From the NCBI GenBank assembly GCA_020846935.1, contig JADLCY010000004.1, positions 84,921 through 148,920 on the forward strand: a DNA stretch of 64,000 nt, read 5' to 3'. The notes beneath the pieces were generated by a model. That model did no database searches. It had not been told where the DNA came from and worked only from the letters and a program-made list of their open reading frames with translations. Position numbers and translations under genes: made by a program. This DNA comes from Gemmatimonadaceae bacterium. Its GTDB lineage: Bacteria; Gemmatimonadota; Gemmatimonadetes; Gemmatimonadales; Gemmatimonadaceae. Positions within the stretch are counted from its first letter, which is position 1. Every line of letters begins with the position of its first letter. Positions 1 through 64,000 of this stretch are shown piece after piece.

Positions 1-2
1 CC

Positions 3-2123
3 GATGTTGCCACCGGCAAGTCGAAGGTGCTGACGCAGACGCCGCTGCTCGCGACGCTCGTCACATCGCTCGCCTGGACGTCCGACGGCCGCATCGTCGC
101 CGTGCTCGTACCGGACAATCGAGGGGCCGAACCCGTACGGCCAGCGGTCGAGACCGGCCCGCTCGTGCGACTCACCGATCCGGCAAAGAATCCGCAGCGG
201 GTATTTGCGTCGCTCCTGCGCGATCCGTTCGAGAAGGACCAGATGAAGTACTTCATCACGGGTCAGCTCGCGATCGTCGACAGCAAGACGGGTGCGGTGA
301 AGAAGGTGGGCGCGCCGGCGATGATCAGCGCCGTCGATCCGTCGCCCGACGGCAAGTACATCCGGGTGACGCAGATGCAGGAGCCGTTCTCGTACATCGT
401 GCAGTACGGCAGCTTTGGCACGGTGGAGCAGGTGTGGGACGCCGACGGTCGCGTCGTTGCCGAGCTTGCGAAGCGTCCGCTGCGAACCAGCGGAGCCGAT
501 GACCCGCTCGCGACGCCCGGCGCGGGCGGCCCGCCGGTCGATACCACGCGCCGCAACGTCGCGTGGCTCCCAAACGGCCAGGGACTCTCGTTCCTCAGAC
601 AGGAGCGTCCGGCTCGGCCCGCCGCGACCGACTCCGCCGACGCACCGCGAGGCGGTGCGGCGAATCGCGGCAAGGATCGGCTGTATCAGTGGGCGCCACC
701 CTTCTCGACGGGCAGCGAAAAGGTCCTGCTCGAGAGCGACAACCGCATGGGCGGCGTGCTCTTCAACGACGACGCGACCATGGCCTTCGTCGCCGAAAAC
801 GTGAGCGGCACGGGCCACGTGTACGCGGTGGATCTCAACGAGCCGACGAAGAAGCACACGCTGTGGCGCATGCGCGGGATCAACGCGCAGGTCGGCGGTG
901 GCTTTGGCGGGTTTGGTGGCGGCCGCGGCGGCGCCGGCGACGACTCGGTGACCTTCTATCAGAACCCGGGCAACCTCGTCACGAAGACGGGCAAGGCGGG
1001 CCGCGACGTCGTGCAGGTTTCGGCGGACGGCAAGTTCGCCTTCCTGCGCGGCACACGGTACTTCCGTGACTGGGAAAGCCAGGCCCCACGCGGGTTCGTC
1101 GACAAGGTCGAGATCCGGACCGGGCAGAAGTCGCGCCTGTTCGAAGGTGCGGCCGATGTCTTCGAGACGGTGAACGCGTCGCTCGACGACGACATGACGC
1201 AGATGGTAATCACGCGGGAGTCGTCGACCCTGGTGCCCAACGCGATCCTCAGGTCGGCCAGCGGAACGCTCAACCTCACGAGCAACACCGATCCCACGCC
1301 GGAGTTCACGAAGGCCATCCGCAAGCGCATCAAGGTCACGCGCTCCGACGGCATCAACTTCATGGTGAACCTCACGCTGCCGGCCGACTACAAGTCCGGA
1401 ACGCGGCTGCCCGCCATGTTGTGGCTCTATCCCGGTGAGTTCACCGACCAGGGCGGCTACGATCGTACCCTGCGGACGGAGAACATCAATCGGTTCCCGC
1501 AGGGCGGACCGCGCACGATCGAGTTCCTCGTGCTGCAGGGATACGCGGTGGCCAACTTCGCGCCGCCGGTCATTGGCGCGTCGGGTCGCATGAACGACAA
1601 CTACGTCTCGGACCTGCAGCGCAACCTGAGCGCCGTCATCGACGAGCTCGATGCGCAGGGCTTCATCGATCGCACGCGGTTGGGCATTGGCGGACACAGC
1701 TATGGCGCCTTCACCACCGTGAACGCGATGGTGCACACTCCGTACTTCAAGGCGGGTATCGCCGGCGACGGCATGTACAATCGCACGCTCACGCCGTTCA
1801 ACTTCCAGAGCGAGCGCCGCGACTTCTACGAGGCCCAGGCGACGTACCTCGAGATGTCGCCGTTCTTCAGCGCCGACAAGCTGCAGGGCGCGCTGTTGAT
1901 GTATCACTCGATCGAGGACCAGAACGTGGGTACCGCCCTGCTGTCGTCGGAGCGGATGATGCACGCACTCGAAGGTCTCGGAAAAACCGCGTCGCTCTAC
2001 ATGTATCCGTACGAAGACCACGGCCCGGCAGCGCGTGAGACGCTGCTCGACCAGTGGGCCCGATGGACCGCGTGGCTGGACGTGTACGTAAAGAACGCGA
2101 ACAAGCCCAAGGTGGCGTCGTAG
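3..2123 (+). CDS. S9 family (prolyl oligopeptidase / dipeptidyl-peptidase-like) serine peptidase, 5' end cut by window edge
   Basis: The frame is open from nt 3, with no stop before the listed GTG at 27. The C-terminal alpha/beta-hydrolase part has the nucleophile elbow GGHSYGAF, an acid-residue region YHSIEDQNV and a His region YPYEDHGP, as in S9 peptidases. Confidence 0.8.
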   Translation, partial: DVATGKSKVLTQTPLLATLVTSLAWTSDGRIVAVLVPDNRGAEPVRPAVETGPLVRLTDPAKNPQRVFASLLRDPFEKDQMKYFITGQLAIVDSKTGAVKKVGAPAMISAVDPSPDGKYIRVTQMQEPFSYIVQYGSFGTVEQVWDADGRVVAELAKRPLRTSGADDPLATPGAGGPPVDTTRRNVAWLPNGQGLSFLRQERPARPAATDSADAPRGGAANRGKDRLYQWAPPFSTGSEKVLLESDNRMGGVLFNDDATMAFVAENVSGTGHVYAVDLNEPTKKHTLWRMRGINAQVGGGFGGFGGGRGGAGDDSVTFYQNPGNLVTKTGKAGRDVVQVSADGKFAFLRGTRYFRDWESQAPRGFVDKVEIRTGQKSRLFEGAADVFETVNASLDDDMTQMVITRESSTLVPNAILRSASGTLNLTSNTDPTPEFTKAIRKRIKVTRSDGINFMVNLTLPADYKSGTRLPAMLWLYPGEFTDQGGYDRTLRTENINRFPQGGPRTIEFLVLQGYAVANFAPPVIGASGRMNDNYVSDLQRNLSAVIDELDAQGFIDRTRLGIGGHSYGAFTTVNAMVHTPYFKAGIAGDGMYNRTLTPFNFQSERRDFYEAQATYLEMSPFFSADKLQGALLMYHSIEDQNVGTALLSSERMMHALEGLGKTASLYMYPYEDHGPAARETLLDQWARWTAWLDVYVKNANKPKVAS

Positions 2124-2167
2124 TTGTGGTGAGGAGGGCGTAGGGGCGCGTGATAGAGGTATCGAAG

Positions 2168-2197
2168 GGGGCTGAGCGATTCGGCCCCTTTCGCTTT
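2168..2197 (+). terminator. weak intrinsic-terminator-like hairpin after the S9 peptidase gene
   Basis: GGGGC (2168-2172) pairs with GCCCC (2184-2188) and is followed by TTTCGCTTT. The stem is short and the loop is long. Confidence 0.3.
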
Positions 2198-2275
2198 GCC
2201 GGGAACTCCAGTCCCTTTCGCAGCACTCCTTCCCCGAGACGCCTCACTCATCCGCCCCTGCGGCCCAGGCCCACG

Positions 2276-2371
2276 GTGTTCAAGAAGACGCTCATTCGCG
2301 TGATCGCCATCCAGGTCGTCGCGCTCGCGCTGCTCTGGCTGCTCCAGAGTCGCTACCACCATCCGGGCTGA
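2276..2371 (+). CDS. possible small single-TM protein coupled to the downstream SSF symporter
   Basis: A GTG at 2276 gives VFKKTLIRVIAIQVVALALLWLLQSRYHHPG with one hydrophobic helix. Its TGA stop ends 3 nt before the symporter ATG (2375). The longer 2150 start would span the hairpin at 2168-2197. Confidence 0.3.
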   Translation: MFKKTLIRVIAIQVVALALLWLLQSRYHHPG

Positions 2372-2374
2372 CCG

Positions 2375-4048
2375 ATGCATTGGATCAACTGGGTGATCAT
2401 TCTTGGTTGGCTCGCCTACGTCGCCATCGACGGCCTGCGACGCGCGCGCGGCACCACCGAGATCCGAGGGTACTTCCTGGCCAATCGCAGCCTGCCGTGG
2501 TGGGCCGTTGGGCTGTCGGTGATGGCGACGCAGCTCTCTGCCGTCACCATGATCGGGACCACGGGACAGGGTGCCACCGATGGCATGCGCTTCGTGCAGT
2601 TCTACTTCGGGCTGCCGCTGGCGATGGTCATTCTCGGCGTGACGCTCGTGCCGTTCCTGCACGGAGCCAACGTGTTCACGGCGTACGAGTATCTGGAGAA
2701 GCGATTCGACCCGAAGACACGCTCGCTCACCGCGTTCCTCTTTCTTCTCTCGCGCGGCATGTCGTGCGGCACGATCATCTCGGCGCCCGCGATCGTGTTC
2801 TCCGCCATCTTCGGATGGCCCATCGGCTGGTCGGTGGCGGCGATGGGCATTCCGACCGTGCTCTACACCATGATCGGCGGCGTACAGGCCGTGACCTGGG
2901 CCGACGTGAAGCAGATGGTGCTCGTGGTGCTCGCCATCGGGTCGGTGATCACCGTGTTGATCCTGCGCATTCCCGTGTCGCCCGACCAGGCCCTCGAGAT
3001 CGCCGGTGCTGCAGGGCGCATGAAGGTCTTCGACTTTCGCTTCACCCTCAACGAGCAATACACGTTCTGGTCCGGCCTCATTGGCGGGACGTTCCTGATG
3101 TTGTCGTACTTCGGCACCGACCAGAGTCAGGTGCAGCGCTACCTGACGGCCAAGTCCGTCGACGAAGCCCGCAGCTCACTGCTCATCTCTGCGTATTGGA
3201 AGATCCCGCTCCAGGCGGCGATCCTGCTGGTGGGCGTGCTGGTATTCGTGTTCTACCAGTTCCAGCCTCAGCCGCTGCTCTTCAATCCCGCGCACGAGCG
3301 CCGCGTGATCGCGGCCGACTCGTCAGGCTATGCCGCGCTGCAGCAGCGTTACGCCGCCGCGCTCGATGTGCGGCAGCAGGCCGCGCGCACGCTGGCTCAG
3401 GTCGCCGACGATCGGGCTGCCGATGACGCCTTCCGCGCCGCCGACAAGGGTGTGCAGGACATCCGTACCGAGGCGCTCGCCATGGCGGGCACCGTGACGG
3501 GCGAACCCACGCGCGACGTGAACTACATCATTCCGCACTTCGTGCTCAACGAGTTGCCGGTGGGGCTGGCCGGGATCTTTCTCGCGGCGGTGATGGCGGC
3601 GGCGATGTCGGCCGTTGCCGCCGAGCTCAACTCGCTGGCCACTGCGTCGGTGATCGACTTCTATCGGCGCTGGGTGCGAGCGGAGGCGAGTGATCGCCAT
3701 TTCCTCAACGTGTCCAAGGCTGCAACGGTCTTCTGGGGCATCTTCGCCTGCATCGTCGCCACCTTTGCCGGATCGTTGGGCTCGCTCATCGAAGTGGTGA
3801 ACCGGTTCGGGTCCTTCTTCTACGGTTCGATCCTTGGGGTGTTCCTGTTGGCGATGATCAAGCGGACCACGGGCACCGCGGCATTCGTTGCCATGCTGGC
3901 GGGCATGGCGTCGGTGACGGCGGTGTACGTGTTCCTCCCGCAGGTGGCGTTCCTCTGGCACAACGTGATCGCGGCCGTGGTGGTCGTCGTGGTCGGAGTG
4001 GTGCTGAGCGCAGGAGGCCATGTGCGCCCGGAGGTCTCGAAGGGCTAG
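2375..4048 (+). CDS. sodium:solute symporter family (SSF) transporter
   Basis: The 557-aa polytopic protein has an N-terminus typical of SSF: YFLANRSLPWWAVGLSVMATQLSAVTMIGTTGQ. A long cytoplasmic insert lies between helix bundles. Confidence 0.85.
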   Translation: MHWINWVIILGWLAYVAIDGLRRARGTTEIRGYFLANRSLPWWAVGLSVMATQLSAVTMIGTTGQGATDGMRFVQFYFGLPLAMVILGVTLVPFLHGANVFTAYEYLEKRFDPKTRSLTAFLFLLSRGMSCGTIISAPAIVFSAIFGWPIGWSVAAMGIPTVLYTMIGGVQAVTWADVKQMVLVVLAIGSVITVLILRIPVSPDQALEIAGAAGRMKVFDFRFTLNEQYTFWSGLIGGTFLMLSYFGTDQSQVQRYLTAKSVDEARSSLLISAYWKIPLQAAILLVGVLVFVFYQFQPQPLLFNPAHERRVIAADSSGYAALQQRYAAALDVRQQAARTLAQVADDRAADDAFRAADKGVQDIRTEALAMAGTVTGEPTRDVNYIIPHFVLNELPVGLAGIFLAAVMAAAMSAVAAELNSLATASVIDFYRRWVRAEASDRHFLNVSKAATVFWGIFACIVATFAGSLGSLIEVVNRFGSFFYGSILGVFLLAMIKRTTGTAAFVAMLAGMASVTAVYVFLPQVAFLWHNVIAAVVVVVVGVVLSAGGHVRPEVSKG

Positions 4049-4130
4049 AGCGCGCGGTGCCAGGCTTGGCGCCGCCGAACGCGTCGATGGCGCCGTCGAC
4101 GGCCTGGCCGCGCAGGTTGTTCCCGCTGGC

Positions 4131-4168
4131 TTGACAGGTCCGTATACTGTACTAGTCTTATTAGTACA
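4131..4168 (+). promoter_or_regulatory. putative promoter (TTGACA) and inverted-repeat operator upstream of the GntR gene
   Basis: A perfect -35-like TTGACA lies at 4131-4136. The inverted repeat TGTACTA (4148-4154) / TAGTACA (4162-4168) has a 7-nt spacer and sits in the only AT-rich patch of this region, 18 nt upstream of the GTG start at 4186. Confidence 0.5.
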
Positions 4169-4185
4169 GCTAATACGAGACGCGC

Positions 4186-4596
4186 GTGGCCAGAACCCGC
4201 CCCTTGATGCTGCAGATCGCCACCGGCGATCCGCGCCCCATCATCAAGCAGATCACCGACGCGGTACGGGTGAAGATCGCCACCGGCGAACTGGAGCCCG
4301 GCGATCAGCTGCCCAGCGTGCGCGGCCTGGCCCAGCAGCTGACCATCAATCCGAATACGGTGGCCAAGGCCTATGGCGAGCTGACCACCGAAGGCTGGCT
4401 GGAGTCCCGCCAGGGCATGGGCCTGTACGTGGCCACACCACGACAGCGCCTGTCCGATGCCGAGCGTGGGCGCCGGCTCGATGTGGCCATCGACCGCTTC
4501 GTCCACGACGTGGTGCCACTGGGTTTCCGGCCTGACGAGGTACAGGCGCGGGTCGCCCACGGGCTTCGGCAGCTTGCTCCCCGCAAGCGGGCCTGA
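4186..4596 (+). CDS. GntR family transcriptional regulator, short YtrA-like subtype
   Basis: The 136-aa protein has a winged-HTH signature: GDQLPSVRGLAQQLTINPNTVAKAYGELTTEGWLESRQGMGLYV. The short C-terminal helical tail is typical of YtrA-type regulators. Confidence 0.85.
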   Translation: MARTRPLMLQIATGDPRPIIKQITDAVRVKIATGELEPGDQLPSVRGLAQQLTINPNTVAKAYGELTTEGWLESRQGMGLYVATPRQRLSDAERGRRLDVAIDRFVHDVVPLGFRPDEVQARVAHGLRQLAPRKRA

Positions 4597-4625
4597 ACCC
4601 GCCGACTGACCTCCTTCCCGCCGAG

Positions 4626-4998
4626 ATGACCGCCATGAGCGATTCCATCGACTACGTGATCGAGACCCACGCGCTCAGCAAGCGCTACGGGCGCAAGCTC
4701 GCGCTGGACAATCTCGACCTGCGCATTCCGCGCGGGCGCATCCACGCCATCGTCGGTGCCAACGGCGCCGGCAAGTCCACGCTGTTCCGCATCCTGATGG
4801 GATTCGCCATTGGATCCGGTGCCGCGCGAGGCCTATGTGTTCGGCATGGAAGCCCTGCTGCAGGCCCACCTCGGTGGCGCAAGGCCGGTCGCGCCGGGCC
4901 AGCGTCTGCGCGCCTACCTGCGCGACAACCTGCGCCTGGCCGGCCCGGAGTTCCGCGAGTTCGCCAGGCAGCAGGGCCCGAAGCAAGCCGCTGAATGA
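4626..4998 (+). pseudogene. decayed ABC transporter ATP-binding gene (Walker A retained, remainder lost)
   Basis: The ORF starts like a YtrB-type ATPase (LDNLDLRIPRGRIHAIVGANGAGKSTLFRILMGF) and then loses ABC character. Another frame from 4810 continues with EAYVFGME. No Q-loop, LSGGQ signature or Walker B appears in any frame before the next gene at 5119. Confidence 0.55.
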
Positions 4999-5118
4999 TC
5001 CTTCATTCCGCCGTTCCAGCCGGCCCGTCCGCTTGACGATGTTCTGATCGTCCTATGCTCAGCGCTCGTCGTGGCACCTGAGCGTTGAGCCGGCTTGCTG
5101 CGTCGCTAGCATTCCAGA

Positions 5119-5697
5119 ATGCCTGTCCCGGCCCGGTTGATCACTCGACGCCTCGTCCTCCGACGCTACCGACCGGAGGATGCCGCCCTCCTCAAACCCG
5201 CGATTGACGAAAGCCTCGACCGACTCGTGCCGTGGATGCCGTGGGCCCGGCATGAGCCGACGCCCCTGGCCGCGTTGGCGGAGCGGCTCACGACCTTCGG
5301 CGCGAGCTTTGACGCCGGCACCGAGTGGGCCATGGGAATCTTCGATCCCGTGGAGTCTCGCTTGCTGGGCGGCATCGGTTTGCATCGGCGAGGCCCAGCC
5401 CACGTCCTGGAGATCGGCTACTGGATTCGGACAGGAGAGGAAGGTCGCGGGTATGTCACCGAAGCCGTTGCGGCGCTACGGCAGGTGGCCGCCGCCGTCC
5501 CTGGCATTTCTCACGTCCGCATCTGTTGTGATCCACGGAATCGCCGGAGCGCCGCCATCCCCGATCGCCTCGGCTTTACGTCTTTAGGGATTACGCCCCG
5601 CGACGACACTGAGGCCAATGCAGATCGACGGGACACCCTGACCTTCGAGTGGACGCTGACCGATCAGGGACAGGTAGGAGGGATTCCGGATTCCTGA
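5119..5697 (+). CDS. GNAT family N-acetyltransferase (RimJ/RimL-like)
   Basis: The N-terminus LITRRLVLRRYRPEDAALL, the EIGYWIRTGEEGRGYVTEAV acetyl-CoA-binding region and CDPRNRRSAAIPDRLGF are typical of Acetyltransf_3-type GNATs. Confidence 0.8.
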   Translation: MPVPARLITRRLVLRRYRPEDAALLKPAIDESLDRLVPWMPWARHEPTPLAALAERLTTFGASFDAGTEWAMGIFDPVESRLLGGIGLHRRGPAHVLEIGYWIRTGEEGRGYVTEAVAALRQVAAAVPGISHVRICCDPRNRRSAAIPDRLGFTSLGITPRDDTEANADRRDTLTFEWTLTDQGQVGGIPDS

Positions 5698-5892
5698 ACA
5701 GGTGAGACGGCTGGGCAGGCGGGCTCCCCCGGGTGGCATTTCGCCCACACACGCCACCCGGTGTACCCTGCGTGGATGGCGCGTGCGGTCGGCTCGGCTG
5801 TCACCGCGATATCGAGCGTTGCTGTCTGAACGCCGACAGCGAACGGGCGCCCCGCTGCGGGCGCCCGTGGCCGTTCATGACCGGTCGCCGAC

Positions 5893-7725
5893 CTAACGCG
5901 ACGCCGCCGCGAGACGCCGGATCTCGCCAGCCATGGTACGCACGCGATCACCGTCCTTCGCGCCCGCGACATCCTTGTCGACCTGCGCCGCAAGTGCATT
6001 CAGCGCCGATGCACGGGCCGCGCCACTCTTCATCTCCGCCATGTCGAGCGCGGAGGAGATCGCGTCCGTCCGCTCCGCGGCGAGCCCGCGGTTCCGAACC
6101 AGCTGGTCGAGATACGACCGCACCACGACGAACGCCGGCGGCCACGTCAGCTTCGGCTGGCTCTGCGGATTGTACCGCTCGAAGCGCACCAGCTTCGCCG
6201 CCGCAATCTCGTTCGGCGACAGCTGGTCGCTCGGCGTCAACTCGAGGATGTCCATGCCGCGATCGAGCTCGGACGAGATGATCAGGCCGTTCCAGTAATA
6301 CGCCCCCCACGAACCACCGATCGTGTTGCCTCCCCCTCGAACGTTGGGATCAGGCGGTGGCTGCGGCACGTCGGCGCCCTTGGGCGGATTGATGGACCCG
6401 CGGTCGAAGTATGCGATCTCGAGAGCGCTGTCGGGATTCGTGAAGTCCATGATGTTCACGCCCCCCTGGTACCACCCCTGCACGTACAGGTCGCGCCCCG
6501 GCACCGGAATGATGCCGCCATTGTGCGCCACGCAGTTCTCCTCGGCTGACTGCGCCGACCCGAGCTTGAAGTAGGCACGCTGGGTCTGCCGCTTCCTTCC
6601 GTCGAGCGTGATGACCGTGTTGCCGCCGAGTTCCTTCATGCTCGACGCCTGGCACATCGGGCCGGTGCCGCCGCCCCACTCCTCCGTCTGGATCAGCTTC
6701 TTGCCGTCATTGCTGAATGCCGCCGTGTGACGGCCCTGGAAATTGTTCGTGTCGACGAGCGCGTTGATGCGGATCGGTTTCTCGGGGTTCGTGATGTCCA
6801 CGAGGATGGAGTGCGTCTGGCACGAGGCAAGGAGCATGTTCATGGCCGGGTACGAGGTCACGTCGTGGCAATTGCGCGGCGTGGTTGGCATCTCCGGGTT
6901 GGCCGCCGCACGCTGGGCCCGCATCTCCTGACGGCGCGGGTCGTTGGGGAGGCAGTAGCGCTTGCACTCGCCGGCTGCATCGAGGCCCGTGAAGATGCGC
7001 GCCCCCGGAATCACCTCGGCTTTCTCCGGGTTGTCGAGCGGCACCCGGATGATGTCCAGCATGAAAAGGGAGTTCGTCGGGTCGGCCGGGTCGTTGCCGT
7101 TCTTGCATCCCGCGAGCTCGGTCTCCGGGCGCGCTGCCTGCCCACCGGACACGTAGAGGTAGATCGTGCGCGGATCCTTGGGGCTCGGTACCAGGGTGTG
7201 CGTGTGCGAGCCCTTGCAGGTCTGCACGTTCTTCACGAGCCTGGGCGCCTTCGGGTTGGAGACGTCGAAGATGCGCACGCCGGCCATGTGGTCCTTCGGA
7301 TCCTTCACGCCCCCGTCCGCGCAATCATTGCGGTTGCCCGCGCCTTCGGCGGACAGGAAGAGGAGGTGTTCGTAGATGGTTGGATCGCCCTGCGAGGTAA
7401 TGCACTTGGTGGCTGACACCATCACCGGGTTTGCCGGATCGGCGATGTCCCAGATCGTGAACCCGGCGAAGTTGGCCTGATAGATGTAGTGCGTGCCAAA
7501 CGCCAGGTCGGAATTGATGAACTTCAGGCCGGCGGTCGTGTCGAAAGCCGCTGGCTTCTTCACGAACGACACCTGCTTCATGTTGCTGATCGCGATGCCC
7601 GCGTCGAACCGGCCGGGCTTGAGGGTGCTTCGCGGATCCTTGTTGGACGGGTACGTCTGTGCCGACACGATGGTCGGGACGACGGTAGCGGCCAGCAGCA
7701 GGGTGAAGCCACGCATTCTGTGCAT
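5893..7725 (-). CDS. secreted LVIVD-repeat beta-propeller protein
   Basis: It has a signal peptide (MRGFTLLLAATVVPTIVSAQ). LVIVD-like repeats recur: FTIWDIADPANPVMV, VRIFDVSNPKAPRLV, SILVDITNPEKP, VNIMDFTNPDSA. Confidence 0.7.
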   Translation of the reverse strand: MHRMRGFTLLLAATVVPTIVSAQTYPSNKDPRSTLKPGRFDAGIAISNMKQVSFVKKPAAFDTTAGLKFINSDLAFGTHYIYQANFAGFTIWDIADPANPVMVSATKCITSQGDPTIYEHLLFLSAEGAGNRNDCADGGVKDPKDHMAGVRIFDVSNPKAPRLVKNVQTCKGSHTHTLVPSPKDPRTIYLYVSGGQAARPETELAGCKNGNDPADPTNSLFMLDIIRVPLDNPEKAEVIPGARIFTGLDAAGECKRYCLPNDPRRQEMRAQRAAANPEMPTTPRNCHDVTSYPAMNMLLASCQTHSILVDITNPEKPIRINALVDTNNFQGRHTAAFSNDGKKLIQTEEWGGGTGPMCQASSMKELGGNTVITLDGRKRQTQRAYFKLGSAQSAEENCVAHNGGIIPVPGRDLYVQGWYQGGVNIMDFTNPDSALEIAYFDRGSINPPKGADVPQPPPDPNVRGGGNTIGGSWGAYYWNGLIISSELDRGMDILELTPSDQLSPNEIAAAKLVRFERYNPQSQPKLTWPPAFVVVRSYLDQLVRNRGLAAERTDAISSALDMAEMKSGAARASALNALAAQVDKDVAGAKDGDRVRTMAGEIRRLAAASR

Positions 7726-7758
7726 CGGGTCTACTCCGGGGAACGGGGACTCAGGCGT

Positions 7759-8373
7759 TCACTCTTGAGGCAGCAGCGATAGCAGACGCCGCATGATGCC
7801 GATCTCGGCGGTTTGTGCCGTGACCACATCATTGGCGAAGACATTCGCGTCCACTTCCTGACCGGCGCCGGGGGACTTGAGGAGGTCTTCGACCATCTTG
7901 AGCGCGCCGGCGTGGTGCTTGATCATGCCGTTGAGAAAGAGTCGGTCGAAGGCGACACCCTTCGCCTCACTCAGCGCCTTGAGCTCGTCGTCGGTGAGCA
8001 TGCCGTCCATCCGCATGTCATGCCAGGAGGCTGTGTCCGGGGCGAACTGCCCGTACCGGCGGAGCCACTCCTGCATGATGAGGATCTCGGGCACCTGTGA
8101 CTGATCGATCTTCCGCGAGAGCTTGAGCACCTGCGGATTGGCGCCATTCGCTTCCGCCATCCGCGACATCACGATGGCCTGGGCGTGGTGGGCGATCATC
8201 CCCTGCATGAACTCGACGTCCGCCTTCGTATAGAGTGCACCCTTGGGGATGACGATCTCAGGGCCCATGCGGTGCTTACTGTGATCCATGCCCGACTGCG
8301 CGAAGGCGCGCGAGGAGCCGGCGGCGAGCGCGCAGGCAACGGTGAAAACGAGGATCGGACGAGAGGCCGTCAT
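7759..8373 (-). CDS. DUF305 family protein (secreted, ferritin-like four-helix)
   Basis: The DUF305 half-motifs are duplicated: DVEFMQGMIAHHAQAIVMS and DRLFLNGMIKHHAGALKMV. An ATG at 8373 gives the signal peptide MTASRPILVFTVACALAAGSSRAFA. The listed 8412 start is a TTG. Confidence 0.8.
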   Translation of the reverse strand: MTASRPILVFTVACALAAGSSRAFAQSGMDHSKHRMGPEIVIPKGALYTKADVEFMQGMIAHHAQAIVMSRMAEANGANPQVLKLSRKIDQSQVPEILIMQEWLRRYGQFAPDTASWHDMRMDGMLTDDELKALSEAKGVAFDRLFLNGMIKHHAGALKMVEDLLKSPGAGQEVDANVFANDVVTAQTAEIGIMRRLLSLLPQE

Positions 8374-8603
8374 GGCGAATGTGCTCCGGAGGCAGGCCTG
8401 CTTACGGAGCAAGCCGGCAGAGAAAGGCGCAAGGGGTGCGCTCGCGATCCCGTGCGGGTACGTGGCGAGCCTCCGGGTCTGTGATGCTCAACCGTGGGGC
8501 CGGTGCCACCGGGGCCCAGAATCTGTCGAAGGACGTGATCCGCCAGACCTGCCGCCCCGCGTGATCGCCCGGCACCTGGCCCGCCCGCTGGGCCGGGGAC
8601 TTG

Positions 8604-9167
8604 CTAGCCAGGAGGAAACCCGGCGGCGACCGTTACCTGCTCGGCCTGCCAGAGGTGCCGGCGTTCGTGCGCCACGCTGATACGCAGGTAGCTGCCGAGC
8701 GGTATGCGAAGCAGGCGGCTCACCGGCGAGGTGACGCGCAATCGTCCGAGGTCGAGTCCGCGCGCGCTGTCGAGGAGCGACTGCCATTCCACGCCCGTCT
8801 CGGCGTACGCGCGCATGACGTCATCCGGCGCGTGGTCGGATCGGGTCGCGATCCGAAACACGTCGGGCGACCTGGTCCGCCGTCGCGGAGGTGGTTCCAT
8901 CTCGGCCTCGAACCATCGCGAGAACCAGCCAACGGTGAACGTGCCCGTCCCCGAAATGCCGTCGGCACGACCCCGCGCGATCACTGGCCGCATCTTCGCC
9001 ACGACGGCTCGCGCTGTCACGCTCAGGTGCACAAGGCACTCGGCGACCGACCAGGACTCGGCAGCCGGTCGCCAGTTGAACTGCGTGTGGCTCAAAGGCT
9101 TCACCAGCTTTGCCGCGCGATCCTGGCAGGCTCGGAACTGCTCGGTTAGGTCGTCGAGGGAATGCAT
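8604..9167 (-). CDS. DinB/YfiT-like (DinB_2) family protein
   Basis: WSVAECLVHLSVTA and the C-terminal SVAHERRHLWQAE His-containing motifs are present. The internal ATG at 9167 (MHSLDDLTEQF) is preferred over the low-complexity N-terminal extension. Confidence 0.7.
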   Translation of the reverse strand: MHSLDDLTEQFRACQDRAAKLVKPLSHTQFNWRPAAESWSVAECLVHLSVTARAVVAKMRPVIARGRADGISGTGTFTVGWFSRWFEAEMEPPPRRRTRSPDVFRIATRSDHAPDDVMRAYAETGVEWQSLLDSARGLDLGRLRVTSPVSRLLRIPLGSYLRISVAHERRHLWQAEQVTVAAGFPPG

Positions 9168-9386
9168 GGAGGCCGAGGGAGTAGCGACGAGACCAGCGAG
9201 GGTGGACGAAGCAGCAGGGACGGAACATGATCCTCGTTCGCGGATCCGTCGGCGCGCGCCCCGTTCCCCCGTTGGTACTGGTGCAGTTTGAATAGAAGCC
9301 GGGCTCGCGGGTGTGAGTGTGCAAGGCCCCTCGTCCAACTCTGTCACGAACGCTCGCTACTGTCCACCTCGGCCCCTCCCCAAGCC

Positions 9387-9902
9387 ATGCTGAAGCTCAT
9401 CCTCGGGCTCCTTGGCACCCTCGTGCTGGCCGTCGCTCTCGTCACCGTGTGGGGTTCCCGACTGCCTCGCGAACATGTGGCATCGCGTGTGCTCCATCTC
9501 GCGCAACCGCGGGACAGCGTCTGGAGCGTGCTCACGGACTACGCCGGCCAGGCCTCGTGGCGTACGGACATCTCCGCGGTGCGCCGCCAGGAGGGCGCGT
9601 CACCGGAGGTATGGGTCGAAACTGGCTCCAACGGTGAAATGCCACTCGCGACGACTGTGAGTGAACCGCCCAGCCGGCTCATACGCACCATCGCGGACTC
9701 GACCCTGCCGTTCGGCGGGTCGTGGACGTATGAGCTGGCCGTTGAGAACGGCGGGACACGGCTCACCATCACCGAAGCGGGCGAGGTCTACCACCCGATC
9801 TTCCGGTTCGTTTCGCACTACTTCATGAGCCCGGCCGGCACCATCGAGGTAGTCATGAAGGCGCTGGCCGCGCGGTTCGGGGAACCGCCGCGGATCGAAT
9901 GA
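9387..9902 (+). CDS. SRPBCC (polyketide cyclase/START-like) domain protein with N-terminal anchor
   Basis: MLKLILGLLGTLVLAVALVTVW forms an anchor helix. VWSVLTDYAGQASW and GSWTYELAVENGGTRLTITE are typical of the SRPBCC fold. Confidence 0.65.
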   Translation: MLKLILGLLGTLVLAVALVTVWGSRLPREHVASRVLHLAQPRDSVWSVLTDYAGQASWRTDISAVRRQEGASPEVWVETGSNGEMPLATTVSEPPSRLIRTIADSTLPFGGSWTYELAVENGGTRLTITEAGEVYHPIFRFVSHYFMSPAGTIEVVMKALAARFGEPPRIE

Positions 9903-9937
9903 GCGGACGGGCTGGCGATTCACCTGCCCGTCCGCTC
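9901..9937. terminator. bidirectional hairpin between convergent SRPBCC and yceI genes
   Basis: A perfect 12-bp stem, GAGCGGACGGGC (9901-9912) / GCCCGTCCGCTC (9926-9937), encloses a 13-nt loop. It starts inside the TGA of the + strand gene and ends 5 nt before the yceI stop. Confidence 0.6.
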
Positions 9938-9941
9938 GGCC

Positions 9942-10469
9942 TCACGCCGCTTTCACGAACTCCGATTCGATCTCGATCTTCACGTCGTTGCCGACGGTAA
10001 GCCCGCCGGTCTCGAGGATCTGGTTCCAGACGAGACCGTAGGCCTCGCGGTTGATCTTGCCGGTGGCGCTGAAGGCCTTGCGATCGTTGCCCCAGGGATC
10101 CTTGATCGCGCCATCGAACTTCGCGTCGAGCACGATTTCGCGCGTGACTCCGCGGATGGTGAGGTTGCCGACGATGCGGAAGTCACCGTTCACATTGCCC
10201 TCGACTCGCGTGCTGACGAAGTCGAGCGTGGGATGATTGTCGGCATCAAAGAAGTCGGCCGAACGCAGGTGCGCGTCACGCTGCTCGGCGCGCGTGTCGA
10301 TAGAACCCGCGTCGATGGAAGCCGTCACACGGGAGTTGGCCGGATTCTGCTCGTCCAGCGAGATCGTCCCCGTGAACGACGCGAACCGACCGCGGACGGT
10401 GGAGATCATGAGGTGTTTCACGGCAAAGCCGACGTTGGTGTGGGTCGGGTCGATGGTCCAGGTCGTCAT
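9942..10469 (-). CDS. yceI: YceI family (polyisoprenoid-binding) protein
   Basis: WTIDPTHTNVGFAVKHLMISTVRGRFASFTG and SIDTRAEQRDAHLRSADFFDADNHP are hallmark YceI motifs. Confidence 0.85.
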   Translation of the reverse strand: MTTWTIDPTHTNVGFAVKHLMISTVRGRFASFTGTISLDEQNPANSRVTASIDAGSIDTRAEQRDAHLRSADFFDADNHPTLDFVSTRVEGNVNGDFRIVGNLTIRGVTREIVLDAKFDGAIKDPWGNDRKAFSATGKINREAYGLVWNQILETGGLTVGNDVKIEIESEFVKAA

Positions 10470-10498
10470 GGCGAGTTGGGTCGGAGGTGCGTCTTATG

Positions 10499-10519
10499 AC
10501 TAAGTAACTTAGTACTAAG
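10499..10519. promoter_or_regulatory. overlapping perfect palindromes about 30-50 nt upstream of the yceI start
   Basis: ACTAAGT-A-ACTTAGT (10499-10513) overlaps the 12-bp perfect palindrome CTTAGTACTAAG (10508-10519). They sit in an isolated AT-rich patch. Confidence 0.4.
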
Positions 10520-10710
10520 ATAATGTCCGGCGCCGACGCCCGCAAGGGCCTCGGCACGCGCTGGGCGCGCACGCGCAGCTGTGGTGCCTGATTCAGGCGG
10601 GATCGCTGCGGCAGGGCCGGAACCACCTCCACGACCAACACACCTTTCCTGGCGGATGATTCGATGCCCCGCGCCTCGGGGCCGAATCGTTCCGCGAAAA
10701 TCCGGTTCCA

Positions 10711-10740
10711 TTGACGCGGGCGTTGGGGCCCGGCTAGGTT
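10711..10740 (+). promoter_or_regulatory. candidate sigma70-type promoter for the Phe leader transcript
   Basis: TTGACG (10711-10716) is followed by 18 nt and then TAGGTT (10735-10740). The leader ATG lies 8 nt downstream of the -10, so the 5' UTR would be very short or absent. Confidence 0.3.
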
Positions 10741-10747
10741 AGGCGCC

Positions 10748-10822
10748 ATGAACGCCGCCGCCCGCCGCGCCTTTTTCTTCAGCTTTAGCCTCCCACACCC
10801 CGGGGAGAACGGCGGCGCGTAG
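10748..10822 (+). CDS. Phe-rich leader peptide (24 aa) of a transcription attenuator
   Basis: The ATG at 10748 through the TAG at 10820-10822 encodes [24 protein letters not shown]. Four Phe codons fall within five consecutive codons (TTT TTC TTC AGC TTT, 10772-10786). The ORF lies upstream of a terminator and a Phe-biosynthesis gene. Confidence 0.65.
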
Positions 10823-10846
10823 GCAGAAGACGCGATCGAGCCCAAA

Positions 10847-10872
10847 CCTCCCCGAGCGGGGAGGTTTTTTTT
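10847..10872 (+). terminator. rho-independent terminator (attenuator segment 3:4)
   Basis: CCTCCCC (10847-10853), loop GAGC and GGGGAGG (10858-10864) are followed by eight T (10865-10872). The structure ends 41 nt before the ATG at 10914. Confidence 0.75.
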
Positions 10873-10913
10873 GTCCCACGGAATCCCGGAACCAGGAACG
10901 GAGCATTTCCCCG

Positions 10914-12923
10914 ATGAGCCAGTCCATACCCGCCCTTGCCGAACTCCGCGAACGCATCGGCGCCCTCGACACGCAGCTGCTCGAACTGCTCGCGCAGCGG
11001 CAGGAGTGCGCCCGGGCGGTGGCCGAGAGCAAACTCGACGCGGCACTGCCCCTCCGCGACACCGAGCGTGAACGCGTGCTCCTGGGGCAACACGCGCAGC
11101 AGGGGCAGGCCCTTGGGCTGAATCCGCGCTTCGTCACCCGGGTGTTCCAGACGCTCATCGAGGAATCGCTCCGCACCCAGCGGCACACGCTGCAACCGCC
11201 TCCCAAGGCAACCAAAGTGGCCGTGCTCGGCGGGGAAGGATCCTACAGCGCGGCAGCTGCCCGGGCGTGCTTTACCGACAGCGACTACCAGATGGTACCC
11301 GGTCAGAAGTTCAGCGACGTGGTACGCCTGCTGCGCCGCGGCGAGGTCGACTACGCGGTCTTGCCGATCGAAAACAGTCTGACGGGTGCGATCAGCGCGG
11401 TGTACGACCTGCTGCGCGACGGCGACCTCTACATCGTGGGAGAGCACTACCTGCCGATCGTCCACAGCCTCCTCGCGCGTCCCGGTGTCACGCTCGGCGC
11501 ACTCCGACGTGTGCACGGTCACCCGCAATCGCTGGCGCAGTGCGAAACGTTCCTGCAGGGCCACGATCTGCTGCTGCACTACTGTGACAGCACGGCCGAG
11601 GCCCTGCGCACGGTGGCAGCGAGCGCCGAGCCCGACGCGGTGGTCGCCGGCGCAGACGCGGGGCGCGCACAGGGCCTGGTGGTGCTCGCCGAGGGCATCG
11701 CCAACGCACGCGAAGTCGAAACGCGCTTCATCGTGCTCGGCCGCGCGCGGGCAGCGGTACAGGAGTCGGTGGCGGCCAAGACGTCGCTGCTCTTCTCCAC
11801 CTGGTCACGCCCCGGCGCCCTGGTCGACGCACTGCAGGTGTTTCGCGATCGCGGGATCAACCTCACCCGCATCGAGTCGCGACCCATGGAGGGCGAGCCG
11901 TGGCAGATGATGTTCTTCGTCGATGCCGAGGGTAACGCAGACAGCAGCCGATTTGCCGAGGCGCTGCATGACGTGGCGCGGTGTACGCGGCTGTTGCGGG
12001 TGCTTGGCTGCTATCCGAACGATCGGGTTCCGCCGACCGACGTCCCGCTGGCGACGGTCGCGCAGTCGGAGGTCGCCGATGTGCCGGCCGCCGCGGCGCC
12101 GGCCGTACCCTCGGCAAAGGCTCCCGTGGCCAACAAGGCGTGGAAGCTCGCGAGCCGCGCACACAAGCCTGACGACACGATCATCGAGATCGGGCGGGCG
12201 CGCATCGGCGGCAACGGGTTCATGGTGATGGCGGGTCCGTGTTCCGTGGAGTCCGAAGGCCAGATCGAGCAGTGCGCCGAGTGGTCGGCGCAGCACGGCG
12301 CAGCGATGCTGCGCGGAGGGTGCTTCAAGCCGCGCACGTCACCCTACGCGTTCCAGGGCCTTGGCCTTCCGGGACTGGCCATGATGAAGGCCGCGGGCCA
12401 ACGCCACGGCCTGCCGATCATCACCGAGGTCATGGCTCCCGAGCAGGTCGACGACATCGCCGCTCAATCCGATGCCCTTCAGATCGGCGCACGCAACATG
12501 CAGAACTTCAGCCTGCTCAAGGCGGTGGGGAGAACGCACCTGCCGGTCCTGCTCAAGCGTGGGTTGATGAGTTCCGTGGACGAGTTGCTGCAGGCGGCCG
12601 AGTACATCCTGGCGGGCGGCAATCAGCAGGTGATGCTGTGCGAGCGCGGCATCCGCACTTTCGAGACGGCGACCCGCAACACCTTGGACCTGAGTGCGGT
12701 ACCCGTGCTCCGGGAGCTCACGCACCTGCCCATCATCGTGGACCCGTCGCACGCCGTGGGCCGTCGCGATCTCGTGGTGCCCATGGCGCTGGCTGCCAAG
12801 GCCGTTGGGGCGCACGGCATCATCGTCGAGTTCCACCCGCAGCCCGAGCAGGCCCTGTCCGACGGCCCGCAGGCGCTGTACTTCGAGCAGTTTGCCCAGA
12901 TGATGCAAAAGCTTCGTAGCTGA
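10914..12923 (+). CDS. pheA: fusion protein: chorismate mutase + prephenate dehydratase + ACT domain (P-protein) + type I-beta DAHP synthase
   Basis: Residues 1-90 form an AroQ-type chorismate mutase ([31 protein letters not shown]). Residues about 101-280 form the prephenate dehydratase ([30 protein letters not shown]). Residues about 289-367 form the ACT domain ([18 protein letters not shown]). Residues about 368-420 are an Ala/Pro-rich linker. Residues about 421-669 form the DAHP synthase ([27 protein letters not shown]). Confidence 0.9.
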
Positions 12924-12969
12924 CACCGGGTTGTCCCGGTCACACCGAAACGTGCGCATATTCCGCCAC

Positions 12970-14106
12970 ATGCGAATCTCGCTCACACGCGCGGCGCTCC
13001 TCGGCGTCCTGTCTGCGGCGACCGTCGACGCACAGTCGGTGGCCGTGACGCTCCTCTCCACCAGGGAGGTCGCGCTCGACGGCGGTGCAACCGAAATGCG
13101 CGGTCTGGTAGCGCTCGACATCTCCGGTACCCGGGTTCCCAAGCGATTCGTGCTGCGTGTGCCGCCCGTCGCGACATGGAACGGCGGGCTCGTGATCGGG
13201 GCGCACGGCGGCAGTGGCGGCGACAACTACGATCGCAGCGGCAAGGTCATTGGCACGGACGAGTCGGCACTCGACGACGTCGTGGGGCGGCAGGCACTCT
13301 CGATGGGATTTGCCTATGCCAGTGTCGATCGTGATGGCGCGGGCGCCTGGCGCGAAGGCTACGGGCTCACGCGCCAGTTCACACGTATCGCCGCCGAGCA
13401 GGTGGCACGGCGCCTGGGCCGCGCGCCGGCACGCACGTATCTCGTTGGCCTTTCGGCGGGCGGTGGCATTGCCCGTCTTGCGGCTGAGGACTCGCTCCGT
13501 GCGTACGCCGGTGTACTGATCATCGCCGGCGCTGGCGGCGACCGGCCAACGCGTCTCGATCGACAGCGCCGGATGGCGGAGCTGTGGCCGCAGGTCGATC
13601 CGCGAACCAGGCCAGAGCTGCCAGCCGACAGTCCGCTCCTCCGTGCCTACGCCGATGCGGTGGGTACGCCGATCGCGGCGCGGCGCCTGTGGCCATACAC
13701 CGGTGCGAGCGCCGTCGCCGCGACCTCTCGCGCCGCACCCGCGCGAACCGACGACGCGACCGGCGTGGTTCAGGTTCCCACGATCGAAGTCGTCGGGAGC
13801 TGGGACGATCTCGTGATCCGTGAGATCCGAGCGTACGATGCACGCGTACGACCGCGCGACCTCCACCGACTCTACGAGGTCGACGGTGCATGGCACATGT
13901 CGCCCGACGACGATGGCGTGTGGTCGTTCCAGTACATCGCGGAGACGCGCATGAAGCTCGGGAGCGACGTCGCCGACGCGATGGGCGAGGGCGCATCCTA
14001 CCTGCCGACCGTGCGCGATGCCTTCAGGCACCCGGTGCGGTGGGTCGAGCAGTCGGTTCCACCTCCGCCCAGTCGGGTGGTTCGGCCAGCGGATGGCCTG
14101 CAGTAA
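12970..14106 (+). CDS. secreted alpha/beta-hydrolase-fold protein, unknown specificity
   Basis: It has a signal peptide ([22 protein letters not shown]) and a candidate nucleophile elbow, [13 protein letters not shown] recognised no closer family. Confidence 0.5.
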
Positions 14107-14121
14107 CACACACACCTCGCG

Positions 14122-15006
14122 ATGACCTCGTCCTCTGGCGTCCTGCTCGACCTGCTCGACCTCGAACCCCTCGAAGTCAACATCTATCGCGGTCAGAACC
14201 GCGACCTCGGTGCGGGGCGGGTGTTCGGCGGCCAGGTGTTCGCGCAGGCTCTGGTCGCGGCGCGTCGAACGGTCGCCGAACCGCGGGAAGCACACTCGGC
14301 GCACGGATACTTCATTCTCCCCGGCGATCTCGCCGCCCCGATCGTCTACTTCGTCGATCGGCTTCGCGACGGCGGAAGCTTTGCGACGCGTCGCGTGACG
14401 GCGATCCAGCACGGCCAGGCGATCTTCAACCTCTCGGCATCGTTCCATCGCGCCGAAGACGGCCGGTCGCACCAGACGCCGATGCCAGAGGTGCCAGCGC
14501 CCGAATCACTCGCGCCCGAGCTGCAGCTCATTCGCGAGATGGCGGACCGCATCCCCGAGCCGCTGCGCGGTGTGCTCACGCAGGATCGACCGATCGACTT
14601 CCGACCGGTGGACCCGATCGACCCGTTCCGACCTGCGGCGCCGAGCGCGCCCGTGCGTCACGTCTGGTTCCGGGCCGTGGGCTCACTGCCTGACGAGTCC
14701 CTGATTCACCAGGCGGTGCTTGCCTACGCGTCCGACTACGGGCTCATCACCACCGCGCTTCAGCCACATGGTCTCACGTTTCGTTCGCGCGGGCTGCAGA
14801 TGGCGTCGCTCGATCATTCGGTCTGGATGCACCGGCCGTTTCGCGTGGATGACTGGCTGCTGTACGCCATGGACAGTCCGGTGGCCGCCGGGGCCCGTGG
14901 CTTTGCACGCGGGACCGTGTATACGCGCACCGGCGAGCTCGTCGCCTCCGTCGCGCAGGAGGGCCTCATGCGGGTTCGTGTCGAGCCCACACCACCCAAC
15001 CAATGA
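14122..15006 (+). CDS. tesB: acyl-CoA thioesterase II
   Basis: The protein is a double hot-dog. LLDLLDLEPLEVNIYRG, GRVFGGQVFAQAL, HSAHGYFILPGD and DGGSFATRRVTAIQHG are characteristic of TesB. Confidence 0.85.
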   Translation: MTSSSGVLLDLLDLEPLEVNIYRGQNRDLGAGRVFGGQVFAQALVAARRTVAEPREAHSAHGYFILPGDLAAPIVYFVDRLRDGGSFATRRVTAIQHGQAIFNLSASFHRAEDGRSHQTPMPEVPAPESLAPELQLIREMADRIPEPLRGVLTQDRPIDFRPVDPIDPFRPAAPSAPVRHVWFRAVGSLPDESLIHQAVLAYASDYGLITTALQPHGLTFRSRGLQMASLDHSVWMHRPFRVDDWLLYAMDSPVAAGARGFARGTVYTRTGELVASVAQEGLMRVRVEPTPPNQ

Positions 15007-16013
15007 TGCTGCCCAGGGTTCTCGGCGCATTCGCCATGGCGCTCGCCGTTCGCGCGGGAGCTGCGCAACAGGTGCATAAGCTGCCGGCCACGCCGCAAAC
15101 CGTCGTCTACGGCTACTACTGGGCCGAGGCAAAGCCGGTGCTGCGGATCAGGTCGGGCGACATCATCGACGTCGAGACGATGATCACGAGCACGCCGCAG
15201 CGCCTGGAGGCGGCAGGGTTGTCGGCAACCGACGTGCAGCAGGCGCTCCGCGACATCGTGGCTCAGGTGACGGATCGCGGCCCGGGCGGGCATATCCTCA
15301 CGGGGCCGGTATACGTCGAGGGAGCCGAGCCGGGAGACGTGCTCGAGGTGAAGGTCCTCTCGATCGGGCTGCCCACTGCCTATGGGTACAATGCATGTCA
15401 GGGCTTCATGCGCGAGCTGTGTGAACGACCCACGACGACCATCGTGCCCCTCGATCGCCAGCGCATGACCGCCGAGTTCCTGCCCGGCATCACCGTGCCG
15501 CTGCGGCCGTTCTTCGGCAGCATGGGCGTGGCACCGCCGCCGGCGCGCGGGCGTGTGAGTTCCGCTCCTCCGGACATCCACGCCGGGAACCTCGACAACA
15601 AGGAACTCGTGGTGGGCACGACGCTCTACATCCCCGTACACGTCGCGGGCGCCTTGTTCGAGGTGGGGGACGGGCACGCCGCGCAGGGCGATGGCGAGGT
15701 GGACATCACCGCCATCGAGACATCGCTCACCGGGCGACTGCAGCTCACGGTGCGCAAGGACATGAAGCTCGAATGGCCGCTGGGGGAAACGCGCACGCAC
15801 TGGATCACGATGGGCATGGACAAGGATCTCACGGTCGCGACGCGCATCTGCGTACAGAACACCGTCAGGTTTCTCATGGAGCGCGCGAGGCTTACGCAGA
15901 CGGAGGCCTATCAGCTCACCAGCGTGGCGGTGGATCTGCGCATCACGCAGTTGGTCGATGGCAACGTCGGCGTCCATGCCATGATCGACAAGGCACTGCT
16001 GGCTCGGCGCTGA
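15003..16013 (+). CDS. acetamidase/formamidase family protein (secreted)
   Basis: HILTGPVYVEGAEPGDVLEV, GNLDNKEL and FEVGDGHAAQGDGEVDITAIE are present. The ATGA start/stop overlap with tesB occupies 15003-15006. Confidence 0.8.
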   Translation: MMLPRVLGAFAMALAVRAGAAQQVHKLPATPQTVVYGYYWAEAKPVLRIRSGDIIDVETMITSTPQRLEAAGLSATDVQQALRDIVAQVTDRGPGGHILTGPVYVEGAEPGDVLEVKVLSIGLPTAYGYNACQGFMRELCERPTTTIVPLDRQRMTAEFLPGITVPLRPFFGSMGVAPPPARGRVSSAPPDIHAGNLDNKELVVGTTLYIPVHVAGALFEVGDGHAAQGDGEVDITAIETSLTGRLQLTVRKDMKLEWPLGETRTHWITMGMDKDLTVATRICVQNTVRFLMERARLTQTEAYQLTSVAVDLRITQLVDGNVGVHAMIDKALLARR

Positions 16014-16088
16014 GTTGTCGGGGCGCGGCTCTCCCGGCGCGCGCTGCGGCGCGTCAATTTGGTGCCGGATCGTCAGCCTGGAGGACGG

Positions 16089-17807
16089 ATGTCGCGACAG
16101 ACGCGGAAGGAGTTCCTCACGTTCGGTGCGCTGCTGGCCGGAGCGGCCACCATCGCGCGGGCGCCCTTTGCCCGGAGCGCGGCCGCCGAGCCGGAGCCGC
16201 CGCAGCAGAATCGTGGCAGTGGCATCGAGGCCGATAGCGTGGTGGTGAACGCACACGTCCACACGTCCGACGCGGCTCAGCCGCGCGCCGAGGCGTTCGC
16301 GGTGAAGGATGGGCGGATTCTTGCCGTCGGGCGATCGGCCGACATCCGGAACCTGGCGACGGCGCGCACGACGGTGATCGATGCTGCGGGGATGTTCGTG
16401 GCGCCCGGCTTCATCGACTGTCACAGTCACCCGAGCGGCATCAACGAGCTGTTCGGCGTGAACGCCAATGTGCGCACGGTGGCCGAGCTGCGCGCGAATA
16501 TCGGCAGGCGCGTGGCTCAGGTGCCGGCGAATCAGTGGGTCGAGGCGTTCATGTTCGACGACACCAAGCTCGATGTGCCGTTGACGCGTCAGCACCTGGA
16601 CGACATCTCGCCCAACCATCCCGTCTCGGTGAACCACCGCGGTGGGCACACGAGCTGGTACAACAGCAAGGCGCTCGAACTTGCGGGGGTGACACGGACG
16701 ACGCCCGATCCGGATCACGGGCGGTTCTTCCGGGATGAGCGGGGCGAGCTGACCGGACGCGTGGCCGAGCTGGCGCGGGGAGTATTCGCTCGGGTCGGCG
16801 TGCGCGAGCGCTTCTCGCCGGAACAGGAACGCGAGCGCGCGCGCCAGGGCATGCAGCACATGTCCCGCGAGTTCGCGAAGGTGGGACTCACGAGCGTGCA
16901 CGACGCGGGCACGAGTGCCGACAAGATCCGCGCCTACGAGGATGTGCAGCGCGCGGGAGAGCTGCGGCACCGCGCATGGATGATGATCCGCGGGGCCGCC
17001 TACCGCCAACTGCGCGATGCCGGCGTGTACAGTGGCTTCGGTGACGAGTGGGTGCGCGTCGGTGGCGTGAAGTACTCGGCGGATGGATCGGCGTCGGAGC
17101 GCACCATGCGCATGAGCACCCCGTACGTCGGCACCGACGACCATGGAATCCTGACGATGACGCAGCAGGAGATCCACGAAGCGGTGCAGGACGCGCACCG
17201 GAAGGGATGGCAGGTGGGCATCCATGCCAACGGGGACGTCACGATCGACATGGTGCTGCAGGCCTACGAACGCGTGTTGCAGGAAGCGCCGCACCCCGAT
17301 CGCCGTCACCGCATCGAGCATTGCACACTCGTGAACCCCTCGCTGCTGGAGCGTATCAAGGCAACGGGCACGATTCCCACGCCGTTCTGGACCTACGTCT
17401 ACTACCACGGTGAGAAGTGGTCGCAGTACGGTGACGACAAACTGCGCTGGATGTTCGCTCACCGCTCGTTTCTCGACATGGGGATCCGCGTGCCGGGCGC
17501 CTCGGACTACGGGCCGGGGCCGTACGAGCCACTGATGGCCATCCAGAGCATGGTCACGCGCCGGGACTATCGCGGCCGCGAATGGGGCCCGAACCAGAAG
17601 GTCTCGATCGATGAGGCGCTGAGCATCGCGACCATCAACGGCGCGTATGCCTCCTATGAAGAGCGGGTGAAGGGCTCGATCACGCCGGGCAAATACGCGG
17701 ACTTCGTGATCCTCGAACGCTCGCCGGCGGATGTGGCGCCGGATACGATCAAGGACATCCGGATCGTGCGCACCGTGGCCGGTGGCCGCACCACCCATCA
17801 GACGTGA
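16089..17807 (+). CDS. Amidohydro_3 family metal-dependent hydrolase with Tat-type signal
   Basis: GGAGGA precedes the ATG at 16089. The N-terminus is MSRQTRKEFLTFGALLAGAATIARAPFA. The FIDCHSHP metal site, IHANGD and GASDYGPGP are also present. Confidence 0.8.
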   Translation: MSRQTRKEFLTFGALLAGAATIARAPFARSAAAEPEPPQQNRGSGIEADSVVVNAHVHTSDAAQPRAEAFAVKDGRILAVGRSADIRNLATARTTVIDAAGMFVAPGFIDCHSHPSGINELFGVNANVRTVAELRANIGRRVAQVPANQWVEAFMFDDTKLDVPLTRQHLDDISPNHPVSVNHRGGHTSWYNSKALELAGVTRTTPDPDHGRFFRDERGELTGRVAELARGVFARVGVRERFSPEQERERARQGMQHMSREFAKVGLTSVHDAGTSADKIRAYEDVQRAGELRHRAWMMIRGAAYRQLRDAGVYSGFGDEWVRVGGVKYSADGSASERTMRMSTPYVGTDDHGILTMTQQEIHEAVQDAHRKGWQVGIHANGDVTIDMVLQAYERVLQEAPHPDRRHRIEHCTLVNPSLLERIKATGTIPTPFWTYVYYHGEKWSQYGDDKLRWMFAHRSFLDMGIRVPGASDYGPGPYEPLMAIQSMVTRRDYRGREWGPNQKVSIDEALSIATINGAYASYEERVKGSITPGKYADFVILERSPADVAPDTIKDIRIVRTVAGGRTTHQT

Positions 17808-18511
17808 GCTCGGATCGACCATCGCGGGCCGACGCGAGGGCGCAACTGACCTTGGGAGTCATCACGCTGGGGCAGTCGCCGCACCCGGAACTCGAGCAGG
17901 CGTTCGTCGACGCGGCGTCCACGGTCCGCGTGCGTGTGCGCGGTGCGCTCGATGGGCTGGGACCGCAGGAGATCGCCGACCTTGCCCGGCGGCGTACCGA
18001 CGCGCCCGTCCTCGTGCGCCTGGTCGATGGTTCGACGCGCACGATAGGCATGGAGTGGCTGCACCCGCTGGTCGAACGACTGGCGCGCGAACTCATGGAA
18101 GCGGATGCGCGCCTCATCGTCATCGCATGCACGGGAGACTTCCCGCCGTGTCGCTGCGAGGTGCCCATCCTCCAGCCATCGGTCGTGTGCCGAAACGAAC
18201 TGGCCGCGAGGAGTCCCCGGGCCCGCGTGGGCATCGTGGCGCCGGTCGAGGCCGAGGCGCGGGTGACGGCGGCGCGATGGCTGGCGGATGGCTTCCTCCC
18301 GGTCGTGACCTGGGCCTCGCCACGACGCCATGTGGAGGTGATGCGGGCGGGCCAGGCGATGCGTGATGCCGACGTCGACGTGGTCATGCTGGACGACCTT
18401 GGACACGATGTGGGGAGCGCCGAGGAGTTCGCGCGGCGCTGTGGAAAGACTGTCGTGACGGCGCGAGCGCTCGTGGCGCGCGCGGTGCAGGCGGAGCTGC
18501 TCACCCGCTAG
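17804..18511 (+). CDS. AroM-like (Asp/Glu-racemase-fold) protein of unknown function
   Basis: LTLGVITLGQSP, LIVIACTGDF, VGIVAPVEAE and DVVMLDDLGH resemble the AroM family as I recall it. The GTGA overlap with the upstream amidohydrolase stop occupies 17804-17807. Confidence 0.55.
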   Translation: MSSDRPSRADARAQLTLGVITLGQSPHPELEQAFVDAASTVRVRVRGALDGLGPQEIADLARRRTDAPVLVRLVDGSTRTIGMEWLHPLVERLARELMEADARLIVIACTGDFPPCRCEVPILQPSVVCRNELAARSPRARVGIVAPVEAEARVTAARWLADGFLPVVTWASPRRHVEVMRAGQAMRDADVDVVMLDDLGHDVGSAEEFARRCGKTVVTARALVARAVQAELLTR

Positions 18512-18613
18512 CCGCGCCCCGATAGCGGGCTCGGCGTCGCGGTTCGGTGGACGACGGCGGGATTCCGGGAGAGATTCGCGGACGCTTTCGTCGATCCCCT
18601 GTCCCCGCGTCCC

Positions 18614-19846
18614 ATGTCCCGTCCCCTTGGCGTTGGCTTCATCGGCTCCGGCTTCAACACGCGCTTTCACATTCAGGGATGGCGTGGTGTGCGCGAGGGC
18701 GACGTGCTCGGCGTGTGGAGCCCGAACGCGAAGAATGCGGCCGACGCGGCAAAGCTGGCCCGTACGCTCGACGTGGGTGCGGCCAGGCCCTACAAGTCGA
18801 TTGCTGACATGGTGTCCGACCCGGCGATCGACGCGATCTGGCTCTGCGGCCCCAACCACGCGCGCATCGAGAACGTGGAGGAGATCGTCGACGCGGTGAA
18901 GCGTGGAAAGGGCGAACTCAAGGGCATTGCGAGCGAGAAACCGCTCGCTCGCAACGTGCAGGAGGCGACGCAGGTCGCGAAGATGGTGGCGTCGGTGGGG
19001 CTGCAGACGGGATACCTGGAAAATCAGCTCTTTGCGCCCCACGTGGAGTACGGCAAGGCGCTGATCTGGGCGCGTGGCGCGGCCACGACCGGTCGGCCCT
19101 ACCTCGCGCGTGCGGCTGAGGAGCACGCGGGGCCCCACGGGCCGTGGTTCTGGCAGGGCAATCTGCAGGGCGGGGGCGTGCTGAACGACATGATGTGCCA
19201 CTCCGCGCTGGTCGTGCGGCACCTGCTCACCAAGCCGGGCGAGCCGCTGTCGACGGTAAAGCCGGTGCGGGTGACGGGCCACATCGCCTCGCTCAAGTGG
19301 ACGCGGCCGCACTACGCGGCCCAGCTCAGGAAGACCATGGGCGCCGACTACACGAAGACGCCGTCGGAGGACTTTGCGAGCGTGATGATCGAGTTCGAGT
19401 CGGCCGACGGGTACCGGATGATCGGTGAGGCGAGCACGTCGTGGAGCTACATCGGCGCCGGCCTGCGCCTCTCGGCGGAACTCCTCGGGCCCGAGTACTC
19501 GATGAAGTGGAACTCGCTCGACAGCGGGCTCCAGCTGTTTTTCTCGCGCGAGGTCAAGGGAAGGGCGGGCGAAGATCTCGTGGAGAAGCAGAACGCGGAG
19601 CAGGGCGTGATGCCGGTGGTGCCCGAGGAGTACCTCGCGTACGGGTACACCGGCGAAGACCGTCACTTTTGCCGCGTGTTTCTGGGGAAGGAGACGGCGC
19701 GACTCACGTTTGACGACGGCGTGGACGTGGTGCGCATGTTGATGACGGCGTACCAGAGCGCCGAGCAGGGAAAGACGCTGGCGTTCCCGCCAAAGGGGAT
19801 CGACCGGTTCGTGCCAGCGGTGGCCAAGGGGGAATGGCGACCGTAG
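18614..19846 (+). CDS. Gfo/Idh/MocA family oxidoreductase
   Basis: The N-terminal Rossmann motif is GVGFIGSGFNTRFH. EKPLARN and the C-terminal alpha/beta domain follow. Confidence 0.8.
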   Translation: MSRPLGVGFIGSGFNTRFHIQGWRGVREGDVLGVWSPNAKNAADAAKLARTLDVGAARPYKSIADMVSDPAIDAIWLCGPNHARIENVEEIVDAVKRGKGELKGIASEKPLARNVQEATQVAKMVASVGLQTGYLENQLFAPHVEYGKALIWARGAATTGRPYLARAAEEHAGPHGPWFWQGNLQGGGVLNDMMCHSALVVRHLLTKPGEPLSTVKPVRVTGHIASLKWTRPHYAAQLRKTMGADYTKTPSEDFASVMIEFESADGYRMIGEASTSWSYIGAGLRLSAELLGPEYSMKWNSLDSGLQLFFSREVKGRAGEDLVEKQNAEQGVMPVVPEEYLAYGYTGEDRHFCRVFLGKETARLTFDDGVDVVRMLMTAYQSAEQGKTLAFPPKGIDRFVPAVAKGEWRP

Positions 19847-20068
19847 CCCGGCCGCCATCGTCAACGATGTCTCGTCAGGCACGCCACCAGGGGCAAACGC
19901 GGGCGCGTGCCGGCAACCAGGCCATAGGCGGGCGTCGGGTTCGCGCCATGCGCACGATACCTGTCGCTGGTGCCTTCACACCGAAGTAGCCCGATCGGGC
20001 CCGCAACCACCTCTTCACCCTGCCAGTTGATGCGATCCGTCACCACCTGGATGCCACGCGCACGGTCG

Positions 20069-21481
20069 ATGACCATCGCGCGTGTCCTGCTGCTGTCGCT
20101 CCTCGCCACCCCGGTCGCTGCGCAGCGGCCCACACTGGCTCCGGCGACGCGTGCGTATGTACGCATCGACACGAACGTCGTCGCGTTGACCAATGTGCGT
20201 GTCATCGATGGCACCGGAGCTGCCCCGCGGGACGCGCAAACGGTCGTCATCCGCGACGGAAACATCGCCGCCGTTGGAGACGCTGCGACGACGGTGGTGC
20301 CGGCCGGCGCGCTGCAGGTCGATCTCACGGGCAAGACGCTGATACCCGGGCTGGTCATGGTGCACGAGCACCTGTACTACCCGGCGGGGCCCGGCATCTA
20401 TGGCAACTACACGGAGTCGTTCTCGCGACTCTACCTCGCTGGCGGCGTGACCTCGATGCGCACCGGCGGCAACATGAACGGCTACTCCGAACTCAACATC
20501 GCCAGGGCGATCGAGCGCGGCGACAAAGCCGGCCCCTGGATCGACGCCACGGCGCCATACCTCAACGGGCCGAACGCGTTCATCCAGATGCATGCGCTGC
20601 GCACGCCGGCCGAAGCGCGGACGTTCGTGAACTTCTGGGCCGATCAGGGCGCCACGTCGTTCAAGGCCTACATGCAGATCTCGCGCGAGGTGCTCAGGGC
20701 CGCGATCGACGCCGCACACGCCCGGGGTCTCAAGGTCACCGGCCACCTCTGCTCGGTGACATACCGCGAGGCAGCAGGACTCGGCATCGACAATCTCGAG
20801 CACGGCTTCCTGGCCGCGACGGACTTTGTCACCGGCAAGGTGCCTGACGAATGCCCCGGGCAGGGTCGCGGCCAGCAGTCCGTGAATGCGATCGACCCGT
20901 CCAGCGACGCGGTGCGCTCACTCATCCAGGAGTTGGTTCGCCGCAAGGTCGCGCTCACGTCGACGATGACGGTGTTCGAGACGTTCACGCCGGGCCGACC
21001 GATGCCGCCCGGGATCGAGGTGCTCGTACCCGCGATGCGGGAAGCTTATGAGCGGCAGCACGCCCAGGTTGCGCGAAATGCCACGTCGCTCTACTCGACG
21101 CTGCTTCCGAAGGGGATGGCGCTCGAGCTGGCGTTTGCGCGCGCCGGTGGCCTGCTGGTGGCGGGTACCGACCCCACGGGCGGTGGCGGCGTCATCCCGG
21201 GGTTCTCCAACCAGCGCGCGGTGGAGCTGCTGGTCGAAGGCGGCTTCACGCCGGTCGAGGCGATCCGGGTAGCCACATTGAACGGAGCCACCTACCTTGG
21301 CAGAGCGTCGCGCGTCGGGTCGATCAACGTGGGCAAGCAGGCCGACCTGGTGGTGATCAACGGGAACCCCGCCGTCAGGGTCGCCGACATTCGCCACGTG
21401 GAGCTGGTCTTCAGGCAGGGCGTGGGGTATGACCCGGCGAAGCTCATTGCGTCCGTGACTGGACGCGTGGGCCTCTTCTAG
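20069..21481 (+). CDS. secreted amidohydrolase family protein (Xaa-Pro dipeptidase / imidazolonepropionase-like)
   Basis: It has a signal peptide (MTIARVLLLSLLATPVAAQ). VRVIDGTGAAPRDAQTVVIRDGNIAAVG, LIPGLVMVHEHL and KQADLVVINGNP are also present. Confidence 0.8.
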   Translation: MTIARVLLLSLLATPVAAQRPTLAPATRAYVRIDTNVVALTNVRVIDGTGAAPRDAQTVVIRDGNIAAVGDAATTVVPAGALQVDLTGKTLIPGLVMVHEHLYYPAGPGIYGNYTESFSRLYLAGGVTSMRTGGNMNGYSELNIARAIERGDKAGPWIDATAPYLNGPNAFIQMHALRTPAEARTFVNFWADQGATSFKAYMQISREVLRAAIDAAHARGLKVTGHLCSVTYREAAGLGIDNLEHGFLAATDFVTGKVPDECPGQGRGQQSVNAIDPSSDAVRSLIQELVRRKVALTSTMTVFETFTPGRPMPPGIEVLVPAMREAYERQHAQVARNATSLYSTLLPKGMALELAFARAGGLLVAGTDPTGGGGVIPGFSNQRAVELLVEGGFTPVEAIRVATLNGATYLGRASRVGSINVGKQADLVVINGNPAVRVADIRHVELVFRQGVGYDPAKLIASVTGRVGLF

Positions 21482-21604
21482 CGGCGGAGGGAGGGAAGGC
21501 GGATTCGACAGGCGATTGATGAGATGGCTGCGACCAGTCGGATGGCCGGACAGGTGGATCGTCAGGATAGTCGAGGACACCAACAACAACGGACACTTCA
21601 ACTC

Positions 21605-22870
21605 ATGTTCCGAAACTTCGGGTTCGCGCTCCTTCTGGTTCCTTCCCTGGCAGCGGCGCAGGGCACGCGGGCGCAATGCGCCCCTGACAACGCGGGCCTC
21701 AGGCTCCCGGACGGATTCTGCGCGCAGATCGTCGCCGACAGCATTGGCCCGGCGCGCCACATCACCGTGGCGCCTAACGGCGACCTGTTCGTGGCCGTGC
21801 GCAGCACGAACACGCAGCGCGGCGCCCTGGTGATGCTCCGGGACACGAACAACGACGGCACGGCCGACGTGGTCTCGCGCATCGGCGCGCTCACCGGAAG
21901 CGAGGCCGTGTACCACGACGGCTACGTCTACTTCGGCACCGACACCGCGATCGTACGCTACCGCTGGAGCCCCGGCGGGATCGATCGCGGGGCCTCGCCA
22001 GACACCGTCGTGATGGGCCTGCGCGCCGAGCGCGGGCATCATGCCGCCAAGAGCTTCGCGATCTCCCGGGACGGGTCGATCTTCGTGAACATCGGGGCGC
22101 CTTCGAACGCATGCGAAGAACGCATGAACGCACCGGGCACCAAGGGTCAGGATCCGTGTCCCTTCCTCGAGACCTCCGGAGGAATCTGGCGATTCGATGC
22201 AAAGAAGCTCCGGCAATCGCAGGCGGACGGCGAGCGCTGGGCAACGGGCATCCGCAACATCATGGCGATCACCATGGACCCCGCGGGGCGCATCCCGTGG
22301 GGCACGCAACACGGGCGCGACCTGCTGGCCAGCAACTGGGGCAAGACGTTCCCGCTGTACACCGAGGCCAAGAGCGCCGAGAATCCCGGTGAGGAGATGT
22401 TCAGGCTCGACAAGGGCGGCGACTTTGGCTGGCCGTACTGCTACTGGGACGTCGACCAGAAAAAGAAGGTGCTGGCGCCGGAGTACGGTGGCGACGGTGT
22501 GAAGCCGGGGAAGTGCGCCGCGGTGGGTCAGCCGATGGCCGCCTACCCGGGTCACTGGGCGCCTAACGGGATGGTCTTCTACACGGCGAACGCATTTCCG
22601 GCGAAGTACCGGCAGGGTGCGTTCATCGCGTTCCATGGCTCGTGGAACCGCGCGCCGCTCCCGCAGGCCGGCTTCAATGTGGTCTATCAACCCTTTGCCA
22701 GTGGGCGCCCCAGCGGAGCGTACGAGATCTTCGCCGATGGGTTCCGCGGTGCGGCCAACGAACAGCAACGTCGCCCCACGGGGCTCGCCGTCGCTTCCGA
22801 CGGATCGCTGCTCGTCACCGATGACCGTGCGGGGCGCGTCTACCGCATTCGCTGGGTCGGCGGCCGGTAA
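21605..22870 (+). CDS. secreted sorbosone/glucose dehydrogenase-like beta-propeller protein
   Basis: It has a signal peptide (MFRNFGFALLLVPSLAAAQG). RLPDGFCAQIVADSIGPARHITVAPNGDLFVAV and RPTGLAVASDGSLLVTDDRAGRVYRI are also present. Confidence 0.6.
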   Translation: MFRNFGFALLLVPSLAAAQGTRAQCAPDNAGLRLPDGFCAQIVADSIGPARHITVAPNGDLFVAVRSTNTQRGALVMLRDTNNDGTADVVSRIGALTGSEAVYHDGYVYFGTDTAIVRYRWSPGGIDRGASPDTVVMGLRAERGHHAAKSFAISRDGSIFVNIGAPSNACEERMNAPGTKGQDPCPFLETSGGIWRFDAKKLRQSQADGERWATGIRNIMAITMDPAGRIPWGTQHGRDLLASNWGKTFPLYTEAKSAENPGEEMFRLDKGGDFGWPYCYWDVDQKKKVLAPEYGGDGVKPGKCAAVGQPMAAYPGHWAPNGMVFYTANAFPAKYRQGAFIAFHGSWNRAPLPQAGFNVVYQPFASGRPSGAYEIFADGFRGAANEQQRRPTGLAVASDGSLLVTDDRAGRVYRIRWVGGR

Positions 22871-22895
22871 CAGCACCGAAGTTCCTTGCACGAAG

Positions 22896-22940
22896 ACGGC
22901 GCCGCGGGGATGTGGATCCCGCGGCGCCGTTGCACGTTTT
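22896..22940 (+). terminator. intrinsic terminator after the dehydrogenase-like gene
   Basis: A perfect 13-bp stem, ACGGCGCCGCGGG (22896-22908) / CCCGCGGCGCCGT (22918-22930), encloses a 9-nt loop. TTTT follows at 22937-22940. Confidence 0.6.
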
Positions 22941-22964
22941 CGCGACCCTCGCTGCCACTCGCCC

Positions 22965-24089
22965 ATGACTGACTCCAGCCTCAGCCCACGCGTCCTGCTG
23001 GCCGCCTTCGCGCTGGCCACCATCACACCGGCCGCGTCGATCGCACAGACACGCACGCGCAACGTGGTGCTGATCGTGAGCGACGGGCTGCGCTGGCAGG
23101 AAGTCTTTCGCGGCGCCGAGCGCGCCCTCGTGAGCCGCACGGCTGGCGGTGTGCGCGACACGACCGCGGCTCTGAGGCGCTGGTATCGCGAAGATCTCGC
23201 GTCGCGCCGGCGCACGCTCCTTCCGTTTCTCTGGGGGAGGATCGCGAATGACGGCGTGCTGCTCGGCAACCAGGACAGCGGGAGCGTGGCGGCGATCACC
23301 AATACCATGCGCTTCTCGTATCCGGGCTACAACGAGCTGTTGACCGGCGCTGCCGATCCGCGGATCGACAGCAACGAATATCCGCCCAACCCGAACATCA
23401 CGGTGTTCGAGTGGCTCGCCCGCCGCCCGGCCTACCGAGGGAAAGTGGCGGCGATCGCCACCTGGGATGCCTTTCGCCGGATCTTCAATCGGGAGCGTGC
23501 CGGCTTCGACGTCTTCGACGGGTGGGACGAGCCCTTCCACGGGGCCATGGCGCGCACGCCGCGCGCCGCGTTCGTGAACGAGTGGTACCGCACCTCGGTA
23601 CGGATGTGGGACGGCAACGCCTTCGACGCCCCGATGCACGCCGCCACGAAGGAGTACATCCGCCAGCGAAAGCCACGCGTGCTGTTCGTCGGTTACGGCG
23701 AAACCGACGAGTGGGCGCACTCGGGCATGTACGACATGCTGCTCCAGTCCGCCCACCGTGTCGACGGCTACATCCGTGACCTATGGGAGACGATGCAGGC
23801 CATGCCCGAATACCGTGGCACCACGACGTTCATCATCACCACCGATCACGGTCGCGGCGACGGGCCATCGAAGTGGCGCGACCACGGTGAGGATGTGACC
23901 GGCGCGGAGAACATCTGGTTGGCTGTCATCGGGCCGGACACCCCGGCGCTCGGAGAAGTCACGCGTGCGGCTCGTGTGGCGCAGTCGCAGGTCGCGGCCA
24001 CGCTCGCCGCACTGCTCGGCGAGGACTGGCGCGCGACAAACCCGCAGGCCGGCGCACCCATCACATCGGTCGTGGGTCGCCGTCGGTGA
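22965..24089 (+). CDS. alkaline-phosphatase-superfamily protein (secreted)
   Basis: An ATG at 22965 gives the signal peptide MTDSSLSPRVLLAAFALATITPAASIAQ. VVLIVSDGLRW and FIITTDHGRGD resemble the metal-ligand regions of the AP superfamily. The upstream part of the listed ORF overlaps the previous gene. Confidence 0.5.
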   Translation: MTDSSLSPRVLLAAFALATITPAASIAQTRTRNVVLIVSDGLRWQEVFRGAERALVSRTAGGVRDTTAALRRWYREDLASRRRTLLPFLWGRIANDGVLLGNQDSGSVAAITNTMRFSYPGYNELLTGAADPRIDSNEYPPNPNITVFEWLARRPAYRGKVAAIATWDAFRRIFNRERAGFDVFDGWDEPFHGAMARTPRAAFVNEWYRTSVRMWDGNAFDAPMHAATKEYIRQRKPRVLFVGYGETDEWAHSGMYDMLLQSAHRVDGYIRDLWETMQAMPEYRGTTTFIITTDHGRGDGPSKWRDHGEDVTGAENIWLAVIGPDTPALGEVTRAARVAQSQVAATLAALLGEDWRATNPQAGAPITSVVGRRR

Positions 24090-24093
24090 CCGC

Positions 24094-25437
24094 CTAGAGC
24101 GTGAACCCTGCGCGGTAGGTCGGCAGGATCCACTCCGCCGGGATGTTCGCGGTCTTCACCGCGCCGGTCACCGGATCCAACTCGATCGTGCGCCCGGATC
24201 GAACGGCGAGGTTGCCGAGCACGATCATCTCGGTGAGCGGGCCGGCGTGGCTCACGAAGCTCGAGCCGGGCTGCGTGCCGTTCTTGACCGCGGCAATGAA
24301 CTCCTTGTAGACGCCGGGCGTGCGTTCGTACTTCTTCGGCACGGGAGTGGCCAGGATGACGGCGTTCTTTGCCGGGTCGCAGAGCTGTGGATCGCCGCCG
24401 TACGTGCCGGCCAGGAGCGAACCCTTGTCGCCCACCCACAGCTGCCCGCCCTCGGGGTCGTTAGGCCATGGGCGTGTCATGCCCCACTCCTCGGGCCGCG
24501 GTGGAAACAGCGAGCCGTCACGCCACGTCACGGTCACTGGCGGGCGACCGTTGCGCGCCGGAAACTCGTAGGTGATGCGCGACGAACGCGGGGCCGTCTC
24601 GGCGAACAGGGCCGTCGACTCCGGGATCACGCGCGCGGGGTAGCCAAGCTCGAGAATCCAGAACGCGGCGTCCATGAGGTGACAGGCCATGTCGCCCATC
24701 GCGCCGGTGCCAAAGTCCCAGTAGCCGCGCCAGTTGAACGGTGCATAGCTCGGGTGGTATGGGCGTTCCGCGGCCGGGCCGAGCCAGAGGTTCCAGTCGA
24801 GCGTGGGCGGAACGTTGTGCATGTCCGTGGGCCGATTGATGCCCTGCGGCCAGATCGGTCGGTTGGTAAAGAACTCGACGCGCTGCACCGAGCCGATCGC
24901 GCCCGACTCGATCCATTCGCGGAGCACGCGTGTGGTGTCCATCGCGTGCCCCTGGTTCCCCATCTGCGTGGCCTGCTTCGGGCGACGTGCCGCCTCGGCC
25001 TTGAGCGCGCGCACTTCGCCAACGGTGCGCGCGAGCGGCTTCTGGCAGTACACGTGTTTCCCCACCTTGAGCGCCATCATCGCGATCGCGGCGTGCGTGT
25101 GATCGGGCGTGGTGATCGTGACGGCGTCGAAGCCGGCGGCATCGCGATCGAACAGCTGCCGATAATCGCGGTAGCGCTTCGCCTGAGGAAAGCGCAACGC
25201 TGCGCGCTCGGCCTGTCGATCATCAACGTCACAGAGGAACGCGATGTTGTTGTCGGGCGCGATGCCGACGACGTCGTTGTAACCCATGCCGCCCACGCCG
25301 ATGCAGGCGATGTTGACCGTATCGCTCGGCGCCTGGTATCCCCGGCCGAGCACGTGGCGCGGGACGATGGTGAAGGCGAAGGCGCCTGCGCCGGCCTTGG
25401 ACACGTCGGACACGAAGCTGCGACGGGACTGGGTCAT
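24094..25437 (-). CDS. Gfo/Idh/MocA family oxidoreductase with Tat signal
   Basis: The start is MTQSRRSFVSDVSKAGAGAFAFT at 25437. NIACIGVGGMGYND and CQKPLART are also present. Confidence 0.8.
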   Translation of the reverse strand: MTQSRRSFVSDVSKAGAGAFAFTIVPRHVLGRGYQAPSDTVNIACIGVGGMGYNDVVGIAPDNNIAFLCDVDDRQAERAALRFPQAKRYRDYRQLFDRDAAGFDAVTITTPDHTHAAIAMMALKVGKHVYCQKPLARTVGEVRALKAEAARRPKQATQMGNQGHAMDTTRVLREWIESGAIGSVQRVEFFTNRPIWPQGINRPTDMHNVPPTLDWNLWLGPAAERPYHPSYAPFNWRGYWDFGTGAMGDMACHLMDAAFWILELGYPARVIPESTALFAETAPRSSRITYEFPARNGRPPVTVTWRDGSLFPPRPEEWGMTRPWPNDPEGGQLWVGDKGSLLAGTYGGDPQLCDPAKNAVILATPVPKKYERTPGVYKEFIAAVKNGTQPGSSFVSHAGPLTEMIVLGNLAVRSGRTIELDPVTGAVKTANIPAEWILPTYRAGFTL

Positions 25438-25450
25438 GGCTCGGAACGGG

Positions 25451-26698
25451 TTAACGGGTATCGACCGACGGGATCTTCGCCGGGCGGAAGAGCAGGAGAA
25501 AGAGCAGGAAGACCACGGCCGCCATCGCCGCGGGTTGCAGCCAGATCGCCGTCCAGTCATGCACGACGGCCAGGCACTCGCGCGCGCTTGCCGCGGCTTC
25601 GCTGCAGGTCGGGTTGGGCGACGACGAGCGGTTCACGACGAAGCCGGAGACAAACGCGCCGATGAAGTAGCCCAGGCCGTTGGTGACGAAGTTGATGAAG
25701 CCCTGGGCGGCCGCGCGCGTCTTCTCGCCCGCCTTCTGGTCGGTGTAGATCTGACCACTCACGAAGAAGAAGTCGTAGCAGACGCCGTGCAGCAGGATCC
25801 CGATGTAGAGCAGCGGTAGCCCTCCTGCGGCATTGCCCTCGGCGAACGCCACGTAGCGCAGCGCCCATGCCGCCATGCCCACCAGCATGATGGTCTTGAT
25901 GCCGAAACGCCGCAGGAAGAAGGGCAACAGCACCATGAAGCCGATCTCCGACCACTGCCCGAACGTCTGGATGAACGCCGGGTCCGGAGCGTTGATCTCG
26001 TTGAGAAACGGATTGGCGAACGTGTAGTAGAACTGCAGCGGAATGCACAGTAGAAAGGAGCCGAGCACGAAGATCGAGAAGTCGCGGTCCCTGAGGAGCG
26101 CCAGGGCGTCGAGCCCCAGGGCGTCGCGTGCGGAGAACGGGGTGCCCGCCGCCTTGGGCGGCGTGTGCGGCAGCAGGAACGCAAAGATGCCGAGCACCAC
26201 GGACGCCGCGGCGCCGATGAGCATGGGAGTGGACTGCGCATCCGCCTTGAGCACCTTGCCGACGATCGTGCCGGCGGCGATCCAGCCGATGGTGCCGAGG
26301 ACGCGAATGAGCGGGAAGTCCTTGCCCGGATCCTTCACGTGGTGGAAGGAGATGGAATTCGTGAGGCTCAGCGTCGGCATGTAGCAGAGCGCATACAGAA
26401 TCAGCATCGGGTAGAACGTGCTGAAGCTCGTCTGTTGCGACACGAGATACATCACACCCGCGCCGGCGAGGTGCAGGATCACGAGAAGCTTTTCGGAGGC
26501 GAAGAACCGATCGGCGACCATGCCCACAAAGAACGGCGAGATGAGCGCCGCGATCGCCGTTGCGCCGTAGGCGAGTCCGATCTCGCCGTCGGTGAATCGC
26601 AGACCCTGCCCGAGGTACGTGCCCATCGTCACGAACCAGCTCCCCCAGATGAAGTACTGGAGGAACATCATGATGGAGAGCTTCGTGCGGACGGACAT
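25451..26698 (-). CDS. nucleoside:H+ symporter family (NupG/XapB-like) MFS transporter
   Basis: The N-terminus is typical of Nuc_H_symport proteins: [29 protein letters not shown] ... [13 protein letters not shown]. About 12 helices are present. Confidence 0.8.
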
Positions 26699-26768
26699 GA
26701 GGGGCGATGGGTTGGGAGTTGGTGGCGGTCCGCGCAACGCGCGTGCGCCCTCGGAGATCGACCTACCG

Positions 26769-27452
26769 CTACCCTCGCCCGACCCCGAACGTCCTGATGC
26801 GCATGTTGCGGAACGCGACCCAATCGCCGTGATCCTGGAGTCCGATGAAGCCCCGTGATGCCCGGGCGTAGGTGGGCCACTCCACGAACTTCGAGGCCTT
26901 CATGCGGCGCTCCCAGTCCGGCGACCAGAGCTCGAACTCCACCACCTTGCGGCCATTGAGCCAGTGCTCGACGTGCGCGCCGCGCGCCACGATGCGGGCC
27001 ACGTTCCATTCGCCGACCGGCTTCACCGCGTCGCGTGGCGCGGGATACAGCGCGTAGTTGGCGCCCGCGACGGTGAGCTCGGTCGTATTGTCGGGGTGTC
27101 CGATGTTGTCGAGCACCTGATACTCGGCGGCGTTCTCGTAGATGCGCGCGGTCGCCTCGCCCGCGCGATAGAAGACGCCGCTGTTTCCCTTCGGCCCGAC
27201 CTTCCACTCGAACTCGAGTTCGAAGTCGCCGAAAGCCTCGGCACCGTAGACGATGTCACCGCCGGCCGCGACGCGCGTGAGGGCGTCGTCGACGACCTTC
27301 CAGCCGTCGGGCAGTCCTGCCTTCTGGTAGCCGCGCCAGCCTGTCGCTCGCGCGTCGATCAGCGATCGCCAGGGGCCGGCAGTCTGTGCGGCCAGGGGAG
27401 AGGTCATGAGTGTCAGCGGAAGCATCGCGACAACGAACCGGGACCGGCGCAT
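26769..27452 (-). CDS. DUF1080 (3-keto-disaccharide hydrolase-like) secreted protein
   Basis: It has a signal peptide. [32 protein letters not shown] and [17 protein letters not shown] are also present. Confidence 0.8.
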
Positions 27453-27702
27453 CGGCAGCAGAGTGAGGTCGCGGCCAACGTAGGGCCGCTCGCGTCACGG
27501 CGGAAGAGCGAACCGCGCTGTGCAAAGCACGGCGGAGCAGCGCACTCCCGCCGGTTGCCGGGCAACGTCGACCGGGCGGCGCTCCCGAGGGGCCCGCGCG
27601 GTCGCAGCCGCGGTCGCTCCGCTCGCAACGGACCCGTTGCACACAGCCGGGGACCGGACGCGCCGGGATTCGCGTATCATTGGGCAACGCACACCACTCC
27701 CC

Positions 27703-29145
27703 ATGACCCGACTTCACCTGCGTTCTGGCCGCGCGATCGCTCTCGCCGGCCTTGGCGTCGCCCTTCTGTCCTGCGCCACCAACCCGGTCACCGGCCGTCG
27801 CGAGCTCTCCCTCGTCTCGGAGTCGCAGGAGATCCAGATGGGATTGCAAGCGGCCAAAGAGGCCGCCGTGCAGATGGGCGTGTACCCGGATTCCCAGCTG
27901 CAGCGTTACGTCAGCTCGTTAGGCATGCCGCTGGCCAGGTCGTCCGAACGGCCCAGCCTGCCGTGGTCGTTCACGGTGATCGATGACCCGATGGTCAACG
28001 CCTTCGCCCTTCCCGGCGGGCCGGTCTTCGTGACGCGCGGCATCCTCGCCTACATGAACTCGGAGGCGCAGCTCGTCTCGGTGCTCGGCCATGAGATTGG
28101 CCATATCACGGCCCGACACTCGGTCAACCAGATGTCCCGCGCCCAACTCGCCCAGATCGGCCTCGTTGGCGCCATGATCGCCGCGCCGGAGCTGCAGCAG
28201 TTCGGCAACCTCGGAAGCCAGGCACTCGGCGTGATGTTCATGAAGTTCGGGCGTGACGACGAGACGCAGTCCGATGACCTCGGCTTTCGATACATGACGG
28301 CGGCGTCATACGATCCCGCGGAGATGGCCGAGATGTTCCGGACGCTCGAGCGGACCAGCGCCGGTTCCGAGCGCGCGCCCGAGTGGCTCTCGACGCACCC
28401 GGACCCCGGCAACCGCGTGGAGAAGACGCGCGAACGCATCGCGGCGTGGTCGCGGCCCGCTGGCGCGCTCAAGGTCAACCGCGACGCGTTTCTGCAGCAC
28501 ATCGACGGCATCGTGTTCGGCGACGATCCCAGGCAGGGCTACTTCCAGCAGCAGGTCTTCTATCACCCGTCCATGAAGTTCCGCCTGGACTTCCCATCGG
28601 GATGGCGGACTCAGAACGCGCCCACGCAGGTGGCAGCGGTGAGCACCCAGCAGGACGCCATCATCGTGCTGTCGGCAGCCGGGAACGCGGCGCCATCGCA
28701 GGCCGCTGCGCAGTTCGCCAACCAGCAAGGCGTGCGCGCGCTCGGCACATCGACGAACAGCATCAACGGGCTGCCGGCAGCCGTCACCCAGTTCACCGCG
28801 CAGGCCGAGCAGACCGTGCTTGCCGGCTACGCCGCGTTTGTCCAGCTCGACGGGGCGACCTTTCAGATCCTCGCCTATGCCCCACAGCCACGCATCGCGT
28901 CCTACGACGGCGCGTTCCGCGCCGCCATCGGTTCATTCCAGCGCGTGACCGACGCGCGCGTGCTCGGCGTGAAGCCGCAACGCCTGCGACTCGTACGCCT
29001 CGCCAGCGCGATGACGCTCGCGCAGTTCCAGCAGCAGTACCCCTCGCCGATCCCCATCGAGCAGCTCGCCGTGATCAACGGGGTGGAGAACGCGAACGCT
29101 TTGTTCCCGGCCGGCAGCCGCGTGAAGCGCGTGGTGGTCGAGTAG
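27703..29145 (+). CDS. M48 family metallopeptidase lipoprotein
   Basis: The lipobox is LGVALLSC. The zinc motif is VLGHEIGHITARH. DDETQSDDLGFRYM lies downstream, followed by a long C-terminal domain. Confidence 0.85.
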   Translation: MTRLHLRSGRAIALAGLGVALLSCATNPVTGRRELSLVSESQEIQMGLQAAKEAAVQMGVYPDSQLQRYVSSLGMPLARSSERPSLPWSFTVIDDPMVNAFALPGGPVFVTRGILAYMNSEAQLVSVLGHEIGHITARHSVNQMSRAQLAQIGLVGAMIAAPELQQFGNLGSQALGVMFMKFGRDDETQSDDLGFRYMTAASYDPAEMAEMFRTLERTSAGSERAPEWLSTHPDPGNRVEKTRERIAAWSRPAGALKVNRDAFLQHIDGIVFGDDPRQGYFQQQVFYHPSMKFRLDFPSGWRTQNAPTQVAAVSTQQDAIIVLSAAGNAAPSQAAAQFANQQGVRALGTSTNSINGLPAAVTQFTAQAEQTVLAGYAAFVQLDGATFQILAYAPQPRIASYDGAFRAAIGSFQRVTDARVLGVKPQRLRLVRLASAMTLAQFQQQYPSPIPIEQLAVINGVENANALFPAGSRVKRVVVE

Positions 29146-29173
29146 GGGCTTGCGTCGGGCCCAGGGGCCCGTG

Positions 29174-29204
29174 CATACTACCCTCAACATTTGAGGGTAG
29201 TATG
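29174..29204. promoter_or_regulatory. perfect 14-bp inverted repeat covering the padR Shine-Dalgarno and start codon
   Basis: CATACTACCCTCAA (29174-29187), spacer CAT and TTGAGGGTAGTATG (29191-29204) form the repeat. The right arm contains GAGGG and the padR ATG (29202-29204). Confidence 0.6.
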
Positions 29205-29534
29205 GCCGCAGACCAGATGCCGCTCCTGCAGGGCACGCTCGACGTGCTCGTGCTCAAGACGCTCACGTGGGGTCCCAATCACGGCTACGGCGTGGCCCGC
29301 TGGATTCGCGAGACCACGGAAGACGCGCTCGCCATCGAAGACGGGGCGCTCTACACGTCGCTGCACCGGCTCGAACGACGCGGTCTCGTGGAGAGCGAGT
29401 GGGGAACCACCGCCGAAGGGCGCCGCGTGAAGCAGTACGATCTCACGACAGCGGGACGTCGCGCGCTGCGTGCGCAGGCCGAGCAGTGGCATCGGTACGT
29501 GACGGCCGTTGGGCGCGTGCTGCAACCCGCCTGA
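29202..29534 (+). CDS. PadR family transcriptional regulator
   Basis: LLQGTLDVLVLKTLTWGPNHGYGVARWIRE ... GALYTSLHRLERRGLVESEWG ... GRRVKQYDLT is a canonical PadR winged helix. Confidence 0.85.
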   Translation: MAADQMPLLQGTLDVLVLKTLTWGPNHGYGVARWIRETTEDALAIEDGALYTSLHRLERRGLVESEWGTTAEGRRVKQYDLTTAGRRALRAQAEQWHRYVTAVGRVLQPA

Positions 29535-29542
29535 GGAGCCCG

Positions 29543-32305
29543 ATGCCGCGGCTCCCTGGCCTTCGCCGGCTCTTTCGCCACGTCGACTCGGTCGACCGCG
29601 TGCAGCGCGACGTCGACGACGAGATCGCCTTTCACCTCGACGCCGTGACCGCGGAACTGGTGGCCGGCGGCCTCGACGAGGGAGCGGCGCGGCGCGAGGC
29701 CGAACGTCGGTTCGGGCCGGTCGACCAGCACCGCTCCTCGCTCAAGAGCGAAGGGCGCGAGCGCCTGACCCGTGCTCGGTGGCGCACGGCGCTCGATGAG
29801 CTGCGGAGCGACCTGGGCTACGCGGTGCGCGGCCTGGTGCGCGAGCCACTGTTCGCCCTCGGCGCGATCTTCACGCTGGCCATCGGTATCGCGGCGAACA
29901 GCACCATGTTCAGCGTCATCGACCGGTTGCTGCTGCGTGCGCCGCCGCACGTGCGCGATACCCCGGAGATGTCGCTGGTGTACTTCACGCGGCCCGAGGG
30001 CTCGGGTCGCGCGTTCACGAGGAACAACACATCGTGGCCCGACTTTGCGGCGCTGCGCGACAGTTCCGGCGCGGTGAAGGACGCCGCCGCCTACTTTCTC
30101 GCCGAGGGCTCGCTCGACCAGGGGCCCGCTGCCCGCAAGGTGAGCCTCGGGCTGGCGACCGGGAACTTCTTCAACCTCCTCGGCGCGTCACCGGCGCTTG
30201 GCCGGTGGTTCACCCCGGCCGAAGACGACCCTGCGGCCACCGAACCGGCCGTGGTGCTCGCGGACGCGTTGTGGCGCGGACAGTTCAACGCGGACCCGGC
30301 GGTGCTTGGCCGCGCCGTTCGTCTCGACGGTCGCATGCACACCGTGGTTGGGGTGGCGCCGCCAGGATTTCACGGCCCGCAATCGCTGCGGGTGGACGCG
30401 TGGATCCCGATCCGCACGGCGGCTGGTCGCACGATCGGCGCCGACTTCGAGACGTCGCGCAACTGGTTCTGGATCAAGGTGGTGGCCGAGCGCCGTGCCG
30501 ACGTCCCGCTGACCATGGCCGCCGAGCGCGCGACACTGGTGCATCAGCGCGCCAATCGGGAGTCCAAACAGAGCGATTCGTTGGCGCGGGTGGTGTTCGC
30601 GTCCATGGTGCCGGCGCGCGGGGCGGGCGTCGAGCGCACGCCGGGCATCGAGCAGGGCGGTCGCGCTGGATTCACGCCGCAAGGCCGCATTGCGGCCTGG
30701 TTGGGCGGCGTGGCGGCGGTCGTGCTCCTCATCGTGTGCGCTAACCTCGCCAACCTGCTGCTCTCGCGCGCCAGCCGCCGGCGGCGGGAGATCGCGGTGC
30801 GCCTCGCCATGGGCGTACGGCGCGGGCGACTCGTCAGGCAGTTGCTGAGCGAGACGCTGCTCCTGTCCCTCGCCAGCGGGTCGGTCGGCCTGCTGCTGGC
30901 ATGGTGGGGCAGTGCGTTCATGCGACGCACGTTCCTGGCAGAGATGGCGTGGGACTCCGCGGCGATCGATGCACGCGTGGTGGCGTTCACGCTGTGCGCG
31001 TGCCTGGTTACGGTCGTCATGGCCGGCCTGGCACCGGCGCTGGTCGCGAGCCGGCAGGACCTGACAACGGCTCTCAAGGCCGGCACACGCGGCGGCGGGC
31101 ATCGCCGCACGACGCTCCAGCGCGCCCTGCTCGTGGCGCAGGCAGCGCTGTCGGTCGTGCTGCTTGTCGGCGCTGGGCTGTTCGTGCGATCACTGCGCAA
31201 CGTGGCGTCCGTCCACCTGGGGTACGACGCGTCAAAGGTGCTCGTGGCCGATGTCGACCTGGGCCCGGTCTTCGCGGGCGCCAACCGGGACTCGGTCGAC
31301 GTGGAAGTCGATCGCTTCTGGGCCGAAGCGCTGGAGCGCGTGGGCCACCTGCCGGGCGTGGCTTCGGCCGCGCTCGGCGTTACGACGCCGTTTGCGTCGA
31401 GCTGGGCGAGCGACTTCAAGCTGCCCGGGCGCGACTCGCTCCCGGAGCTGCGTGGCGAAGGACCATATGTGAACTCGGTGAGTCCAGCCTTCCTCGCCAC
31501 GCTGGGCACCCGCGTGACACGCGGCCGGGGGTTCCTGCCCACCGACGTGAAGGGCGCCGAACCCGTCGGAGTCATCAACGAGGAGATGGCGACTCGTCTG
31601 TGGCCCGGCCAGAATCCAATCGGGCAGTGCATGAAAGTCGGTGGCGACTCGGTGCCCTGCACCACCGTCGTCGGCGTCATGGAGAACAGCTTCCGCGACA
31701 ACCTGCGTGAAGAGACCGTGCCTCAGTACCTCGTGGTGCTCGGACAGGCGACGTGGCAGCAACCGACCTGGCGTTCGCTCTTCGTGCGTACGAACGGCGA
31801 TCCTGCCGTCGTCGCGGCACTGGTGCGCGAACGCCTGCAGACGCAGCGGCCCGACCTCCCCTACGCGCACGTCCGAACGCTGCGATCGATCATCGAGCCG
31901 GAGATCGAGCCCTGGCAGCTTGGCGCAACGATGTTCGGTGTGTTTGGGGGACTGGCGCTCCTGGTGGCGGCCATCGGCCTCTACGCCGTGGTCGCCTACG
32001 ACGTCTCGCAACGCTGGCACGAGCTGGGGGTGCGCTCGGCGTTGGGCGCGCGGCCGGGGCAGCTGCGCGGGCTCATCGTGGGCGATGGTGTGCGGCACGC
32101 CATGGTTGGGCTCGTGATCGGCGGGGTTGTCGCGTGGGCCTTTGCCCCGCTGGCGTCCGGCATGTTGTATCGCGTCGCGCCGCGCGACCCTGTGACCTAC
32201 TCGATCGTGGCGGGCGTGCTGCTGGGCGCCGCCGCCGTGGCGTGCCTCCTGCCCGCTCGCCGCGCGGCGCGGGTGGCACCGGCGGACGTGCTGCGGGGCG
32301 ACTGA
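29543..32305 (+). CDS. duplicated FtsX/MacB-type ABC permease (ADOP-type orphan permease)
   Basis: GAGGAG precedes the ATG at 29543. The N-terminus MPRLPGLRRLFRHVDSVDRVQRDVDDEIAFHL is characteristic of PadR-associated permeases. There are two MacB_PCD/FtsX modules and no adjacent ATPase gene. Confidence 0.85.
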   Translation: MPRLPGLRRLFRHVDSVDRVQRDVDDEIAFHLDAVTAELVAGGLDEGAARREAERRFGPVDQHRSSLKSEGRERLTRARWRTALDELRSDLGYAVRGLVREPLFALGAIFTLAIGIAANSTMFSVIDRLLLRAPPHVRDTPEMSLVYFTRPEGSGRAFTRNNTSWPDFAALRDSSGAVKDAAAYFLAEGSLDQGPAARKVSLGLATGNFFNLLGASPALGRWFTPAEDDPAATEPAVVLADALWRGQFNADPAVLGRAVRLDGRMHTVVGVAPPGFHGPQSLRVDAWIPIRTAAGRTIGADFETSRNWFWIKVVAERRADVPLTMAAERATLVHQRANRESKQSDSLARVVFASMVPARGAGVERTPGIEQGGRAGFTPQGRIAAWLGGVAAVVLLIVCANLANLLLSRASRRRREIAVRLAMGVRRGRLVRQLLSETLLLSLASGSVGLLLAWWGSAFMRRTFLAEMAWDSAAIDARVVAFTLCACLVTVVMAGLAPALVASRQDLTTALKAGTRGGGHRRTTLQRALLVAQAALSVVLLVGAGLFVRSLRNVASVHLGYDASKVLVADVDLGPVFAGANRDSVDVEVDRFWAEALERVGHLPGVASAALGVTTPFASSWASDFKLPGRDSLPELRGEGPYVNSVSPAFLATLGTRVTRGRGFLPTDVKGAEPVGVINEEMATRLWPGQNPIGQCMKVGGDSVPCTTVVGVMENSFRDNLREETVPQYLVVLGQATWQQPTWRSLFVRTNGDPAVVAALVRERLQTQRPDLPYAHVRTLRSIIEPEIEPWQLGATMFGVFGGLALLVAAIGLYAVVAYDVSQRWHELGVRSALGARPGQLRGLIVGDGVRHAMVGLVIGGVVAWAFAPLASGMLYRVAPRDPVTYSIVAGVLLGAAAVACLLPARRAARVAPADVLRGD

Positions 32306-32306
32306 C

Positions 32307-32879
32307 TCAGTCCGACTTTCCTCCGAACAACGGCAGCTGATCGACCGACGTCGCGCCCTCGATGGCGAGGAGCGCGCGCTTGGTGTCGCGCCCACCGCGC
32401 GCCGAGAATCCGCCGAGCCCTCCGCCCGCGGCGAGGATGCGATGGCAGGGGACCACGAGGGGGAACGGGTTCTGCGCCAGCGCCTGCCCAACGCCTCGGG
32501 CTGCGGTCGGATCGCCCAACTGCCGCGCAAGCTCGCCGTAGGTTGACGTCGAGCCGGGGAGGATGGCACGGGCCAGGGCATACACGCGCGCGTTGAACGG
32601 GGGGACGCCACGCACGTCGAGCACCACGTCCCGGAGGTCGTCGCGTGTGCCCTCGAGCAGTGCGGTCATGCCGATGATGGCTCGGGCTACCGGCGGTGGC
32701 GCGGACACCGAGCGCGCATCCGGAAAGCGCTTCGCGAGACGTCGGCCCGTGGCGTGAGGTCCGCCCGCTTCGGGCAGCTGCACGCCAACGATGCCGGCCT
32801 CGCTCCAGGCCACGCCGCAACGTCCCACCGCCGTGTCAAACACGGCGTAGCCGACGGCGTGACCCGGACCATGCGTCAT
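32307..32879 (-). CDS. ogt: methylated-DNA--protein-cysteine methyltransferase
   Basis: The active-site motif is LVVPCHRILAAGGGLGGF. TYGELARQLG forms the helix-turn-wing. Confidence 0.85.
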   Translation of the reverse strand: MTHGPGHAVGYAVFDTAVGRCGVAWSEAGIVGVQLPEAGGPHATGRRLAKRFPDARSVSAPPPVARAIIGMTALLEGTRDDLRDVVLDVRGVPPFNARVYALARAILPGSTSTYGELARQLGDPTAARGVGQALAQNPFPLVVPCHRILAAGGGLGGFSARGGRDTKRALLAIEGATSVDQLPLFGGKSD

Positions 32880-33295
32880 CGCGACGATGGAGGCACCAGT
32901 CCGGCGAGTCGGAAGTACAGCACGAGCTGTCCGTAGTGCTCGCCGTTGTGTTCGATGAAGCTGATGACCGTATCCACGTCCGCCGCCGCCGTCGAGCCAT
33001 TCATGTGGCGGATCTCCTTGCCCACGTCATCGAAGGAGCGCCGAAGAACATCGACGACCTTGGCCTTGGTGGGTGCCGCGGACCTTGGCACTTCGTTGGC
33101 GCTACCGTCGGCGTCCTGCTGTTGCAGCCTGCGGGCTGCGTAGTCGTTCCAGAATGCGACGTGCCGCAGCTGCTCGGCAAACGTGCGCGTGCCGCTCGAC
33201 GGGGCGGCGTCGTAGCGGTCCTCGGGAAAGTCCTTTGCCAGCTCGACGAGCTTGTCACCGATCTCCGTCCAGCGGGCCTGCAGGGTCTCGTGCAT
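32876..33295 (-). CDS. DinB superfamily protein
   Basis: The start is MHETLQARWTEIGDKL. FAEQLRHVAFWN and FIEHNGEHYGQLVLYFR are His-containing DinB motifs. The stop overlaps the ogt start by 4 nt. Confidence 0.7.
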   Translation of the reverse strand: MHETLQARWTEIGDKLVELAKDFPEDRYDAAPSSGTRTFAEQLRHVAFWNDYAARRLQQQDADGSANEVPRSAAPTKAKVVDVLRRSFDDVGKEIRHMNGSTAAADVDTVISFIEHNGEHYGQLVLYFRLAGLVPPSSR

Positions 33296-33413
33296 GGTGC
33301 ATTCACTCCGATGCGGGGGTTGAGCGCGCCGACTCACCGAGTCGGACGCGCGTCAGCCTACCCGATCCGCTGTCGGCGAAGCTTGCGGATTGTTGCGCGA
33401 TTTCGGGGAGCCG

Positions 33414-34247
33414 TCATCGGCGCGCCCAACGGGGGAGTGCCATCGCGCGCAACGTGGCGCGGTTGGCACGCGAAGGGACCACACCGAACCGCTCGCGGAA
33501 CATCGTGACGAAGTGGCTGAGCGAGGCGAACCCGACGCGATAGCACGCATCGGACACGCTCGCACCCTGCTCGAGCAGTCGTACCGCCTCGCGCAGGCGC
33601 ACCGTCATCAGATAGCGATGCGGCGGCATGCCCACCTGCTCGCGGAACATGCGCGCGAAATGAAACGGGCTCATGTGCGCCGCCTTCGCGAGCGCATCGA
33701 GCGTGAGTGCGGAGGCGTACGAGGTATCGATCAGCTCAACTGCGCGATCCAGCTGTCGGGCCATGGCCGTCGCATTGGAAGCGCGGCGGCGCGGAGCCGG
33801 CACGTCGCCGAACGAGTCCACCAGTGACGCGGCGAGCAGCTCAAGCCGCATCTCCTGTCCGGGCGCGCAGGTCGCGAGCCGGCGACGCACGAACGCGCGC
33901 CGGTTATCGACCACCCCGTGAGGCGGCGCCAGCTCCGGGACTCCCGCTGAGCGCAGGTGCTCCCATGCGTGTTCACTGAAGGAGAGTGAGAGACAGCGAT
34001 CCGTCGGCGTGTCGCAGTCGTGACGCACTGAGAATGTCATGCCCGGTGTGGTGAGGAAGAGGGATCCCGGCCCCAGCCGCCACCGATCGCGGCCCATCAC
34101 TACGTCGAATGAGCCTTCGTCGACGAAGGCCACGGCGTGCCGGCGTGTACACTCGACGTCCGGGTCCGTGTGCGCGACGCCGTGCGGGTGATCAAACGCG
34201 GCCAGCGATACGGCCGGCGTTTCCAGGATCAGGGCGTGGCGGTTCAT
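33414..34247 (-). CDS. AraC family transcriptional regulator
   Basis: The C-terminal double HTH reads LDALAKAAHMSPFHFARMFREQVGMPPHRYL ... ACYRVGFASLSHFVTMFRERFG. The N-terminal sensor region is cupin-like. Confidence 0.85.
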   Translation of the reverse strand: MNRHALILETPAVSLAAFDHPHGVAHTDPDVECTRRHAVAFVDEGSFDVVMGRDRWRLGPGSLFLTTPGMTFSVRHDCDTPTDRCLSLSFSEHAWEHLRSAGVPELAPPHGVVDNRRAFVRRRLATCAPGQEMRLELLAASLVDSFGDVPAPRRRASNATAMARQLDRAVELIDTSYASALTLDALAKAAHMSPFHFARMFREQVGMPPHRYLMTVRLREAVRLLEQGASVSDACYRVGFASLSHFVTMFRERFGVVPSRANRATLRAMALPRWARR

Positions 34248-34293
34248 GGTTCACCAAGGTACGGCCGGCGAGAAGGTTCCCGGGTCGTCGTAT

Positions 34294-34616
34294 GGGCGAA
34301 CGGTGATTCAGCACGTCCGACCGGTTGCTGGCGATGTCGATCAGTCAGCCAGAACGCGAGGGATCGACGCCGGCCTCCGTCCCGAACGACCGGCTGCGGG
34401 CGGGCGAACGGTGATCCCGCGCGTCGAGCGTCCCTGGCGATGTCGACCATCCGGTCCGAACGCGAGGGCTTCGACGCCGGCCTCCGTCCCGAACGACCGG
34501 CTGCGGGCGGGCGAACGGTGATCCCGCGCGTCGAGCGGTCCCTGGCGATGTCGATCAGCCGGTTCGAACGCGAGGGCTCGACGCCTGCCTCCGTGCCAAA
34601 CTACTGGCTGCGGTTG
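34294..34616. repeat. three tandem copies of a roughly 108-bp unit
   Basis: GGGCGAACGGTGAT recurs at 34294, 34402 and 34509, giving periods of 108 and 107. The blocks CTGGCGATGTCGA, GAACGCGAGGG and CGACGCC occur in all three copies. The last copy runs into the stop codon of the upstream minus-strand gene (34601-34603). Confidence 0.8.
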
Positions 34617-36193
34617 CGGTCCCTGCCCGACGGGGCGTTGAGGCGCGTCTTGGTCCAGATCACGATCGCCGCACACGAGGTGGAGCCCGCCATCTGGAAC
34701 TGGGCTGGCACGGAGGTGCCGTTGTAGACCTCGATCGCGCCGATCTCCCACGGTGGCACCAGCCGGTCGACGTCGCCGGGGAAGATCGCCTCCCACACGG
34801 CACCGTCCACGAAGTAGCGCACGCACCCGTTCACCATGTTGCGCGAACTCTGGACCACGTAGTCCGTGCCCGACGGCACGACGCGCAGCCCCGGAATGGT
34901 GCGGAAGACGTCGGTGAGCAGGTTCGGTGCGCGTTTGGTGATGTCGTCGCCGTTCAGGAAGTATCCGAACCCGGACTTCTTGCGCTGCGTGAAGCCGACC
35001 TTTTCGAGTCCGGCGTCGGCCTGGGCCTCGACGCGCACCTCGGCGAGCACGGTGGCCGCGCGCGACATCGTGATAGTCATGTCCGCGACCTGTCGGGTCG
35101 ACAGCTCCACCGCCTGCTCCACCGGGGCAAGGCCGATCTGCCTGACGACGACGGACTGCGTGCCCGAGGGCAGCGAGTCGAGCCGGAACACGCCCCCCTC
35201 GCCGGTCAGCGTCATTCCCGCGGTGTTGAGCACGTCGACGCGCGCGCCGACGATCGGCGCACCCGCCGCGTTCAGCACTCGGCCGGTGAGTCTCGCGCTG
35301 CCCTTTTGCAGGGTGGCCGCCGAGAACGACTTGCCCACCGCGGCCTCGCGCATGCGTCGCGTGGCGCTGTCGCCGGTGGACACCGCGACCGTGTTGGCGC
35401 TGCCGATCTTGAGGCCCTGCACGACGAGCGCGTCACCTTCGAACTTCACACGCACTTCCGATGTCGTGATGCCCTTGAAGTCGGCCTGCAGCGTGCCCTC
35501 GAACGCGTTGGGCAGGCCGCAGATACGGTAGACGCCGTCCTCACCGGCGAGCGCGTCGCGTCGCCGCGGCACGCGTCGCAAACCGGCGTTGATCGACATT
35601 TCTTCCCACACGACCGACACGCGCCCGCCCTTCACCGGTTGTTCGGTATCGGCATCGAGCAGCCGGCCGATGATCGCCGACGGGCCGAGCGCACGCCGCG
35701 CCGCCGGGCACGACACTTCGACCAGCGTGGCGCCCGACGGCACCGTGAGCTGCACGCTCTCCACCGCGCCGTCTTTGAGCTCGATGTCGTTGGTGATCAT
35801 CGTCATGCCGAGCGAGTCAAGCATCACATGATCGACCCGCACCTTGTACGTGCCCGGCGGGATGCTGTCGACGCGAAAGACGCCCTTGTCGGTGGTGATC
35901 GTCGAGCGATTCGTCCCCTCGACCATCACGCGCGCGTCAGCGAGCGGCGACATGTGCACGGAATCGAACACCGTGCCAAACAGCGTTGCCGAGGGCGCTC
36001 GCGGTACCACGACCTCGGCGGGCTTTGCAGTTGCGCTGCTATCGGCGGCCCTGGTCGAGTCCGCCTTGGCGGCCGCCCGCGCGGGCGGTCGCCGCGGTGG
36101 CTGCTTCTGTTGCTGCGCGAGCACGCTGCTGCTGGACGAGAGCGCCAGGCAGAGCAGCACGGCGGCGTGGCGGCTGGCGGGGGCAAGTCGCAT
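34601..36193 (-). CDS. CarboxypepD_reg-repeat protein with C-terminal TonB-plug-like domain (secreted)
   Basis: It has a signal peptide and repeated G(T/R)V.D....P..GA.V modules such as LFGTVFDSVHMSPLADARVMVEG and LTGRVLNAAGAPIVGARVDV. The C-terminus has LTDVFRTIPGLRV ... IEVYNG. Confidence 0.7.
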   Translation of the reverse strand: MRLAPASRHAAVLLCLALSSSSSVLAQQQKQPPRRPPARAAAKADSTRAADSSATAKPAEVVVPRAPSATLFGTVFDSVHMSPLADARVMVEGTNRSTITTDKGVFRVDSIPPGTYKVRVDHVMLDSLGMTMITNDIELKDGAVESVQLTVPSGATLVEVSCPAARRALGPSAIIGRLLDADTEQPVKGGRVSVVWEEMSINAGLRRVPRRRDALAGEDGVYRICGLPNAFEGTLQADFKGITTSEVRVKFEGDALVVQGLKIGSANTVAVSTGDSATRRMREAAVGKSFSAATLQKGSARLTGRVLNAAGAPIVGARVDVLNTAGMTLTGEGGVFRLDSLPSGTQSVVVRQIGLAPVEQAVELSTRQVADMTITMSRAATVLAEVRVEAQADAGLEKVGFTQRKKSGFGYFLNGDDITKRAPNLLTDVFRTIPGLRVVPSGTDYVVQSSRNMVNGCVRYFVDGAVWEAIFPGDVDRLVPPWEIGAIEVYNGTSVPAQFQMAGSTSCAAIVIWTKTRLNAPSGRDRNRSQ

Positions 36194-36384
36194 ACGGCAC
36201 GATCGGGGAAGAGCGAATGACCTTGCGGTCAGGCAAGATACGACCGGGCGAGATCAGGCGCTCGGGGCAGGCCTCGTGATTTGCCTCCGGGCGCAGACGA
36301 GATGGTACTGCCTCTGCCGCCTCGCGTTCCACTTTCGGTCACCGTGGGACGAACCCGACTTCGGTTCGCCCCACGAGCCTGGCC

Positions 36385-39300
36385 TCAGCGGTCGTCCTGC
36401 TCGAACGGCGAGGACGCGGCGCCCGTACCGCTCGCGCGCACGACCTTCAGGCGCTGCCGCACCGACGTGCCCCCGGCGACGACCGTGACCAGGTACTCGC
36501 CGGGGCCCACCGTGGGCGCCTGAGGCCGACCCTGCAGGGCCTGGAAAGCGTTCTGGCCGGGAGGCGAAATGGCCTGGATGATCTGGAACGCGACCTGGGG
36601 GTCGGTAATGCCCGCCTGCGCTGCGCGGCCGGCCGCGCCACCGGCACCGCCCCCGCGTGGCATGGCGGCCTGCTCACCGGGCCGCGGATTGAAGCGATCA
36701 CCAGCGAACGCGGGCGTGGGGCCGGATGCCGCGCCGCCGACGCCGAACGCCTGCATCATCTGATTCATGTCGCCACCCTCGACCATACGCCGGAAGTTGG
36801 CGACGGCCGCGGAATCCATGCCTGACTTCAGCAGCGAGTCGAACACGAAGGCCCGCCGATTGGCAGCCACCGCGGAGTCGCGGCGCTGCGAGGGACTGAG
36901 CGGCCGCGGGGGCGGCGCCTTGCCCCGGAAATCCCAAACGACCTTGTGCACCCCGATCCCGGACGGGCCGGTGAGCGTGCGCAGCGTGTCGCCGGTGACG
37001 TCCTGGATATAGATGCGCGTCGCGGTGTTGCCGCGCTCTGTCAGCCGATAGGTGATCTCAGCGCCATAGGTCGGAACCGGTTGAGCGAACCACATGTGAC
37101 CGTACGACGCGCCACCCGGGCCCTGGCCTTCGATCGGCGGATCGCCCCACTGGAAAGCGATGCGTGGCTCATAGACATGTACTGCGGTTGCCACGACCGC
37201 TGGCGTCTCCTGCTGCAGCGGCAGGATGTCGACGATCCAGACGCCACGTCCATGCGTGGCGGCAATGAGCTCGTGGTCGCGCGGATGGATCTTGAGATCG
37301 GTCACGGGGACGGTTGGCAAGCCGGTCATGAACCGTCGCCACGACACGCCACCATTGGACGACGCATAAGCGCCGACATCGGTTCCGACGAAGAGCAGGT
37401 TCGGGTTCACCAGATCCTGCTTGATGACGTGCACGAAGTCGGGGCCACCGGTGGGCAGGTTCGCGGCGATCGACACGAAGCTCTTGCCGTAGTCGGTGGT
37501 GCGGTACACGTAGGGCGCAAAGTCGCCGACGCGATGATTGTCGAACGTCACGAACCACGTCGAGGAGTCGTGCGGGGACGGCTCGATTTCGCTCACATAC
37601 GCGTTGGCCGGCAGGCCGGGGAAGTTCTTCGAATGTTCGTCCCAGCTGCCGCCATCGTTCCGGCTGCTCCACACGCGCCCGTCATCGGTTCCGACATAGA
37701 GCAGCCCGGGCCGCAGCGGCGACTCGGCGAGCGAGACGATCGTGCCGTACGTCTCCGCGCCCGTGGCGTCTGGGGTGATGCCGCCCGTGGCTCGAGTGGA
37801 GACGCGGATCTTCATGGTGTCCGCGTAGCTCAGATCCGGCGAGATGGGGAACATCTCGTCGCCGCGTTTCGTGGACTTCATCACGCGGTTGGCACCGAGG
37901 TAGAGCGTAGTGTTGCTGTGCGGTGAGATGAAGTACGGCGTGTTCCAGTTCCAGCGGAGATCGAGGCCGGCCGAGTCGGCTTTCTGGCGCGCGCGCAACT
38001 CGGCGATGCGCTTCCTGATCGCCGAGGATTCGCGCACGGTCGTGTCGCCGCGCGCGACGATGATCGAGTCTTCCCACGCCTGCCAGGTGGCACGCCATGT
38101 CGGCTTGGCCAGCGACGTGCGTTCACCGGTGCGCATGTCCACACGTCCGACGTTGCCGCCCTGCGTCTCGGAATACGCGATGTGGGCTTCCACCGGATCC
38201 TGCTGTGTGACGAAGCCGTCGCCACCGCTGAGCGTGGCCCACATCGCGTTCGTGATCACGCCGCTCCGGCGGCGCGAGGGGCCGCACCACGATCCGTTGT
38301 CCTGCAGCCCGGCACAGACGCGGTAGGGCACCTGCATGTCGAACGACACGTTGTAGGGCTGGGCCAGCGTGAACGTGTTGGGGAACACGTAGCTGCCGCC
38401 CTGGTCAAAGCTCACGCCCACGCCGCCGTCGTTGCCGACGATCATGCGTTCGGGGTCGACCGGGTCGATCCACATGCCATGGTGATCCACGTGCAGACCT
38501 ACGGTCGCGTTCATCGCCGTCTTCCCGCCGTCGTTGGACACCTTCACCGGCGTGGAGGACCAGTACACGCGATCGGGATTCTTCGGGTGCACGCGAACCT
38601 GCGAGTAATAGAAGGGCCGCGTGTTTTCGTTGTTCGTGCGCGTCCATGTGGCGCCGCCGTCGGCAGAGCGGTAGAGTCCCGACGGTCGCGTCTGTGGCGC
38701 CTTCTTCGGCGCGTTGCGCGGCTGTGGATTGGCCGCGGTGTCGGCTTCGACCATGGTGTAGATCACGCGCGGGTCCGATGGTGCGATCGCGATGCTGATG
38801 CGGCCTTTCATTGTTTCCGGAAAGCCGCCGCCCTTGATCTCGGTCCACGTGCGACCGGCATCGGTGGACTTCCAGAGCGCCGATCCAGGGCCCCCCGACT
38901 GCAGGGAGTACGGGCTCCGTACGCGTTCCCAGCTCGCGGCCCACACCACGTCGGGGTTCGACGGATCGAGTGCCACGTCCACCACGCCGGCCTTGTCGGA
39001 GACGAACTTGACCAGCTCCCACGATTGGCCGCTGTCCGTCGTCTTGTACAGGCCGCGCTCCTTGTTGGCGTTCCAGATCGCGCCCACCGCGGCCACGTAC
39101 ACGATGTCGGGGTTGGTCGGATGCACGACCACGCGGCCGATGGCCTGCGTGCGCTCGAGGCCCATGAGCTTCCATGTGAGCCCGCCGTCGTTGGACTTGT
39201 AGACGCCGCCGCCGGGCGAGATCGAGTTGCGCGAGTTCGCCTCGCCCGTGCCCGCCCAGATCTGCATCGTGTCACTGGGCGCGATGGCGAGGTCGCCCAT

Positions 39301-39588
39301 CGAGATCACGCGCTCGCGGTCGAAGACCGGGCGCCACGTGACGCCGTTGTTGGTGCTCTTCCAGATGCCACCGGCCGCGGCGGCGAGGAAGAACGTCTTG
39401 GAGGGCGACGGAATGCCTTCGACGTCGGAGACGCGACCGCTGGTGTTGGCCGGGCCGACGTTGCGCCACTTGAGCGCAGCGATGGCGAGCGTGTCGCCGT
39501 CGTACCCGTTTATCTGTGCAGAGACCACGGGCGTGGTGGTGCACAGGAGTACGCACGCGGCGGCGAGTCGGAGCGCGGGATGAGACAT
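36385..39588 (-). CDS. sortilin/VPS10-like BNR (Asp-box) repeat protein, secreted
   Basis: The start is MSHPALRLAAACVLLCTTTPVVSAQ at 39588. Many Asp-box repeats are present: KSTNNGVTW, KSNDGGLTW, KTTDSGQSW, KSTDAGRTW, RSADGGATW, SRNDGGSW. Confidence 0.8.
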   Translation of the reverse strand: MSHPALRLAAACVLLCTTTPVVSAQINGYDGDTLAIAALKWRNVGPANTSGRVSDVEGIPSPSKTFFLAAAAGGIWKSTNNGVTWRPVFDRERVISMGDLAIAPSDTMQIWAGTGEANSRNSISPGGGVYKSNDGGLTWKLMGLERTQAIGRVVVHPTNPDIVYVAAVGAIWNANKERGLYKTTDSGQSWELVKFVSDKAGVVDVALDPSNPDVVWAASWERVRSPYSLQSGGPGSALWKSTDAGRTWTEIKGGGFPETMKGRISIAIAPSDPRVIYTMVEADTAANPQPRNAPKKAPQTRPSGLYRSADGGATWTRTNNENTRPFYYSQVRVHPKNPDRVYWSSTPVKVSNDGGKTAMNATVGLHVDHHGMWIDPVDPERMIVGNDGGVGVSFDQGGSYVFPNTFTLAQPYNVSFDMQVPYRVCAGLQDNGSWCGPSRRRSGVITNAMWATLSGGDGFVTQQDPVEAHIAYSETQGGNVGRVDMRTGERTSLAKPTWRATWQAWEDSIIVARGDTTVRESSAIRKRIAELRARQKADSAGLDLRWNWNTPYFISPHSNTTLYLGANRVMKSTKRGDEMFPISPDLSYADTMKIRVSTRATGGITPDATGAETYGTIVSLAESPLRPGLLYVGTDDGRVWSSRNDGGSWDEHSKNFPGLPANAYVSEIEPSPHDSSTWFVTFDNHRVGDFAPYVYRTTDYGKSFVSIAANLPTGGPDFVHVIKQDLVNPNLLFVGTDVGAYASSNGGVSWRRFMTGLPTVPVTDLKIHPRDHELIAATHGRGVWIVDILPLQQETPAVVATAVHVYEPRIAFQWGDPPIEGQGPGGASYGHMWFAQPVPTYGAEITYRLTERGNTATRIYIQDVTGDTLRTLTGPSGIGVHKVVWDFRGKAPPPRPLSPSQRRDSAVAANRRAFVFDSLLKSGMDSAAVANFRRMVEGGDMNQMMQAFGVGGAASGPTPAFAGDRFNPRPGEQAAMPRGGGAGGAAGRAAQAGITDPQVAFQIIQAISPPGQNAFQALQGRPQAPTVGPGEYLVTVVAGGTSVRQRLKVVRASGTGAASSPFEQDDR

Positions 39589-40191
39589 GTGACGGTGGCG
39601 AGGTGGGGAGACCGCGCATGAGTGAGCGCGCCGGATTCTATGTGGGGGCCACAAGCATGGGGAGGGAATGCCGTGCGGGGCCACGGGTGCGGGCGCGGGA
39701 CCAGCCAGCGGTCGCTGGGGAGTTTGCGCTGTGGGGAGGATCCTGAGGGTCTACGCGCGACCGGCTGGGGAGTGGTCGGACATTCGCGCAAGTACGGCAT
39801 CGACCTGTGCTGCGTCGTTGCCTTCTCCAGGCTTTCTCAGCGATGGCAGATAACCGGCCTGTTTGGCCGTGGTGCGATCGTGTGTTGATCGTGGTACAGC
39901 GTTCGCGTTGCTCCGGTCGCGCTTCCTCCGCGCTGTCGTTCTCGAGTGATGCTCTCCATCATAGAGTCTTGTGCGCCGTTCGGGCGCAGCATAAGAAGTC
40001 GACCGGCGTTCTGGTGACCAACGCCCAAGGTGATGGTGGTGTGGGACTTGGCCGCCATCTTCCTGAGGCAGGGCGCAGGTCGTATGCTGCGGATGGCGTG
40101 CTGGATAAGACCTTCGACGTGCGGCGAAGGGTTTGCAGCGCAGCCCAATACACGTTAGACCGAAGCACACCCTCTTGCGAGGAACTCACGA

Positions 40192-41022
40192 TTGCCGATG
40201 TCCCGTTTCCTCTTCGCGAGACTGAACCTCATCGCCGAGTACGACGACAAGCGGGCGTTCGTCCTGAAGGGGCTCAGTGGCCACCAGACCCGCAAGGTGC
40301 GATCGCACTTGTGGGGATTCTTCGAGGTCGAAGAGCTACCCGACTTTCCTGACTACGTAACGGGCTACCTCACGAAGCTCAAGCCGCTGTATGCCGAGGA
40401 GGTCGGGAATCTCGAAACTCATCAACTTGGCACCTCCGACGTAGCGAACCTAGCGGTAGCGAAGTCTCGCTTCTTTCTGCATATCCGGACGGGTATCGTC
40501 GCGTACCATGTGATCTCAAACCACGTTACGCGGCCGGTGTTCGAGGAGCAGTTTGCGCGGCTCTTCGAAGAGGGGCACCAGAAGTTCTTTGTGTCCGCGG
40601 ACCTGCAGACTATTGAGGCACGCGAGAGCTTCATGAAAGCGCTCGCATCAATGGAGCGCGTTGCCTTCCTCACACTCGAGCTGCATCCAACGAACCCATC
40701 TTTCTCGGAGATCTATCGAACGGTGGACGAGCGCCTAAAGCGGATTAAGGCGAAGTCCTACCGCGAGGAGATCGCCGCCTCCCGCGAGGGTCCAGGCCTG
40801 GTAGTAGGCGACGATGAGGATGTCGCGCGAAAGGTGACAATGGCTGAGGACGGCTATGGCCGGGCAGTCGCGGTCGGGACGCGCAACGGGAAGCGCTCCT
40901 CGATCGCCACAAGCCAGAATCCTGTCTCAACCCACGCGGATACCCGAGAGCGATCAGCGGGCCAGATTCTAGGTGCGATTGTGGACGACTTCGCCGCCCT
41001 GTTTCGGAGGATCTCCGAGTGA
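40192..41022 (+). CDS. hypothetical soluble protein (276 aa), first gene of a two-gene cassette
   Basis: GAGGAA (40179-40184) lies 7 nt before the TTG at 40192; an ATG follows at 40198. No hydrophobic helices and no motif I can assign. G+C is visibly lower than in neighbouring genes. Confidence 0.7.
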   Translation: MPMSRFLFARLNLIAEYDDKRAFVLKGLSGHQTRKVRSHLWGFFEVEELPDFPDYVTGYLTKLKPLYAEEVGNLETHQLGTSDVANLAVAKSRFFLHIRTGIVAYHVISNHVTRPVFEEQFARLFEEGHQKFFVSADLQTIEARESFMKALASMERVAFLTLELHPTNPSFSEIYRTVDERLKRIKAKSYREEIAASREGPGLVVGDDEDVARKVTMAEDGYGRAVAVGTRNGKRSSIATSQNPVSTHADTRERSAGQILGAIVDDFAALFRRISE

Positions 41023-41498
41023 GCCGCCGTCTCGGGATGCTCATCGGCATCGACGTCATCGCCGCACTCATTGTGCTTGCCGTGCTGCTTGCCTCACTGC
41101 CGACGTTCGTGCCCGTTCAGGTCGCCAAAGAGTTCTTCGGCGTGAGCGCTTCGGTGCTGTCAATCGTGTTCTCAGTATTTACGGCAGCTCTCGCGGTGAT
41201 CATCTCGTCCCCCGACGACAAGTTTGTGCGCTGGCTTGAGTCTGAGGGGATCTATAGGGACATTCTGTTCGGATTCAAGTCTACTCTTCTCGCGCTCTTC
41301 ACTGCCCTTGTCTCAAGCATCGGCGCGTTTTCGTGGACCGTGTTTCAGATTGAGGCTGGAGTGCGACTTCAACATCGGTCGGGGCTTCTAATTGGCTCCA
41401 CCTTGCTCGCCTATGCTTTGGTCGCAACGTTGCTCAGCACGCTAGCCGCGATTCGGCATGCTCACGCGAGGGCGGACTTCCTGCGCGGCTCGGTCTAA
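41019..41498 (+). CDS. hypothetical four-helix integral membrane protein (159 aa), second gene of the cassette
   Basis: GGAGGA (41006-41011) lies 7 nt before the GTG at 41019, and GTGA overlaps the upstream stop. The four hydrophobic segments are MLIGIDVIAALIVLAVLLASL, VSASVLSIVFSVFTAALAVIISS, STLLALFTALVSSIGAFSWTVF and LLIGSTLLAYALVATLLSTLAAI. Confidence 0.7.
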   Translation: MSRRLGMLIGIDVIAALIVLAVLLASLPTFVPVQVAKEFFGVSASVLSIVFSVFTAALAVIISSPDDKFVRWLESEGIYRDILFGFKSTLLALFTALVSSIGAFSWTVFQIEAGVRLQHRSGLLIGSTLLAYALVATLLSTLAAIRHAHARADFLRGSV

Positions 41499-41532
41499 CG
41501 GCAGTTGGTGACCGACGGCCGTCTAGGGAAGC

Positions 41533-41583
41533 TGGTGGGCGGCCGCACCTTATCGTACCTTTCGGTACGGCGCGGCCGCCCAC
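41533..41583. terminator. nested perfect hairpin between convergent cassette and doc genes
   Basis: The outer 13-bp stem is GGTGGGCGGCCGC (41533-41545) / GCGGCCGCCCACC (41571-41583). It encloses an inner hairpin, CGTACC-TTTC-GGTACG (41553-41568). Confidence 0.55.
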
Positions 41584-41620
41584 CTGCATCTTATTGAATC
41601 GGCCGCGGCACAACTTGACG

Positions 41621-42025
41621 TTAGGCGGCCCCCTGAGGCAACTTGACCAACCCTGCGCGAAGCCACTTCGCGAGCTTTGCCTCCGTAAGGCGCCCGTCGG
41701 CCAGTGCGACCATGTGCGCGACCACGTCGGCGTCGGGCGCGACGAAGTCCCAGCCGTTGAGCCCCAGGAAAATGACCGCCACGAGGAATGCGATGCGCTT
41801 GTTGCCGTCGTTGAACGGGTGGTTCCGGGCCAGTCCGAAGGCATACGCGGCGGCGAGCGAGGCATGATCGACGCGTTTGCCGTAGGCCAGCTTGTTGCAC
41901 GGCCGCGCCAGGGCGCTCTCGAGTGCCCCCTCATCCCGGAGACCAGGCATGCCGCCATGCGCGCGCAGCTGATCGAGATGCACCGCCTCGACGAGCGCGC
42001 GTGGAACCCAGCGAGGCTCGCGCAC
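41621..42025 (-). CDS. doc: Doc (death-on-curing) family Fic-fold toxin
   Basis: The Doc/Fic motif is HPFNDGNKRIAF. LRDEGALESALARP lies upstream. The start is a GTG at 42025, 6 nt after the antitoxin stop. Confidence 0.85.
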   Translation of the reverse strand: MREPRWVPRALVEAVHLDQLRAHGGMPGLRDEGALESALARPCNKLAYGKRVDHASLAAAYAFGLARNHPFNDGNKRIAFLVAVIFLGLNGWDFVAPDADVVAHMVALADGRLTEAKLAKWLRAGLVKLPQGAA

Positions 42026-42031
42026 GCCGCG

Positions 42032-42259
42032 TTACTTCGCCAGTTCGCGGAGGGCGTGCCGGTACCGTTTCGCGGCGCGCGCCGCGAGCGCCAGGCCGGC
42101 TTCGATGGTGGGATCGTAGGGCGTGAGCAGAATCCCGTTCTCGGTCTCGATCGCCAGCATCGAGTCGCCGACGGCGAGGTGGAGACGGTCGGCCATATCT
42201 TTCGGCAGGGTCGCGCCGACGGACCCGCCGACTTGCCGGAGTTTGATGGGACGCACCAT
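42032..42259 (-). CDS. AbrB/MazE/SpoVT-type antitoxin
   Basis: MVRPIKLRQVGGSVGATLPKDMADRLHLAVGDSMLAIETENGILLTP is a looped-hinge-helix (SpoVT/AbrB) fold signature. The ATG is at 42259. Confidence 0.8.
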   Translation of the reverse strand: MVRPIKLRQVGGSVGATLPKDMADRLHLAVGDSMLAIETENGILLTPYDPTIEAGLALAARAAKRYRHALRELAK

Positions 42260-42267
42260 CTTGCAAG

Positions 42268-42285
42268 GTAGCACACCCGTGCTAC
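42268..42285. promoter_or_regulatory. inverted repeat just upstream of the antitoxin start (candidate TA operator)
   Basis: GTAGCAC (42268-42274), ACCC and GTGCTAC (42279-42285) form the repeat. It lies 9 nt upstream of the antitoxin ATG, in the divergent intergenic region. Confidence 0.45.
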
Positions 42286-42331
42286 TGCGCCAAGGAGCCT
42301 CCAGTCCATTGTTGCAGCTGACGGCGGAGCT

Positions 42332-42832
42332 ATGGAGGGCGCTGAGGCACTCGCCGCGCTCGTGTCCACAGTGCGAAATGCCCCATTCCGCCGCAGCACC
42401 CTGCGTCGCGATGGCGCGTTTCGGCAGTGGACCAACGGAGATCTCCACGCGCGCCTTGAGCCGACGGAAACTGGCCATCGACTGCGATCGAGTACGCGCA
42501 AGGGTGAGGGGCCGGTCCTTCTGCGGCTGGGCGCCGCGGCCTTCGCTCTGTCGACGATGATGGCGGCGGCGATGCCGGTCGCCCCGGGCTGGGCCACCAT
42601 CGGACTCACCGCCTTCTCCGGCGTGGTCGGCCTGGCGGGGCTGTCGGTCCTCGCACTTCGCCTGCCCCGCTGGGCCCGAGTGCGCGCCGCGCAGATGGAA
42701 CAGATTGGAGTGCGCTTCGCCGCCTTGACCGAACAGAGGTCACTGCCCGCGCATCCCTCTGCGGGAGCCCGGGACGCGGTCGGCGATGCGTCGCCCGTGC
42801 TGGCAGCCACCGGGCGCGACGGGCTGACGTGA
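42332..42832 (+). CDS. hypothetical protein with two predicted TM helices
   Basis: The ORF has strong third-position G/C bias. Two hydrophobic segments are present (LLRLGAAAFALSTMMAAAMPV and IGLTAFSGVVGLAGLSVLAL). I recognised no family. Confidence 0.4.
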   Translation: MEGAEALAALVSTVRNAPFRRSTLRRDGAFRQWTNGDLHARLEPTETGHRLRSSTRKGEGPVLLRLGAAAFALSTMMAAAMPVAPGWATIGLTAFSGVVGLAGLSVLALRLPRWARVRAAQMEQIGVRFAALTEQRSLPAHPSAGARDAVGDASPVLAATGRDGLT

Positions 42833-42954
42833 GCCTTGGGGCGGGGCGCTGAGCCTCGGCGCGGGTCCCCACCTAAACGCTGAGAGCCCACCTGGCGTAG
42901 ACCCGTTCTCCGGACGCTTTACACTTTTGGGTGTGGAGGTCCGTTGGCGCCCCT

Positions 42955-45900
42955 TCAAGTCGCTCGCGCCAACAACGGAAACCCGAGCTGGCGCGCACGC
43001 ACCCCTGCCTCCACCAACCGACGCTCGGCGGACTTGAGTCCGGCGCGCTGTAGCTCCGGCGCACACTCGGTCACGAGCCACACGCTGGCGTAGGCATCGA
43101 GCCCGTCGAGACGGTCCACGGCACGCGCGAACACGTCCTGCGCCACGTTCGGATGACCGCCAGCAATCGCCATGCGCACCGCGAACGCGTCCACGAGTTC
43201 GCGGCCGGGGAACCACCAGTCCGGACGCGCATCAGCGACCAGCGCACTCGTACGCGCCCACCGCTGCTGCGTCGACGCCGACGTCGGGCCACCATTGCTC
43301 AATGCGGCGCCCGCCGTCGCGGCAAGCTCCATCCACGCCAGATCGAGGTCGCGCGCTCGCCGAGCCACGGCATCGAACTGCGCCTGCGCCCGATCACGAT
43401 CACCGCCGTCCCTGAGGAGCCGCGCGCCATCGAACAGCGTGCCGATGCGCTCGGGCTCGTCTTCCATGGTCGTGAACAGTCGCTCCGCGTCACCAAGCCA
43501 CTGGCGCGCCTCGTCATGATTGCCCTGGCGCGTACGTACGACGCCGAGCGCGCGGGAGATGCGTGCCGCGAGCGGGGCGTGATGGCTCGCGCGCGCCCGT
43601 TCCAGCGCCTGCACGAGCAGGTCCTCACCTTCGGACGACGCCTCCTGACGACACAGCGCCTCGCCAAGCACCTGCAGCGCGCGTGCGTCGTGCGTCGCGT
43701 GGGGACGCGCGCGCTGGCGTTCCAGCGCCTGACGCAAACGTGGCAGGCCCAGCTCGGGTGACTCCGCCAGTTGCGCGGTTCCCAGCTCAAGCATGGCCTC
43801 GGTGACGATGGCGTCGTCGCCGTGCGCAACACCCAGTTCGAGCGCCCGGCTCGCGAAGTGCTCGGCCATCGGCCAGTCGGCACGCTCGGCGGCGCTGGCG
43901 GCAGCGGCGAGGGCGCTCAGCGCCTCTTCGCGCGGGTGCACGCTGGCGGCGTCGTCGACGAGTCGTCGCAAGGCGTCCATCGTGTCGCCGGAGAAGGCGC
44001 CGCGCCGCTGCCGGATCCACGCGCGGACCCGGCGTCCGCGGATCGCGGTCGCGTCTACGGGTTGGCGGTCGAGCCACTCGAGCGCGAGGTCCGCCTGGGC
44101 CTCGGCCTGCGCGAGCCGGCCGGCCTGCAGCGCCACCTCGGCGTGCCGGACGCGGATGGTCGCGAGGTCTGCTGACGAGGGGGCGTGGCGCTGCGCGACC
44201 AGCAGGGCGGCGATGGCCGCGTCGTGAACACCGGTACCTAACGAGCGCTCCGCCGCTGCGCGTGCGTAGGCAAAGGCGGCGGCATCGTTGCCGGCGGCGT
44301 GGTAGTGGCCGGCGATCGCGTCCACCGAGGACGGGGCACGGAGTTCCATCACGCGAGCCGCAAGGTCGTGCACCTGCTGGCGCTGTCGCTCCGCCATCCC
44401 GCGCACACAGGCCTCGACGAGCAGCGGGTGGCCGAAGGCGTAGCGTCCTTCCGCGGGGTCTCCGACCGCCACGAGGATCGATGCGCGTACCGCTTCTTCG
44501 AGGGCGAGTCGCGCCTGGCCCTCAGGGACGCCGGTGACCGACACCAGCAGCTCGACGGTGAGGACGTTCTGCAGCACGGCGGCCGACGACAGGATGCTGC
44601 GCGAGGAGCCGGAGAGCCGATCGAGTCGTCGATCGAGCACCCAGCCGATACCGCTCGCCACGTCGCGCGGCCCCGGTTCGCGCCATTCCCACCGCGTGCC
44701 GCCGTACCAGATCGTGCCGTCGTCGCACCCGGCGCGCAGCAGGTGGAGCACGTGCAGCGGGATCCCTTCGGCGTAGTCATGGATCCAGCGCGCGACGTCG
44801 TCACCGGGGGCCGCATCGCGGAACACGAGCCGGATCCAGCGTCGCACTTCGTCGAGCCCAAAGCGCCGCAGCGTCACATGCGTGGTGCGCGCGTGCGCCA
44901 GGATCCGTCGCCGCCACTCGACCGCGCCGGGATGCACCTCGGGCCGCATGGTGTGGATGACGAGGAGGTGCTCGTCGTCCACCGCGGTGAGCAGGGCGTC
45001 GAGCACGGCCCAGCTGGCTGGCGTGGCGAGGTGCATGTCTTCGAGCACGACAACCAGCGGTCGTTCCCGCGCCGCTCGACGGACCACCGCGGTGATCTCC
45101 TGCTGCAGCAGTGTCGCGTCGGGCTCCTCGTCCTCGACGTCGGCCGGCGCCAGTTCGCCCGGCACAAGCGCAGGCAGCGCGCGCCAGGCGCGATCATGCA
45201 CGACGCCGGCCTTGGCCAGCGCGCTCACCACCGCGGGCCACGGCGCGAGCGGTCCGCCGGAGCCGTCGGCGGTCGTGATCCCGGTGGCAAGGAGCCCGTT
45301 GCGCAGTCGCACCTCGGGCTCGAGCTGCCTGACGAGTGCGCTCTTTCCGACCCCGGCTTCGCCGGAAATGCCGACGAGCCGAGGTTCGCCACGCGCGGCG
45401 AGGTCCAGCTGAGCGACGACGGATCGCAGCTCTTCTTCGCGGCCGGTGAACACGTCGAAGTCCAGCCCGTGTCGCGCGCGCGCCGACTCACCGTGGTCGG
45501 CCACCACGACGCGGCCACCGCCTTCGCTTCGCGCACGGAAGAGCGCCCGATCGCCGGCGGCGAGCAAGGCTTCCACCGTCTCGCCATCACCGGGCGCCAC
45601 CGCCACCGCGACCGAGGCGACCACCACGAGCGTCTCGTCAGGCGCGTGGCGCAGCGCGCAGCGCAGTCCACCCACCGCGTCTCGCAGCCGCTCGGCGACC
45701 TCCGTCGCCACGTTGACCGTGGTCTCCGGCAGCAGGACCACGAACTCGTCGCTCCCGCGACGGCCGATGAGATCACCGGTGCGCACGCCGCGTTGCAGCA
45801 CCTTGGCCACGGCCCACAAGACGTCGTCGCCCTGCAGCCGACCCCAGGTCGCGTTGACACGCGCAAAGTCGTCGATGTCGACGATGAGGATGGCGACATC

Positions 45901-47622
45901 ACCTTCAGGTCCGCGTCGCGCGCCGAGTGCCGCACTCGCGCGCGCGCTCCAGGACACGAAGTCGGCCGCACCGGTGAGTGGGTCGTCGGCCAGCGCGGTC
46001 GCGTTGCCCTGCGGCGTGACGGGAACGGCAACCGAAGACGTCACGCCGGGGATGGCGACGCCCTCGCGCACCACGTCCTCGAACACGCGGAAGACGGCGG
46101 GGTCGAACTGTCGCCCCACATCGCGCCGCATGACCTCGATCGCTTCGTCGCGGGTCAGCGGATCCTTGAAAGCGCGCCGAGCCAGGAGCGCATCGAACAC
46201 ATCGGCCACACAGAAGATGCGTGCCGCCAGCGGGATCTCCTCGCCGGCGCGACCGTGCGGATAGCCCGACCCGTTCCAGCACTCGTGATGCGACTCGACG
46301 ATGGGCCGCACTTCCCAGGGGAAGTCGGTATCGGCGAGCAACTCCGCGCCTGCGGCGGGGTGCCGCTTCACGGCCGACCACTCGTCCGCGGTGAGGCGCC
46401 CGCGTTTGTTGAGGATTGCCGGCGCGATCGCGAGCTTTCCGAGGTCGTGCAGGTACGCACCGACCCGGTAGCCGAACAGTGCCGTGGGGGCGATACCCAT
46501 GCGGCGTGCGATCTCCACGGTAAGGTCGGCCACGCGATCGACGTGACCCGCGGTATCGTGATCGACTGCTTCGAATCGTTGGGCCCAGTGCCGGGTCACG
46601 TCGAGGAACGTGCGTTCGAGCCGCCGGAGTCGTCGGGCGCGTTCCACCGAGCCGGTCTGCCCAAGGAGCCGGGCCAGGCTTCGGTAGGCATGGTTGAGTG
46701 CGCCAAGCGTGCGACGATGGTCGGGGCGACGGGCCAGGACCTCGGTGCGCTCGCAGGCCAGCTCGCCCAGCAGCATGGCGTCGTCGAGGGCATGCGCCTG
46801 GCGCTCGGCGTCCTCGAACAGCCGGAGCGCGCGATCGAGGTCGCCCAGCTCGCGGGCGACGATGCCCGTCATCGCCACGCTTTCGGTCGCGAGCCCCGGA
46901 TGTTCGGCGCGCCGCGCCATGTCGAGCGCGCGCTCGGCGGACACGCGGGCGCGCTCGACGTTGGACCGGTCGATCGCCATCTGCGAGCGCACCAGCTCGA
47001 GCCGGGCCAGCGATGGCAGGTCACTCGCCCGCTGCGCCCGCGGCAGTGCGTCCGCCAGCGCCTGCTCGGCGGCATTCCATCGTTTGAGATCGACGTAGAA
47101 GCGGGCGAGCTGCAGCTGTACCCGCACCGTGTCGGCGTCATCCCCGCGTTCGCGGAAGCCCGCGGCCGCGGCTTCGAGCTGGTCGAGGCTCGCGCCCCAG
47201 TCGTCGCGCACGAGCGCGACCGAGGCAAGGTGCTCGCTGCCTAACGCGACGAGCCAGCCCTGCCCCGCCGCCGCGGCCCGCACGCCCATTTCGCGGAAGT
47301 CGGCTTCGGCGTCGTCCAGCGCGCCCGCTTCGCACGCCAGCCGACCGCGCAGCTCCAGCGCCTCGGCGACGATCGCATCCATGTCGCCAAAGTCGGGGAG
47401 CGCAAACACGGCCTCGAGACAATCCCGCGCTTCCGCGTTCCGACCCGACGCCACGAACGTCCGGGCGATCTGCAGGAGCAGCGCAGCGACTGCAGGCGGT
47501 GGGGCGTCGTGATCGAGTTCCCGCATCGCGCGCTCGTAGTATTCGCGAGCGGCCTGAAACTCACCTCGCGCTTCAGCGAGGCGGCCGGGGTCCAGGGAGT
47601 GCGGATCGAGACGCGATGGCAT
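42955..47622 (-). CDS. large multidomain signalling protein: TPR-like N-terminus, HD-GYP, GGDEF-like, P-loop STAND/AAA_16 NTPase, long TPR-like C-terminus
   Basis: The start was reassigned to the ATG at 47622 (MPSRLDPHSL). HD-GYP motifs are LHDLGK and HHECWNGSGYP (nt 46258-46290). The GGDEF-like motif is RRGSDEF (45742-45762), with RTGD five residues upstream. Walker A is GEAGVGKS (45340-45363) and Walker B-like is LVVVLEDMH (45031-45057). About 690 further helical residues follow, and I recognised no HTH. Confidence 0.85.
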   Translation of the reverse strand: MPSRLDPHSLDPGRLAEARGEFQAAREYYERAMRELDHDAPPPAVAALLLQIARTFVASGRNAEARDCLEAVFALPDFGDMDAIVAEALELRGRLACEAGALDDAEADFREMGVRAAAAGQGWLVALGSEHLASVALVRDDWGASLDQLEAAAAGFRERGDDADTVRVQLQLARFYVDLKRWNAAEQALADALPRAQRASDLPSLARLELVRSQMAIDRSNVERARVSAERALDMARRAEHPGLATESVAMTGIVARELGDLDRALRLFEDAERQAHALDDAMLLGELACERTEVLARRPDHRRTLGALNHAYRSLARLLGQTGSVERARRLRRLERTFLDVTRHWAQRFEAVDHDTAGHVDRVADLTVEIARRMGIAPTALFGYRVGAYLHDLGKLAIAPAILNKRGRLTADEWSAVKRHPAAGAELLADTDFPWEVRPIVESHHECWNGSGYPHGRAGEEIPLAARIFCVADVFDALLARRAFKDPLTRDEAIEVMRRDVGRQFDPAVFRVFEDVVREGVAIPGVTSSVAVPVTPQGNATALADDPLTGAADFVSWSARASAALGARRGPEGDVAILIVDIDDFARVNATWGRLQGDDVLWAVAKVLQRGVRTGDLIGRRGSDEFVVLLPETTVNVATEVAERLRDAVGGLRCALRHAPDETLVVVASVAVAVAPGDGETVEALLAAGDRALFRARSEGGGRVVVADHGESARARHGLDFDVFTGREEELRSVVAQLDLAARGEPRLVGISGEAGVGKSALVRQLEPEVRLRNGLLATGITTADGSGGPLAPWPAVVSALAKAGVVHDRAWRALPALVPGELAPADVEDEEPDATLLQQEITAVVRRAARERPLVVVLEDMHLATPASWAVLDALLTAVDDEHLLVIHTMRPEVHPGAVEWRRRILAHARTTHVTLRRFGLDEVRRWIRLVFRDAAPGDDVARWIHDYAEGIPLHVLHLLRAGCDDGTIWYGGTRWEWREPGPRDVASGIGWVLDRRLDRLSGSSRSILSSAAVLQNVLTVELLVSVTGVPEGQARLALEEAVRASILVAVGDPAEGRYAFGHPLLVEACVRGMAERQRQQVHDLAARVMELRAPSSVDAIAGHYHAAGNDAAAFAYARAAAERSLGTGVHDAAIAALLVAQRHAPSSADLATIRVRHAEVALQAGRLAQAEAQADLALEWLDRQPVDATAIRGRRVRAWIRQRRGAFSGDTMDALRRLVDDAASVHPREEALSALAAAASAAERADWPMAEHFASRALELGVAHGDDAIVTEAMLELGTAQLAESPELGLPRLRQALERQRARPHATHDARALQVLGEALCRQEASSEGEDLLVQALERARASHHAPLAARISRALGVVRTRQGNHDEARQWLGDAERLFTTMEDEPERIGTLFDGARLLRDGGDRDRAQAQFDAVARRARDLDLAWMELAATAGAALSNGGPTSASTQQRWARTSALVADARPDWWFPGRELVDAFAVRMAIAGGHPNVAQDVFARAVDRLDGLDAYASVWLVTECAPELQRAGLKSAERRLVEAGVRARQLGFPLLARAT

Positions 47623-47716
47623 TTCACGGTTCAGCAAGGCAACTATAGACGATTCACGGCGGCCCCGGTTGCGGAAGTCGAGTGCCGCGCGGGAGTTACG
47701 CCAGACCCCTCTGTGT

Positions 47717-48469
47717 ATGCGTGTCGTTTCGCTCTGTCCGTCGCTCACCGAGCTCGTCTTCGACCTGGGGATGGGCCCCGCGCTCGTCGGCCGCACGAAG
47801 TTCTGCGTGCATCCTGCACCGGGGGTGGCCAACGTGGAAACAGTCGGCGGGACAAAGACGCCCAAGGTGGCCCGTATCATCGACTTGCGTCCCGATATCG
47901 TGCTCATGAACGACGAGGAGAATCGTCGGGAAGACGCCGGGGCGCTGACCGCGGCCGGAGTTCGCGTCCACTCGACCATGCCGATCACCGCGGAGGAGAC
48001 GGCCGCCATGGTGCGATCGATCGCTGATGCGCTCGGCGCCACCGATGCCGGAGAGGCGGTCGCGCGCGACATCGAGCGGCGGGCGGCGCGCGTGCGTGCG
48101 GCCGCGACGTCTGCGCCGCACGTCGACTATGCGTACCTCATTTGGCGCGAGCCCTGGATGACCGTGAGCGACGACACCTTCATCGCCGGGCTCCTGGGCA
48201 TGGCCGGCGGCCGCAACGTCTTTGCTGACGCGAAAGACCGATATCCCACGATCACGCTCGAGCAGCTCGCAGAACGGTCGCCATCGGTGGTGTTGCTGTC
48301 GAGCGAACCGTTTCCGTTCGCTGAAAAACACGTCGACGAGCTGTCATCCACGCTGGGCTGGGAGGTGGGCCGCTTTCGACTGGTAGACGGCGAGCTGCTT
48401 TCGTGGCACGGTTCGCGGACGCCCCGGGGAATCGACTACGCCGAATCCGTCATCGCGGCGGCGCGGTGA
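47717..48469 (+). CDS. BtuF-like helical-backbone binding protein (cobalamin/metal receptor fold), no signal peptide
   Basis: MRVVSLCPSLTELVFDLGMGPALVGRTKFCVHP ... VGGTKTPKVARIIDLRPDIVLMN is typical of the Peripla_BP_2 / cobalamin-binding family. Confidence 0.7.
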   Translation: MRVVSLCPSLTELVFDLGMGPALVGRTKFCVHPAPGVANVETVGGTKTPKVARIIDLRPDIVLMNDEENRREDAGALTAAGVRVHSTMPITAEETAAMVRSIADALGATDAGEAVARDIERRAARVRAAATSAPHVDYAYLIWREPWMTVSDDTFIAGLLGMAGGRNVFADAKDRYPTITLEQLAERSPSVVLLSSEPFPFAEKHVDELSSTLGWEVGRFRLVDGELLSWHGSRTPRGIDYAESVIAAAR

Positions 48470-48594
48470 CGAGTGGCGCACATGGCGGCCCGCGTGGCTG
48501 CGGGCCGTCCAGCGATTCGCGCGCGTCATCCCATCGCGCGCGGCCCGGTCGGCAGGCATCGCGATCTTCGTCGTCCCGACACGCCCGAGCAGTC

Positions 48595-49482
48595 ATGATC
48601 CGCGCCGCCCTCCTGCTTGCCACGCTGTACGCGCTGCCACTTGCCGCGCAGGCGCCCCCGATGCGCATCGATCACGAGCGCGTGCGGCCGCGCGTCCACG
48701 TCTTCTCGGGATTCCTGAACGGCAACGTGCTGGTGCTCGAGACCAACGACGGACTGCTGATCGTCGATGCGCAGAGCGGCAAGCGGGTCGGCGCCCTGGA
48801 CTCGGCCATCACGAATGTGACGAAGGCGCCGGTGCGATGGGTGGTGAACACCCACTATCACGCCGACCACACCGAGGGGAACGCGTGGTTCCGTGCCCGA
48901 GGGGCGCGCGTGCTGGCGCACCGCAACGTGGCCATTCAGGCGGCGAAGGACACGACGATCACCGACCGTGACTGGCACCGCACGCCGTTGGCCGACTCGG
49001 CGACGCCAACGGATGCCTTCGACGATCGGCGCGAGCTGAAGATCGGGGGCGAACGCGTGGTCGTGCTGCATCCGCGCGATGCGCACACGGACGGCGACGC
49101 GATGATCTGGCTTCCCGCGCAGAACGTGCTGCACATCGGCGACATCCTCGAGGTGGGCGCGCCGCCGTTCATCGATTGGTGGGCGGGTGGTTCACTCGAG
49201 GGCATGGTGCGCGCCATCGACGATGTGCTCGGCTGGGTCGACGCGTCCACGGCCATCGTGCCCGGGCATGGTCCGACTTCAACCAGGGACGACCTCGTGC
49301 GCTATCGCGCGATGCTCGTCACGGTGAGTGAGCGGGTGCGAACCGGGATCGCGAGCGGCGTGGCGTCGGACTCACTGGCCGAACGTGCCGTTGCCGGTTT
49401 CGAGAGCCTGCTGGGTGGCACGCGGCGCGCAAGCGAGCTGTCCCGGCAGCTGATCTACGGGTTCTCGAAGGGACGGAAGTAG
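48595..49482 (+). CDS. MBL-fold metallo-hydrolase (secreted)
   Basis: It has a signal peptide (MIRAALLLATLYALPLAAQA). The motif is VNTHYHADHTEGN. AHTDGD and VPGHG lie downstream. Confidence 0.8.
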   Translation: MIRAALLLATLYALPLAAQAPPMRIDHERVRPRVHVFSGFLNGNVLVLETNDGLLIVDAQSGKRVGALDSAITNVTKAPVRWVVNTHYHADHTEGNAWFRARGARVLAHRNVAIQAAKDTTITDRDWHRTPLADSATPTDAFDDRRELKIGGERVVVLHPRDAHTDGDAMIWLPAQNVLHIGDILEVGAPPFIDWWAGGSLEGMVRAIDDVLGWVDASTAIVPGHGPTSTRDDLVRYRAMLVTVSERVRTGIASGVASDSLAERAVAGFESLLGGTRRASELSRQLIYGFSKGRK

Positions 49483-49488
49483 CCGAGC

Positions 49489-51843
49489 TCAGCGCCTGAA
49501 GAGGTACGACAGCTTGACGAAGAACCCGTCGCGTACGCGCTCGAAGTGCCGAAAGCGGAAGGCATCGGGCTCGGTGAGCGAACTGCCATAGCCGGCAAAC
49601 ACCACCGTGCCGGGGCTCGGGACATAGCTGAACAGCCAGTCCATGCGGAGGTCACGCGTGGCCGTTGCGGTTGCGCGGCGGTAGGTGGCTCCGTTGAGGA
49701 TGGCGAGCGGCAGTTCGGTGGCGGGATCGCGCAGGGCGTCGCGCGTTCGGTGGTCATATTGGCCCACGAAGCGCAGGAAGAGTGCGCGGCTCAGCTGATA
49801 CTCCAGGCGCAGGCGCGGCACGCTGGCACGCGAAAGCGTGGTGCCGTCCCGAGAGCGCGTATAGTGCGAATAGAGGTACGATCCGGTGAGGCGCATCTGA
49901 TCGGTCGGCCGCAGGTCCACCTCGCCGGTGAGGTCCACGCGGCGCGCGGTGGACGTCTCGAAGAACTCGATGTCGCGTCCGATGAAGCCCGTGAACCGCC
50001 CGGTCCAACGCTCGAACTGCGGTGTGTTGAGCCGGAGGAGGACCACGGCGGTCGGCGTTCGGCGCGACGGCGTGAACGCTGCTGTGTCGATGGCGCCGCC
50101 GGTCGCGGGGCGCAGCACGCGATAGCGGGCGTAGGTGCGCGTGTCAAACAGGAAGGTCTCGCGCACCGGCGTCACGCTCAGCACCCAGCCGCCCCGGATA
50201 TTGAAGACATTCTCCGCCTGGATCTTGGTTTCCTGCACGCTCTTGCCATCGCGGAACCGATCGAAGGTCCAGAGCCAGTCGAAGCCTTGCCGAATGAGAT
50301 AGCTCTCGATGAAGTCGCCCGGCTTGCCGAACCACGAGAAGCGGTTGTACGCCGTGGTCGACACGAAGTCGGTGCGGGGGACAAAGCCGGCCGCGGCGCG
50401 GAAGTCCTCGCCGATGCCGCTGAACGTGTAGCGATAGCCGTAGCGCAGGCCGGTGCGGTTGGCGCCGAAGTCCCAGAGGGGTGCGGTGCGCGTGTCGCCA
50501 CCGGCCGGGTCGCGCGTAGCGCTTCCCCCGAGCGAGGCATTGAAGCTGTAGGCGCCCTTCCAGACCAGGCGGGTGTCGGCCACGCCTACTCGGCTGAAGC
50601 CGTCGCCCTCGGTGCGATCGGTGAGCGTGAGCCCCATCGTGGACGCCTGGAACACGTCACGACGCAGACGCAGGATATTGAACAGCGGACGGTCCTTCCC
50701 GTCTTGTGAGGCGTCGTCGCTGTCCAGTGCGCCCATGTATGCGACGCTCGTGCGACCGAAGCGCCCGGTGAGCTTGGTCGCGAGGTCCGGCTGCAGGATC
50801 TGTCGTGTGTACACGAGGTTGTTGGGCGCATCGAACTGCTCGATGCCGTCAATGAAGAACGGGCGCCGCTCGGGGAAGAACAGCGAGAAGCGTGTGTCGC
50901 CCGGTACCTGTGCCGCGTCGGCCTCCACCTGGGAGAAGTCCGGACGGACGGTCGCGTTCATCGTCAGGTTGGGCACGATGCGCCACCGGAGATTGCCACC
51001 GAGGTTGGGCTTTGACGTGTACGTCCACTCGGGAGTCGGTGCGCCGTTGAGCGACTCGGTGAGTTCGGGGTTGAGCTCCACCACGGCCTCGCGGCGCAGG
51101 TCATGCAGGCCCCGGAGCGTGCCCGATTGCACGAGGAAGGATGCCGCGCCGCGACGTGCCGGTGTCCATGTCTGCTGGTAGCCGGAGTGCTGGACAAATC
51201 GCACGACCTGCAGCGCCCAGTCCTGCAAGTTCGTGCCCTGGAATCGAAGGCTCTTGAGCGGAATGGCCACCTCGAGCTCGTAGCCGGTGTCAGTCACGCG
51301 CCCTCGTGAGGCAAACACAAAGTCCGGGCTGAGATCGATGAACGCGGGCGGGTTGCCGCCAAAGGTCTGGCCGCGGGGCTGCGGTGGGCTGAACCCCTCG
51401 GTGCGAACACCGTCAGCCTGTGCGCCCAGCGGGTTGATGCCAAACACGAATGCGCGTCGCCGGTCGTTGAAGGGATCGATCAGCAGCTGGATGTAGTCAT
51501 CCATGTCGATCTTGTCGCGCGCGGCGAGCGTGGCATGTACCGAGCCGTGTGTCTCGTGCGCGACGACGCCGAAGTAGACGTGGGTCGACGAGTACCAGAC
51601 CCTCACTTCCGTCGAGTCGTGCGCCTCGCGCCCGTCGATGGGCAGATACGCCGAGAACCCGGTGAGCAGGGCGGCGCGCTGCCAGACGGGCTCATCGAGC
51701 ACGCCATCCACGGACACGCTATCGTCGAAGCGGGGCACCTCGGCGACCAGGCCGCCGCGGCGGCCGTGATAGGTGCGATCCTGTGCGTGTGCGGACAGGG
51801 GCGCGGCACTCGCAACCGCGAGCAGGAAAACGGCGAGACGCAC
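49489..51843 (-). CDS. CBM9-like + DUF5916-type outer-membrane protein
   Basis: It has a signal peptide. VDGVLDEPVWQRAALLTGFSAYLPIDGREAHDSTEVRVWYSSTHVYFG is typical of this family. The C-terminal region is long and beta-rich, ending LSYLFRR. Confidence 0.7.
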   Translation of the reverse strand: MRLAVFLLAVASAAPLSAHAQDRTYHGRRGGLVAEVPRFDDSVSVDGVLDEPVWQRAALLTGFSAYLPIDGREAHDSTEVRVWYSSTHVYFGVVAHETHGSVHATLAARDKIDMDDYIQLLIDPFNDRRRAFVFGINPLGAQADGVRTEGFSPPQPRGQTFGGNPPAFIDLSPDFVFASRGRVTDTGYELEVAIPLKSLRFQGTNLQDWALQVVRFVQHSGYQQTWTPARRGAASFLVQSGTLRGLHDLRREAVVELNPELTESLNGAPTPEWTYTSKPNLGGNLRWRIVPNLTMNATVRPDFSQVEADAAQVPGDTRFSLFFPERRPFFIDGIEQFDAPNNLVYTRQILQPDLATKLTGRFGRTSVAYMGALDSDDASQDGKDRPLFNILRLRRDVFQASTMGLTLTDRTEGDGFSRVGVADTRLVWKGAYSFNASLGGSATRDPAGGDTRTAPLWDFGANRTGLRYGYRYTFSGIGEDFRAAAGFVPRTDFVSTTAYNRFSWFGKPGDFIESYLIRQGFDWLWTFDRFRDGKSVQETKIQAENVFNIRGGWVLSVTPVRETFLFDTRTYARYRVLRPATGGAIDTAAFTPSRRTPTAVVLLRLNTPQFERWTGRFTGFIGRDIEFFETSTARRVDLTGEVDLRPTDQMRLTGSYLYSHYTRSRDGTTLSRASVPRLRLEYQLSRALFLRFVGQYDHRTRDALRDPATELPLAILNGATYRRATATATRDLRMDWLFSYVPSPGTVVFAGYGSSLTEPDAFRFRHFERVRDGFFVKLSYLFRR

Positions 51844-51872
51844 GTGAGCGGGAGGTAAGGGGAGCGCCGCGA

Positions 51873-52682
51873 TCAGCCGTCGGTCCGGCTCCAGCGGAAG
51901 AAAATCACCGACAGACCAACGAACGCGACGGCGGCGCCCGTCATGGACATCAGGACGCCAGCCAGTTGATGGTCGTCGCGCGAGGAGAAGCCGGGGAACG
52001 GCGGCGCGAGTTCATAGATACCGTAGAGCGGTCGTTCCGCGTTCACCATGAACCCCACGAGCCCGAACATGACCGGCGAGAACATCAGTCCGGCCACGAG
52101 GTAGAGCATACGGAGCGGCGGCACGAAGCGAGGCCGTTCCGGGGCGGGGAGCAGGATCGGCCACCAGAAGAGCACACCGCCAGTGAGCCAGAGCAGATCG
52201 ATGACCATGGAGCCAAGTTGGGCGCGCACGGGCCCGAGGGTACTGCTCATCAGGCCATCGACCACCGGTGGCAGGTGCGTGAGGAGCACGAGCGAGTTGA
52301 AAGCGATCAGGGCGGGGATGGGTCGCGTGAGCCGTTCGAGGATGCGCGAGCCGCCGGCGAGACGGGCCGCGTCAGGGCTGATTCCCGCCAACAGCGCGGC
52401 CGGCGCCAGCAGTCCGATGAGCAGGAACTGCACCATGTGGACGCTGGCCAGGTACCCGGCGCCTAACGCGCCGATGGGCCAGTCCAGCGCCAGCCAGAGG
52501 AGCACGAGGCCAAGCACCGTCAGCGGATGCATGGGCGGCGCGACCGTGCCCGTTCGGCGCGCCCCGGCCCGGTTCCACCGCGCGATGCCGACGGCGAGCA
52601 GGATGATGAAGAGCCAGACGCCTGGATAGGCCGTCCATGTCCAGGTCCAGGCCGTGTCCCTGGCGGAGCACCAGAACTGCAT
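51873..52682 (-). CDS. ctaG: cytochrome c oxidase assembly factor CtaG-like membrane protein
   Basis: The 269-aa polytopic protein has a Trp-rich N-terminus (WTWTWTAYPGVWLF). It lies immediately downstream of a SCO1/PCuAC gene. Confidence 0.6.
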   Translation of the reverse strand: MQFWCSARDTAWTWTWTAYPGVWLFIILLAVGIARWNRAGARRTGTVAPPMHPLTVLGLVLLWLALDWPIGALGAGYLASVHMVQFLLIGLLAPAALLAGISPDAARLAGGSRILERLTRPIPALIAFNSLVLLTHLPPVVDGLMSSTLGPVRAQLGSMVIDLLWLTGGVLFWWPILLPAPERPRFVPPLRMLYLVAGLMFSPVMFGLVGFMVNAERPLYGIYELAPPFPGFSSRDDHQLAGVLMSMTGAAVAFVGLSVIFFRWSRTDG

Positions 52683-52689
52683 GTCGTCG

Positions 52690-53769
52690 CTAGGGTTGGC
52701 GGGCCGCGGTCAGCTGGGCGTCGAGGTCGGCGTATGCCACGACCATCGGCGCGATCACGTACTCACCAGCCCTGGCGAAGCGCAGTCGCAGGGGAAACGA
52801 CTCCCCGGCGATCGGCTTTCGCGTCAGGCCCATGAGCATGACGTGGGTGCCGCCCGGCAGCAGCTCCAGGCGCGCTCCTGGTGCGAGCGGAAGCGAGGCC
52901 ACGTGTTCCATGCGCATGGTGCCGCCGTCCCGACGCGTGGCGTGCATCGCGGCGCTGGCGGCGTCGGGGCTCCACACGCCGGTGAGCGTGTCGGCCTCAC
53001 CGTTGTTCTGCACGACGAGATAGATCGACGCCTCGCTCGTCGAAACCGGGGCGGCCATCAGCGCGGCGCGGACTTCGATGGGTGGCGCCTCCGGGATGTT
53101 CGCCGCTCCGATGGTCGCCGGTGGCGGCCCGGTGCGCGCCGCGCTCGTGGGCACCTCACCACGCGCCAGGCGTGGGAGGTCGTTGGCCCAATCCTCCTGC
53201 CGGATTCCAAACGGATACTCGATGCGCGCCTGGTCATCGAGGCCAAACGCAATGACCTGCGCGCCGTGGCCCACCAGGTAGTTTGCCGAGTCGGCGCCGG
53301 GGGGGATTTCGATGCGTGCCGGCGCGATGCCGAGCGACACCTGCAGTTGGCCAAGCGCCTCGGGTGGGGCCGTGAGGCCGACGAACGTCGGGTCGAATGC
53401 GGCCAGCCACTCCTTGAGGCGCTCGGGCGTGTCGCGCGCCGGGTCCGTGGTGACGAACAGGAACATGACCTTGTCGCGCACTTCGAACGGCATGGTGCGC
53501 AACACGGCGGCCACGTTGGCTGCGTGGAGCGGGCAGACGTCCGGGCAGTGAGTGTAGCCGAAGAACAGCAACGCAACCTTGCCCGCCGTCTTCACGCGCA
53601 GGTTCCAGGGTTGCCCGTTGACGTCGGTGAACGTGAAATCGGGCTTCTCGAGCGGTGGGGTGAGCAGCACGCCGCGGAAGGCGCTGGCGGCCTCACGGCC
53701 AGGCATCGCGCCACGATCACAGGCGAGGCCGGCGGCCAGGGCCACGAGCAGGAGGAAACGTCGACGCAT
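52690..53769 (-). CDS. fusion of SCO1/SenC thioredoxin-like copper chaperone with PCu(A)C copper chaperone
   Basis: The start is MRRRFLLLVALAAGLAC at 53769. The SCO motif is FFGYTHCPDVCP. The C-terminal half carries MHATRRDGGTMRMEHV and GGTHVMLMGL, matching the H..M / HxM Cu(I) ligand pattern of PCuAC. Confidence 0.8.
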   Translation of the reverse strand: MRRRFLLLVALAAGLACDRGAMPGREAASAFRGVLLTPPLEKPDFTFTDVNGQPWNLRVKTAGKVALLFFGYTHCPDVCPLHAANVAAVLRTMPFEVRDKVMFLFVTTDPARDTPERLKEWLAAFDPTFVGLTAPPEALGQLQVSLGIAPARIEIPPGADSANYLVGHGAQVIAFGLDDQARIEYPFGIRQEDWANDLPRLARGEVPTSAARTGPPPATIGAANIPEAPPIEVRAALMAAPVSTSEASIYLVVQNNGEADTLTGVWSPDAASAAMHATRRDGGTMRMEHVASLPLAPGARLELLPGGTHVMLMGLTRKPIAGESFPLRLRFARAGEYVIAPMVVAYADLDAQLTAARQP

Positions 53770-53860
53770 AAGGGGCGCTGAGGGGCTGCCATAAGCTAAC
53801 CCGGTGCCGCTGGTTGGCATTGGGAGCCGGCCGTACCTTCCGGCGTCCCTCCCACTGCAC

Positions 53861-54376
53861 ATGCCGACCGCCCTTCGACGACCGCTGTTCCTGCTGGCCC
53901 TGCTCACGGTGGCGGCATGTCACCGAACACCGGCGACGACCACGGTGATCCTTGTTAGGCACGCCGAACGCCCGCCGGGCACCGACCCGGATCTCAACGC
54001 GGCCGGACGTGCGCGCGCCGAGTCGCTGGCGGTGTCCCTGGCACGCAGCAACGTCTCGGCCATCCTGCACACCCAGTTCAAGCGGGCGCAGCAAACCGCT
54101 GCACCGCTGGCCACACGGCTTGGCGTCGTCGCCGAAGTCGTGGCTGCGACCGGTACGGAGGCGCAGCACGCGCAGGCGGTCGTGCAGCGCGTGCAGGGTC
54201 TCGTCGGGCAGACGATCCTGTATGTCGGTCATTCCAACACGGTGCCCGCGGTGATCCAGGCCCTGGGCATCGCGCCACCGCCGGCGATTGCCGATACGGA
54301 GTACCAGCACTTCTTCGTGGTCACCCGGGTCGGGAACGGTCCCGCGACGCTCGTGCGCGTGCGCTACGGTCAATAG
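53861..54376 (+). CDS. histidine phosphatase (phosphoglycerate-mutase-like) family lipoprotein
   Basis: MPTALRRPLFLLALLTVAAC forms the lipobox. VILVRHAERP is the catalytic RHA/G motif. YVGHSNT is also present. Confidence 0.7.
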   Translation: MPTALRRPLFLLALLTVAACHRTPATTTVILVRHAERPPGTDPDLNAAGRARAESLAVSLARSNVSAILHTQFKRAQQTAAPLATRLGVVAEVVAATGTEAQHAQAVVQRVQGLVGQTILYVGHSNTVPAVIQALGIAPPPAIADTEYQHFFVVTRVGNGPATLVRVRYGQ

Positions 54377-54389
54377 CGCGACGGGTTCG

Positions 54390-54845
54390 TTGTCAACGGA
54401 TATTCCGTGTTTCGAGGTGCGTGACTCGCCCATTCAGGGGTCGGGTGGCTTTGCCGTACGCGTCATTCCCGCCGGAACGCGGATCGTGGAGTACGTCGGC
54501 GAGCGGCTCACACCGGCGGAGTCGGAGGCACGCTACCCTGACGTGCCCGGCGTGCGGCATCACACGTTCCTGTTTGCGATCGATGACGACGTGGTGATCG
54601 ATGCGGCGGTCGGCGGCAACGAGGCGCGCTTCATCAATCACTCCTGCGAGCCCAATTGCGACGCGGTGATCGAAGACGGGCGCATCTGGATCGAGAGCCT
54701 GCGCGACATCGCGCCCGGCGAGGAACTCGCGTACGACTACGCCTACATCCTCGACGAGCGCCACTCGCCCGCGGCCAAGCGCCGCTATCCGTGCCAGTGC
54801 GGATCGCGCGCGTGTCGGGGGACGATCCTCGGCAAGAAGCGCTGA
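54390..54845 (+). CDS. SET-domain protein-lysine methyltransferase-like protein with post-SET Cys motif
   Basis: FEVRDSPIQGSGGFA, ARFINHSCEPNC, GEELAYDY and the C-terminal CQCGSRACRG are present. The start is uncertain: TTG at 54390 or GTG at 54417. The listed 54288 start overlaps the upstream gene. Confidence 0.8.
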   Translation: MSTDIPCFEVRDSPIQGSGGFAVRVIPAGTRIVEYVGERLTPAESEARYPDVPGVRHHTFLFAIDDDVVIDAAVGGNEARFINHSCEPNCDAVIEDGRIWIESLRDIAPGEELAYDYAYILDERHSPAAKRRYPCQCGSRACRGTILGKKR

Positions 54846-56171
54846 CTAAGCATCCTCGCGCTGCCGGCTGCGCGCTTCCTGCTGTCGCCCGAGCCAGAGT
54901 CCGACACCGAGCCACGCGAGCGAGAGCGGGACCGCCACGAGCGCCTCACCCGCGGCCGTGACACCAAGGCGTGCCAGCCCCGCTGTCGACCAGGCACCGA
55001 TCTGGTCGCCGAGCCGATACACAAAGGTGTCGATGAAGTTCTTGGCCTTGTACTTGTCTTCGCGGGAGAGCACGGTGTAGAGCACTTCGCGCGTCGGCCT
55101 CGCCACGGCAAACTCGCCGCTGCGCCTGAGCACCTGGAAGACGACGAATACGGCGATCGTTGGCACCGCGCCGAGCGTGGCAAAACCGATGACCGAGAGC
55201 GCGGGGAGCAGCGTCAGCGTGATGGCCACGCCGAGCAGCTTCACGATGCGTCCGGTGAGAAAGACCTGGGTCAGCAGGGTGAGCACGTTCACCGCGAGAT
55301 CGAGCTGTGCAAAGAACGCGGTGCGGGCGCCCGCGTCTGCGTAGGCCCGGTCGGCGAACGTCGCCTGCTGCAGATACAGCGTGGTGGACCCGATGGTGAA
55401 GAGGACCATGTACGTGCAGATCCCCAGGAGGTACGGCGAAGACACGACGTGCGACACGCCGGCGAGCGTGCCACCGCCGATGACCGCGTCGTGGTCGCCC
55501 GAACGACGGTCGGCCGTGGCTCCCATGTGCCGCCCGAGCGCCAGCACGGACTGCGTGCTCAGTTCGAGCAGGGCGATGGATACGAGCAGCAGGGTGATCG
55601 GGCCGAGGGCCTGCGCGAGCGAGGCCGTGACGATCGATCCGACGATGCCGCCCAGCGTGCCACCGAACCCGATGAACCCGAAGAGTCGCTTGCCCTGCGC
55701 GCTGGTGAAGACGTCCGTCATGAAGGACCAGAACACCGACACGACGAACAGGTTGAACACCGCGGTCCACACAAAGAAGACGCGGCCGGCCCAGAGGGCG
55801 TGTTCGGGCCGCATGACGCGGAACACGATGAAGAAGATCGCGAGGTTGGCGACGAAGAAGCGGTTGGCCCAGGGGATAAACCGTCGGCGTGGGAGCCGCG
55901 CGACCAGTGCCGCAAAGGGCGGATGCACGGCCAGCATCGCGACCAGCGTCGCGGTGAACAGCCACGGGATGTTGCGCACGCCGCCGGCCACCCCCACCTG
56001 CTCGCGCAGCGGCCGGATGATGTAGTAGCTGGACAACACGCAGAAGAAGTACGCGCAGGCCAGGAGCATGACCCGGACTTCCCCTGGGCGCACGTCAACG
56101 ATGCGCTGCAGGAGCCGCTCGAGGGGCGTGGCCGGAGCGATGGGGACGGACGGTCGGTCGGAGTCGGGCAC
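54846..56171 (-). CDS. MFS-type transporter resembling the TLC / Npt nucleotide-exchange family
   Basis: The 441-aa protein has about 12 helices. The N-terminus VRPGEVRVMLLACAYFFCVLSSYYIIRPLREQ resembles the conserved start of ATP/ADP-translocase-like carriers. The assignment is from memory only. Confidence 0.5.
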   Translation of the reverse strand: MPDSDRPSVPIAPATPLERLLQRIVDVRPGEVRVMLLACAYFFCVLSSYYIIRPLREQVGVAGGVRNIPWLFTATLVAMLAVHPPFAALVARLPRRRFIPWANRFFVANLAIFFIVFRVMRPEHALWAGRVFFVWTAVFNLFVVSVFWSFMTDVFTSAQGKRLFGFIGFGGTLGGIVGSIVTASLAQALGPITLLLVSIALLELSTQSVLALGRHMGATADRRSGDHDAVIGGGTLAGVSHVVSSPYLLGICTYMVLFTIGSTTLYLQQATFADRAYADAGARTAFFAQLDLAVNVLTLLTQVFLTGRIVKLLGVAITLTLLPALSVIGFATLGAVPTIAVFVVFQVLRRSGEFAVARPTREVLYTVLSREDKYKAKNFIDTFVYRLGDQIGAWSTAGLARLGVTAAGEALVAVPLSLAWLGVGLWLGRQQEARSRQREDA

Positions 56172-56307
56172 GGTCGACGGGTGGGTTCCGGAGCCCCGTC
56201 AACCTACGGGTCGGGTCGCGGAGGGACTACCCGCCCGTCGCACCCGCGGACTCGGTTGACACGAGGGTCGCGGCGTCGCAGCGTGCGGGGCCTTCACCTC
56301 TCTCGCC

Positions 56308-57717
56308 ATGCGTCTTTCTCGCGCTGTCGCTGGCCTCGCTGCGTTGCTCCTGCCTTCCGTGGTCACCGCTCAGGAAGGCGCGCGCACGGCATGGGACTCC
56401 CTTGCCCGGTCGATCTTCGAGGAACTCGTCGAGATCAACACGCAAGGCAGCACCGGGAGTACACTCGCCGCCGCGCAGGCCATGGCGGCGCGGCTCAAGG
56501 CGCACGGCTTTCCGGACTCCGACGTCGTCGTGATCGAAAACGCGCCGAAGAAGGGCAATCTCGTCGCGCGACTGCGCGGTCGGGCCTCGGGCAAGAAGCC
56601 GATCCTCCTCCTCTCGCATATCGATGTCGTGGAAGCGCGGCCCGAAGACTGGACGCTCCCGCCATTCGAGTTCATCGAAAAGGACGGCACGTTCTACGGG
56701 CGCGGCGTCGCCGACGACAAGGACGAGGGTGCGATCGGCCTCACCAACCTGATCCGCCTCAAGCGGGAGGGATTCGTGCCCGACCGCGACATCGTCGTCG
56801 CGCTCACCACGGACGAAGAAGGCGGGCCCGCCAACGGGGTGGACCACATCCTGAAGAATCGTCCGGACCTGTTCGACGTGGAGTACGCCTTCAACGAGGG
56901 CGGAGGCGGCCGCGTCGGGCCGGCCGGTAAGTATGTGTCGCACGACGTGCAGGCGAGCGAAAAGAAGTACCAGATGTTCACGCTCGAGGCGACCAACCCG
57001 GGCGGGCACAGCTCCGTGCCGGTGCGGGACAACGCGATCACCGAACTCTCGAAGGCCCTGGTCAAGGTCGGCGAGTTCGACTTTCCCGTGCACCTCAACG
57101 AGGTGACGCGGGCGTATTTCTCGCGCCTGTCGCAGACGGTGGATCCGGAGCTGGGTTCCGCGATGCGCGCGGTGGTGGCCAACCCCGGAAATGCGGCCGC
57201 GGTTGCCCGGGTCTCGCGCGACCCGCGCTACAACTCGCAGATGCGCACGACCTGTGTGGCGACGATGCTGGACGGCGGCCACGCCCCGAACGCGCTGCCG
57301 CAGCGGGCGCGCGGACACGTGAATTGCCGCATCCTGCCTGACGAGTCACCGCAGGACGTGAAGGCCGCGCTCGAACGCGCGATCGCCACCGACAAGGTAA
57401 AGGTGACCATGGAGGGCGAGGCGCGGAACTCGCCGCCGTCGCCACTCACGAAGGACCTGATGTCCGAGATCGAGCGCGTCACCAGGGAGATGTGGCCCGG
57501 GATCCCGGTGATTCCCACCATGAGCACCGGCGCGACCGATGGCGTGTACCTGCGCTCGTCCCGGATCCCCACCTACGGCGTCTCGGGCCTGTTCTACGGC
57601 GAGACGTTTTCGCACGGCATGAACGAGCGGATCCCGGTGAAAGGGTTCTACGACGGCCTCGAGTTCATGTACCGACTCGTCAAGGGCGTGTCGTCGACGG
57701 TGAAGGTCGTGCAATAG
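56308..57717 (+). CDS. M20 family metallopeptidase (secreted)
   Basis: It has a signal peptide. LLSHIDVVEARPEDWTLPPFE, FYGRGVADDKDEG and NEGGGG are also present. Confidence 0.8.
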   Translation: MRLSRAVAGLAALLLPSVVTAQEGARTAWDSLARSIFEELVEINTQGSTGSTLAAAQAMAARLKAHGFPDSDVVVIENAPKKGNLVARLRGRASGKKPILLLSHIDVVEARPEDWTLPPFEFIEKDGTFYGRGVADDKDEGAIGLTNLIRLKREGFVPDRDIVVALTTDEEGGPANGVDHILKNRPDLFDVEYAFNEGGGGRVGPAGKYVSHDVQASEKKYQMFTLEATNPGGHSSVPVRDNAITELSKALVKVGEFDFPVHLNEVTRAYFSRLSQTVDPELGSAMRAVVANPGNAAAVARVSRDPRYNSQMRTTCVATMLDGGHAPNALPQRARGHVNCRILPDESPQDVKAALERAIATDKVKVTMEGEARNSPPSPLTKDLMSEIERVTREMWPGIPVIPTMSTGATDGVYLRSSRIPTYGVSGLFYGETFSHGMNERIPVKGFYDGLEFMYRLVKGVSSTVKVVQ

Positions 57718-57793
57718 GTTGGTGCTGGCGCGTGCCGAGCGCGGGACCGGACCGGGTATCATTCACGCGCCCTCCTGACCACGTTCCTCACTC

Positions 57794-59287
57794 GTGACGT
57801 CCTTCACTCCGCCTTTCACGCGCGATCCGGCCACCGGGTCGGGATCGAAGTCCGCGCGGTCCGGTGTGGTGGTCGTCGTAGGGCGAGCCGCGCAGCTGGT
57901 CCTGCAGTTCGGCCTCGCCATCCTCCTGGCCCGACTCCTCTCTCCCGAGGACTTCGGTGTACAGGCCATGGTGTTTCCGGTCGCCCTCCTCGTCCAGGGG
58001 ATCGCCAACAGCGGACTGCAGAGCGCGATCATCCAGCACGAGTCGCTGGACGACGTGCAGGCGAGCGCACTCTTCTGGGCCTCCCTGCGATGGAACGCCC
58101 TGCTGTGCGCGGGCATGGCGGCGAGTGGCGTCCTGCTCATGGCGATCAACCGCGAGCCGCGCGTGTTGCCCGTTACCATCGCGTGGGCCGCCATCACACT
58201 CGGCGCCACGCTTTCGGCGATCCATGAAGCACTGCTCAAGCGGCAGTTCCGCTTTGGTGCGGTGCTCGGTGCGCATCTCACGGGGCTCGTCCTTTCGATC
58301 GGTGTGGCGGTGGTGGCCGCGCGGCTCGGTGCGCGTCACTGGGCGATCATCCTGCAGATGGCGGTGGTGGAGTTTGTGCGTGTCGCGATCGTCTGGCGCC
58401 TTCTCCCGTGGCGCCCGCTCTCGCCGGTGCGCCTCGGGCCCGAACGACACGCGGCGTCGGCCGAATTGCGGGCCTATTGGCGCGGCTTCGCCGGTGCACG
58501 ATTCATGGGATGGATGAGTGAACAGGCCGACCGCATCGCGGTGGGTGTGATGGGCGGCGCCGCGCCGCTTGGCCTCTACGACTTTGCCAGGCGCTGGGGA
58601 CAGTTCGCGTTCGTGGAGGTGTACACGCCGCTCTCAGAGGTTGCGATCGCCACGTTGAGCGCCGTGCGCCGCGATGCCGAGGCTCAGGCCACACAGGTGC
58701 GCAACGCCTTCCTGCCCGTCCTCGCGATCTCGCTGCCCATCCTGGGCTTCTTGTTCGCCGAGGCGGATGGCGTGCTGCTGTTCCTGTTTGGGGCGCAGTG
58801 GGTGCCCGCGGCGCCGGCCATGCGCGCGATCGCCGTCGCCACCGCGGTCGGCAGCATCGGGCGCCTGGCGTATTGGGTCTCGCTCTCCACCGGGCAGACC
58901 ACGCGTCAGTTCCGCTGGACGGTGATCATCACACCCGTATTTCTCGCCGGCATTCTCGTGGGGGCGCGATGGGGTCCCTTCGGCGTGGCGGTGGGGTTCG
59001 CCGTCGCCAACCTGCTCACGTCGATTCCCGGCGTGTTCTACCTGCTGGCGACAACGAGCCTGCGCGTGCGTCCGTTGCTGGCGACGTGGACGGTGCCAAT
59101 GCTGGCAGCTGTTGGGGGCGTCGCTGCGCTGCGTCTGCTCGATCCCTCGTTGCCCTCGAGCGGGCGCCTGGTTGGACTGGTGGAGCGCGGATTCGTCTTT
59201 CTGGCAACGTACGTCGTGCTCTGGCTCCTCATCCCCGGCGGTCGAGGGATGCTTCGCGGACTCCGACCCTCTGCGCGCGCGACCTGA
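57794..59287 (+). CDS. MOP-superfamily polysaccharide/oligosaccharide flippase (Wzx-like)
   Basis: The 497-aa protein has about 12-14 helices. ILLARLLSPEDFGVQAMVFPVALLVQGIANSGLQSAIIQ is typical of polysaccharide biosynthesis (Polysacc_synt) proteins. Confidence 0.7.
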   Translation: MTSFTPPFTRDPATGSGSKSARSGVVVVVGRAAQLVLQFGLAILLARLLSPEDFGVQAMVFPVALLVQGIANSGLQSAIIQHESLDDVQASALFWASLRWNALLCAGMAASGVLLMAINREPRVLPVTIAWAAITLGATLSAIHEALLKRQFRFGAVLGAHLTGLVLSIGVAVVAARLGARHWAIILQMAVVEFVRVAIVWRLLPWRPLSPVRLGPERHAASAELRAYWRGFAGARFMGWMSEQADRIAVGVMGGAAPLGLYDFARRWGQFAFVEVYTPLSEVAIATLSAVRRDAEAQATQVRNAFLPVLAISLPILGFLFAEADGVLLFLFGAQWVPAAPAMRAIAVATAVGSIGRLAYWVSLSTGQTTRQFRWTVIITPVFLAGILVGARWGPFGVAVGFAVANLLTSIPGVFYLLATTSLRVRPLLATWTVPMLAAVGGVAALRLLDPSLPSSGRLVGLVERGFVFLATYVVLWLLIPGGRGMLRGLRPSARAT

Positions 59288-59434
59288 TCGTCGAATCGCT
59301 CGCGAGGATCTCAACACGGCCTGAGACGCGCCGGCGCGGGCCGCGGTCAGGGATCGCCTCACGCACGCTTCCCGGCGCCTGTGCACGGCGCCACGTTCCA
59401 GCGGCAAGCGTTCGTCCACCCACACCGTCGTTCC

Positions 59435-62143
59435 ATGCGCCGTCTCCTCGCCGTGACGTGGTTCAGTTGCGCGCTCGCCGCGCCTGCTGCTGCACAGTCC
59501 CGTCCCGCCATTGCTCCCGCCGACTACGGCAAGTGGGAGACCCCGGGCCCGGCGTCGCTCTCTCCGGACGGTCGGTGGATTGCGTACACCGTGCAGCGTG
59601 TGGACGAACAGGTGGAGGTGCGTGTGCGTCGGCTCGACCGCGACTCCACCCTCGTCATCGCCAACGCGTCGGCGCCGGTGTTCAACGCCGACTCGCGGTG
59701 GCTGGCATACACCGTGTCGCCAACGCCGGCGGAACGGGAACGGCTCGAACGCGACCGGAAACCGGTGCGCACGTCCACGGGTCTGCTCGAGCTCGGAACG
59801 CTCGCGCGCCACGCGCTGGCCCAGTCATCGTCCCATCGGTTCAGCGCCGACGGACGCCATCTCGCGGTGCGATTGGTGCCGACCGACGCGGCGAAGCGCG
59901 ACGCGGCAGATCTGCTCGTGCGTGACCTGGCCGCCGGTACGAGCCAAACGATCGGCAACGTGGCGAGCTATGCGTGGTCCGATCGGGGGGCCCAGCTCGC
60001 TCTTGCGCTGGAGACCGACGGGCAGGCCGGCAACGGCGTGCAGCTGCTGGACGCTGGCAACGGACGTTTGCGGACGCTGGCCTCGTCCACCGATCGGTAC
60101 CGCGGCCTGGCGTGGCGACGGGGCGCGATGGACCTGGCGGTGCTGCGCTCCCAGCCCACCAACGGCTACCGTGACAGCACGAACGTCGTCCTCGCCTGGC
60201 GCGGCGTGGGATCTGCCAGCGAACGTCGCTTCACCCTCGATCCGGCGGGCGGTCGTGGGGTGCTGGCGACGTTGCGCGTCGCCGAGCAGCGCAAACCCGA
60301 GTGGCGCCGCGACGGCCGAGGACTCGCGATCGGCCTTCGGCCACGCCTCGTCACGGCCGACACGGCATCGCCGCGCGAGAAGGCCTCGGACGTGCAGGTC
60401 TGGCACGCGCGAGACGTGCGTCCCATCCCGATGCAGAAGGTGCAGGAGCAGGCGGATCTGCGACGCACCTTCTATTCAGTCTGGTGGCTCGACGACGATC
60501 GGGTGGTGCAGATCGGCAGTGCGCTCGCCGAGCAAGTCACCGTCGCGGACACCGGCAACGTCGCCCTGGAGACCAACGCGGAGCGATACGCCTTTGGCCA
60601 GATGTTTGGTCGGCCGCAGCGCGACATCGATGTGGTCGACCTGGCCAGCGGGCAGCGGAAGCGTGTGCTCAGCGGAACGCGGTTTGGGGCGCTGCCCAGT
60701 CCCGATGGGCGCCGCGTGGCCTGGTTCAGCTCAGGGCAGTGGCGGTTCACGGACCTGGTCACCGGCGCCACCCAGGCGGCCACCACACCGGCGGGCAGCG
60801 GTTTCACGGATACCGAAGACGACCATCCGGTGCCGGAGCGCGGACCCTGGGGCAACGCGGGCTGGTCGTCCGACAGCCGCTGGTTCATCGCCTACGATCG
60901 CTACGACGTCTGGCGGCTGGCCGCGGACGGCTCGCGTGCCGAGCGCCTGACGAGTGGTGCGGCAGAGCGCCGGGTGCATCGCGTGCTTCGTACGGAACCG
61001 TTCGACCAGCGTGGCCCGCTGGACCTCGCGCGCCCCGTCTACCTGCAGGTTGCCGGTGAGTGGAGCAAGGAGAACGGCATTGCGCGTCTCGTTCCAGGGC
61101 AGGGCGTTCAGCTCGTTGCGAGTGGCGCGGCGGCATTCTCACGCTTGCTCCGAGCCGATAGTGCGGCGACCGTGGCGTGGGTGCGCGAGCGGTTCGACGA
61201 ACCGCCCAACTGGTATGTAGCGACACCGGGTCCCGCGGGCGCGGCGCGCCGCGTGAGCGATCTCGATCCGTTCCAGGCCGACTACGCGTGGGGACGCGCC
61301 GAGCTGGTGGAGTTCAGGAGTGACTCGGGGCGCGTGCTGCAGGGGGTGCTGTATTACCCGGCCAACCACGACCCGTCGCGGAAGTACCCGATGATCGTGA
61401 ACACGTACGAGCTCATGAGCGGTGCGATCCACAACTATGTGCCGCCTTCGGAGCGCTCGTACTACAACCGCACGGTGTGGACGAGCCGCGGCTACTTTGT
61501 CTTCACGCCCGACGTCGTGTTCCGCGCCGGCGATCCCGGTCGCTCGTACCTCGAGTGCGTGATTCCGGCGGTCCGCGCGGTGATCGCCATGGGTGTGGTG
61601 GACTCAGCCCGCATCGGACTGGTAGGGCATTCGTGGGGCGGCTACGAAGCGGCGTACGCGCCCACGCAGACCAATCTGTTCGCGACATCGATCGCCGGCG
61701 CGGCGATCACCAACTTTCTCTCGTTCCCGGGCGCGTTTCACTGGACGCCGGGCATGCCGGAGCTGGATCACTGGGAGACGGGGCAGGCGCGCATGGGCAA
61801 GGCGCCGTGGGAGGACTTCGAGGGCCACGTGCGCAACTCGCCCGCCGCGTTCGTGGACAAGCTGCAGCGCCCGATGCTCATGATGTTTGGCGACGCGGAT
61901 GGCACCGTCGATTGGCATCAGGGCGTCGAGTTCTACAACTTCGCGCGCCGCGCCGGCAAGGAGGACTTCGTGATGCTCGTCTATCCCGGCGAGGATCACG
62001 GTCTGCGAAAGAAGGAGAACCAGGTGGACTACCACCGGCGCATCCTCGAGTGGTTCGGCCATTGGCTCAAGGGTGAGCCGGCGCCGGCGTGGATCCGAAG
62101 CGGTGTCGCGTGGCAGCGGGCGGCGGCCGGGGCCGAGCGATGA
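59435..62143 (+). CDS. S9 family prolyl oligopeptidase-like serine peptidase (secreted)
   Basis: The start is MRRLLAVTWFSCALAAPAAAQ at 59435, followed by an N-terminal beta-propeller. The catalytic motifs are GHSWGGYEA, FGDADGTVD and YPGEDHGL. Confidence 0.8.
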   Translation: MRRLLAVTWFSCALAAPAAAQSRPAIAPADYGKWETPGPASLSPDGRWIAYTVQRVDEQVEVRVRRLDRDSTLVIANASAPVFNADSRWLAYTVSPTPAERERLERDRKPVRTSTGLLELGTLARHALAQSSSHRFSADGRHLAVRLVPTDAAKRDAADLLVRDLAAGTSQTIGNVASYAWSDRGAQLALALETDGQAGNGVQLLDAGNGRLRTLASSTDRYRGLAWRRGAMDLAVLRSQPTNGYRDSTNVVLAWRGVGSASERRFTLDPAGGRGVLATLRVAEQRKPEWRRDGRGLAIGLRPRLVTADTASPREKASDVQVWHARDVRPIPMQKVQEQADLRRTFYSVWWLDDDRVVQIGSALAEQVTVADTGNVALETNAERYAFGQMFGRPQRDIDVVDLASGQRKRVLSGTRFGALPSPDGRRVAWFSSGQWRFTDLVTGATQAATTPAGSGFTDTEDDHPVPERGPWGNAGWSSDSRWFIAYDRYDVWRLAADGSRAERLTSGAAERRVHRVLRTEPFDQRGPLDLARPVYLQVAGEWSKENGIARLVPGQGVQLVASGAAAFSRLLRADSAATVAWVRERFDEPPNWYVATPGPAGAARRVSDLDPFQADYAWGRAELVEFRSDSGRVLQGVLYYPANHDPSRKYPMIVNTYELMSGAIHNYVPPSERSYYNRTVWTSRGYFVFTPDVVFRAGDPGRSYLECVIPAVRAVIAMGVVDSARIGLVGHSWGGYEAAYAPTQTNLFATSIAGAAITNFLSFPGAFHWTPGMPELDHWETGQARMGKAPWEDFEGHVRNSPAAFVDKLQRPMLMMFGDADGTVDWHQGVEFYNFARRAGKEDFVMLVYPGEDHGLRKKENQVDYHRRILEWFGHWLKGEPAPAWIRSGVAWQRAAAGAER

Positions 62144-62339
62144 GGCCACCGACATAGCACATCAACGTCTTGCCCGGTGTGCATCGCGGATCGTCCGTGG
62201 GGACGTGATGCGTCCGCTGCCCGAACGCATCACGCTCCGGCGGCTGCACCACCGGTGGCGTTGGTCGACGCGATGGTCGGCGCGTGCCTGGTGGCGTCCA
62301 CAGATGCGACAAGGATTGAGATACCCTTCAGACGGCGAC

Positions 62340-62367
62340 GGGGGCGGCACCTTCCGGTGCCGCCCCC
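62340..62367. terminator. GC-rich hairpin between convergent peptidase and SusD-like genes
   Basis: A perfect 12-bp stem, GGGGGCGGCACC (62340-62351) / GGTGCCGCCCCC (62356-62367), has a TTCC loop. There is no clear U-tract on either strand. Confidence 0.4.
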
Positions 62368-62391
62368 GCCACTTCCCGTATCTCGGGTCTC

Positions 62392-63762
62392 CTACTGCCC
62401 GCACCCTGGCTGCACGGTGCTCACCTTGGCGTTCGCCAGTCGCTCACCGTTTGTGATCGGAAACAGCGATCCGGGGCATACCTTGGCGTCGGATGTGGAG
62501 GTCCAATCGGGATCGCTGATCCCGAAACGGAACATGTCGTTCAGGCGCCGTCCCTGCATGATGGTGTTCACCCGACGTGAATGCACCAGTATGTCGATCG
62601 CCGTGGGCTGCCCAGCGCCGCCGGTCCACGACGGCAGGGCATTGAGCGCACGCAGCTGGTTGATCCGCGCGCTGAACTCACCGCTGTTCCCCTTCGCCAA
62701 TGCAACCTCGGCGGCGATCAGCAGCATGTCGCGCGAGCCGGTCACCGTCACCGGCGACAACGTGCTTCCGTTCACGAACTCTGTGAGCAGCGCCGCGACC
62801 ACCGGGTCGGCCTGCCCGGTGATGGGATCCTTCAGCGCGACGGTCATCACCTTGGTGGTGTAGTTGTACGTGGCAAGCGCCGGGTTGAAGATCACTTCAC
62901 GCCGGGAGTTCACGCACGAGGGGAAGAAGCAGTTCCCCCATCCCATCCCGCTCTGCACTTCCAGCTTGAAGCGGTAATCACTGCCGATGAGGGGCAGTGC
63001 GGCGATGGCATCGTCGGCTGCACCCTGCACGTCCACCAGCGGCTGCGCGGGTGTCTTGCCCGACGGATTCAGCTTGAGCCACACCGCACGGTCGAACTTG
63101 GCTCGGGCGCGCATGGCCAGCACCTGACCCTTCAGCACCGTGTTGGCCGATGGCACCGAGGCCAGCGCACGCGTCAACGCGGTCTCCGCCGAGTCATACA
63201 GCGTGACCATCTTGTCCGGCCCCACCGCGTCGCCCGCTTCACGCTGGCTCGACGCAATCACGAAGTTGTCGAAGTTGTTGGCCAGGAGATCGTACGTGAT
63301 GGCGGCATACAGGTTGGCCAGCGCGAGTTGCGTCGGATCGGCGAGCGTCCCGTCCTTCCTGAACTGCTCGAGTTGCGTGATGGTACGCGCCGACATGAAG
63401 CGCGCCGGCGTCATCCCGTTGAACGCATCCTCCAGGAACTCGTTGTAGGGGTCGCGCAGTTCCCCGCGGTTGAGTCGGTCAACGCCGTCCAGCGAACCGC
63501 TCCAGATGATGTTGTCGCTGGCGATTTCCGCGTGCCCCACCACTTGCGCGGCACCGCGCGTAAGCGCTGCCAGCGCACCGTTGACCTGTGCAGTGGCGGA
63601 GGCCGGCACGGCAAGCGCTTCGGCATTGACGTTGTTGGGATTCTCCACTTCCAGCAGGCTGCCGCACGCGCTCGTCGCTCCTGCGGCGAGCAGCGTGGCC
63701 ACCAGCGCCACGGCGCGCGCCTTCCGGCGCGCACGCATCGGATCGGTGTGTCGGATATTCAT
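62392..63762 (-). CDS. SusD/RagB-like outer-membrane lipoprotein
   Basis: The lipobox is LLAAGATSAC. The size and helical character fit the family. It lies immediately downstream of a SusC-type TonB-dependent receptor C-terminus. The start is at 63762 (MNIRH) or the following Met. Confidence 0.7.
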   Translation of the reverse strand: MNIRHTDPMRARRKARAVALVATLLAAGATSACGSLLEVENPNNVNAEALAVPASATAQVNGALAALTRGAAQVVGHAEIASDNIIWSGSLDGVDRLNRGELRDPYNEFLEDAFNGMTPARFMSARTITQLEQFRKDGTLADPTQLALANLYAAITYDLLANNFDNFVIASSQREAGDAVGPDKMVTLYDSAETALTRALASVPSANTVLKGQVLAMRARAKFDRAVWLKLNPSGKTPAQPLVDVQGAADDAIAALPLIGSDYRFKLEVQSGMGWGNCFFPSCVNSRREVIFNPALATYNYTTKVMTVALKDPITGQADPVVAALLTEFVNGSTLSPVTVTGSRDMLLIAAEVALAKGNSGEFSARINQLRALNALPSWTGGAGQPTAIDILVHSRRVNTIMQGRRLNDMFRFGISDPDWTSTSDAKVCPGSLFPITNGERLANAKVSTVQPGCGQ

Positions 63763-63778
63763 GATCGTCGATGCTCCT

Positions 63779-64000
63779 TTAGAAGCCGAGTCGGAGTGTG
63801 AGCGTGAAGCGACGCGGAATGGGCAGCGCGAACGTGTCGCTCGAGTCGTAGAAGTTGTTGTCGATCTGGTTGGACGAGAGGCTGTTGGAGACCCCCGCAA
63901 CGTTGATCTCCGGGTCGGTGCCCGGGTAGCGCGTCCAGAGCAGCAGGTTTCGAGCGGCAAACATCAGCGACATCTCGCTGGCGCCGATGCGCGAGGCCAG
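63779..64000 (-). CDS. TonB-dependent receptor (SusC/RagA-like), C-terminal fragment cut by window edge
   Basis: The frame is open to nt 64000. The C-terminus NLLLWTRYPGTDPEIN ... RRFTLTLRLGF ends in an aromatic residue, as in outer-membrane beta-barrels. Confidence 0.7.
   Translation of the reverse strand: MASRIGASEMSLMFAARNLLLWTRYPGTDPEINVAGVSNSLSSNQIDNNFYDSSDTFALPIPRRFTLTLRLGF

Follow-up and report, generated by a model that had tools for sequence, protein, structure and literature searches.

A candidate pheL-type transcription attenuator upstream of a fused PheA-DAHP synthase gene in Gemmatimonadaceae

The window, as the term is used here, is the whole 64-kb stretch (64,000 nucleotides) of Gemmatimonadaceae DNA that was analysed. 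On its plus strand lies a gene whose product joins PheA (CM-PDT-ACT) to a class I-beta DAHP synthase (Table 1). Over residues 1-376 this protein can be aligned with the whole of E. coli PheA (42% identity, E = 5e-93). The C-terminal part is a DAHP synthase of the Bacillus type (TIGR01361), and the NCBIfam model PRK10622 is matched over positions 6-384 of 386. Both the domains and the PheA alignment agree with the fused Phe-pathway gene that the initial annotation had placed here. The fusion protein has the same sequence as NCBI MCC6317322.1, which comes from a Gemmatimonadaceae MAG, and the homologues of the neighbouring symporter with more than 70% identity are all named as Gemmatimonad proteins. 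The host assignment is therefore sound. A yceI-like gene (9942-10469) lies upstream and is transcribed in the opposite direction. The annotation of the region could be improved by adding the leader ORF and the terminator described below and by revising the gene name "bifunctional DAHPS/chorismate mutase".

Between these two genes, 91 nt 5' of the fusion gene, an ORF of 24 codons encodes a run of four Phe residues in five consecutive codons (Phe codons at 10772-10780 and 10784-10786). Its coordinates and its Phe content are as first annotated. A Phe run of this density (at least four Phe in five codons) occurs once across the six frames of the window, while 0.04 is expected from Markov simulations; the GC content of the window is 67.5%. 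The ORF has no upstream in-frame start, and no motif resembling a Shine-Dalgarno (SD) sequence is present in the 20 nt preceding its ATG. GGAG or AGGAG is found upstream of the structural genes in the homologous loci and is absent before their leader ORFs.

Table 1. Features of the leader region and the downstream gene (positions in the window)
Feature	Position	Strand	Basis or remark
-35-like hexamer TTGACG	10711..10716	+	TTGACn at the same position in 12/12 homologous leaders
-10-like hexamer TAGGTT	10735..10740	+	Ends 7 nt before the leader ATG; TAnnnT in 12/12 leaders
Leader ORF (pheL-like), 24 codons	10748..10822	+	ATG 10748, TAG 10820-10822; encodes the FFFSF run
Candidate regulatory codons TTT TTC TTC AGC TTT (F9 F10 F11 S12 F13)	10772..10786	+	T-rich columns conserved in alignments
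Segment 1, CUCCC, 5' arm of the 1:2 hairpin	10790..10794	+	Pairs with 10803-10807 in MFE and centroid folds
Segment 2, CGGGGAG, able to pair with segment 1 or segment 3	10801..10807	+	7/7 complementary to 10848-10854
Terminator hairpin (segments 3:4), AAACCUCCCC-GAGC-GGGGAGGUUU	10844..10867	+	Scanner: 10-bp stem, 6 G-C pairs, 4-nt loop
Segment 3, CCUCCCCG, common to antiterminator (with segment 2) and terminator (with segment 4)	10847..10854	+	CUCCCC invariant in 10/10 leaders
U8 tract	10865..10872	+	Sole T8 or A8 run in the 64-kb window, both strands
GGAG, SD-like motif of the structural gene	10900..10903	+	10 nt before ATG; read from the sequence
PheA (CM-PDT-ACT) fused to class I-beta DAHP synthase, 669 aa	10914..12923	+	Pfam CM_2, PDT, ACT, DAHP_synth_1

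Downstream of the Phe codons, four short segments and a U8 tract had been proposed, and all of them were confirmed in the sequence. The word of segment 3 that pairs with segment 2 is CTCCCCG (10848-10854), and segment 4 is GGGGAGG (10858-10864). An independent repeat search recovers the 2:3 pairing at 7/7 positions and the arms of the terminator at 11/11. The word CGGGGAG has 12 copies in the window, counted on both strands, and three of them are within 63 nt at the leader. A fold energy of -19.1 kcal/mol was obtained for the final 50 nt of the leader, in which the terminator hairpin is preceded by a small helix of 2 bp. The structure at 10844-10872 is the only convincing hairpin followed by a T-run, that is, the only canonical terminator, in the window, and the fusion gene starts 41 nt 3' of its U-tract. 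It is not the terminator of the upstream gene, which is on the opposite strand, nor is it bidirectional, as the minus strand has only TTT after the hairpin.

Folding was done with a modelled ribosome, whose footprint was assumed to mask the A-site codon and 12 nt downstream. In full-length transcripts the MFE structure is always the terminator whatever the mask, and the states cannot be distinguished. Antitermination must therefore be kinetic, and the full-length folds were dropped as a test of the regulatory states and replaced by transcripts cut before segment 4. In these transcripts, a ribosome on the leading Phe codons is accompanied by the 2:3 helix (7-11 bp) in all ten homologues. When the A site is on the last Phe codon, the helix is reduced or lost (5 bp or less) in three of them (L008, L011, and L016). 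In the window the modelled footprint masks segment 1 when the A site holds F13; a ribosome whose A site is at the first Phe codon might fall short of segment 1. A ribosome placed at the stop codon always prevents the 2:3 helix and leaves segment 3 largely free. Without a ribosome, the transcript of the window forms 1:2, and segment 3 is again free. The stems are short (5 bp for 1:2 and 7 bp for 2:3). The z-score of the unconstrained MFE (-1.59) is unremarkable, as one would expect of a bistable element. The mutually exclusive pairings, and the logic of a ribosome that is either stalled or at the stop codon, are thus reproduced by the constrained folds in 10/10 homologues. The proposed check by folding with masking agrees with this logic in the cut transcripts and does not separate the states in the full-length ones.

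The RNAalifold consensus of ten leaders consists of exactly the 1:2 hairpin and the terminator. Four outer pairs of the terminator have compensatory changes across the homologues, and the observed values are reached in 0-1 of 500 shuffles. Note that for the 1:2 helix the Permianibacter leaders are aligned 1 nt out of register with the window, and column-wise counts therefore come out too low. The 2:3 antiterminator helix has no covariation among the ten leaders because its core is invariant (six pairs); what supports this predicted helix is conservation and geometry. It is reported that the corresponding region of pheL is frozen, since a change would need compensation in the pause, antiterminator, and terminator stems (Gurvich et al., PMC3082878). 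Covariation and conservation of the Phe run had been named as a further check on the attenuator. The Phe/Tyr run is kept and the terminator pairs compensate, but the antiterminator is without covariation.

All the examined homologues in the range of 62-80% identity (L001 and L004-L014) are preceded by the module, with a conserved layout of promoter, Phe-rich ORF, CUCCC/GGGGAG hairpin, GGGGAG/CUCCCC antiterminator, and terminator. More distant carriers are L016, L024, L097 (Iodidimonas, Alphaproteobacteria), L098 (Aliikangiella, Gammaproteobacteria), and L100. ORFs rich in Phe and Tyr are present in L001, L004-L008, L011, L014, and all five distant carriers, and at least 13 distinct leaders were found in Gemmatimonadota, Gammaproteobacteria, and Alphaproteobacteria. 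The leader peptides include MISPASPGFFEYANRTRGSL in a Gemmatimonadota MAG (L001), MNTRAHSFFFYFDSPKGRGGR in the Permianibacter aggregans cluster (L004), MNTRLQSYFFSFTLQ..GEG and MNTRLQSYFFYFTLQRAGEG in other Permianibacter loci (L005 and L007, and L006, respectively), MNAIRTAYFFSFYFPNTRGG.. in L008, MNAVPTLFFFSFYFPRCRGG.. in L011, and (V)TARQAQAFFYFSCPHRWG.. in L014. The Phe/Tyr run is retained in these peptides while the remaining residues drift. The GGGGAG of segment 2 is nearly invariant in ten leaders, yet it is read in all three frames across the homologues, and therefore the constraint is on the RNA and not on the peptide. The U-tract is T7-T10 in nine close homologues and T6 in L016. One locus, L002, has a leader ORF with FYFSFYF and a terminator; it differs in a longer N-terminus and in its 5' end, with an apparent 5' UTR of 13 nt.

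The attenuator was not found upstream of the Melioribacteraceae homologue (L099), nor at most of the full-length fusions of 37-47% identity in metagenomes, whereas L016 (49%) has it. The search of metagenome contigs was keyed on DAHP synthase-domain peptides; it yielded mostly stand-alone DAHP synthase genes and no relatives above 50% identity. The search of genome contigs with a single-protein query gave only three loci. In metagenomes, leader ORFs with F/W/Y codons that look leaderless are also found before stand-alone class I-beta DAHP synthase genes, which would fit the same theme.

The promoter-like hexamers have a fixed geometry. In all 12 leaders other than that of E. coli, TTGACn and TAnnnT are separated by 18 or 19 nt and the second hexamer ends 5-7 nt before the ATG or GTG, with spacers that are not conserved. 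In the window TAGGTT matches TATAAT at three of six positions and was left uncalled by the promoter scanner, which applies a 4-of-6 rule. None of the 12 leaders has a usable SD before the leader ORF; the only two matches to an SD tetramer are 1 nt from the ATG (L001) and inside the -10 region (L011). Because the -10 hexamer is 5-7 nt from the start codon and no SD is present, transcription probably starts at about 10747-10748, on the A of the leader AUG or one nucleotide ahead of it, which would make the leader ORF leaderless. The expectation that the candidate promoter leaves almost no 5' UTR is thus borne out by a geometry conserved in 12/12 leaders. In Gemmatimonadetes a functional SD is predicted for only about 22% of mRNAs (PMC10783764). 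Leaderless leader peptides are also reported elsewhere: 14 are predicted in Deinococcus deserti (PMC4007540), that of trpL/rnTrpL has been mapped in Sinorhizobium meliloti (PMC6614838), and mycobacterial poly-Cys sORFs are reported to be leaderless leaders (bioRxiv 10.1101/834739). Since SDs are few in Gemmatimonadetes and leaderless leader peptides have been mapped in other bacteria, a leaderless start is plausible here.

The relation to known attenuators was examined with covariance models. A model built from ten leaders with E. coli left out (CM R1) matches E. coli K-12 pheL (L095, 200-325, from the ATG to the T-run) with 45.2 bits (E = 3.2e-7). In the other direction, the Rfam model Phe_leader (RF01859) gives a full-length alignment to the window with 28.5 bits (E = 0.051) and full-length alignments to the homologues L004, L005, and L006 with 38.6, 31.0, and 29.1 bits; none of the four reaches the gathering threshold of 55 bits. 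A gathering-level Rfam scan of the whole window found nothing. Judged by its sequence, the element is a divergent homologue of the gammaproteobacterial pheL-pheA attenuator and not a mere analogue, because the covariance models match and the downstream gene is homologous to pheA. The initial annotation had compared it with the logic of enterobacterial pheL-pheA, and the full-length match to E. coli pheL bears this out even though the Rfam threshold is not reached.

In Gemmatimonadota only one other instance of the fusion gene was found (L001), and outside the gene no synteny was seen between the window and L001 or other loci. In the identity matrix and in a simple neighbour-joining tree without support values, the P. 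aggregans cluster is the sister group of the two Gemmatimonadota proteins, which fall inside the Permianibacter clade. They have 75-77% identity to the protein P0002, while P0002 has 71-74% identity to the other Permianibacter proteins. This nesting suggests that the gene and the attenuator were acquired horizontally from a Permianibacter-like gammaproteobacterium. The earlier remark was that such attenuators have been described mostly in Proteobacteria; the module appears to be proteobacterial, and its occurrence outside this group is best explained by transfer.

The GC content of the fusion gene (67.9%) is that of the window (67.5%), that is, it is fully ameliorated, which points to a long residence. 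The N-terminal codons of the leader have drifted to GC-rich Ala and Arg codons, while the AT-rich Phe codons are intact. So are T8, the promoter hexamers, and segments 1-4, despite the amelioration, implying that they are still under selection in the new host. The pattern is that of purifying selection on just those parts that are predicted to be functional. In L001 the leader has only FF plus Y and the -10 hexamer is 5 nt from the ATG; the element may perhaps be drifting in Gemmatimonadota.

Very probably, then, the element is a Phe-responsive, ribosome-mediated transcription attenuator, homologous to pheL, which controls the PheA-DAHP synthase gene. This one gene encodes DAHP synthase, with which the shikimate pathway begins, together with the chorismate mutase and prephenate dehydratase of the Phe branch. 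From the features above we infer the transcription start, the translation of the leader, and the Phe-responsive read-through as follows. Transcription would start at 10747/10748, and a ribosome would load on the 5'-terminal AUG without a Shine-Dalgarno sequence. When charged tRNA-Phe is abundant, the ribosome would pass FFFSF and segment 2 and reach the stop codon at 10820. Segment 3 would then be free to pair with segment 4, and RNA polymerase would terminate at U8, near 10872. If no ribosome is loaded, 1:2 would form and termination would follow likewise. When Phe is scarce, the ribosome would stall at codons 9-13 and cover segment 1. Segment 2 (CGGGGAG) would pair with segment 3 (CUCCCCG) ahead of the synthesis of segment 4, so that no terminator forms and the gene is transcribed.

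A regulator that does not depend on the ribosome has very little probability. The structure would then be an ordinary terminator or the end of a small RNA, or else a riboswitch or T-box; the ORF would have arisen by chance or code for a peptide that is itself functional. The translation of the ORF is predicted only, and the z-score of the unconstrained fold is only -1.59, both of which are compatible with such an element. Yet the yceI-like gene is on the other strand and the terminator ends no other transcript, and the Phe run, unique in 64 kb, is kept as Phe or Tyr codons while the other residues of the peptide change. A riboswitch or T-box leader is ruled out because no Rfam model of either kind matches positions 9500-12000 at E values up to 10; the best match there is Phe_leader.

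The element could also be a true attenuator on a transcript that is not leaderless. The promoter would be farther upstream, initiation would be internal and independent of an SD, and the hexamers would have another role, for example as a site for a regulator. We regard this as rather unlikely, for the hexamer spacing and the short distance to the start codon are the same in 12/12 leaders from three classes or phyla although the spacers are free to change, and the promoter of E. coli pheL has the same hexamer pattern. On its side are the weak -10 hexamer (3/6, uncalled by the scanner), the frequency of SD-independent initiation in Gemmatimonadetes, and the apparent 5' UTRs of 3-13 nt in L002 and L016. 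An attenuator that was transferred but does not regulate in Gemmatimonadota, a relic that acts as a constitutive partial terminator or is read through, is improbable. The patchy distribution of the gene in the phylum, its two loci without synteny, the reduced leader of L001, and the near absence of other canonical intrinsic terminators from the window are what one would see with a relic. It is hard to reconcile with the Phe codons, T8, segments 1-4, and promoter hexamers, all of which are intact upstream of a gene of ameliorated GC content.

If the leaderless, Phe-responsive attenuator is real, a single Phe-sensing switch would gate the entry into the whole shikimate pathway, and Phe alone would throttle a DAHP synthase. 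In E. coli, pheA (by attenuation) and aroG (by TyrR) are under separate control. The chances are about even that the leaders described here form an undescribed and widespread subfamily of the pheL type, in which the RNA begins at the leader AUG, and which travels with a trifunctional PheA-DAHP synthase and has crossed from Gammaproteobacteria to Gemmatimonadota while still functional. The current Rfam model misses this branch of the family, which includes Permianibacter, Aliikangiella, Iodidimonas, and Gemmatimonadota. The element would be the first ribosome-mediated attenuator described in Gemmatimonadota as far as the open-access literature shows; a text search of this literature gave no paper in which leader peptides or attenuation are connected with Gemmatimonadota. 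It would also be a natural test of whether, in bacteria other than Actinobacteria and Deinococcus, the coupling of transcription and translation at an attenuator can work when 70S ribosomes load on an AUG at the 5' end.

The known system closest to the element is pheL of E. coli. Both have a Phe-rich leader ORF with the PheA P-protein encoded downstream, and the segments correspond: segment 1 is CUUCCCC in E. coli and CUCCC here, and the further E. coli words are GGGAGG for segment 2, GCCUCCC for segment 3, and GGGGGGC for the G-rich segment 4, which is followed by a U-tract. The E. coli promoter, TTGACA-18-TACTGT, has the same TTGACn/TAnnnT pattern. In E. coli, however, 25 nt with an AAGGA SD separate the -10 hexamer from the ATG, while in the window the distance is 7 nt and an SD is absent. 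The E. coli ORF ends before segment 2, whereas the ORF here crosses segment 2 and its stop codon is 13 nt beyond. The E. coli leader has seven Phe codons instead of four, and the gene regulated here, unlike E. coli pheA, has an additional C-terminal DAHP synthase domain.

Catalogued pheL leaders come from Gammaproteobacteria, apart from a small number of candidates in Bacteroides and Desulfobacterium (Gurvich et al. 2011, PMC3082878). The criterion of that survey was at least five Phe codons, by which the present leader, with four, would fail. Permianibacter, Aliikangiella, Iodidimonas, and Gemmatimonadota are absent from the survey, and leaderless starts and PheA-DAHP synthase fusions are not addressed in it. 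Its diverse second group of pheL leaders (Vibrio and Shewanella, with a few members in Bacteroides and Desulfobacterium) is, by its description, similar to those reported here: the stop codons and flanks vary while the Phe run is conserved, and the Phe codons are followed by a Pro- and pyrimidine-rich stretch that pairs with G residues farther downstream. The host range of that group likewise extends slightly beyond Gammaproteobacteria.

The leaders of D. deserti, S. meliloti, and mycobacteria share with the present one an attenuator RNA that begins with the leader AUG or GUG. Those cases are based on mapped transcription start sites, whereas here the start is read from promoter geometry; none of them is of the pheL type or comes from Gemmatimonadota or Gammaproteobacteria. 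Another relevant system is aroR-aroF of Corynebacterium glutamicum, in which an aromatic leader peptide (F-Y-F) attenuates a DAHP synthase gene in response to Phe limitation (Neshat et al. 2014, as described in PMC11802643). The likeness is by that description; the phylum and the context of the DAHP synthase are different, and no PheA fusion appears in the account given there. The leaderless start is thus a notable variant with precedents, and an aromatic leader on a DAHP synthase gene is precedented by aroR-aroF. Current understanding is not overturned by the element, which would extend the textbook attenuation of pheL to Gemmatimonadota.

The fusion of PheA (CM-PDT-ACT) with class I-beta DAHP synthase is widespread: 1790 proteins are homologous to the window's fusion protein at E<=1e-20. 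Named carriers include Bacteroidota, Ignavibacteriota, Bdellovibrionales, Kangiellaceae, and Alphaproteobacteria. The fusion is usually annotated as "bifunctional DAHPS/chorismate mutase", which leaves out the prephenate dehydratase domain.

Some genes for stand-alone class I-beta DAHP synthase, found on metagenome contigs, are preceded by small ORFs rich in F, W, and Y (see the table). Examples of the encoded peptides are MTSYAVSFFWFRFWRSPELCRG.., MAAFAVSSYWFRFWYWPGSY.., MHRVYAYFWSFRFTGPIP, and MTRFYWFTDPA. At least four F/W/Y per eight residues are found in 16 of the 63 metagenome loci, 10 of which have a terminator as well; the antisense control for the same criteria gave 4 and 0, respectively. 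Most of the F/W/Y-rich ORFs are followed by a hairpin and a T-run. Judged from sequence, they look like attenuators that would control the entry enzyme of the common pathway by sensing F, W, and Y. In several of these loci a -10-like hexamer is located 6-9 nt 5' of the ATG, and the attenuators are possibly leaderless, with the RNA starting at the leader's own start codon.

The Permianibacter-like genome of L007 carries an insert of about 418 nt that separates the attenuator U-tract from the structural gene; at other loci this distance is 30-104 nt. Promoter, leader, and terminator are all intact in L007. Upstream of an alphaproteobacterial homologue (L003, 50% identity), there is an open frame ending in LLFFFTFNTMYPLPQQISAALLL; its stop codon, TGA, shares bases with the structural gene's ATG start codon (ATGA). 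No terminator is evident in this upstream region. Possibly the frame represents a variant with translational coupling, or else a chance occurrence.

Features located in the window and at other loci
Sequence	Position	Strand	Feature
Window	10469	minus	start of divergent yceI-like gene
Window	10492-10520		AT-rich near-palindrome
Window	10496-10524		sigma-70-like promoter call
Window	10753-10769 with 10801-10817		extra pairing
Window	10914-12923	plus	fused gene
Window	19538	plus	T5 run (terminator candidate)
Window	48328	minus	T5 run (terminator candidate)
L001	5221-5295		SAM_alpha match
L003	61-207		open frame
L007	1083-1500		insert
L040, L041, L057, L065, L075, L082, L090			F/W/Y-rich small ORF
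L047	143-246		F/W/Y-rich small ORF
L055	1116-1254		F/W/Y-rich small ORF
L078	1165-1267		F/W/Y-rich small ORF
L085	1193-1323		F/W/Y-rich small ORF
L091	181-310		F/W/Y-rich small ORF

Canonical intrinsic terminators are nearly missing from the window (1-64000). Only four candidates with a hairpin and T5 or longer are found on both strands: the attenuator terminator, the T-run of the Phe codons themselves, and two candidates with much shorter T-runs. T8 occurs once. The window leader has an extra pairing (17 nt, 76% complementary) of GC-rich leader codons 2-8 with the stretch from the start of segment 2 through 10 nt past it. This pairing is present in the MFE fold of the untranslated leader, is not conserved in homologues, and might strengthen termination in the absence of leader translation.

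Directly upstream of the yceI-like gene lies the near-palindrome TCTTATGACTAAGT-A-ACTTAGTACTAAGA, AT-rich in a surrounding genome of 67% GC. It is overlapped by the scanner's sole sigma-70-like promoter call and may be an operator for a regulator of yceI.

An Rfam scan of the window at the gathering threshold found no SAM_alpha (SAM-II, RF00521) riboswitch. In L001, a second Gemmatimonadota MAG, a match of 38.0 bits (gathering score 36) adjoins the fused gene on its downstream side, and another homologue locus, L002, has two weaker matches. SAM_alpha is usually alphaproteobacterial, and the L001 match falls outside that range.

Follow-up and report, generated by a model that had tools for sequence, protein, structure and literature searches.

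The window, i.e., the whole 64,000-nucleotide stretch of the Gemmatimonadaceae contig JADLCY010000004.1 that was analysed, had at positions 10914..12923 one uninterrupted ORF that began with ATG, encoded 669 aa and followed a predicted phenylalanine leader (Table 1). Its product combined chorismate mutase (CM), prephenate dehydratase (PDT) and ACT domains, in this order, with a type I-beta DAHP synthase barrel.

Table 1. Positions of the fusion gene, its domains and its upstream leader elements in the window
Feature	Position	Strand	Evidence
Leader ORF with 4 Phe among 5 consecutive codons (10772-10786)	10748..10822	+	translation
Predicted attenuator segments 1 (CCTCCC, 10789-10794) and 2 (CCGGGGAG, 10800-10807)	10789..10807	+	ViennaRNA
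Predicted intrinsic terminator: 10-bp stem AAACCTCCCC / GGGGAGGTTT, loop GAGC, then T-run	10844..10873	+	terminator scan, MFE fold
Fusion gene CM - PDT - ACT - linker - DAHP synthase I-beta	10914..12923	+	ORF, Pfam, NCBIfam, homologs, bridging contig, strain variants
AroQ-type CM domain, residues 11-89	10944..11180	+	Pfam CM_2, 69.2 bits, E 3.6e-19
PDT catalytic domain, residues 102-278	11217..11747	+	Pfam PDT, 172.6 bits, E 9.2e-51
ACT domain, residues 298-355	11805..11978	+	Pfam ACT, 38.7 bits, E 8.3e-10
Low-complexity Ala/Pro/Val-rich linker between the enzymes, residues 369-407 (39 aa)	12018..12134	+	
Type I-beta DAHP synthase barrel, residues 408-668	12135..12917	+	gapless alignment to T. 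maritima DAH7PS

The preliminary description had reported this four-domain architecture, and the Pfam and NCBIfam matches supported it. Its assignment of the barrel to the I-beta class was also correct, since TIGR01361 (374.5 bits, cut-off 267.75) and PRK08673 (residues 406-668, 419.9 bits, cut-off 335) both scored above their cut-offs; the Pfam DAHP_synth_1 match covered residues 429-667 (250 bits, E 2.5e-74). PRK12595, the model of the Bacillus-type CM-DAH7PS, likewise exceeded its cut-off (377 vs. 279 bits). The P-protein part had the CM_2, PDT and ACT domains in order, together with their catalytic and Phe-site motifs, and PRK10622 reached 326.4 of the 577 bits required, below the level of the enterobacterial equivalog. 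The domain limits first proposed (P-protein 1-367, barrel from about 421 to 669) were accurate to within about 13 residues, and homology to the solved I-beta enzymes began at residue 408.

The stretch between the enzymes, described earlier as an Ala/Pro-rich linker, had the expected composition. Its length ranged from 31 to 60 aa (median 41) across 118 homologs, it was unconserved past the first ~17 residues, and residues 380-400 had AF2 pLDDT values of 55-58. Such a long, low-complexity and unconserved linker differed from the short linkers of the characterised gated enzymes, which spoke against gating. The AF2 model of the whole chain had a mean pLDDT of 91.0 and a pTM of 0.81; this pTM exceeded the value expected for independently placed domains, suggesting that the domains may be packed in a defined way.

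Gene integrity and the upstream leader

The possibility of an assembly join at the linker was settled by an independent-study metagenome contig (X8 record 29, about 98% identical) that spanned positions 11514-12219 with substitutions only and no gaps; the frame was continuous, there was no stop or frameshift, and the gene was genuine. No indels were reported in four sequencing runs, and an ortholog with 80% identity was encoded by a single ORF in another genome (G276). The gene was under purifying selection, with 35 of 37 strain variants synonymous and two non-synonymous, and all 20 variants listed within the barrel were synonymous. Apparent joints at 12507>12628/12630 (X5, X8) were considered as a deletion form of the gene and rejected: their sides were only 27-29 letters long and lay within the most conserved DAHPS motifs, so they were read as fragments of other organisms. 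No RNA runs were listed among the sequencing runs that matched the window sequence.

The Phe leader proposed upstream of the gene also held up, as a Phe-rich ORF and a terminator were found there and similar leaders recurred before related fusions of the same phylum. The region had the predicted pheL-type layout: several Phe codons stood close together in a short ORF, which was followed by hairpins that exclude one another and by an intrinsic terminator 41 nt before the fusion start codon. Rfam Phe_leader (RF01859) gave a full-length but weak match at 10747-10873 (28.5 bits, E 0.012) that did not reach the gathering score of 55. In ViennaRNA folds, which are thermodynamic models, segment 2 had two alternative pairing partners, segment 1 and the 5' arm of the terminator. 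The modelled duplex energies were -9.9 kcal/mol for 1:2, -12.1 kcal/mol for 2:3 and -17.4 kcal/mol for 3:4, and the 2:3 structure was predicted to form at -24.0 kcal/mol when segment 1 was masked and segment 4 was absent.

The same CTCCCC/GGGGAG hairpin followed by T10 was located upstream of the G276 ortholog, and the leader of the closest ortholog had just two Phe codons. Phe-rich leader ORFs followed by T-runs were found upstream of nine related fusion genes of the same phylum, namely all seven in-phylum fusions that lacked the CM domain and two other four-domain fusions. The idea that the leader was an imported gammaproteobacterial pheL was weakened, since Phe-rich leaders also preceded distantly related in-phylum fusions.

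Active sites and genomic context

All three enzymatic parts retained their characteristic residues. The CM residues R12, R29, K40, D49, R52, E53, S85 and Q89 were intact and aligned with R11, R28, K39, D48, R51, E52, S84 and Q88 of E. coli CM (1ecm); these active-site positions were invariant or nearly so among the 118 homologs. Alignment to Phe-bound PDT structures (3mwb, 2qmx) revealed the PDT motif T270-R271-F272, and the ACT motifs G301-A-L-V and E321-S-R-P aligned with their counterparts in Phe-bound PDTs. PDT and the phenylalanine/tryptophan hydroxylases had the nearest ACT sequences.

Barrel residues 408-668 formed a gapless 261-residue alignment with residues 67-327 of T. maritima DAH7PS. 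In this alignment C443, H613, E639 and D650 corresponded to C102, H272, E298 and D309, which we take to be the metal ligands of the T. maritima enzyme. The KPRT(S), GARN and KRG substrate-binding motifs were likewise there, with K472-P-R-T-S, R527, K548-R549, R578 and R581 present, and 10 of 10 checked catalytic and ligand-binding positions were intact. The A. pernix and P. furiosus enzymes shared 57% identity with the barrel (rmsd 1.4-1.9 A), and the catalytic residues of the barrel were kept in 117 of the 118 members of the close family. Judged from its sequence, the barrel in the window looked catalytically competent, and with its residues intact this copy belonged to the minority among the four-domain clusters at 50% identity.

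The fusion gene was the only PF00800 match, and thus the sole PDT, in the 4.52-Mb genome (100% complete). The same genome encoded three I-beta barrels including the fusion, and no type II DAHPS was found in it. The two other barrels were bare, leaving the fusion as the only one of the three DAHP synthase paralogs with any sensor domain. Of two further CM_2 genes, one encoded a CM-prephenate dehydrogenase and the other a small separate CM. The fusion was the only DAHP_synth_1 match in one Acidimicrobiia MAG, which had no type II enzyme.

Distribution, annotation and descent

The close family included at least 118 full-length clusters at 90% identity from several phyla, and the layout was remarked upon in 2005 for Shewanella oneidensis, with an 'aroA I-beta pseudogene' as the part attached to its aroQ-pheA (Song, Bonner, Wolinsky and Jensen 2005, PMC1173090). 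Thus, the fusion was not unusual: the layout has been known since 2005 and is widespread in bacterial phyla, and the copy in the window is a typical representative of the intact subgroup. An architecture both common and already characterised had been named as counting against the preliminary view. The first part was true, and for the second the openly accessible literature yielded no biochemical or structural study of the fusion, the 2005 remark being all that turned up. The literature on DAHPS allostery and on Phe attenuators in this phylum contained nothing about the fusion, and none of the solved structures found in structure comparisons had all four domains.

About 45 four-domain clusters were found among the best 150 representatives at 50% identity. 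In about 33 of these 45 distant representatives (about three quarters) the barrel was degenerate and had lost its catalytic residues, and the CM, PDT and ACT domains of such proteins stayed intact. The Pfam barrel score was 250 bits in the window copy versus 22-173 bits in the degenerate forms. For example, the barrel of the Agarivorans proteins (cluster P0125) lacked metal ligands and substrate-binding residues and scored 171 bits. The domain order of the Shewanella and Agarivorans proteins was the same as in the window, CM-PDT-ACT-barrel in one polypeptide, but the Agarivorans barrel was degenerate and that of the window intact; the 'pseudogene' statement was examined on the related, Alteromonadales-type Agarivorans cluster and on other representatives. 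The prevalence of dead barrels among the distant relatives alters the probable purpose of the fusion.

NCBI named relatives 'bifunctional DAHP synthase/chorismate mutase' because PRK12595 scored above its cut-off; for intact fusions such a name omits the dehydratase. Dead-barrel forms, e.g., from Agarivorans, were named '3-deoxy-7-phosphoheptulonate synthase'. Public annotation thus misleads in both directions, and metabolic reconstructions can be distorted.

The copy in the window clustered with gammaproteobacterial copies and not with those of its own phylum, and its closest homologs outside the phylum were from Permianibacter (P0002). Since it grouped with gammaproteobacterial rather than in-phylum copies, horizontal transfer of the fusion gene was likely. 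A Gemmatimonadales MAG had the same pattern of a fusion without CM as family f2, and this shared pattern was the basis on which the phylum was taken to be Gemmatimonadota.

Possible function and comparison with known systems

We considered it very likely that the gene encoded a real and intact three-enzyme protein that was the sole PDT of its genome and stood behind a Phe-type leader. The fuller explanation, to which we assigned a probability of roughly 0.5, was that this protein was a three-enzyme Phe isozyme subject to two levels of Phe control, including Phe gating of the barrel. A complete P-protein would be tethered by a flexible linker of ~40 residues to a competent I-beta barrel. The fusion would then act as an isozyme of the entry enzyme that is dedicated to phenylalanine, because it was the sole PDT and the only DAHPS paralog with a sensor domain. 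When Phe-tRNA was scarce, the ribosome would stall and mask segment 1, segment 2 would pair with segment 3, and the terminator would fail to form. At the protein level, Phe bound at the ACT dimer interface would inhibit the dehydratase, as it does in other P-proteins, and the Phe-bound P-protein module might also restrict the tethered barrel. The ACT-like and CM modules located N-terminally on other I-beta enzymes served as the analogy for this last step. It is plausible that Phe inhibits the DAHP synthase part; the enzyme activities of the fusion and its attenuation we inferred.

Residues 1-376 of the fusion had the same AroQ CM - PDT - ACT order as the E. coli-type PheA, with the CM active-site residues and the TRF and GALV/ESRP motifs all present. 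Like E. coli pheA with its pheL, the fusion gene had a short Phe-rich leader ORF and a terminator, at an Rfam score below the gathering threshold. However, the E. coli-type PheA lacks the extra 300 residues that comprised the linker and the complete DAHP synthase barrel.

To our knowledge, every characterised N-terminal appendage on an I-beta DAH7PS is allosteric. T. maritima DAH7PS is gated by Tyr via its ACT-like domain, and the Geobacillus, Bacillus and Listeria enzymes are gated by prephenate via CM. The fusion shared with T. maritima DAH7PS (1rzm, 3pg9) and the chimera 4grs the location of an ACT-type sensor N-terminal to the barrel. Accordingly, Foldseek aligned T. maritima DAH7PS over both the ACT domain and the barrel of the fusion, and the PRK08673 match started at model position 65, the end of the T. 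maritima regulatory domain. PDB 4GRS was among the structural matches to the fusion barrel; we take it to be an engineered ACT-barrel chimera in which an ACT-like graft onto a bare barrel suffices for regulation.

However, the fusion was not of the Thermotoga type, in which an ACT-like domain of ~65 residues abuts the barrel, since its own ACT domain sat about 40 residues away and inside an enzyme. The predicted domain pose differed as well (rmsd 12-16 A over both domains of the model). A sequence comparison of the ACT region with the T. maritima regulatory domain gave no match at E <= 10, and the idea that the latter was a remnant of a P-protein ACT domain was rejected as it had no sequence support. 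The ACT domains of PDTs are constitutive dimers, so the gate by 'ligand-induced ACT dimerisation' of T. maritima would probably not be directly transferable.

The N-terminal CM-DAH7PS enzymes of Bacillus subtilis, Listeria monocytogenes and Geobacillus sp. (3nvt, 3tfc, 5j6f) also had an AroQ CM at the N-terminus of an I-beta chain, and their barrels were 49-50% identical to that of the fusion (rmsd 1.5 A). In these enzymes CM caps the barrel directly, whereas in the fusion residues 90-407 (PDT, ACT and linker) intervened, setting it apart from the Bacillus type despite the PRK12595 score. Moreover, the Bacillus-type CM acts mainly as a prephenate sensor (PMC8408635), while the CM of the fusion belonged to the only P-protein of the genome. 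The C-terminal DAH7PS-CM of Prevotella nigrescens and Porphyromonas gingivalis was similar to the fusion in that the entry enzyme was covalently joined to a branch-point enzyme, but it had the opposite domain order and no PDT or ACT. Its domains depend on each other reciprocally (PMC8408635, PMC12202928), which provided a precedent for interdependence of a barrel and its partner.

A different explanation, which we regarded as quite possible, was an active three-enzyme protein with no allosteric cross-talk. The fusion would then only serve to co-express its parts in equimolar amounts under the Phe attenuator, with the barrel tetramer as a scaffold on which the P-protein oligomerises, and Phe would act on the dehydratase and on transcription but not on DAHPS. 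This agreed with the linker, which was long, variable, of low complexity and low pLDDT, and with the attenuator, which by itself would already give a Phe response. The retention of dead barrels in about 33 of the 45 representatives pointed in the same direction: it showed a selectable role that did not involve DAHPS catalysis, and indicated that the barrel served the P-protein, e.g., as a scaffold, rather than the reverse. On the other hand, the characterised N-terminal I-beta appendages were all allosteric and an ACT-like graft presumably confers regulation (4GRS). The other two barrels of the genome had no sensor, so that without coupling the cell would have no feedback-inhibited DAHPS. The pTM of 0.81 also suggested defined packing between the domains.

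It was very improbable that the barrel was non-catalytic in the window as well and that the protein was simply a P-protein whose C-terminal barrel was structural, as was assumed for Shewanella in the 2005 paper, which termed that barrel a pseudogene (PMC1173090). The barrels of most of the distant fusions were degenerate and two other DAHP synthases of the genome could feed the pathway. However, all 10 checked positions were intact here, the Pfam score was above the range of the degenerate forms, the barrel was 57% identical and structurally close to active archaeal enzymes, the residues were kept in 117 of 118 close relatives, and the listed barrel variants were synonymous without exception. 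A sequencing or assembly artefact joining separate pheA and aroA genes had a negligible probability, because the low complexity of the linker and the metagenome-type appearance of the assembly (matching runs were wastewater, sludge, biofilm and microbial-mat metagenomes, two of them flagged as possible sources of the DNA) were outweighed by the gap-free bridging contig, the absence of indels in four runs, the single-ORF ortholog and the full-length homologs.

Flux into aromatic amino-acid synthesis is gated by DAHP synthase, whose I-beta class is a textbook example of how allostery is acquired through an added domain. We found no study of a whole Phe-sensing P-protein as the added module, though many bacterial phyla encode one. 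Returning to Phe gating of the barrel, we put forward a more speculative and rather doubtful extension: the intact members might be reciprocally coupled, so that the Phe-bound P-protein would close over and inhibit the barrel, and the barrel tetramer would be needed for assembly or activity of the P-protein. If true, I-beta DAH7PS would have, besides the ACT-like and CM modules, a third class of allosteric appendage that has so far gone undescribed, and the need of the P-protein for the barrel would explain why the latter was retained after the loss of catalysis in most lineages. The natural contrasts within the family, between live and dead barrels and between forms with and without CM, make such coupling testable.

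A four-domain gene

The fusion gene was a single open reading frame of 669 codons with an ATG start. It had been described in preliminary form as chorismate mutase (CM), prephenate dehydratase (PDT) and ACT domains joined by an Ala/Pro-rich linker to a type I-beta DAHP synthase (DAH7PS), and this description was accurate, since Pfam and NCBIfam assigned all of these parts and the linker was rich in Ala, Pro and Val. The C-terminal part scored as an I-beta enzyme with two NCBIfam models (PRK08673, 419.9 bits, cut-off 335; TIGR01361, 374.5 bits, cut-off 267.75). The N-terminal 376 residues were P-protein-like, matching PRK10622 (NCBIfam) at 326 bits, below its 577-bit equivalog cut-off.

Features of the fusion gene, its surroundings and related loci of the same genome
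Feature	Position	Strand	Remark
Fusion ORF	10914-12923	+	
CM_2	residues 11-89		Pfam
PDT	residues 102-278		Pfam
ACT	residues 298-355		Pfam
Linker	residues 369-407		
DAHP_synth_1	residues 429-667		Pfam, E 2.5e-74
Leader ORF	10748-10822	+	translation
Segment 1	10789-10794		
Segment 2	10800-10807		
Terminator-type hairpin	10844-10873	+	after leader ORF; 10-bp, GC-rich, with T-run
391-aa ORF	12931-14106	+	
Third DAHP synthase paralog	L001 1405..2343	-	contig C14
Separate AroQ	L001 about 1112..1404	-	~98 aa
Bare DAHP synthase paralog	L003 1414..2298	-	contig C1
Leader ORF MRLSAATAQNFYFAGAYWYTSGRWTRTS	L003 2472..2386	-	contig C1
Hairpin GGCCCCCGA/TCGGGGGCC	L003 2352..2330	-	with T-tract

Three independent lines of evidence, namely independent assemblies, purifying selection and conservation, established the fusion as a real single gene. 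The stretch was present in public metagenomes of wastewater, sludge, biofilm and microbial mat (20 runs, 11 studies), and no insertions or deletions were reported in the contigs of four runs (three studies) aligned to it. The assembly join that the preliminary description had considered was contradicted by a contig from an independent study (X8 record 29; strain ~98% identical), which covered the entire ACT-linker-barrel junction (11514-12219) continuously and differed by substitutions only. The reading frame was under purifying selection: 35 of the 37 strain substitutions listed within it were synonymous and 33 fell on third codon positions. The two replacements were A355T and N369S, and all 20 substitutions listed in the barrel were synonymous.

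The barrel aligned without gaps to residues 67-327 of the T. maritima DAH7PS, and its C443, H613, E639 and D650 matched the metal ligands C102, H272, E298 and D309 of that enzyme. The KPRTS, GARN and KRG motifs were also present. In the CM domain, all eight active-site residues were conserved in the alignment to E. coli CM (1ecm). The PDT domain kept the TRF motif, and the ACT domain kept the GALV and ESRP motifs that line the Phe site in P-proteins. The positions checked in all four domains were invariant or nearly so across 118 close homologs. An AlphaFold2 model based on the homolog alignment had a mean pLDDT of 91.0 and a pTM of 0.81, with low confidence mainly in the linker, and its barrel was 57% identical to the A. 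pernix and P. furiosus enzymes and superposed on them with an rmsd of 1.4-1.9 A. None of the solved structures searched spanned more than one enzyme part of the fusion. The chain was intact, selected, conserved and composed of three enzymes. Homology gives good support for inferring that it would have CM, PDT and DAHP synthase activities and that Phe would inhibit its PDT through the ACT domain.

Phe leader, paralogs and origin

The region upstream of the fusion gave a full-length, sub-threshold match to the Rfam Phe_leader family (28.5 bits against 55, E 0.012). Segment 1 began 3 nt past the last Phe codon of the leader, and segment 2 duplicated the 3' arm of the terminator and could therefore pair with either segment 1 or the 5' arm (segment 3); in RNA folding, the 2:3 structure formed when segment 1 was masked. 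Phe-rich leader ORFs followed by T-runs also lay upstream of two other four-domain fusions and of all seven in-phylum fusions lacking CM that were examined. The 80%-identical ortholog of another genome of the phylum (G276) kept the terminator, and its leader had only two Phe codons. Comparative support for the Phe leader was better than the Rfam score suggested, and Phe attenuation of the gene was therefore considered likely.

The assembly comprised 4.52 Mb in 15 contigs and was 100% complete. Its only PDT match was the fusion, and no type II DAHP synthase was found in it. The four DAHP_synth_1-family matches were the fusion, a KDO8P synthase adjoining pyrG, and two bare I-beta barrels (312 and 294 residues) without a sensor domain; mutual identity of the three DAHP synthase barrels was only 51-54%. 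A CM-prephenate dehydrogenase was also encoded. With a single PDT match and the other two barrels bare, phenylpyruvate could therefore be reached only through the fusion, and no other DAHP synthase isozyme carried a ligand-sensing module.

The third paralog, one of the two bare barrels, followed a pyruvate-phosphate-dikinase-like ORF at a distance of 48 nt, and its stop overlapped the start of the separate AroQ chorismate mutase, which looked like a split version of a DAH7PS-CM pair. Outside the window, the bare paralog at L003 was preceded by a 28-codon leader ORF that included 2 Phe, 3 Tyr and 2 Trp and by a strong hairpin 54 nt ahead of its start, a candidate mixed-aromatic attenuator on a second isozyme.

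The genes flanking the fusion (YceI, an SRPBCC protein, an alpha/beta-hydrolase-like ORF and TesB) were unrelated to the pathway, and none was shared with the G276 locus. The 391-aa ORF, which had weak alpha/beta-hydrolase matches (Abhydrolase_10, 26 bits), started 8 nt past the fusion stop and may be co-transcribed with it; its counterpart was absent at the G276 locus. In a FastTree phylogeny built on PDT-ACT and barrel columns, the protein clustered with those of G276 and P0002 (support 1.0). This group was sister to a Permianibacter-containing group (0.97), both within the proteobacterial set, and the remaining in-phylum fusions formed a separate clade (0.997). The window's protein shared 72% trimmed identity with Permianibacter and 46-51% with the copies from its own phylum. 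Horizontal transfer was the simplest reading, and the gene was probably acquired in this way.

Distribution of live and dead barrels

The best 120 database matches were all full-length, with 47-75% identity. The four-domain layout was found in 118 of them, and the other two added an N-terminal aminotransferase domain. The preliminary description had allowed that the layout might prove common and already characterised. It was indeed common and already in print, but the only mention that we found in the literature was that of Song, Bonner, Wolinsky and Jensen (2005), who termed the Shewanella oneidensis case 'bizarre' and interpreted it as a pseudogene of aroA I-beta joined to aroQ-pheA (PMC1173090).

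Homologs named in the protein database came from Permianibacter, Kangiellaceae, Aliikangiella, Iodidimonas, Rhodothalassiaceae, Ignavibacteriales/Melioribacteraceae, Bacteroidetes and Deltaproteobacteria, and a scan of species-representative genomes added Acidimicrobiia, Chthoniobacterales, Acidobacteriota/Holophagales and Krumholzibacteriia. Within the phylum, 6 of 301 sampled genomes, including the window's own and G276, encoded the four-domain fusion. Another 36 encoded a CM-less PDT-ACT-DAHPS form, as did two with copies truncated at contig ends; all 38 fell in a single family within the order of the window's genome, and the remaining genomes had stand-alone barrels only. Of four unpublished genomes in the sample (G057, G096, G181, G156), G057 carried the CM-less form and none the four-domain form. 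The CM-less pattern also occurred in a Gemmatimonadales MAG, which pointed to Gemmatimonadota as the probable phylum.

In the family with the CM-less form (36-38 of 125 genomes), these proteins were ~560-600 aa long, with all checked barrel residues intact and Phe-rich leaders present. By match span alone, records from Anaerolineae, Spirochaetaceae, Thermotogae and Clostridia/Ruminococcus matched query residues ~100-668. The loci noted for the CM-less layout were L095-L101, from genomes of the phylum, and L019, L022, L035, L053, L073 and L078. Two long proteins, P0060 (981 aa) and P0106 (1036 aa), had a class IV aminotransferase domain (PF01063) ahead of CM-PDT-DAHPS, and L017 (open frame 1010 aa) was probably another such variant; this domain might convert phenylpyruvate to Phe, or it might resemble PabC. 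In a 2.0-Mb Acidimicrobiia MAG (G304, holding L010), the fusion was the only DAHP_synth_1 match and no type II DAHP synthase was found. Should this MAG be complete, entry into the pathway would depend on the fused barrel alone.

When 1.84 billion 50%-identity representatives were searched exhaustively, the best 150 matches included about 45 four-domain clusters, together with CM-less forms and permuted forms with an N-terminal barrel. Six of the permuted proteins (P0137, P0138, P0139, P0144, P0156, P0197; 620-650 aa) had the barrel at residues ~58-330, followed by a second matched stretch. Therefore, DAHPS/Phe-branch fusions arose in more than one order. The CM, PDT and ACT signature residues were intact in nearly all aligned representatives, and the ten checked barrel residues were intact in only 11 of the 45 four-domain ones, including the window's protein, a typical member of this live-barrel subgroup. 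In degenerate barrels the DAHP_synth_1 score fell from 173 to 22 bits, and PDT held at 139-200 bits. The 667-aa Agarivorans cluster (P0125), from the same order as Shewanella, lacked three metal ligands (Cys, His and Glu) and two of the checked substrate-binding residues (K548E, R578A), with CM, PDT and ACT intact, in agreement with the S. oneidensis pseudogene description (PMC1173090). Its NCBI name, '3-deoxy-7-phosphoheptulonate synthase', was probably a mis-annotation.

Possible roles of the fused barrel

By analogy with the T. maritima DAH7PS, Phe might inhibit the fused barrel. In both proteins the sensor was N-terminal to the barrel, the PRK08673 match began exactly at the end of the T. 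maritima sensor, and Foldseek aligned the T. maritima sensor and barrel to the fusion in order. The high pTM of the model and the bare state of the other two barrels were also counted for gating. On the other hand, the linker was long and variable across homologs, and no similarity of the ACT domain to the T. maritima sensor was found. Dead barrels persisted in relatives, which argued that the barrel was kept for the benefit of the P-protein, most simply as a tetramerisation scaffold; the fusion might also serve co-expression. Gating and these alternatives, which are not mutually exclusive, stood at about even odds.

The appendages covered in recent DAH7PS papers were only N-terminal CM, C-terminal CM and ACT-like domains (PMC8408635, PMC12202928). 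The remaining interest belonged to the family rather than to the window's locus. It offered a class of I-beta DAH7PS appendage that is apparently unstudied, a naturally occurring series of barrels, some live and some dead, and a case of systematic mis-naming in public annotation.

Follow-up and report, generated by a model that had tools for sequence, protein, structure and literature searches.

Introduction

The products of the lambda genes rexA and rexB constitute the oldest phage-exclusion system known. Both genes are phage-borne. [quoted passage not shown]

A second set of exclusion pairs, each consisting of a soluble protein encoded beside a protein with four transmembrane helices, has been described for actinophages, and exclusion by the Sbash and CarolAnn pairs has been shown experimentally (PMC6426596, PMC6426606). 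These prophage-borne pairs from Actinobacteria comprise gp44/gp43 of Gordonia phage CarolAnn, gp30/gp31 of Mycobacterium phage Sbash and gp30/gp31 of phage Butters; the exclusion is heterotypic, and the cytoplasmic loop in the middle of the membrane protein matters for function. Published HHpred analyses tie the domain family DUF4747 to RexA, Sbash gp30 and CarolAnn gp44 (PMC6426596, PMC6426606, PMC7542560), and a 'DUF4747/CarolAnn' prophage system was listed in 2026 as a predicted immune operon located downstream of capK-capS in Acinetobacter and other bacteria (PMC13373217). Here, we compare these systems with a chromosomal gene pair from a member of the Gemmatimonadota. An initial annotation, prepared from the sequence, had presented the pair as a candidate novel system; the connection between DUF4747, RexA and the Sbash/CarolAnn proteins was already in the literature (PMC6426596, PMC6426606, PMC13373217).

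Results

Organization of the two-gene locus

All coordinates refer to the window, i.e., the whole 64,000-nt stretch of contig JADLCY010000004.1 from a Gemmatimonadaceae bacterium (GCA_020846935.1) that was analyzed. Gene A (40192..41022, plus strand) extends from a TTG at 40192 to a TGA at 41022 and encodes a predicted soluble, DUF4747-like protein of 276 aa, and gene B (41019..41498, plus strand) extends from a GTG at 41019 to a TAA at 41498 and encodes a predicted four-helix inner-membrane protein of 159 aa. As judged from sequence, A and B are real genes rather than chance ORFs, since homologues were retrieved for both (25 for A at E <= 3e-50 and 17 for B). Inspection of the DNA confirmed the coupling that had originally been described: the genes share the tetranucleotide GTGA (41019-41022), and the Shine-Dalgarno sequences read from the sequence, GAGGAA for gene A (40179..40184, plus strand) and GGAGGA for gene B (41006..41011, plus strand, inside the 3' end of gene A), both have the respective start codon 7 nt downstream. 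Gene order is the same as in lambda and the protein sizes are alike (276 + 159 aa here, 279 + 144 aa for RexA and RexB), whereas rexA and rexB are 15 nt apart and A and B overlap by 4 nt. A further difference from the phage-borne lambda genes is that the pair in the window is chromosomal and lies outside any recognizable prophage.

NCBI places the start of gene A at ATG 40198, which would yield a protein of 274 aa. The two closest relatives both keep a TTG or GTG at the position of 40192, and one of them has no ATG at +6; the start at 40192 is therefore better supported. The GAGGA core of the Shine-Dalgarno sequence is likewise kept in the related loci L033 and L042. In a three-way DNA alignment, the 13-mer GTTAGACCGAAGC (40155..40167, plus strand) in the short leader 5' of gene A is invariant and the sequence farther upstream cannot be aligned. 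This 13-mer is possibly a promoter or leader element; a sigma-70 promoter scan called no promoter and found no consensus at the GTTAGACCGAAGC leader.

Downstream of gene B, a GC-rich inverted repeat to which no strand is assigned (41528..41590) can form a hairpin with arms at 41528-41555 and 41563-41590 and a perfect GC core of 13 bp, and it is not followed by a U-tract. Folding of the region 41495-41600 gave a free energy of -62.4 kcal/mol with a z-score of -6.55, and none of 200 shuffled sequences was equally stable. An intrinsic-terminator scan left this hairpin uncalled, its lone terminator-like call being situated inside gene A. The hairpin noted earlier exists and is strong, but it is not dedicated to the pair because it sits between the convergent genes B (plus strand) and doc (minus strand), where it probably serves as a bidirectional terminator.

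The proposed low-GC islet was also borne out, with a GC content of 57-61% over positions 39800-41600 compared to 65-73% in the flanks. When the region 38500-43500 was compared with all fetched loci by blastn, matches of 78% identity (L033-35) and 75% identity (L042-43) were obtained that are confined to the stretch from 40140/40150 to 41543/41544, with unrelated flanks. This sole stretch of DNA homology to the nearest relatives delimits a mobile two-gene cassette of 1.4 kb (40140..41544, plus strand). In the flanks, which were searched for direct repeats and scars of insertion, just one imperfect 13/15 repeat was noted, probably due to chance, and Rfam had no match over 39400-43000.

Protein A is a probable relative of DUF4747 and resembles RexA in its predicted fold

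The initial annotation had recognized a family motif in neither protein, which is wrong for A. The sole Pfam family matched by this protein is DUF4747 (PF15931; 21.7 bits, E 1.5e-4, profile positions 104-254 of 257), the match remaining below the gathering cut-off of 27. Ten of 23 members of the A family match DUF4747 at E < 0.01, the best at 2.4e-7, and a precomputed PF15931 flag is present on 25 of 25 A homologues. With a single matching Pfam family and relatives flagged for the same family, A appears to be either a diverged branch of DUF4747 or a close sister to it. The DUF4747 operons are the closest sequence-level match for A and its relatives; they differ from the locus studied here in that A stays below the Pfam gathering threshold and that there is no capK-capS upstream, and the likeness of the Acinetobacter operons to the pair in the window concerns A. 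NCBIfam, PHROGs and PADLOC hold no usable model for either A or B.

An AlphaFold (AF2) model of A reached a pLDDT of 88. It consists of a beta-rich part (residues 1-128), an alpha/beta insert (133-240) and a C-terminal helix (254-273), and on the basis of this model A is predicted to possess a RexA-type fold, i.e., a split globular beta-sheet with an inserted alpha/beta domain and a returning C-terminal helix. A Foldseek comparison, suggested earlier as a check, is in line with the proposed relation to RexA: the best match in the PDB was lambda RexA itself (8TWQ_B, E 1.4e-6, prob 1.0, 321 aligned columns), followed by E. coli RdgC (E 5.9e-6) and then CENP-N/Chl4, the same neighbors that have been published for RexA (PMC11077077). 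The global TM-score of A versus RexA, taken over the whole chains, is just 0.35, which may plausibly reflect a closed versus an open domain arrangement. Residues invariant across the clade are found in the stretches AKSRFFL, LHPxNP and MAxDGYG, K89 belonging to the first and M215 to the last of these.

At the level of sequence, lambda RexA and CarolAnn gp44 are not recognizably related to A. Neither A nor B matched the Pfam families for RexA (PF15969) and RexB (PF15968) at E <= 1, while lambda RexA itself scored 1e-97 on PF15969. When A was compared by hhalign, as a single sequence with RexA and as a 150-sequence profile with four RexA sequences, the probability did not exceed 0.5%, and it was 0.3% for A versus CarolAnn gp44. 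PDB sequence searches, started from A by itself or from its profile, returned just chance-level hits (a mitoribosomal protein, a galactanase). The actinophage pairs share with the pair in the window the arrangement of a DUF4747-linked soluble protein (by HHpred) followed by a protein with four transmembrane helices; at 370-372 aa, their soluble proteins exceed A by about 100 aa, and CarolAnn gp44 has no Pfam DUF4747 match even at E 10, whereas A has one at E 1.5e-4.

Protein B is a predicted four-helix membrane protein

Kyte-Doolittle analysis of B revealed four hydrophobic segments, which are placed much as in lambda RexB. In an AF2 model, which was predicted from a narrower alignment and has a pLDDT of 85.6, four long helices (residues 3-25, 33-63, 78-112 and 121-158) are present and loops 1 and 3 contact each other through a small beta-bridge, so that the description of B as a four-helix membrane protein was upheld by both approaches. 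The K+R counts favor an N-in/C-in topology, which B probably adopts, and the acidic central loop (residues ~64-80, SPDDKFVRWLESEGIY) probably faces the cytoplasm. This loop is the most conserved part of the protein, with the motif SSxDDxFVxFLExxGxY kept in an alignment of 31 sequences; D66, D67, F69 and L73 of B lie in it. B belongs to a family of conserved four-helix membrane proteins that has no Pfam model; the match to Pfam CbiQ (E 0.014) is below the cut-off and non-significant.

Being a small predicted four-helix membrane protein encoded directly 3' of a RexA-like gene, B has the features expected of a RexB-type partner (about 140-180 aa, four transmembrane helices, immediately downstream). 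A comparison of the B profile (31 sequences) with a RexB profile (15 sequences) by hhalign gave a probability of 1.8% (P 0.028, not significant), and it is topology that links the two proteins. For B versus CarolAnn gp43 the probability was 0.1%, and in a fold search with B, a Sbash protein of 165 aa, as long as gp31 is reported to be, ranked just 14th at E 1.2. The resemblance to RexA/RexB put forward in the initial annotation therefore holds for the fold of A, which shares with RexA the split-globular layout with an inserted domain, for the arrangement of the genes and for the four-helix B, but does not extend to sequence homology with RexA or RexB.

A looser resemblance to Kiwa (KwaA/KwaB) and to CBASS or Pycsar systems with transmembrane effectors had also been suggested. 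The likeness is limited to the general logic of a soluble protein combined with a membrane protein: A contains neither DUF4868 nor a cyclase, genes of this type are not found adjacent to it, and PADLOC-DB v2.0.0 has no family matching A or B at E <= 1 and none matching the pair from Picosynechococcus at E <= 1e-3. Kinship with Kiwa, CBASS or Pycsar was rejected because no component matches.

Co-inheritance, mobility and genetic environment

Co-occurrence of the two genes in other genomes had been set beforehand as a test of the pair. A was found together with a four-segment B in 22 of 28 loci, mostly with an overlap of 4 or 11 nt, and these loci are spread over about nine phyla (Gemmatimonadota, Bacteroidota, Ignavibacteriota, Acidobacteriota, Chloroflexota, Abditibacteriota, Armatimonadota, Marinimicrobia and Cyanobacteria). 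The distance matrices of A and B are correlated with r 0.81 (0 of 2000 permutations in a Mantel test). A and B co-evolve and are co-inherited across phyla. Sequences matching A at E <= 1e-3 form 664 clusters at 50% identity.

The neighbors of the cassette differ even between copies that are 85% identical, and the cassette is horizontally mobile. The related loci are frequently associated with genes for restriction (MmeI/Eco57I-type, type I, type III and BglII restriction-modification, Mrr, GmrSD), for other defense-type proteins (TIR, Schlafen-like helicase, SNF2/NOV_C, dndDE) and for toxin-antitoxin systems (HigB, PemK, Doc), as well as with insertion sequences (IS3, IS21, IS1595); many genome neighborhoods of the pair are housekeeping. 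A summary scan of 130 neighboring ORFs provides family counts rather than a per-locus map or a measure of enrichment. Toxin-antitoxin genes adjoin the pair in L036 (Panacea/PemK), in L047 (HigB) and in the window, where the Doc/AbrB-fold pair mentioned in the initial annotation is indeed present. In a Mu-like prophage (L036), the pair follows an HTH repressor gene on the same strand, and this layout is repeated in Melioribacter (L009/L010), so that in some relatives, the pair lies beside a prophage repressor gene as the rex genes do in lambda.

The order of the repressor gene and the pair in L036 echoes cI-rexA-rexB.

In the window itself, no phage genes, integrase or tRNA were seen near the pair, the entire window is devoid of tRNA genes, and neither here nor in most other loci is a prophage or a repressor gene nearby. 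The 1705-aa neighbor, which had been taken for a giant STAND NTPase and a sign of a defense island, turned out to be a signaling protein with HD-GYP, GGDEF, AAA_16 and TPR domains that has no PADLOC match; the reading as a defense STAND was rejected on these grounds, and the protein is weak evidence for a defense island. The sole defense-like neighbor in the window is the Doc toxin-antitoxin pair. The case for a defense island is thin in the window, where it consists of this pair and the low GC content, but much stronger at the related loci.

Discussion

By analogy with RexAB, Sbash and CarolAnn, we consider it reasonably likely that this locus represents a mobile and self-contained cassette for Rex-like abortive infection (phage exclusion), of the 'DUF4747/CarolAnn' kind. 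In such a scheme, A would be a cytoplasmic protein with the two-domain RexA/RdgC fold, probably a dimer that binds nucleic acid or a phage-made complex, and B, translated by way of its coupling to A, would be a small four-helix effector in the inner membrane. The pair would be inert in uninfected cells. Upon infection, A would sense a phage-derived cue and engage the cytoplasmic loop of B, which would then open, or oligomerize, to form a pore that conducts ions. With the collapse of membrane potential and ATP, phage development would abort and the infected cell would be lost. That A acts as a sensor and contacts B, that B works as a channel and that the pair gives a defense phenotype is in each case modeled on the three phage systems.

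A doubtful alternative is that the pair stands for a separate clade of RexA-fold sensors that is chromosomal for the most part and has recruited a four-helix partner family of its own, not homologous to RexB. This clade would comprise several hundred clusters at 50% identity from at least nine mostly environmental phyla. If so, the design of a RexA-fold protein combined with a small membrane protein would have arisen or diversified far beyond temperate phages, and the cue (e.g., damaged DNA or an intermediate of recombination) or the membrane output might differ from those of the classical Rex model.

The pair could also be an addiction or stabilization module akin to toxin-antitoxin systems, in which B would be a membrane-damaging toxin and A its antidote, there would be no dedicated sensing of phages, and the pair would persist as selfish DNA or stabilize islands, plasmids and prophages. 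The compact, mobile, low-GC cassette, the tight coupling and co-inheritance of the genes, the repeated position beside the classical pairs Doc/AbrB, Panacea/PemK and HigB and the plasmid-borne copy are all consistent with such a module, and in a review (PMC11856565), the pairs of Sbash, CarolAnn and Butters are described as putative toxin-antitoxin modules that have their effectors at the membrane. However, A is large (276 aa) and has a predicted fold of the RexA/RdgC DNA-binding type, unlike typical small antitoxins, and the characterized analogues are triggered by phages and are non-toxic until a specific phage protein is present. We therefore regard this explanation as unlikely, bearing in mind that a system can combine toxin-antitoxin behavior with abortive infection.

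It is quite improbable that A is primarily a protein of DNA transactions or regulation, either an RdgC-like recombination factor or a RexA-like modulator of the lysis-lysogeny decision, which B would tether or sequester and for which exclusion would be a by-product. RdgC (PDB 2OWL), the recombination-associated DNA-binding protein of E. coli, is indeed the second-best structural match of A, RexA and its actinophage homologues bind DNA non-specifically as dimers, and the pair in L036 is part of the immunity region of the Mu-like prophage. Yet RdgC is encoded by a stand-alone housekeeping gene, has no membrane partner, possesses an additional domain at its tip and dimerizes into a ring, whereas A is mobile and paired with B. 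The window and most other loci offer no prophage or repressor near the pair, the distribution is patchy and mobile, unlike that of a housekeeping recombination factor, and B is strictly conserved and co-evolves with A, which argues for the membrane protein being an integral part of the function.

The small, multi-helix membrane protein B and its weak CbiQ match might point to a module for lysis or of the holin type, or to an ordinary membrane complex with a transport or housekeeping role, but either is very improbable, given that this match is non-significant, that no gene for an endolysin, a spanin, a transporter ATPase or a substrate-binding protein is linked to the pair in any locus, that the pair in the Mu-like prophage lies beside the repressor gene and outside the late/lysis region, and that its distribution is patchy and mobile.

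With respect to the phage-exclusion cassette that we favor, the clade is broad and well conserved, both partners being alignable across phyla, whereas the validated actinophage analogues are barely recognizable by sequence and the RexA and RexB families are narrow and mostly enterobacterial (23 clusters in the case of RexB). The A/B pair was missed entirely by PADLOC v2 and by PGAP annotation. The invariant residues of A and the predicted cytoplasmic loop of B are concrete targets for mutagenesis, for co-variation analysis and for determining the structure of an A-B complex, and a culturable entry point is offered by Picosynechococcus sp. PCC 8807, in which the pair is borne on plasmid unnamed5 (NZ_CP016488.1, positions 5970-7369).

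When the hhalign alignment of B with RexB is inspected, it is in register over the second transmembrane helix, the loop and the third transmembrane helix. Among viruses, tblastn of A against GenBank phages gave no match and IMG/VR contained sequence relatives on one contig only; in structure searches, A and B both have their best viral match in a single phage genome, that of Siphoviridae sp. ctylc9.

A coupled gene pair that moves as a cassette

In this stretch of a Gemmatimonadaceae MAG, ORF A extends on the forward strand from a TTG codon at 40192 (alternative ATG at 40198) to TGA at 41022 and encodes 276 or 274 amino acids, while ORF B extends on the same strand from GTG at 41019 to TAA at 41498 and encodes a membrane protein of 159 amino acids. 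The start of A, the coupling through a GTGA overlap (41019–41022) and the two Shine-Dalgarno sequences, GAGGAA (40179–40184) and GGAGGA (41006–41011), each on the plus strand and 7 nt upstream of its start codon, were all found as the initial annotation had described them. We prefer the start at 40192 to the ATG of the NCBI record because it is retained as TTG or GTG in the two nearest relatives, whereas the downstream ATG is absent from one of them. A GC-rich inverted repeat (arms 41528–41555 and 41563–41590; −62 kcal/mol and z −6.6 upon folding of 41495–41600) follows ORF B. The hairpin claimed as dedicated to the pair is thus present, but it is situated between the convergent genes B and doc, lacks a U-tract and is best called shared. 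The low-GC islet was confirmed, with 57–61% GC over 39800–41600 versus 65–73% on both sides.

When the window was compared with its nearest relatives (85%–86% protein identity), DNA similarity was confined to 40140–41544 and the flanks were unrelated; the pair therefore constitutes a cassette of 1.4 kb that has become inserted at different sites. Homology sets in around a 13-mer, GTTAGACCGAAGC (40155–40167), located just upstream of the Shine-Dalgarno sequence and invariant in the window and in two loci encoding A relatives, L033 and L042. The sequence 5′ of it is unrelated among the three, and the 13-mer may act as a promoter or operator or mark an insertion boundary. An imperfect 15-nt direct repeat (13/15 matches; TGGTGACCAACGCCC at 40012–40026 and TGGTGACCGACGGCC at 41506–41520) loosely flanks the cassette and is probably due to chance, since its left copy lies outside the region homologous to the relatives.

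Relatives of A are encoded at 26 genome loci and on further metagenome contigs, distributed over Gemmatimonadota, Bacteroidota, Ignavibacteriota, Acidobacteriota, Chloroflexota, Abditibacteriota, Armatimonadota, Marinimicrobia and Cyanobacteria. At 22 of 28 loci, a B protein of 156–191 residues, its four hydrophobic segments matching in position, is encoded downstream of an intact A. The overlap measures 4 nt at 14 of the 28 loci and 11 nt at 5. Pairwise identities of A and B correlate over 21 loci (r 0.81; Mantel test, 0/2000 permutations), and the two genes are therefore inherited and evolve together. The B protein of locus L014 has three segments only. Five loci (L020, L028–L031) appear degraded or were mis-framed in the analysis: L020 has a truncated A and no B downstream, L031 (a Thermosynechococcaceae MAG) has only an A fragment beside a 232-residue B-like protein with a C-terminal extension, and the calls for L028–L030 may be frame artefacts.

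The modelled fold of protein A resembles that of RexA

The initial annotation had recognized no family motif in either protein. For A this no longer holds: its sole Pfam match is DUF4747 (PF15931; 21.7 bits, E 1.5e-4, profile positions 104–254 of 257), just below the Pfam cut-off of 27 bits, and PF15931 is flagged on all 25 of its 25 database homologues. The domain was matched at E < 0.01 by 10 of 23 aligned members of the A family. A profile search with this family matched the representatives of 664 clusters (50% identity) at E ≤ 1e-3, of which 208 reached E ≤ 1e-30, with lengths of about 270–290 residues in nearly all of the 150 clusters listed. Judged by its sequence, A is a divergent member or a close sister of DUF4747.

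From the alignment of the family, AlphaFold2 produced a confident model (pLDDT 88, pTM 0.75), which retrieved lambda RexA as the first match in the PDB (Foldseek, 8TWQ_B, E 1.4e-6, probability 1.0), followed by Escherichia coli RdgC (2OWL, E 5.9e-6) and a series of CENP-N/Chl4 kinetochore chains. At the level of the model, this list is essentially that published for RexA itself, namely RdgC, IML3/CHL4 and Cas2 (PMC11077077). The modelled order of a β-rich part (1–128), an α/β insert (133–240) and a long C-terminal helix (254–273) matches that of RexA, in which a dimerization domain (143–234) is inserted into a split globular domain (1–139 and 248–279). The global TM-score is low (0.35), as would be expected if the domain orientations differ between model and RexA. 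The RexA crystal form represents a closed state, and AlphaFold yields an open one even for RexA (PMC11077077). The proposed likeness to RexA applies to the modelled fold but not to the sequence, as PF15969 was not matched by A and hhalign of A (150 sequences) against RexA (4 sequences) gave a probability of at most 0.5%.

Protein B is a four-helix membrane protein

B contains four hydrophobic segments, and its model (pLDDT 85.6) consists of four long helices (3–25, 33–63, 78–112 and 121–158) with a small β-bridge connecting loops 1 and 3, in agreement with the original description. Lys and Arg residues cluster at both termini and in the central loop (eight, versus three in the other two loops), which favours a predicted N-in/C-in topology with the central loop in the cytoplasm. 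The best-conserved element among 31 sequences from many phyla comprises the end of TM2 and this loop, VLSIVFSVFFAALAIIISSxDDxFVxFLExxGxY. As originally noted, B has no recognizable family motif: Pfam, PADLOC and NCBIfam hold no model for it. Profile–profile comparison with RexB placed TM2, loop and TM3 in register at a non-significant level (probability 1.8%, P 0.028). The best viral structural matches of A (A0A8S5S8L2, E 2e-15) and B (A0A8S5S8H0, TM 0.67, E 2.7e-3) both stem from Siphoviridae sp. ctylc9, and judging from the models, a structurally similar pair, known as two proteins of one genome, is therefore present in at least one phage.

Genetic environment

In the window, ORF B converges on a gene for a Doc/Fic toxin (41621–42025, minus strand; Pfam Fic 3e-15, TIGR01550 6e-16) which is accompanied by a gene for an AbrB/MazE-fold antitoxin (42032–42478, minus strand), so that the toxin–antitoxin pair reported earlier is indeed there. 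The antitoxin domain covers only residues 78–148 of the 148-residue ORF, and the true start is therefore probably an internal ATG near 42256. The gap of about 700 nt separating the antitoxin from a 1705-residue ORF contains a putative gene for 166 residues with hydrophobic stretches (42332–42832, plus strand), for which PADLOC gave no match. The supposed giant STAND NTPase, this 1705-residue ORF (42955–48072, minus strand) whose long N-terminal extension suggests a true start further downstream, combines HD_5 (HD-GYP), GGDEF, AAA_16 and TPR domains. By its domain content it is a STAND-like c-di-GMP signalling architecture; PADLOC did not match it either, and it is therefore neither a recognized antiviral STAND nor evidence for a defence island. 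Doc/AbrB and the low GC content are the sole signals of defence or mobile DNA in the window.

The nearest relatives (L033–L035, L042 and L043) reside near MmeI/Eco57I-type methyltransferase-restriction genes, with an IS3 transposase in L033. In L033 (11507–16294) and L042 (5243–10003), the pair precedes a common set of three genes for a short MmeI_Mtase-like ORF, a protein of 535 residues with an Eco57I domain, and an ORF of roughly 846 residues whose Pfam match is faint or absent. Upstream of the pair in L002 (1–7942), an MmeI-type methyltransferase, a sigma-70-domain protein and a PLD-helicase are encoded. The MmeI/Eco57I set may represent a restriction-like module that repeatedly travels with the pair. 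Other pairs are surrounded by genes for a Schlafen-like helicase, a TIR protein, an SNF2/NOV_C helicase and DUF1156 (L037), NOV_C, GIY-YIG, a type III-like methyltransferase with ResIII and a TnsA-like nuclease (L038), Mrr, a Y2 transposase, two HsdM and one HsdS (P0014 contig), XisH/XisI and IS21 (L039), or BglII and a methyltransferase (L041).

One pair (L036; IMGVR_UViG_3300010338_002266, 4235–15692) resides in a Mu-like transposable prophage in the order MuA transposase, CII-like gene, HTH_3 repressor, 199-residue ORF, A, B, Panacea antitoxin/PemK toxin, Mu G, Mu F and portal, a layout shared by two Melioribacter sp. loci (L009/L010). Repressor and pair share a strand, reminiscent of lambda cI-rexA-rexB, and with the pair and Panacea/PemK following the repressor, several accessory modules are stacked in this immunity region. 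Sequence relatives occurred on a single IMG/VR contig and in no GenBank phage. Other loci have housekeeping surroundings, and the link of the pair with defence and mobile DNA therefore appears frequent, judged from individual loci.

Proposed function

PADLOC v2 does not detect this clade, whose proteins PGAP labels hypothetical. The pair was initially regarded as a candidate novel system, but its kind is already known and named: DUF4747 has been tied to RexA via HHpred, and the actinophage pairs Sbash gp30/31, CarolAnn gp44/43 and Butters gp30/31, each a DUF4747-like protein plus a four-TM protein, confer heterotypic phage exclusion, with a model in which a phage product triggers the soluble protein and the membrane protein then opens as an ion channel (PMC6426596, PMC6426606, PMC7542560). 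A central loop of the actinophage membrane proteins is functionally important, paralleling the conserved loop of B. 'DUF4747/CarolAnn' operons have also been listed in 2026 among the immune operons under the CapK–CapS DNA-damage switch (PMC13373217). The A–B pair resembles RexAB in fold and architecture, whereas by sequence it belongs neither to the RexA (PF15969) and RexB (PF15968) families nor to those of CarolAnn/Sbash. What is new here is a clade without earlier description and a B family without a database model. The loose resemblance to Kiwa and to CBASS or Pycsar with TM effectors was rejected as kinship, since PADLOC gave no match.

We lean towards reading the A–B pair as a Rex-like abortive-infection system. 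A would serve as cytoplasmic sensor and activator that responds to a trigger and contacts B through its loop, and B would be the membrane effector whose opening would collapse the proton-motive force. It is unlikely that the pair, which adjoins Doc/AbrB in the window and Panacea/PemK in the Mu-like prophage, is itself a toxin–antitoxin-like addiction module. RexA, like its actinophage homologues, is dimeric and binds DNA without specificity, and exclusion does not strictly need this DNA binding (PMC11077077). That A is a DNA-transaction or lysogeny-switch protein with B as its tether appears quite improbable. A role in lysis or transport hardly comes into consideration. The clade is large and alignable, its invariant residues are clear and one of its carriers can be cultured, so that it could help to resolve the Rex mechanism. 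This carrier, Picosynechococcus sp. PCC 8807, is convenient for experiments and encodes the pair (WP_065717474.1 and WP_157096896.1, both annotated as hypothetical) at 5970–7369 of its 27-kb plasmid unnamed5 (L047, NZ_CP016488.1), next to dndD/dndE, an HNH endonuclease, HigB and a phosphorothioation-associated methyltransferase.
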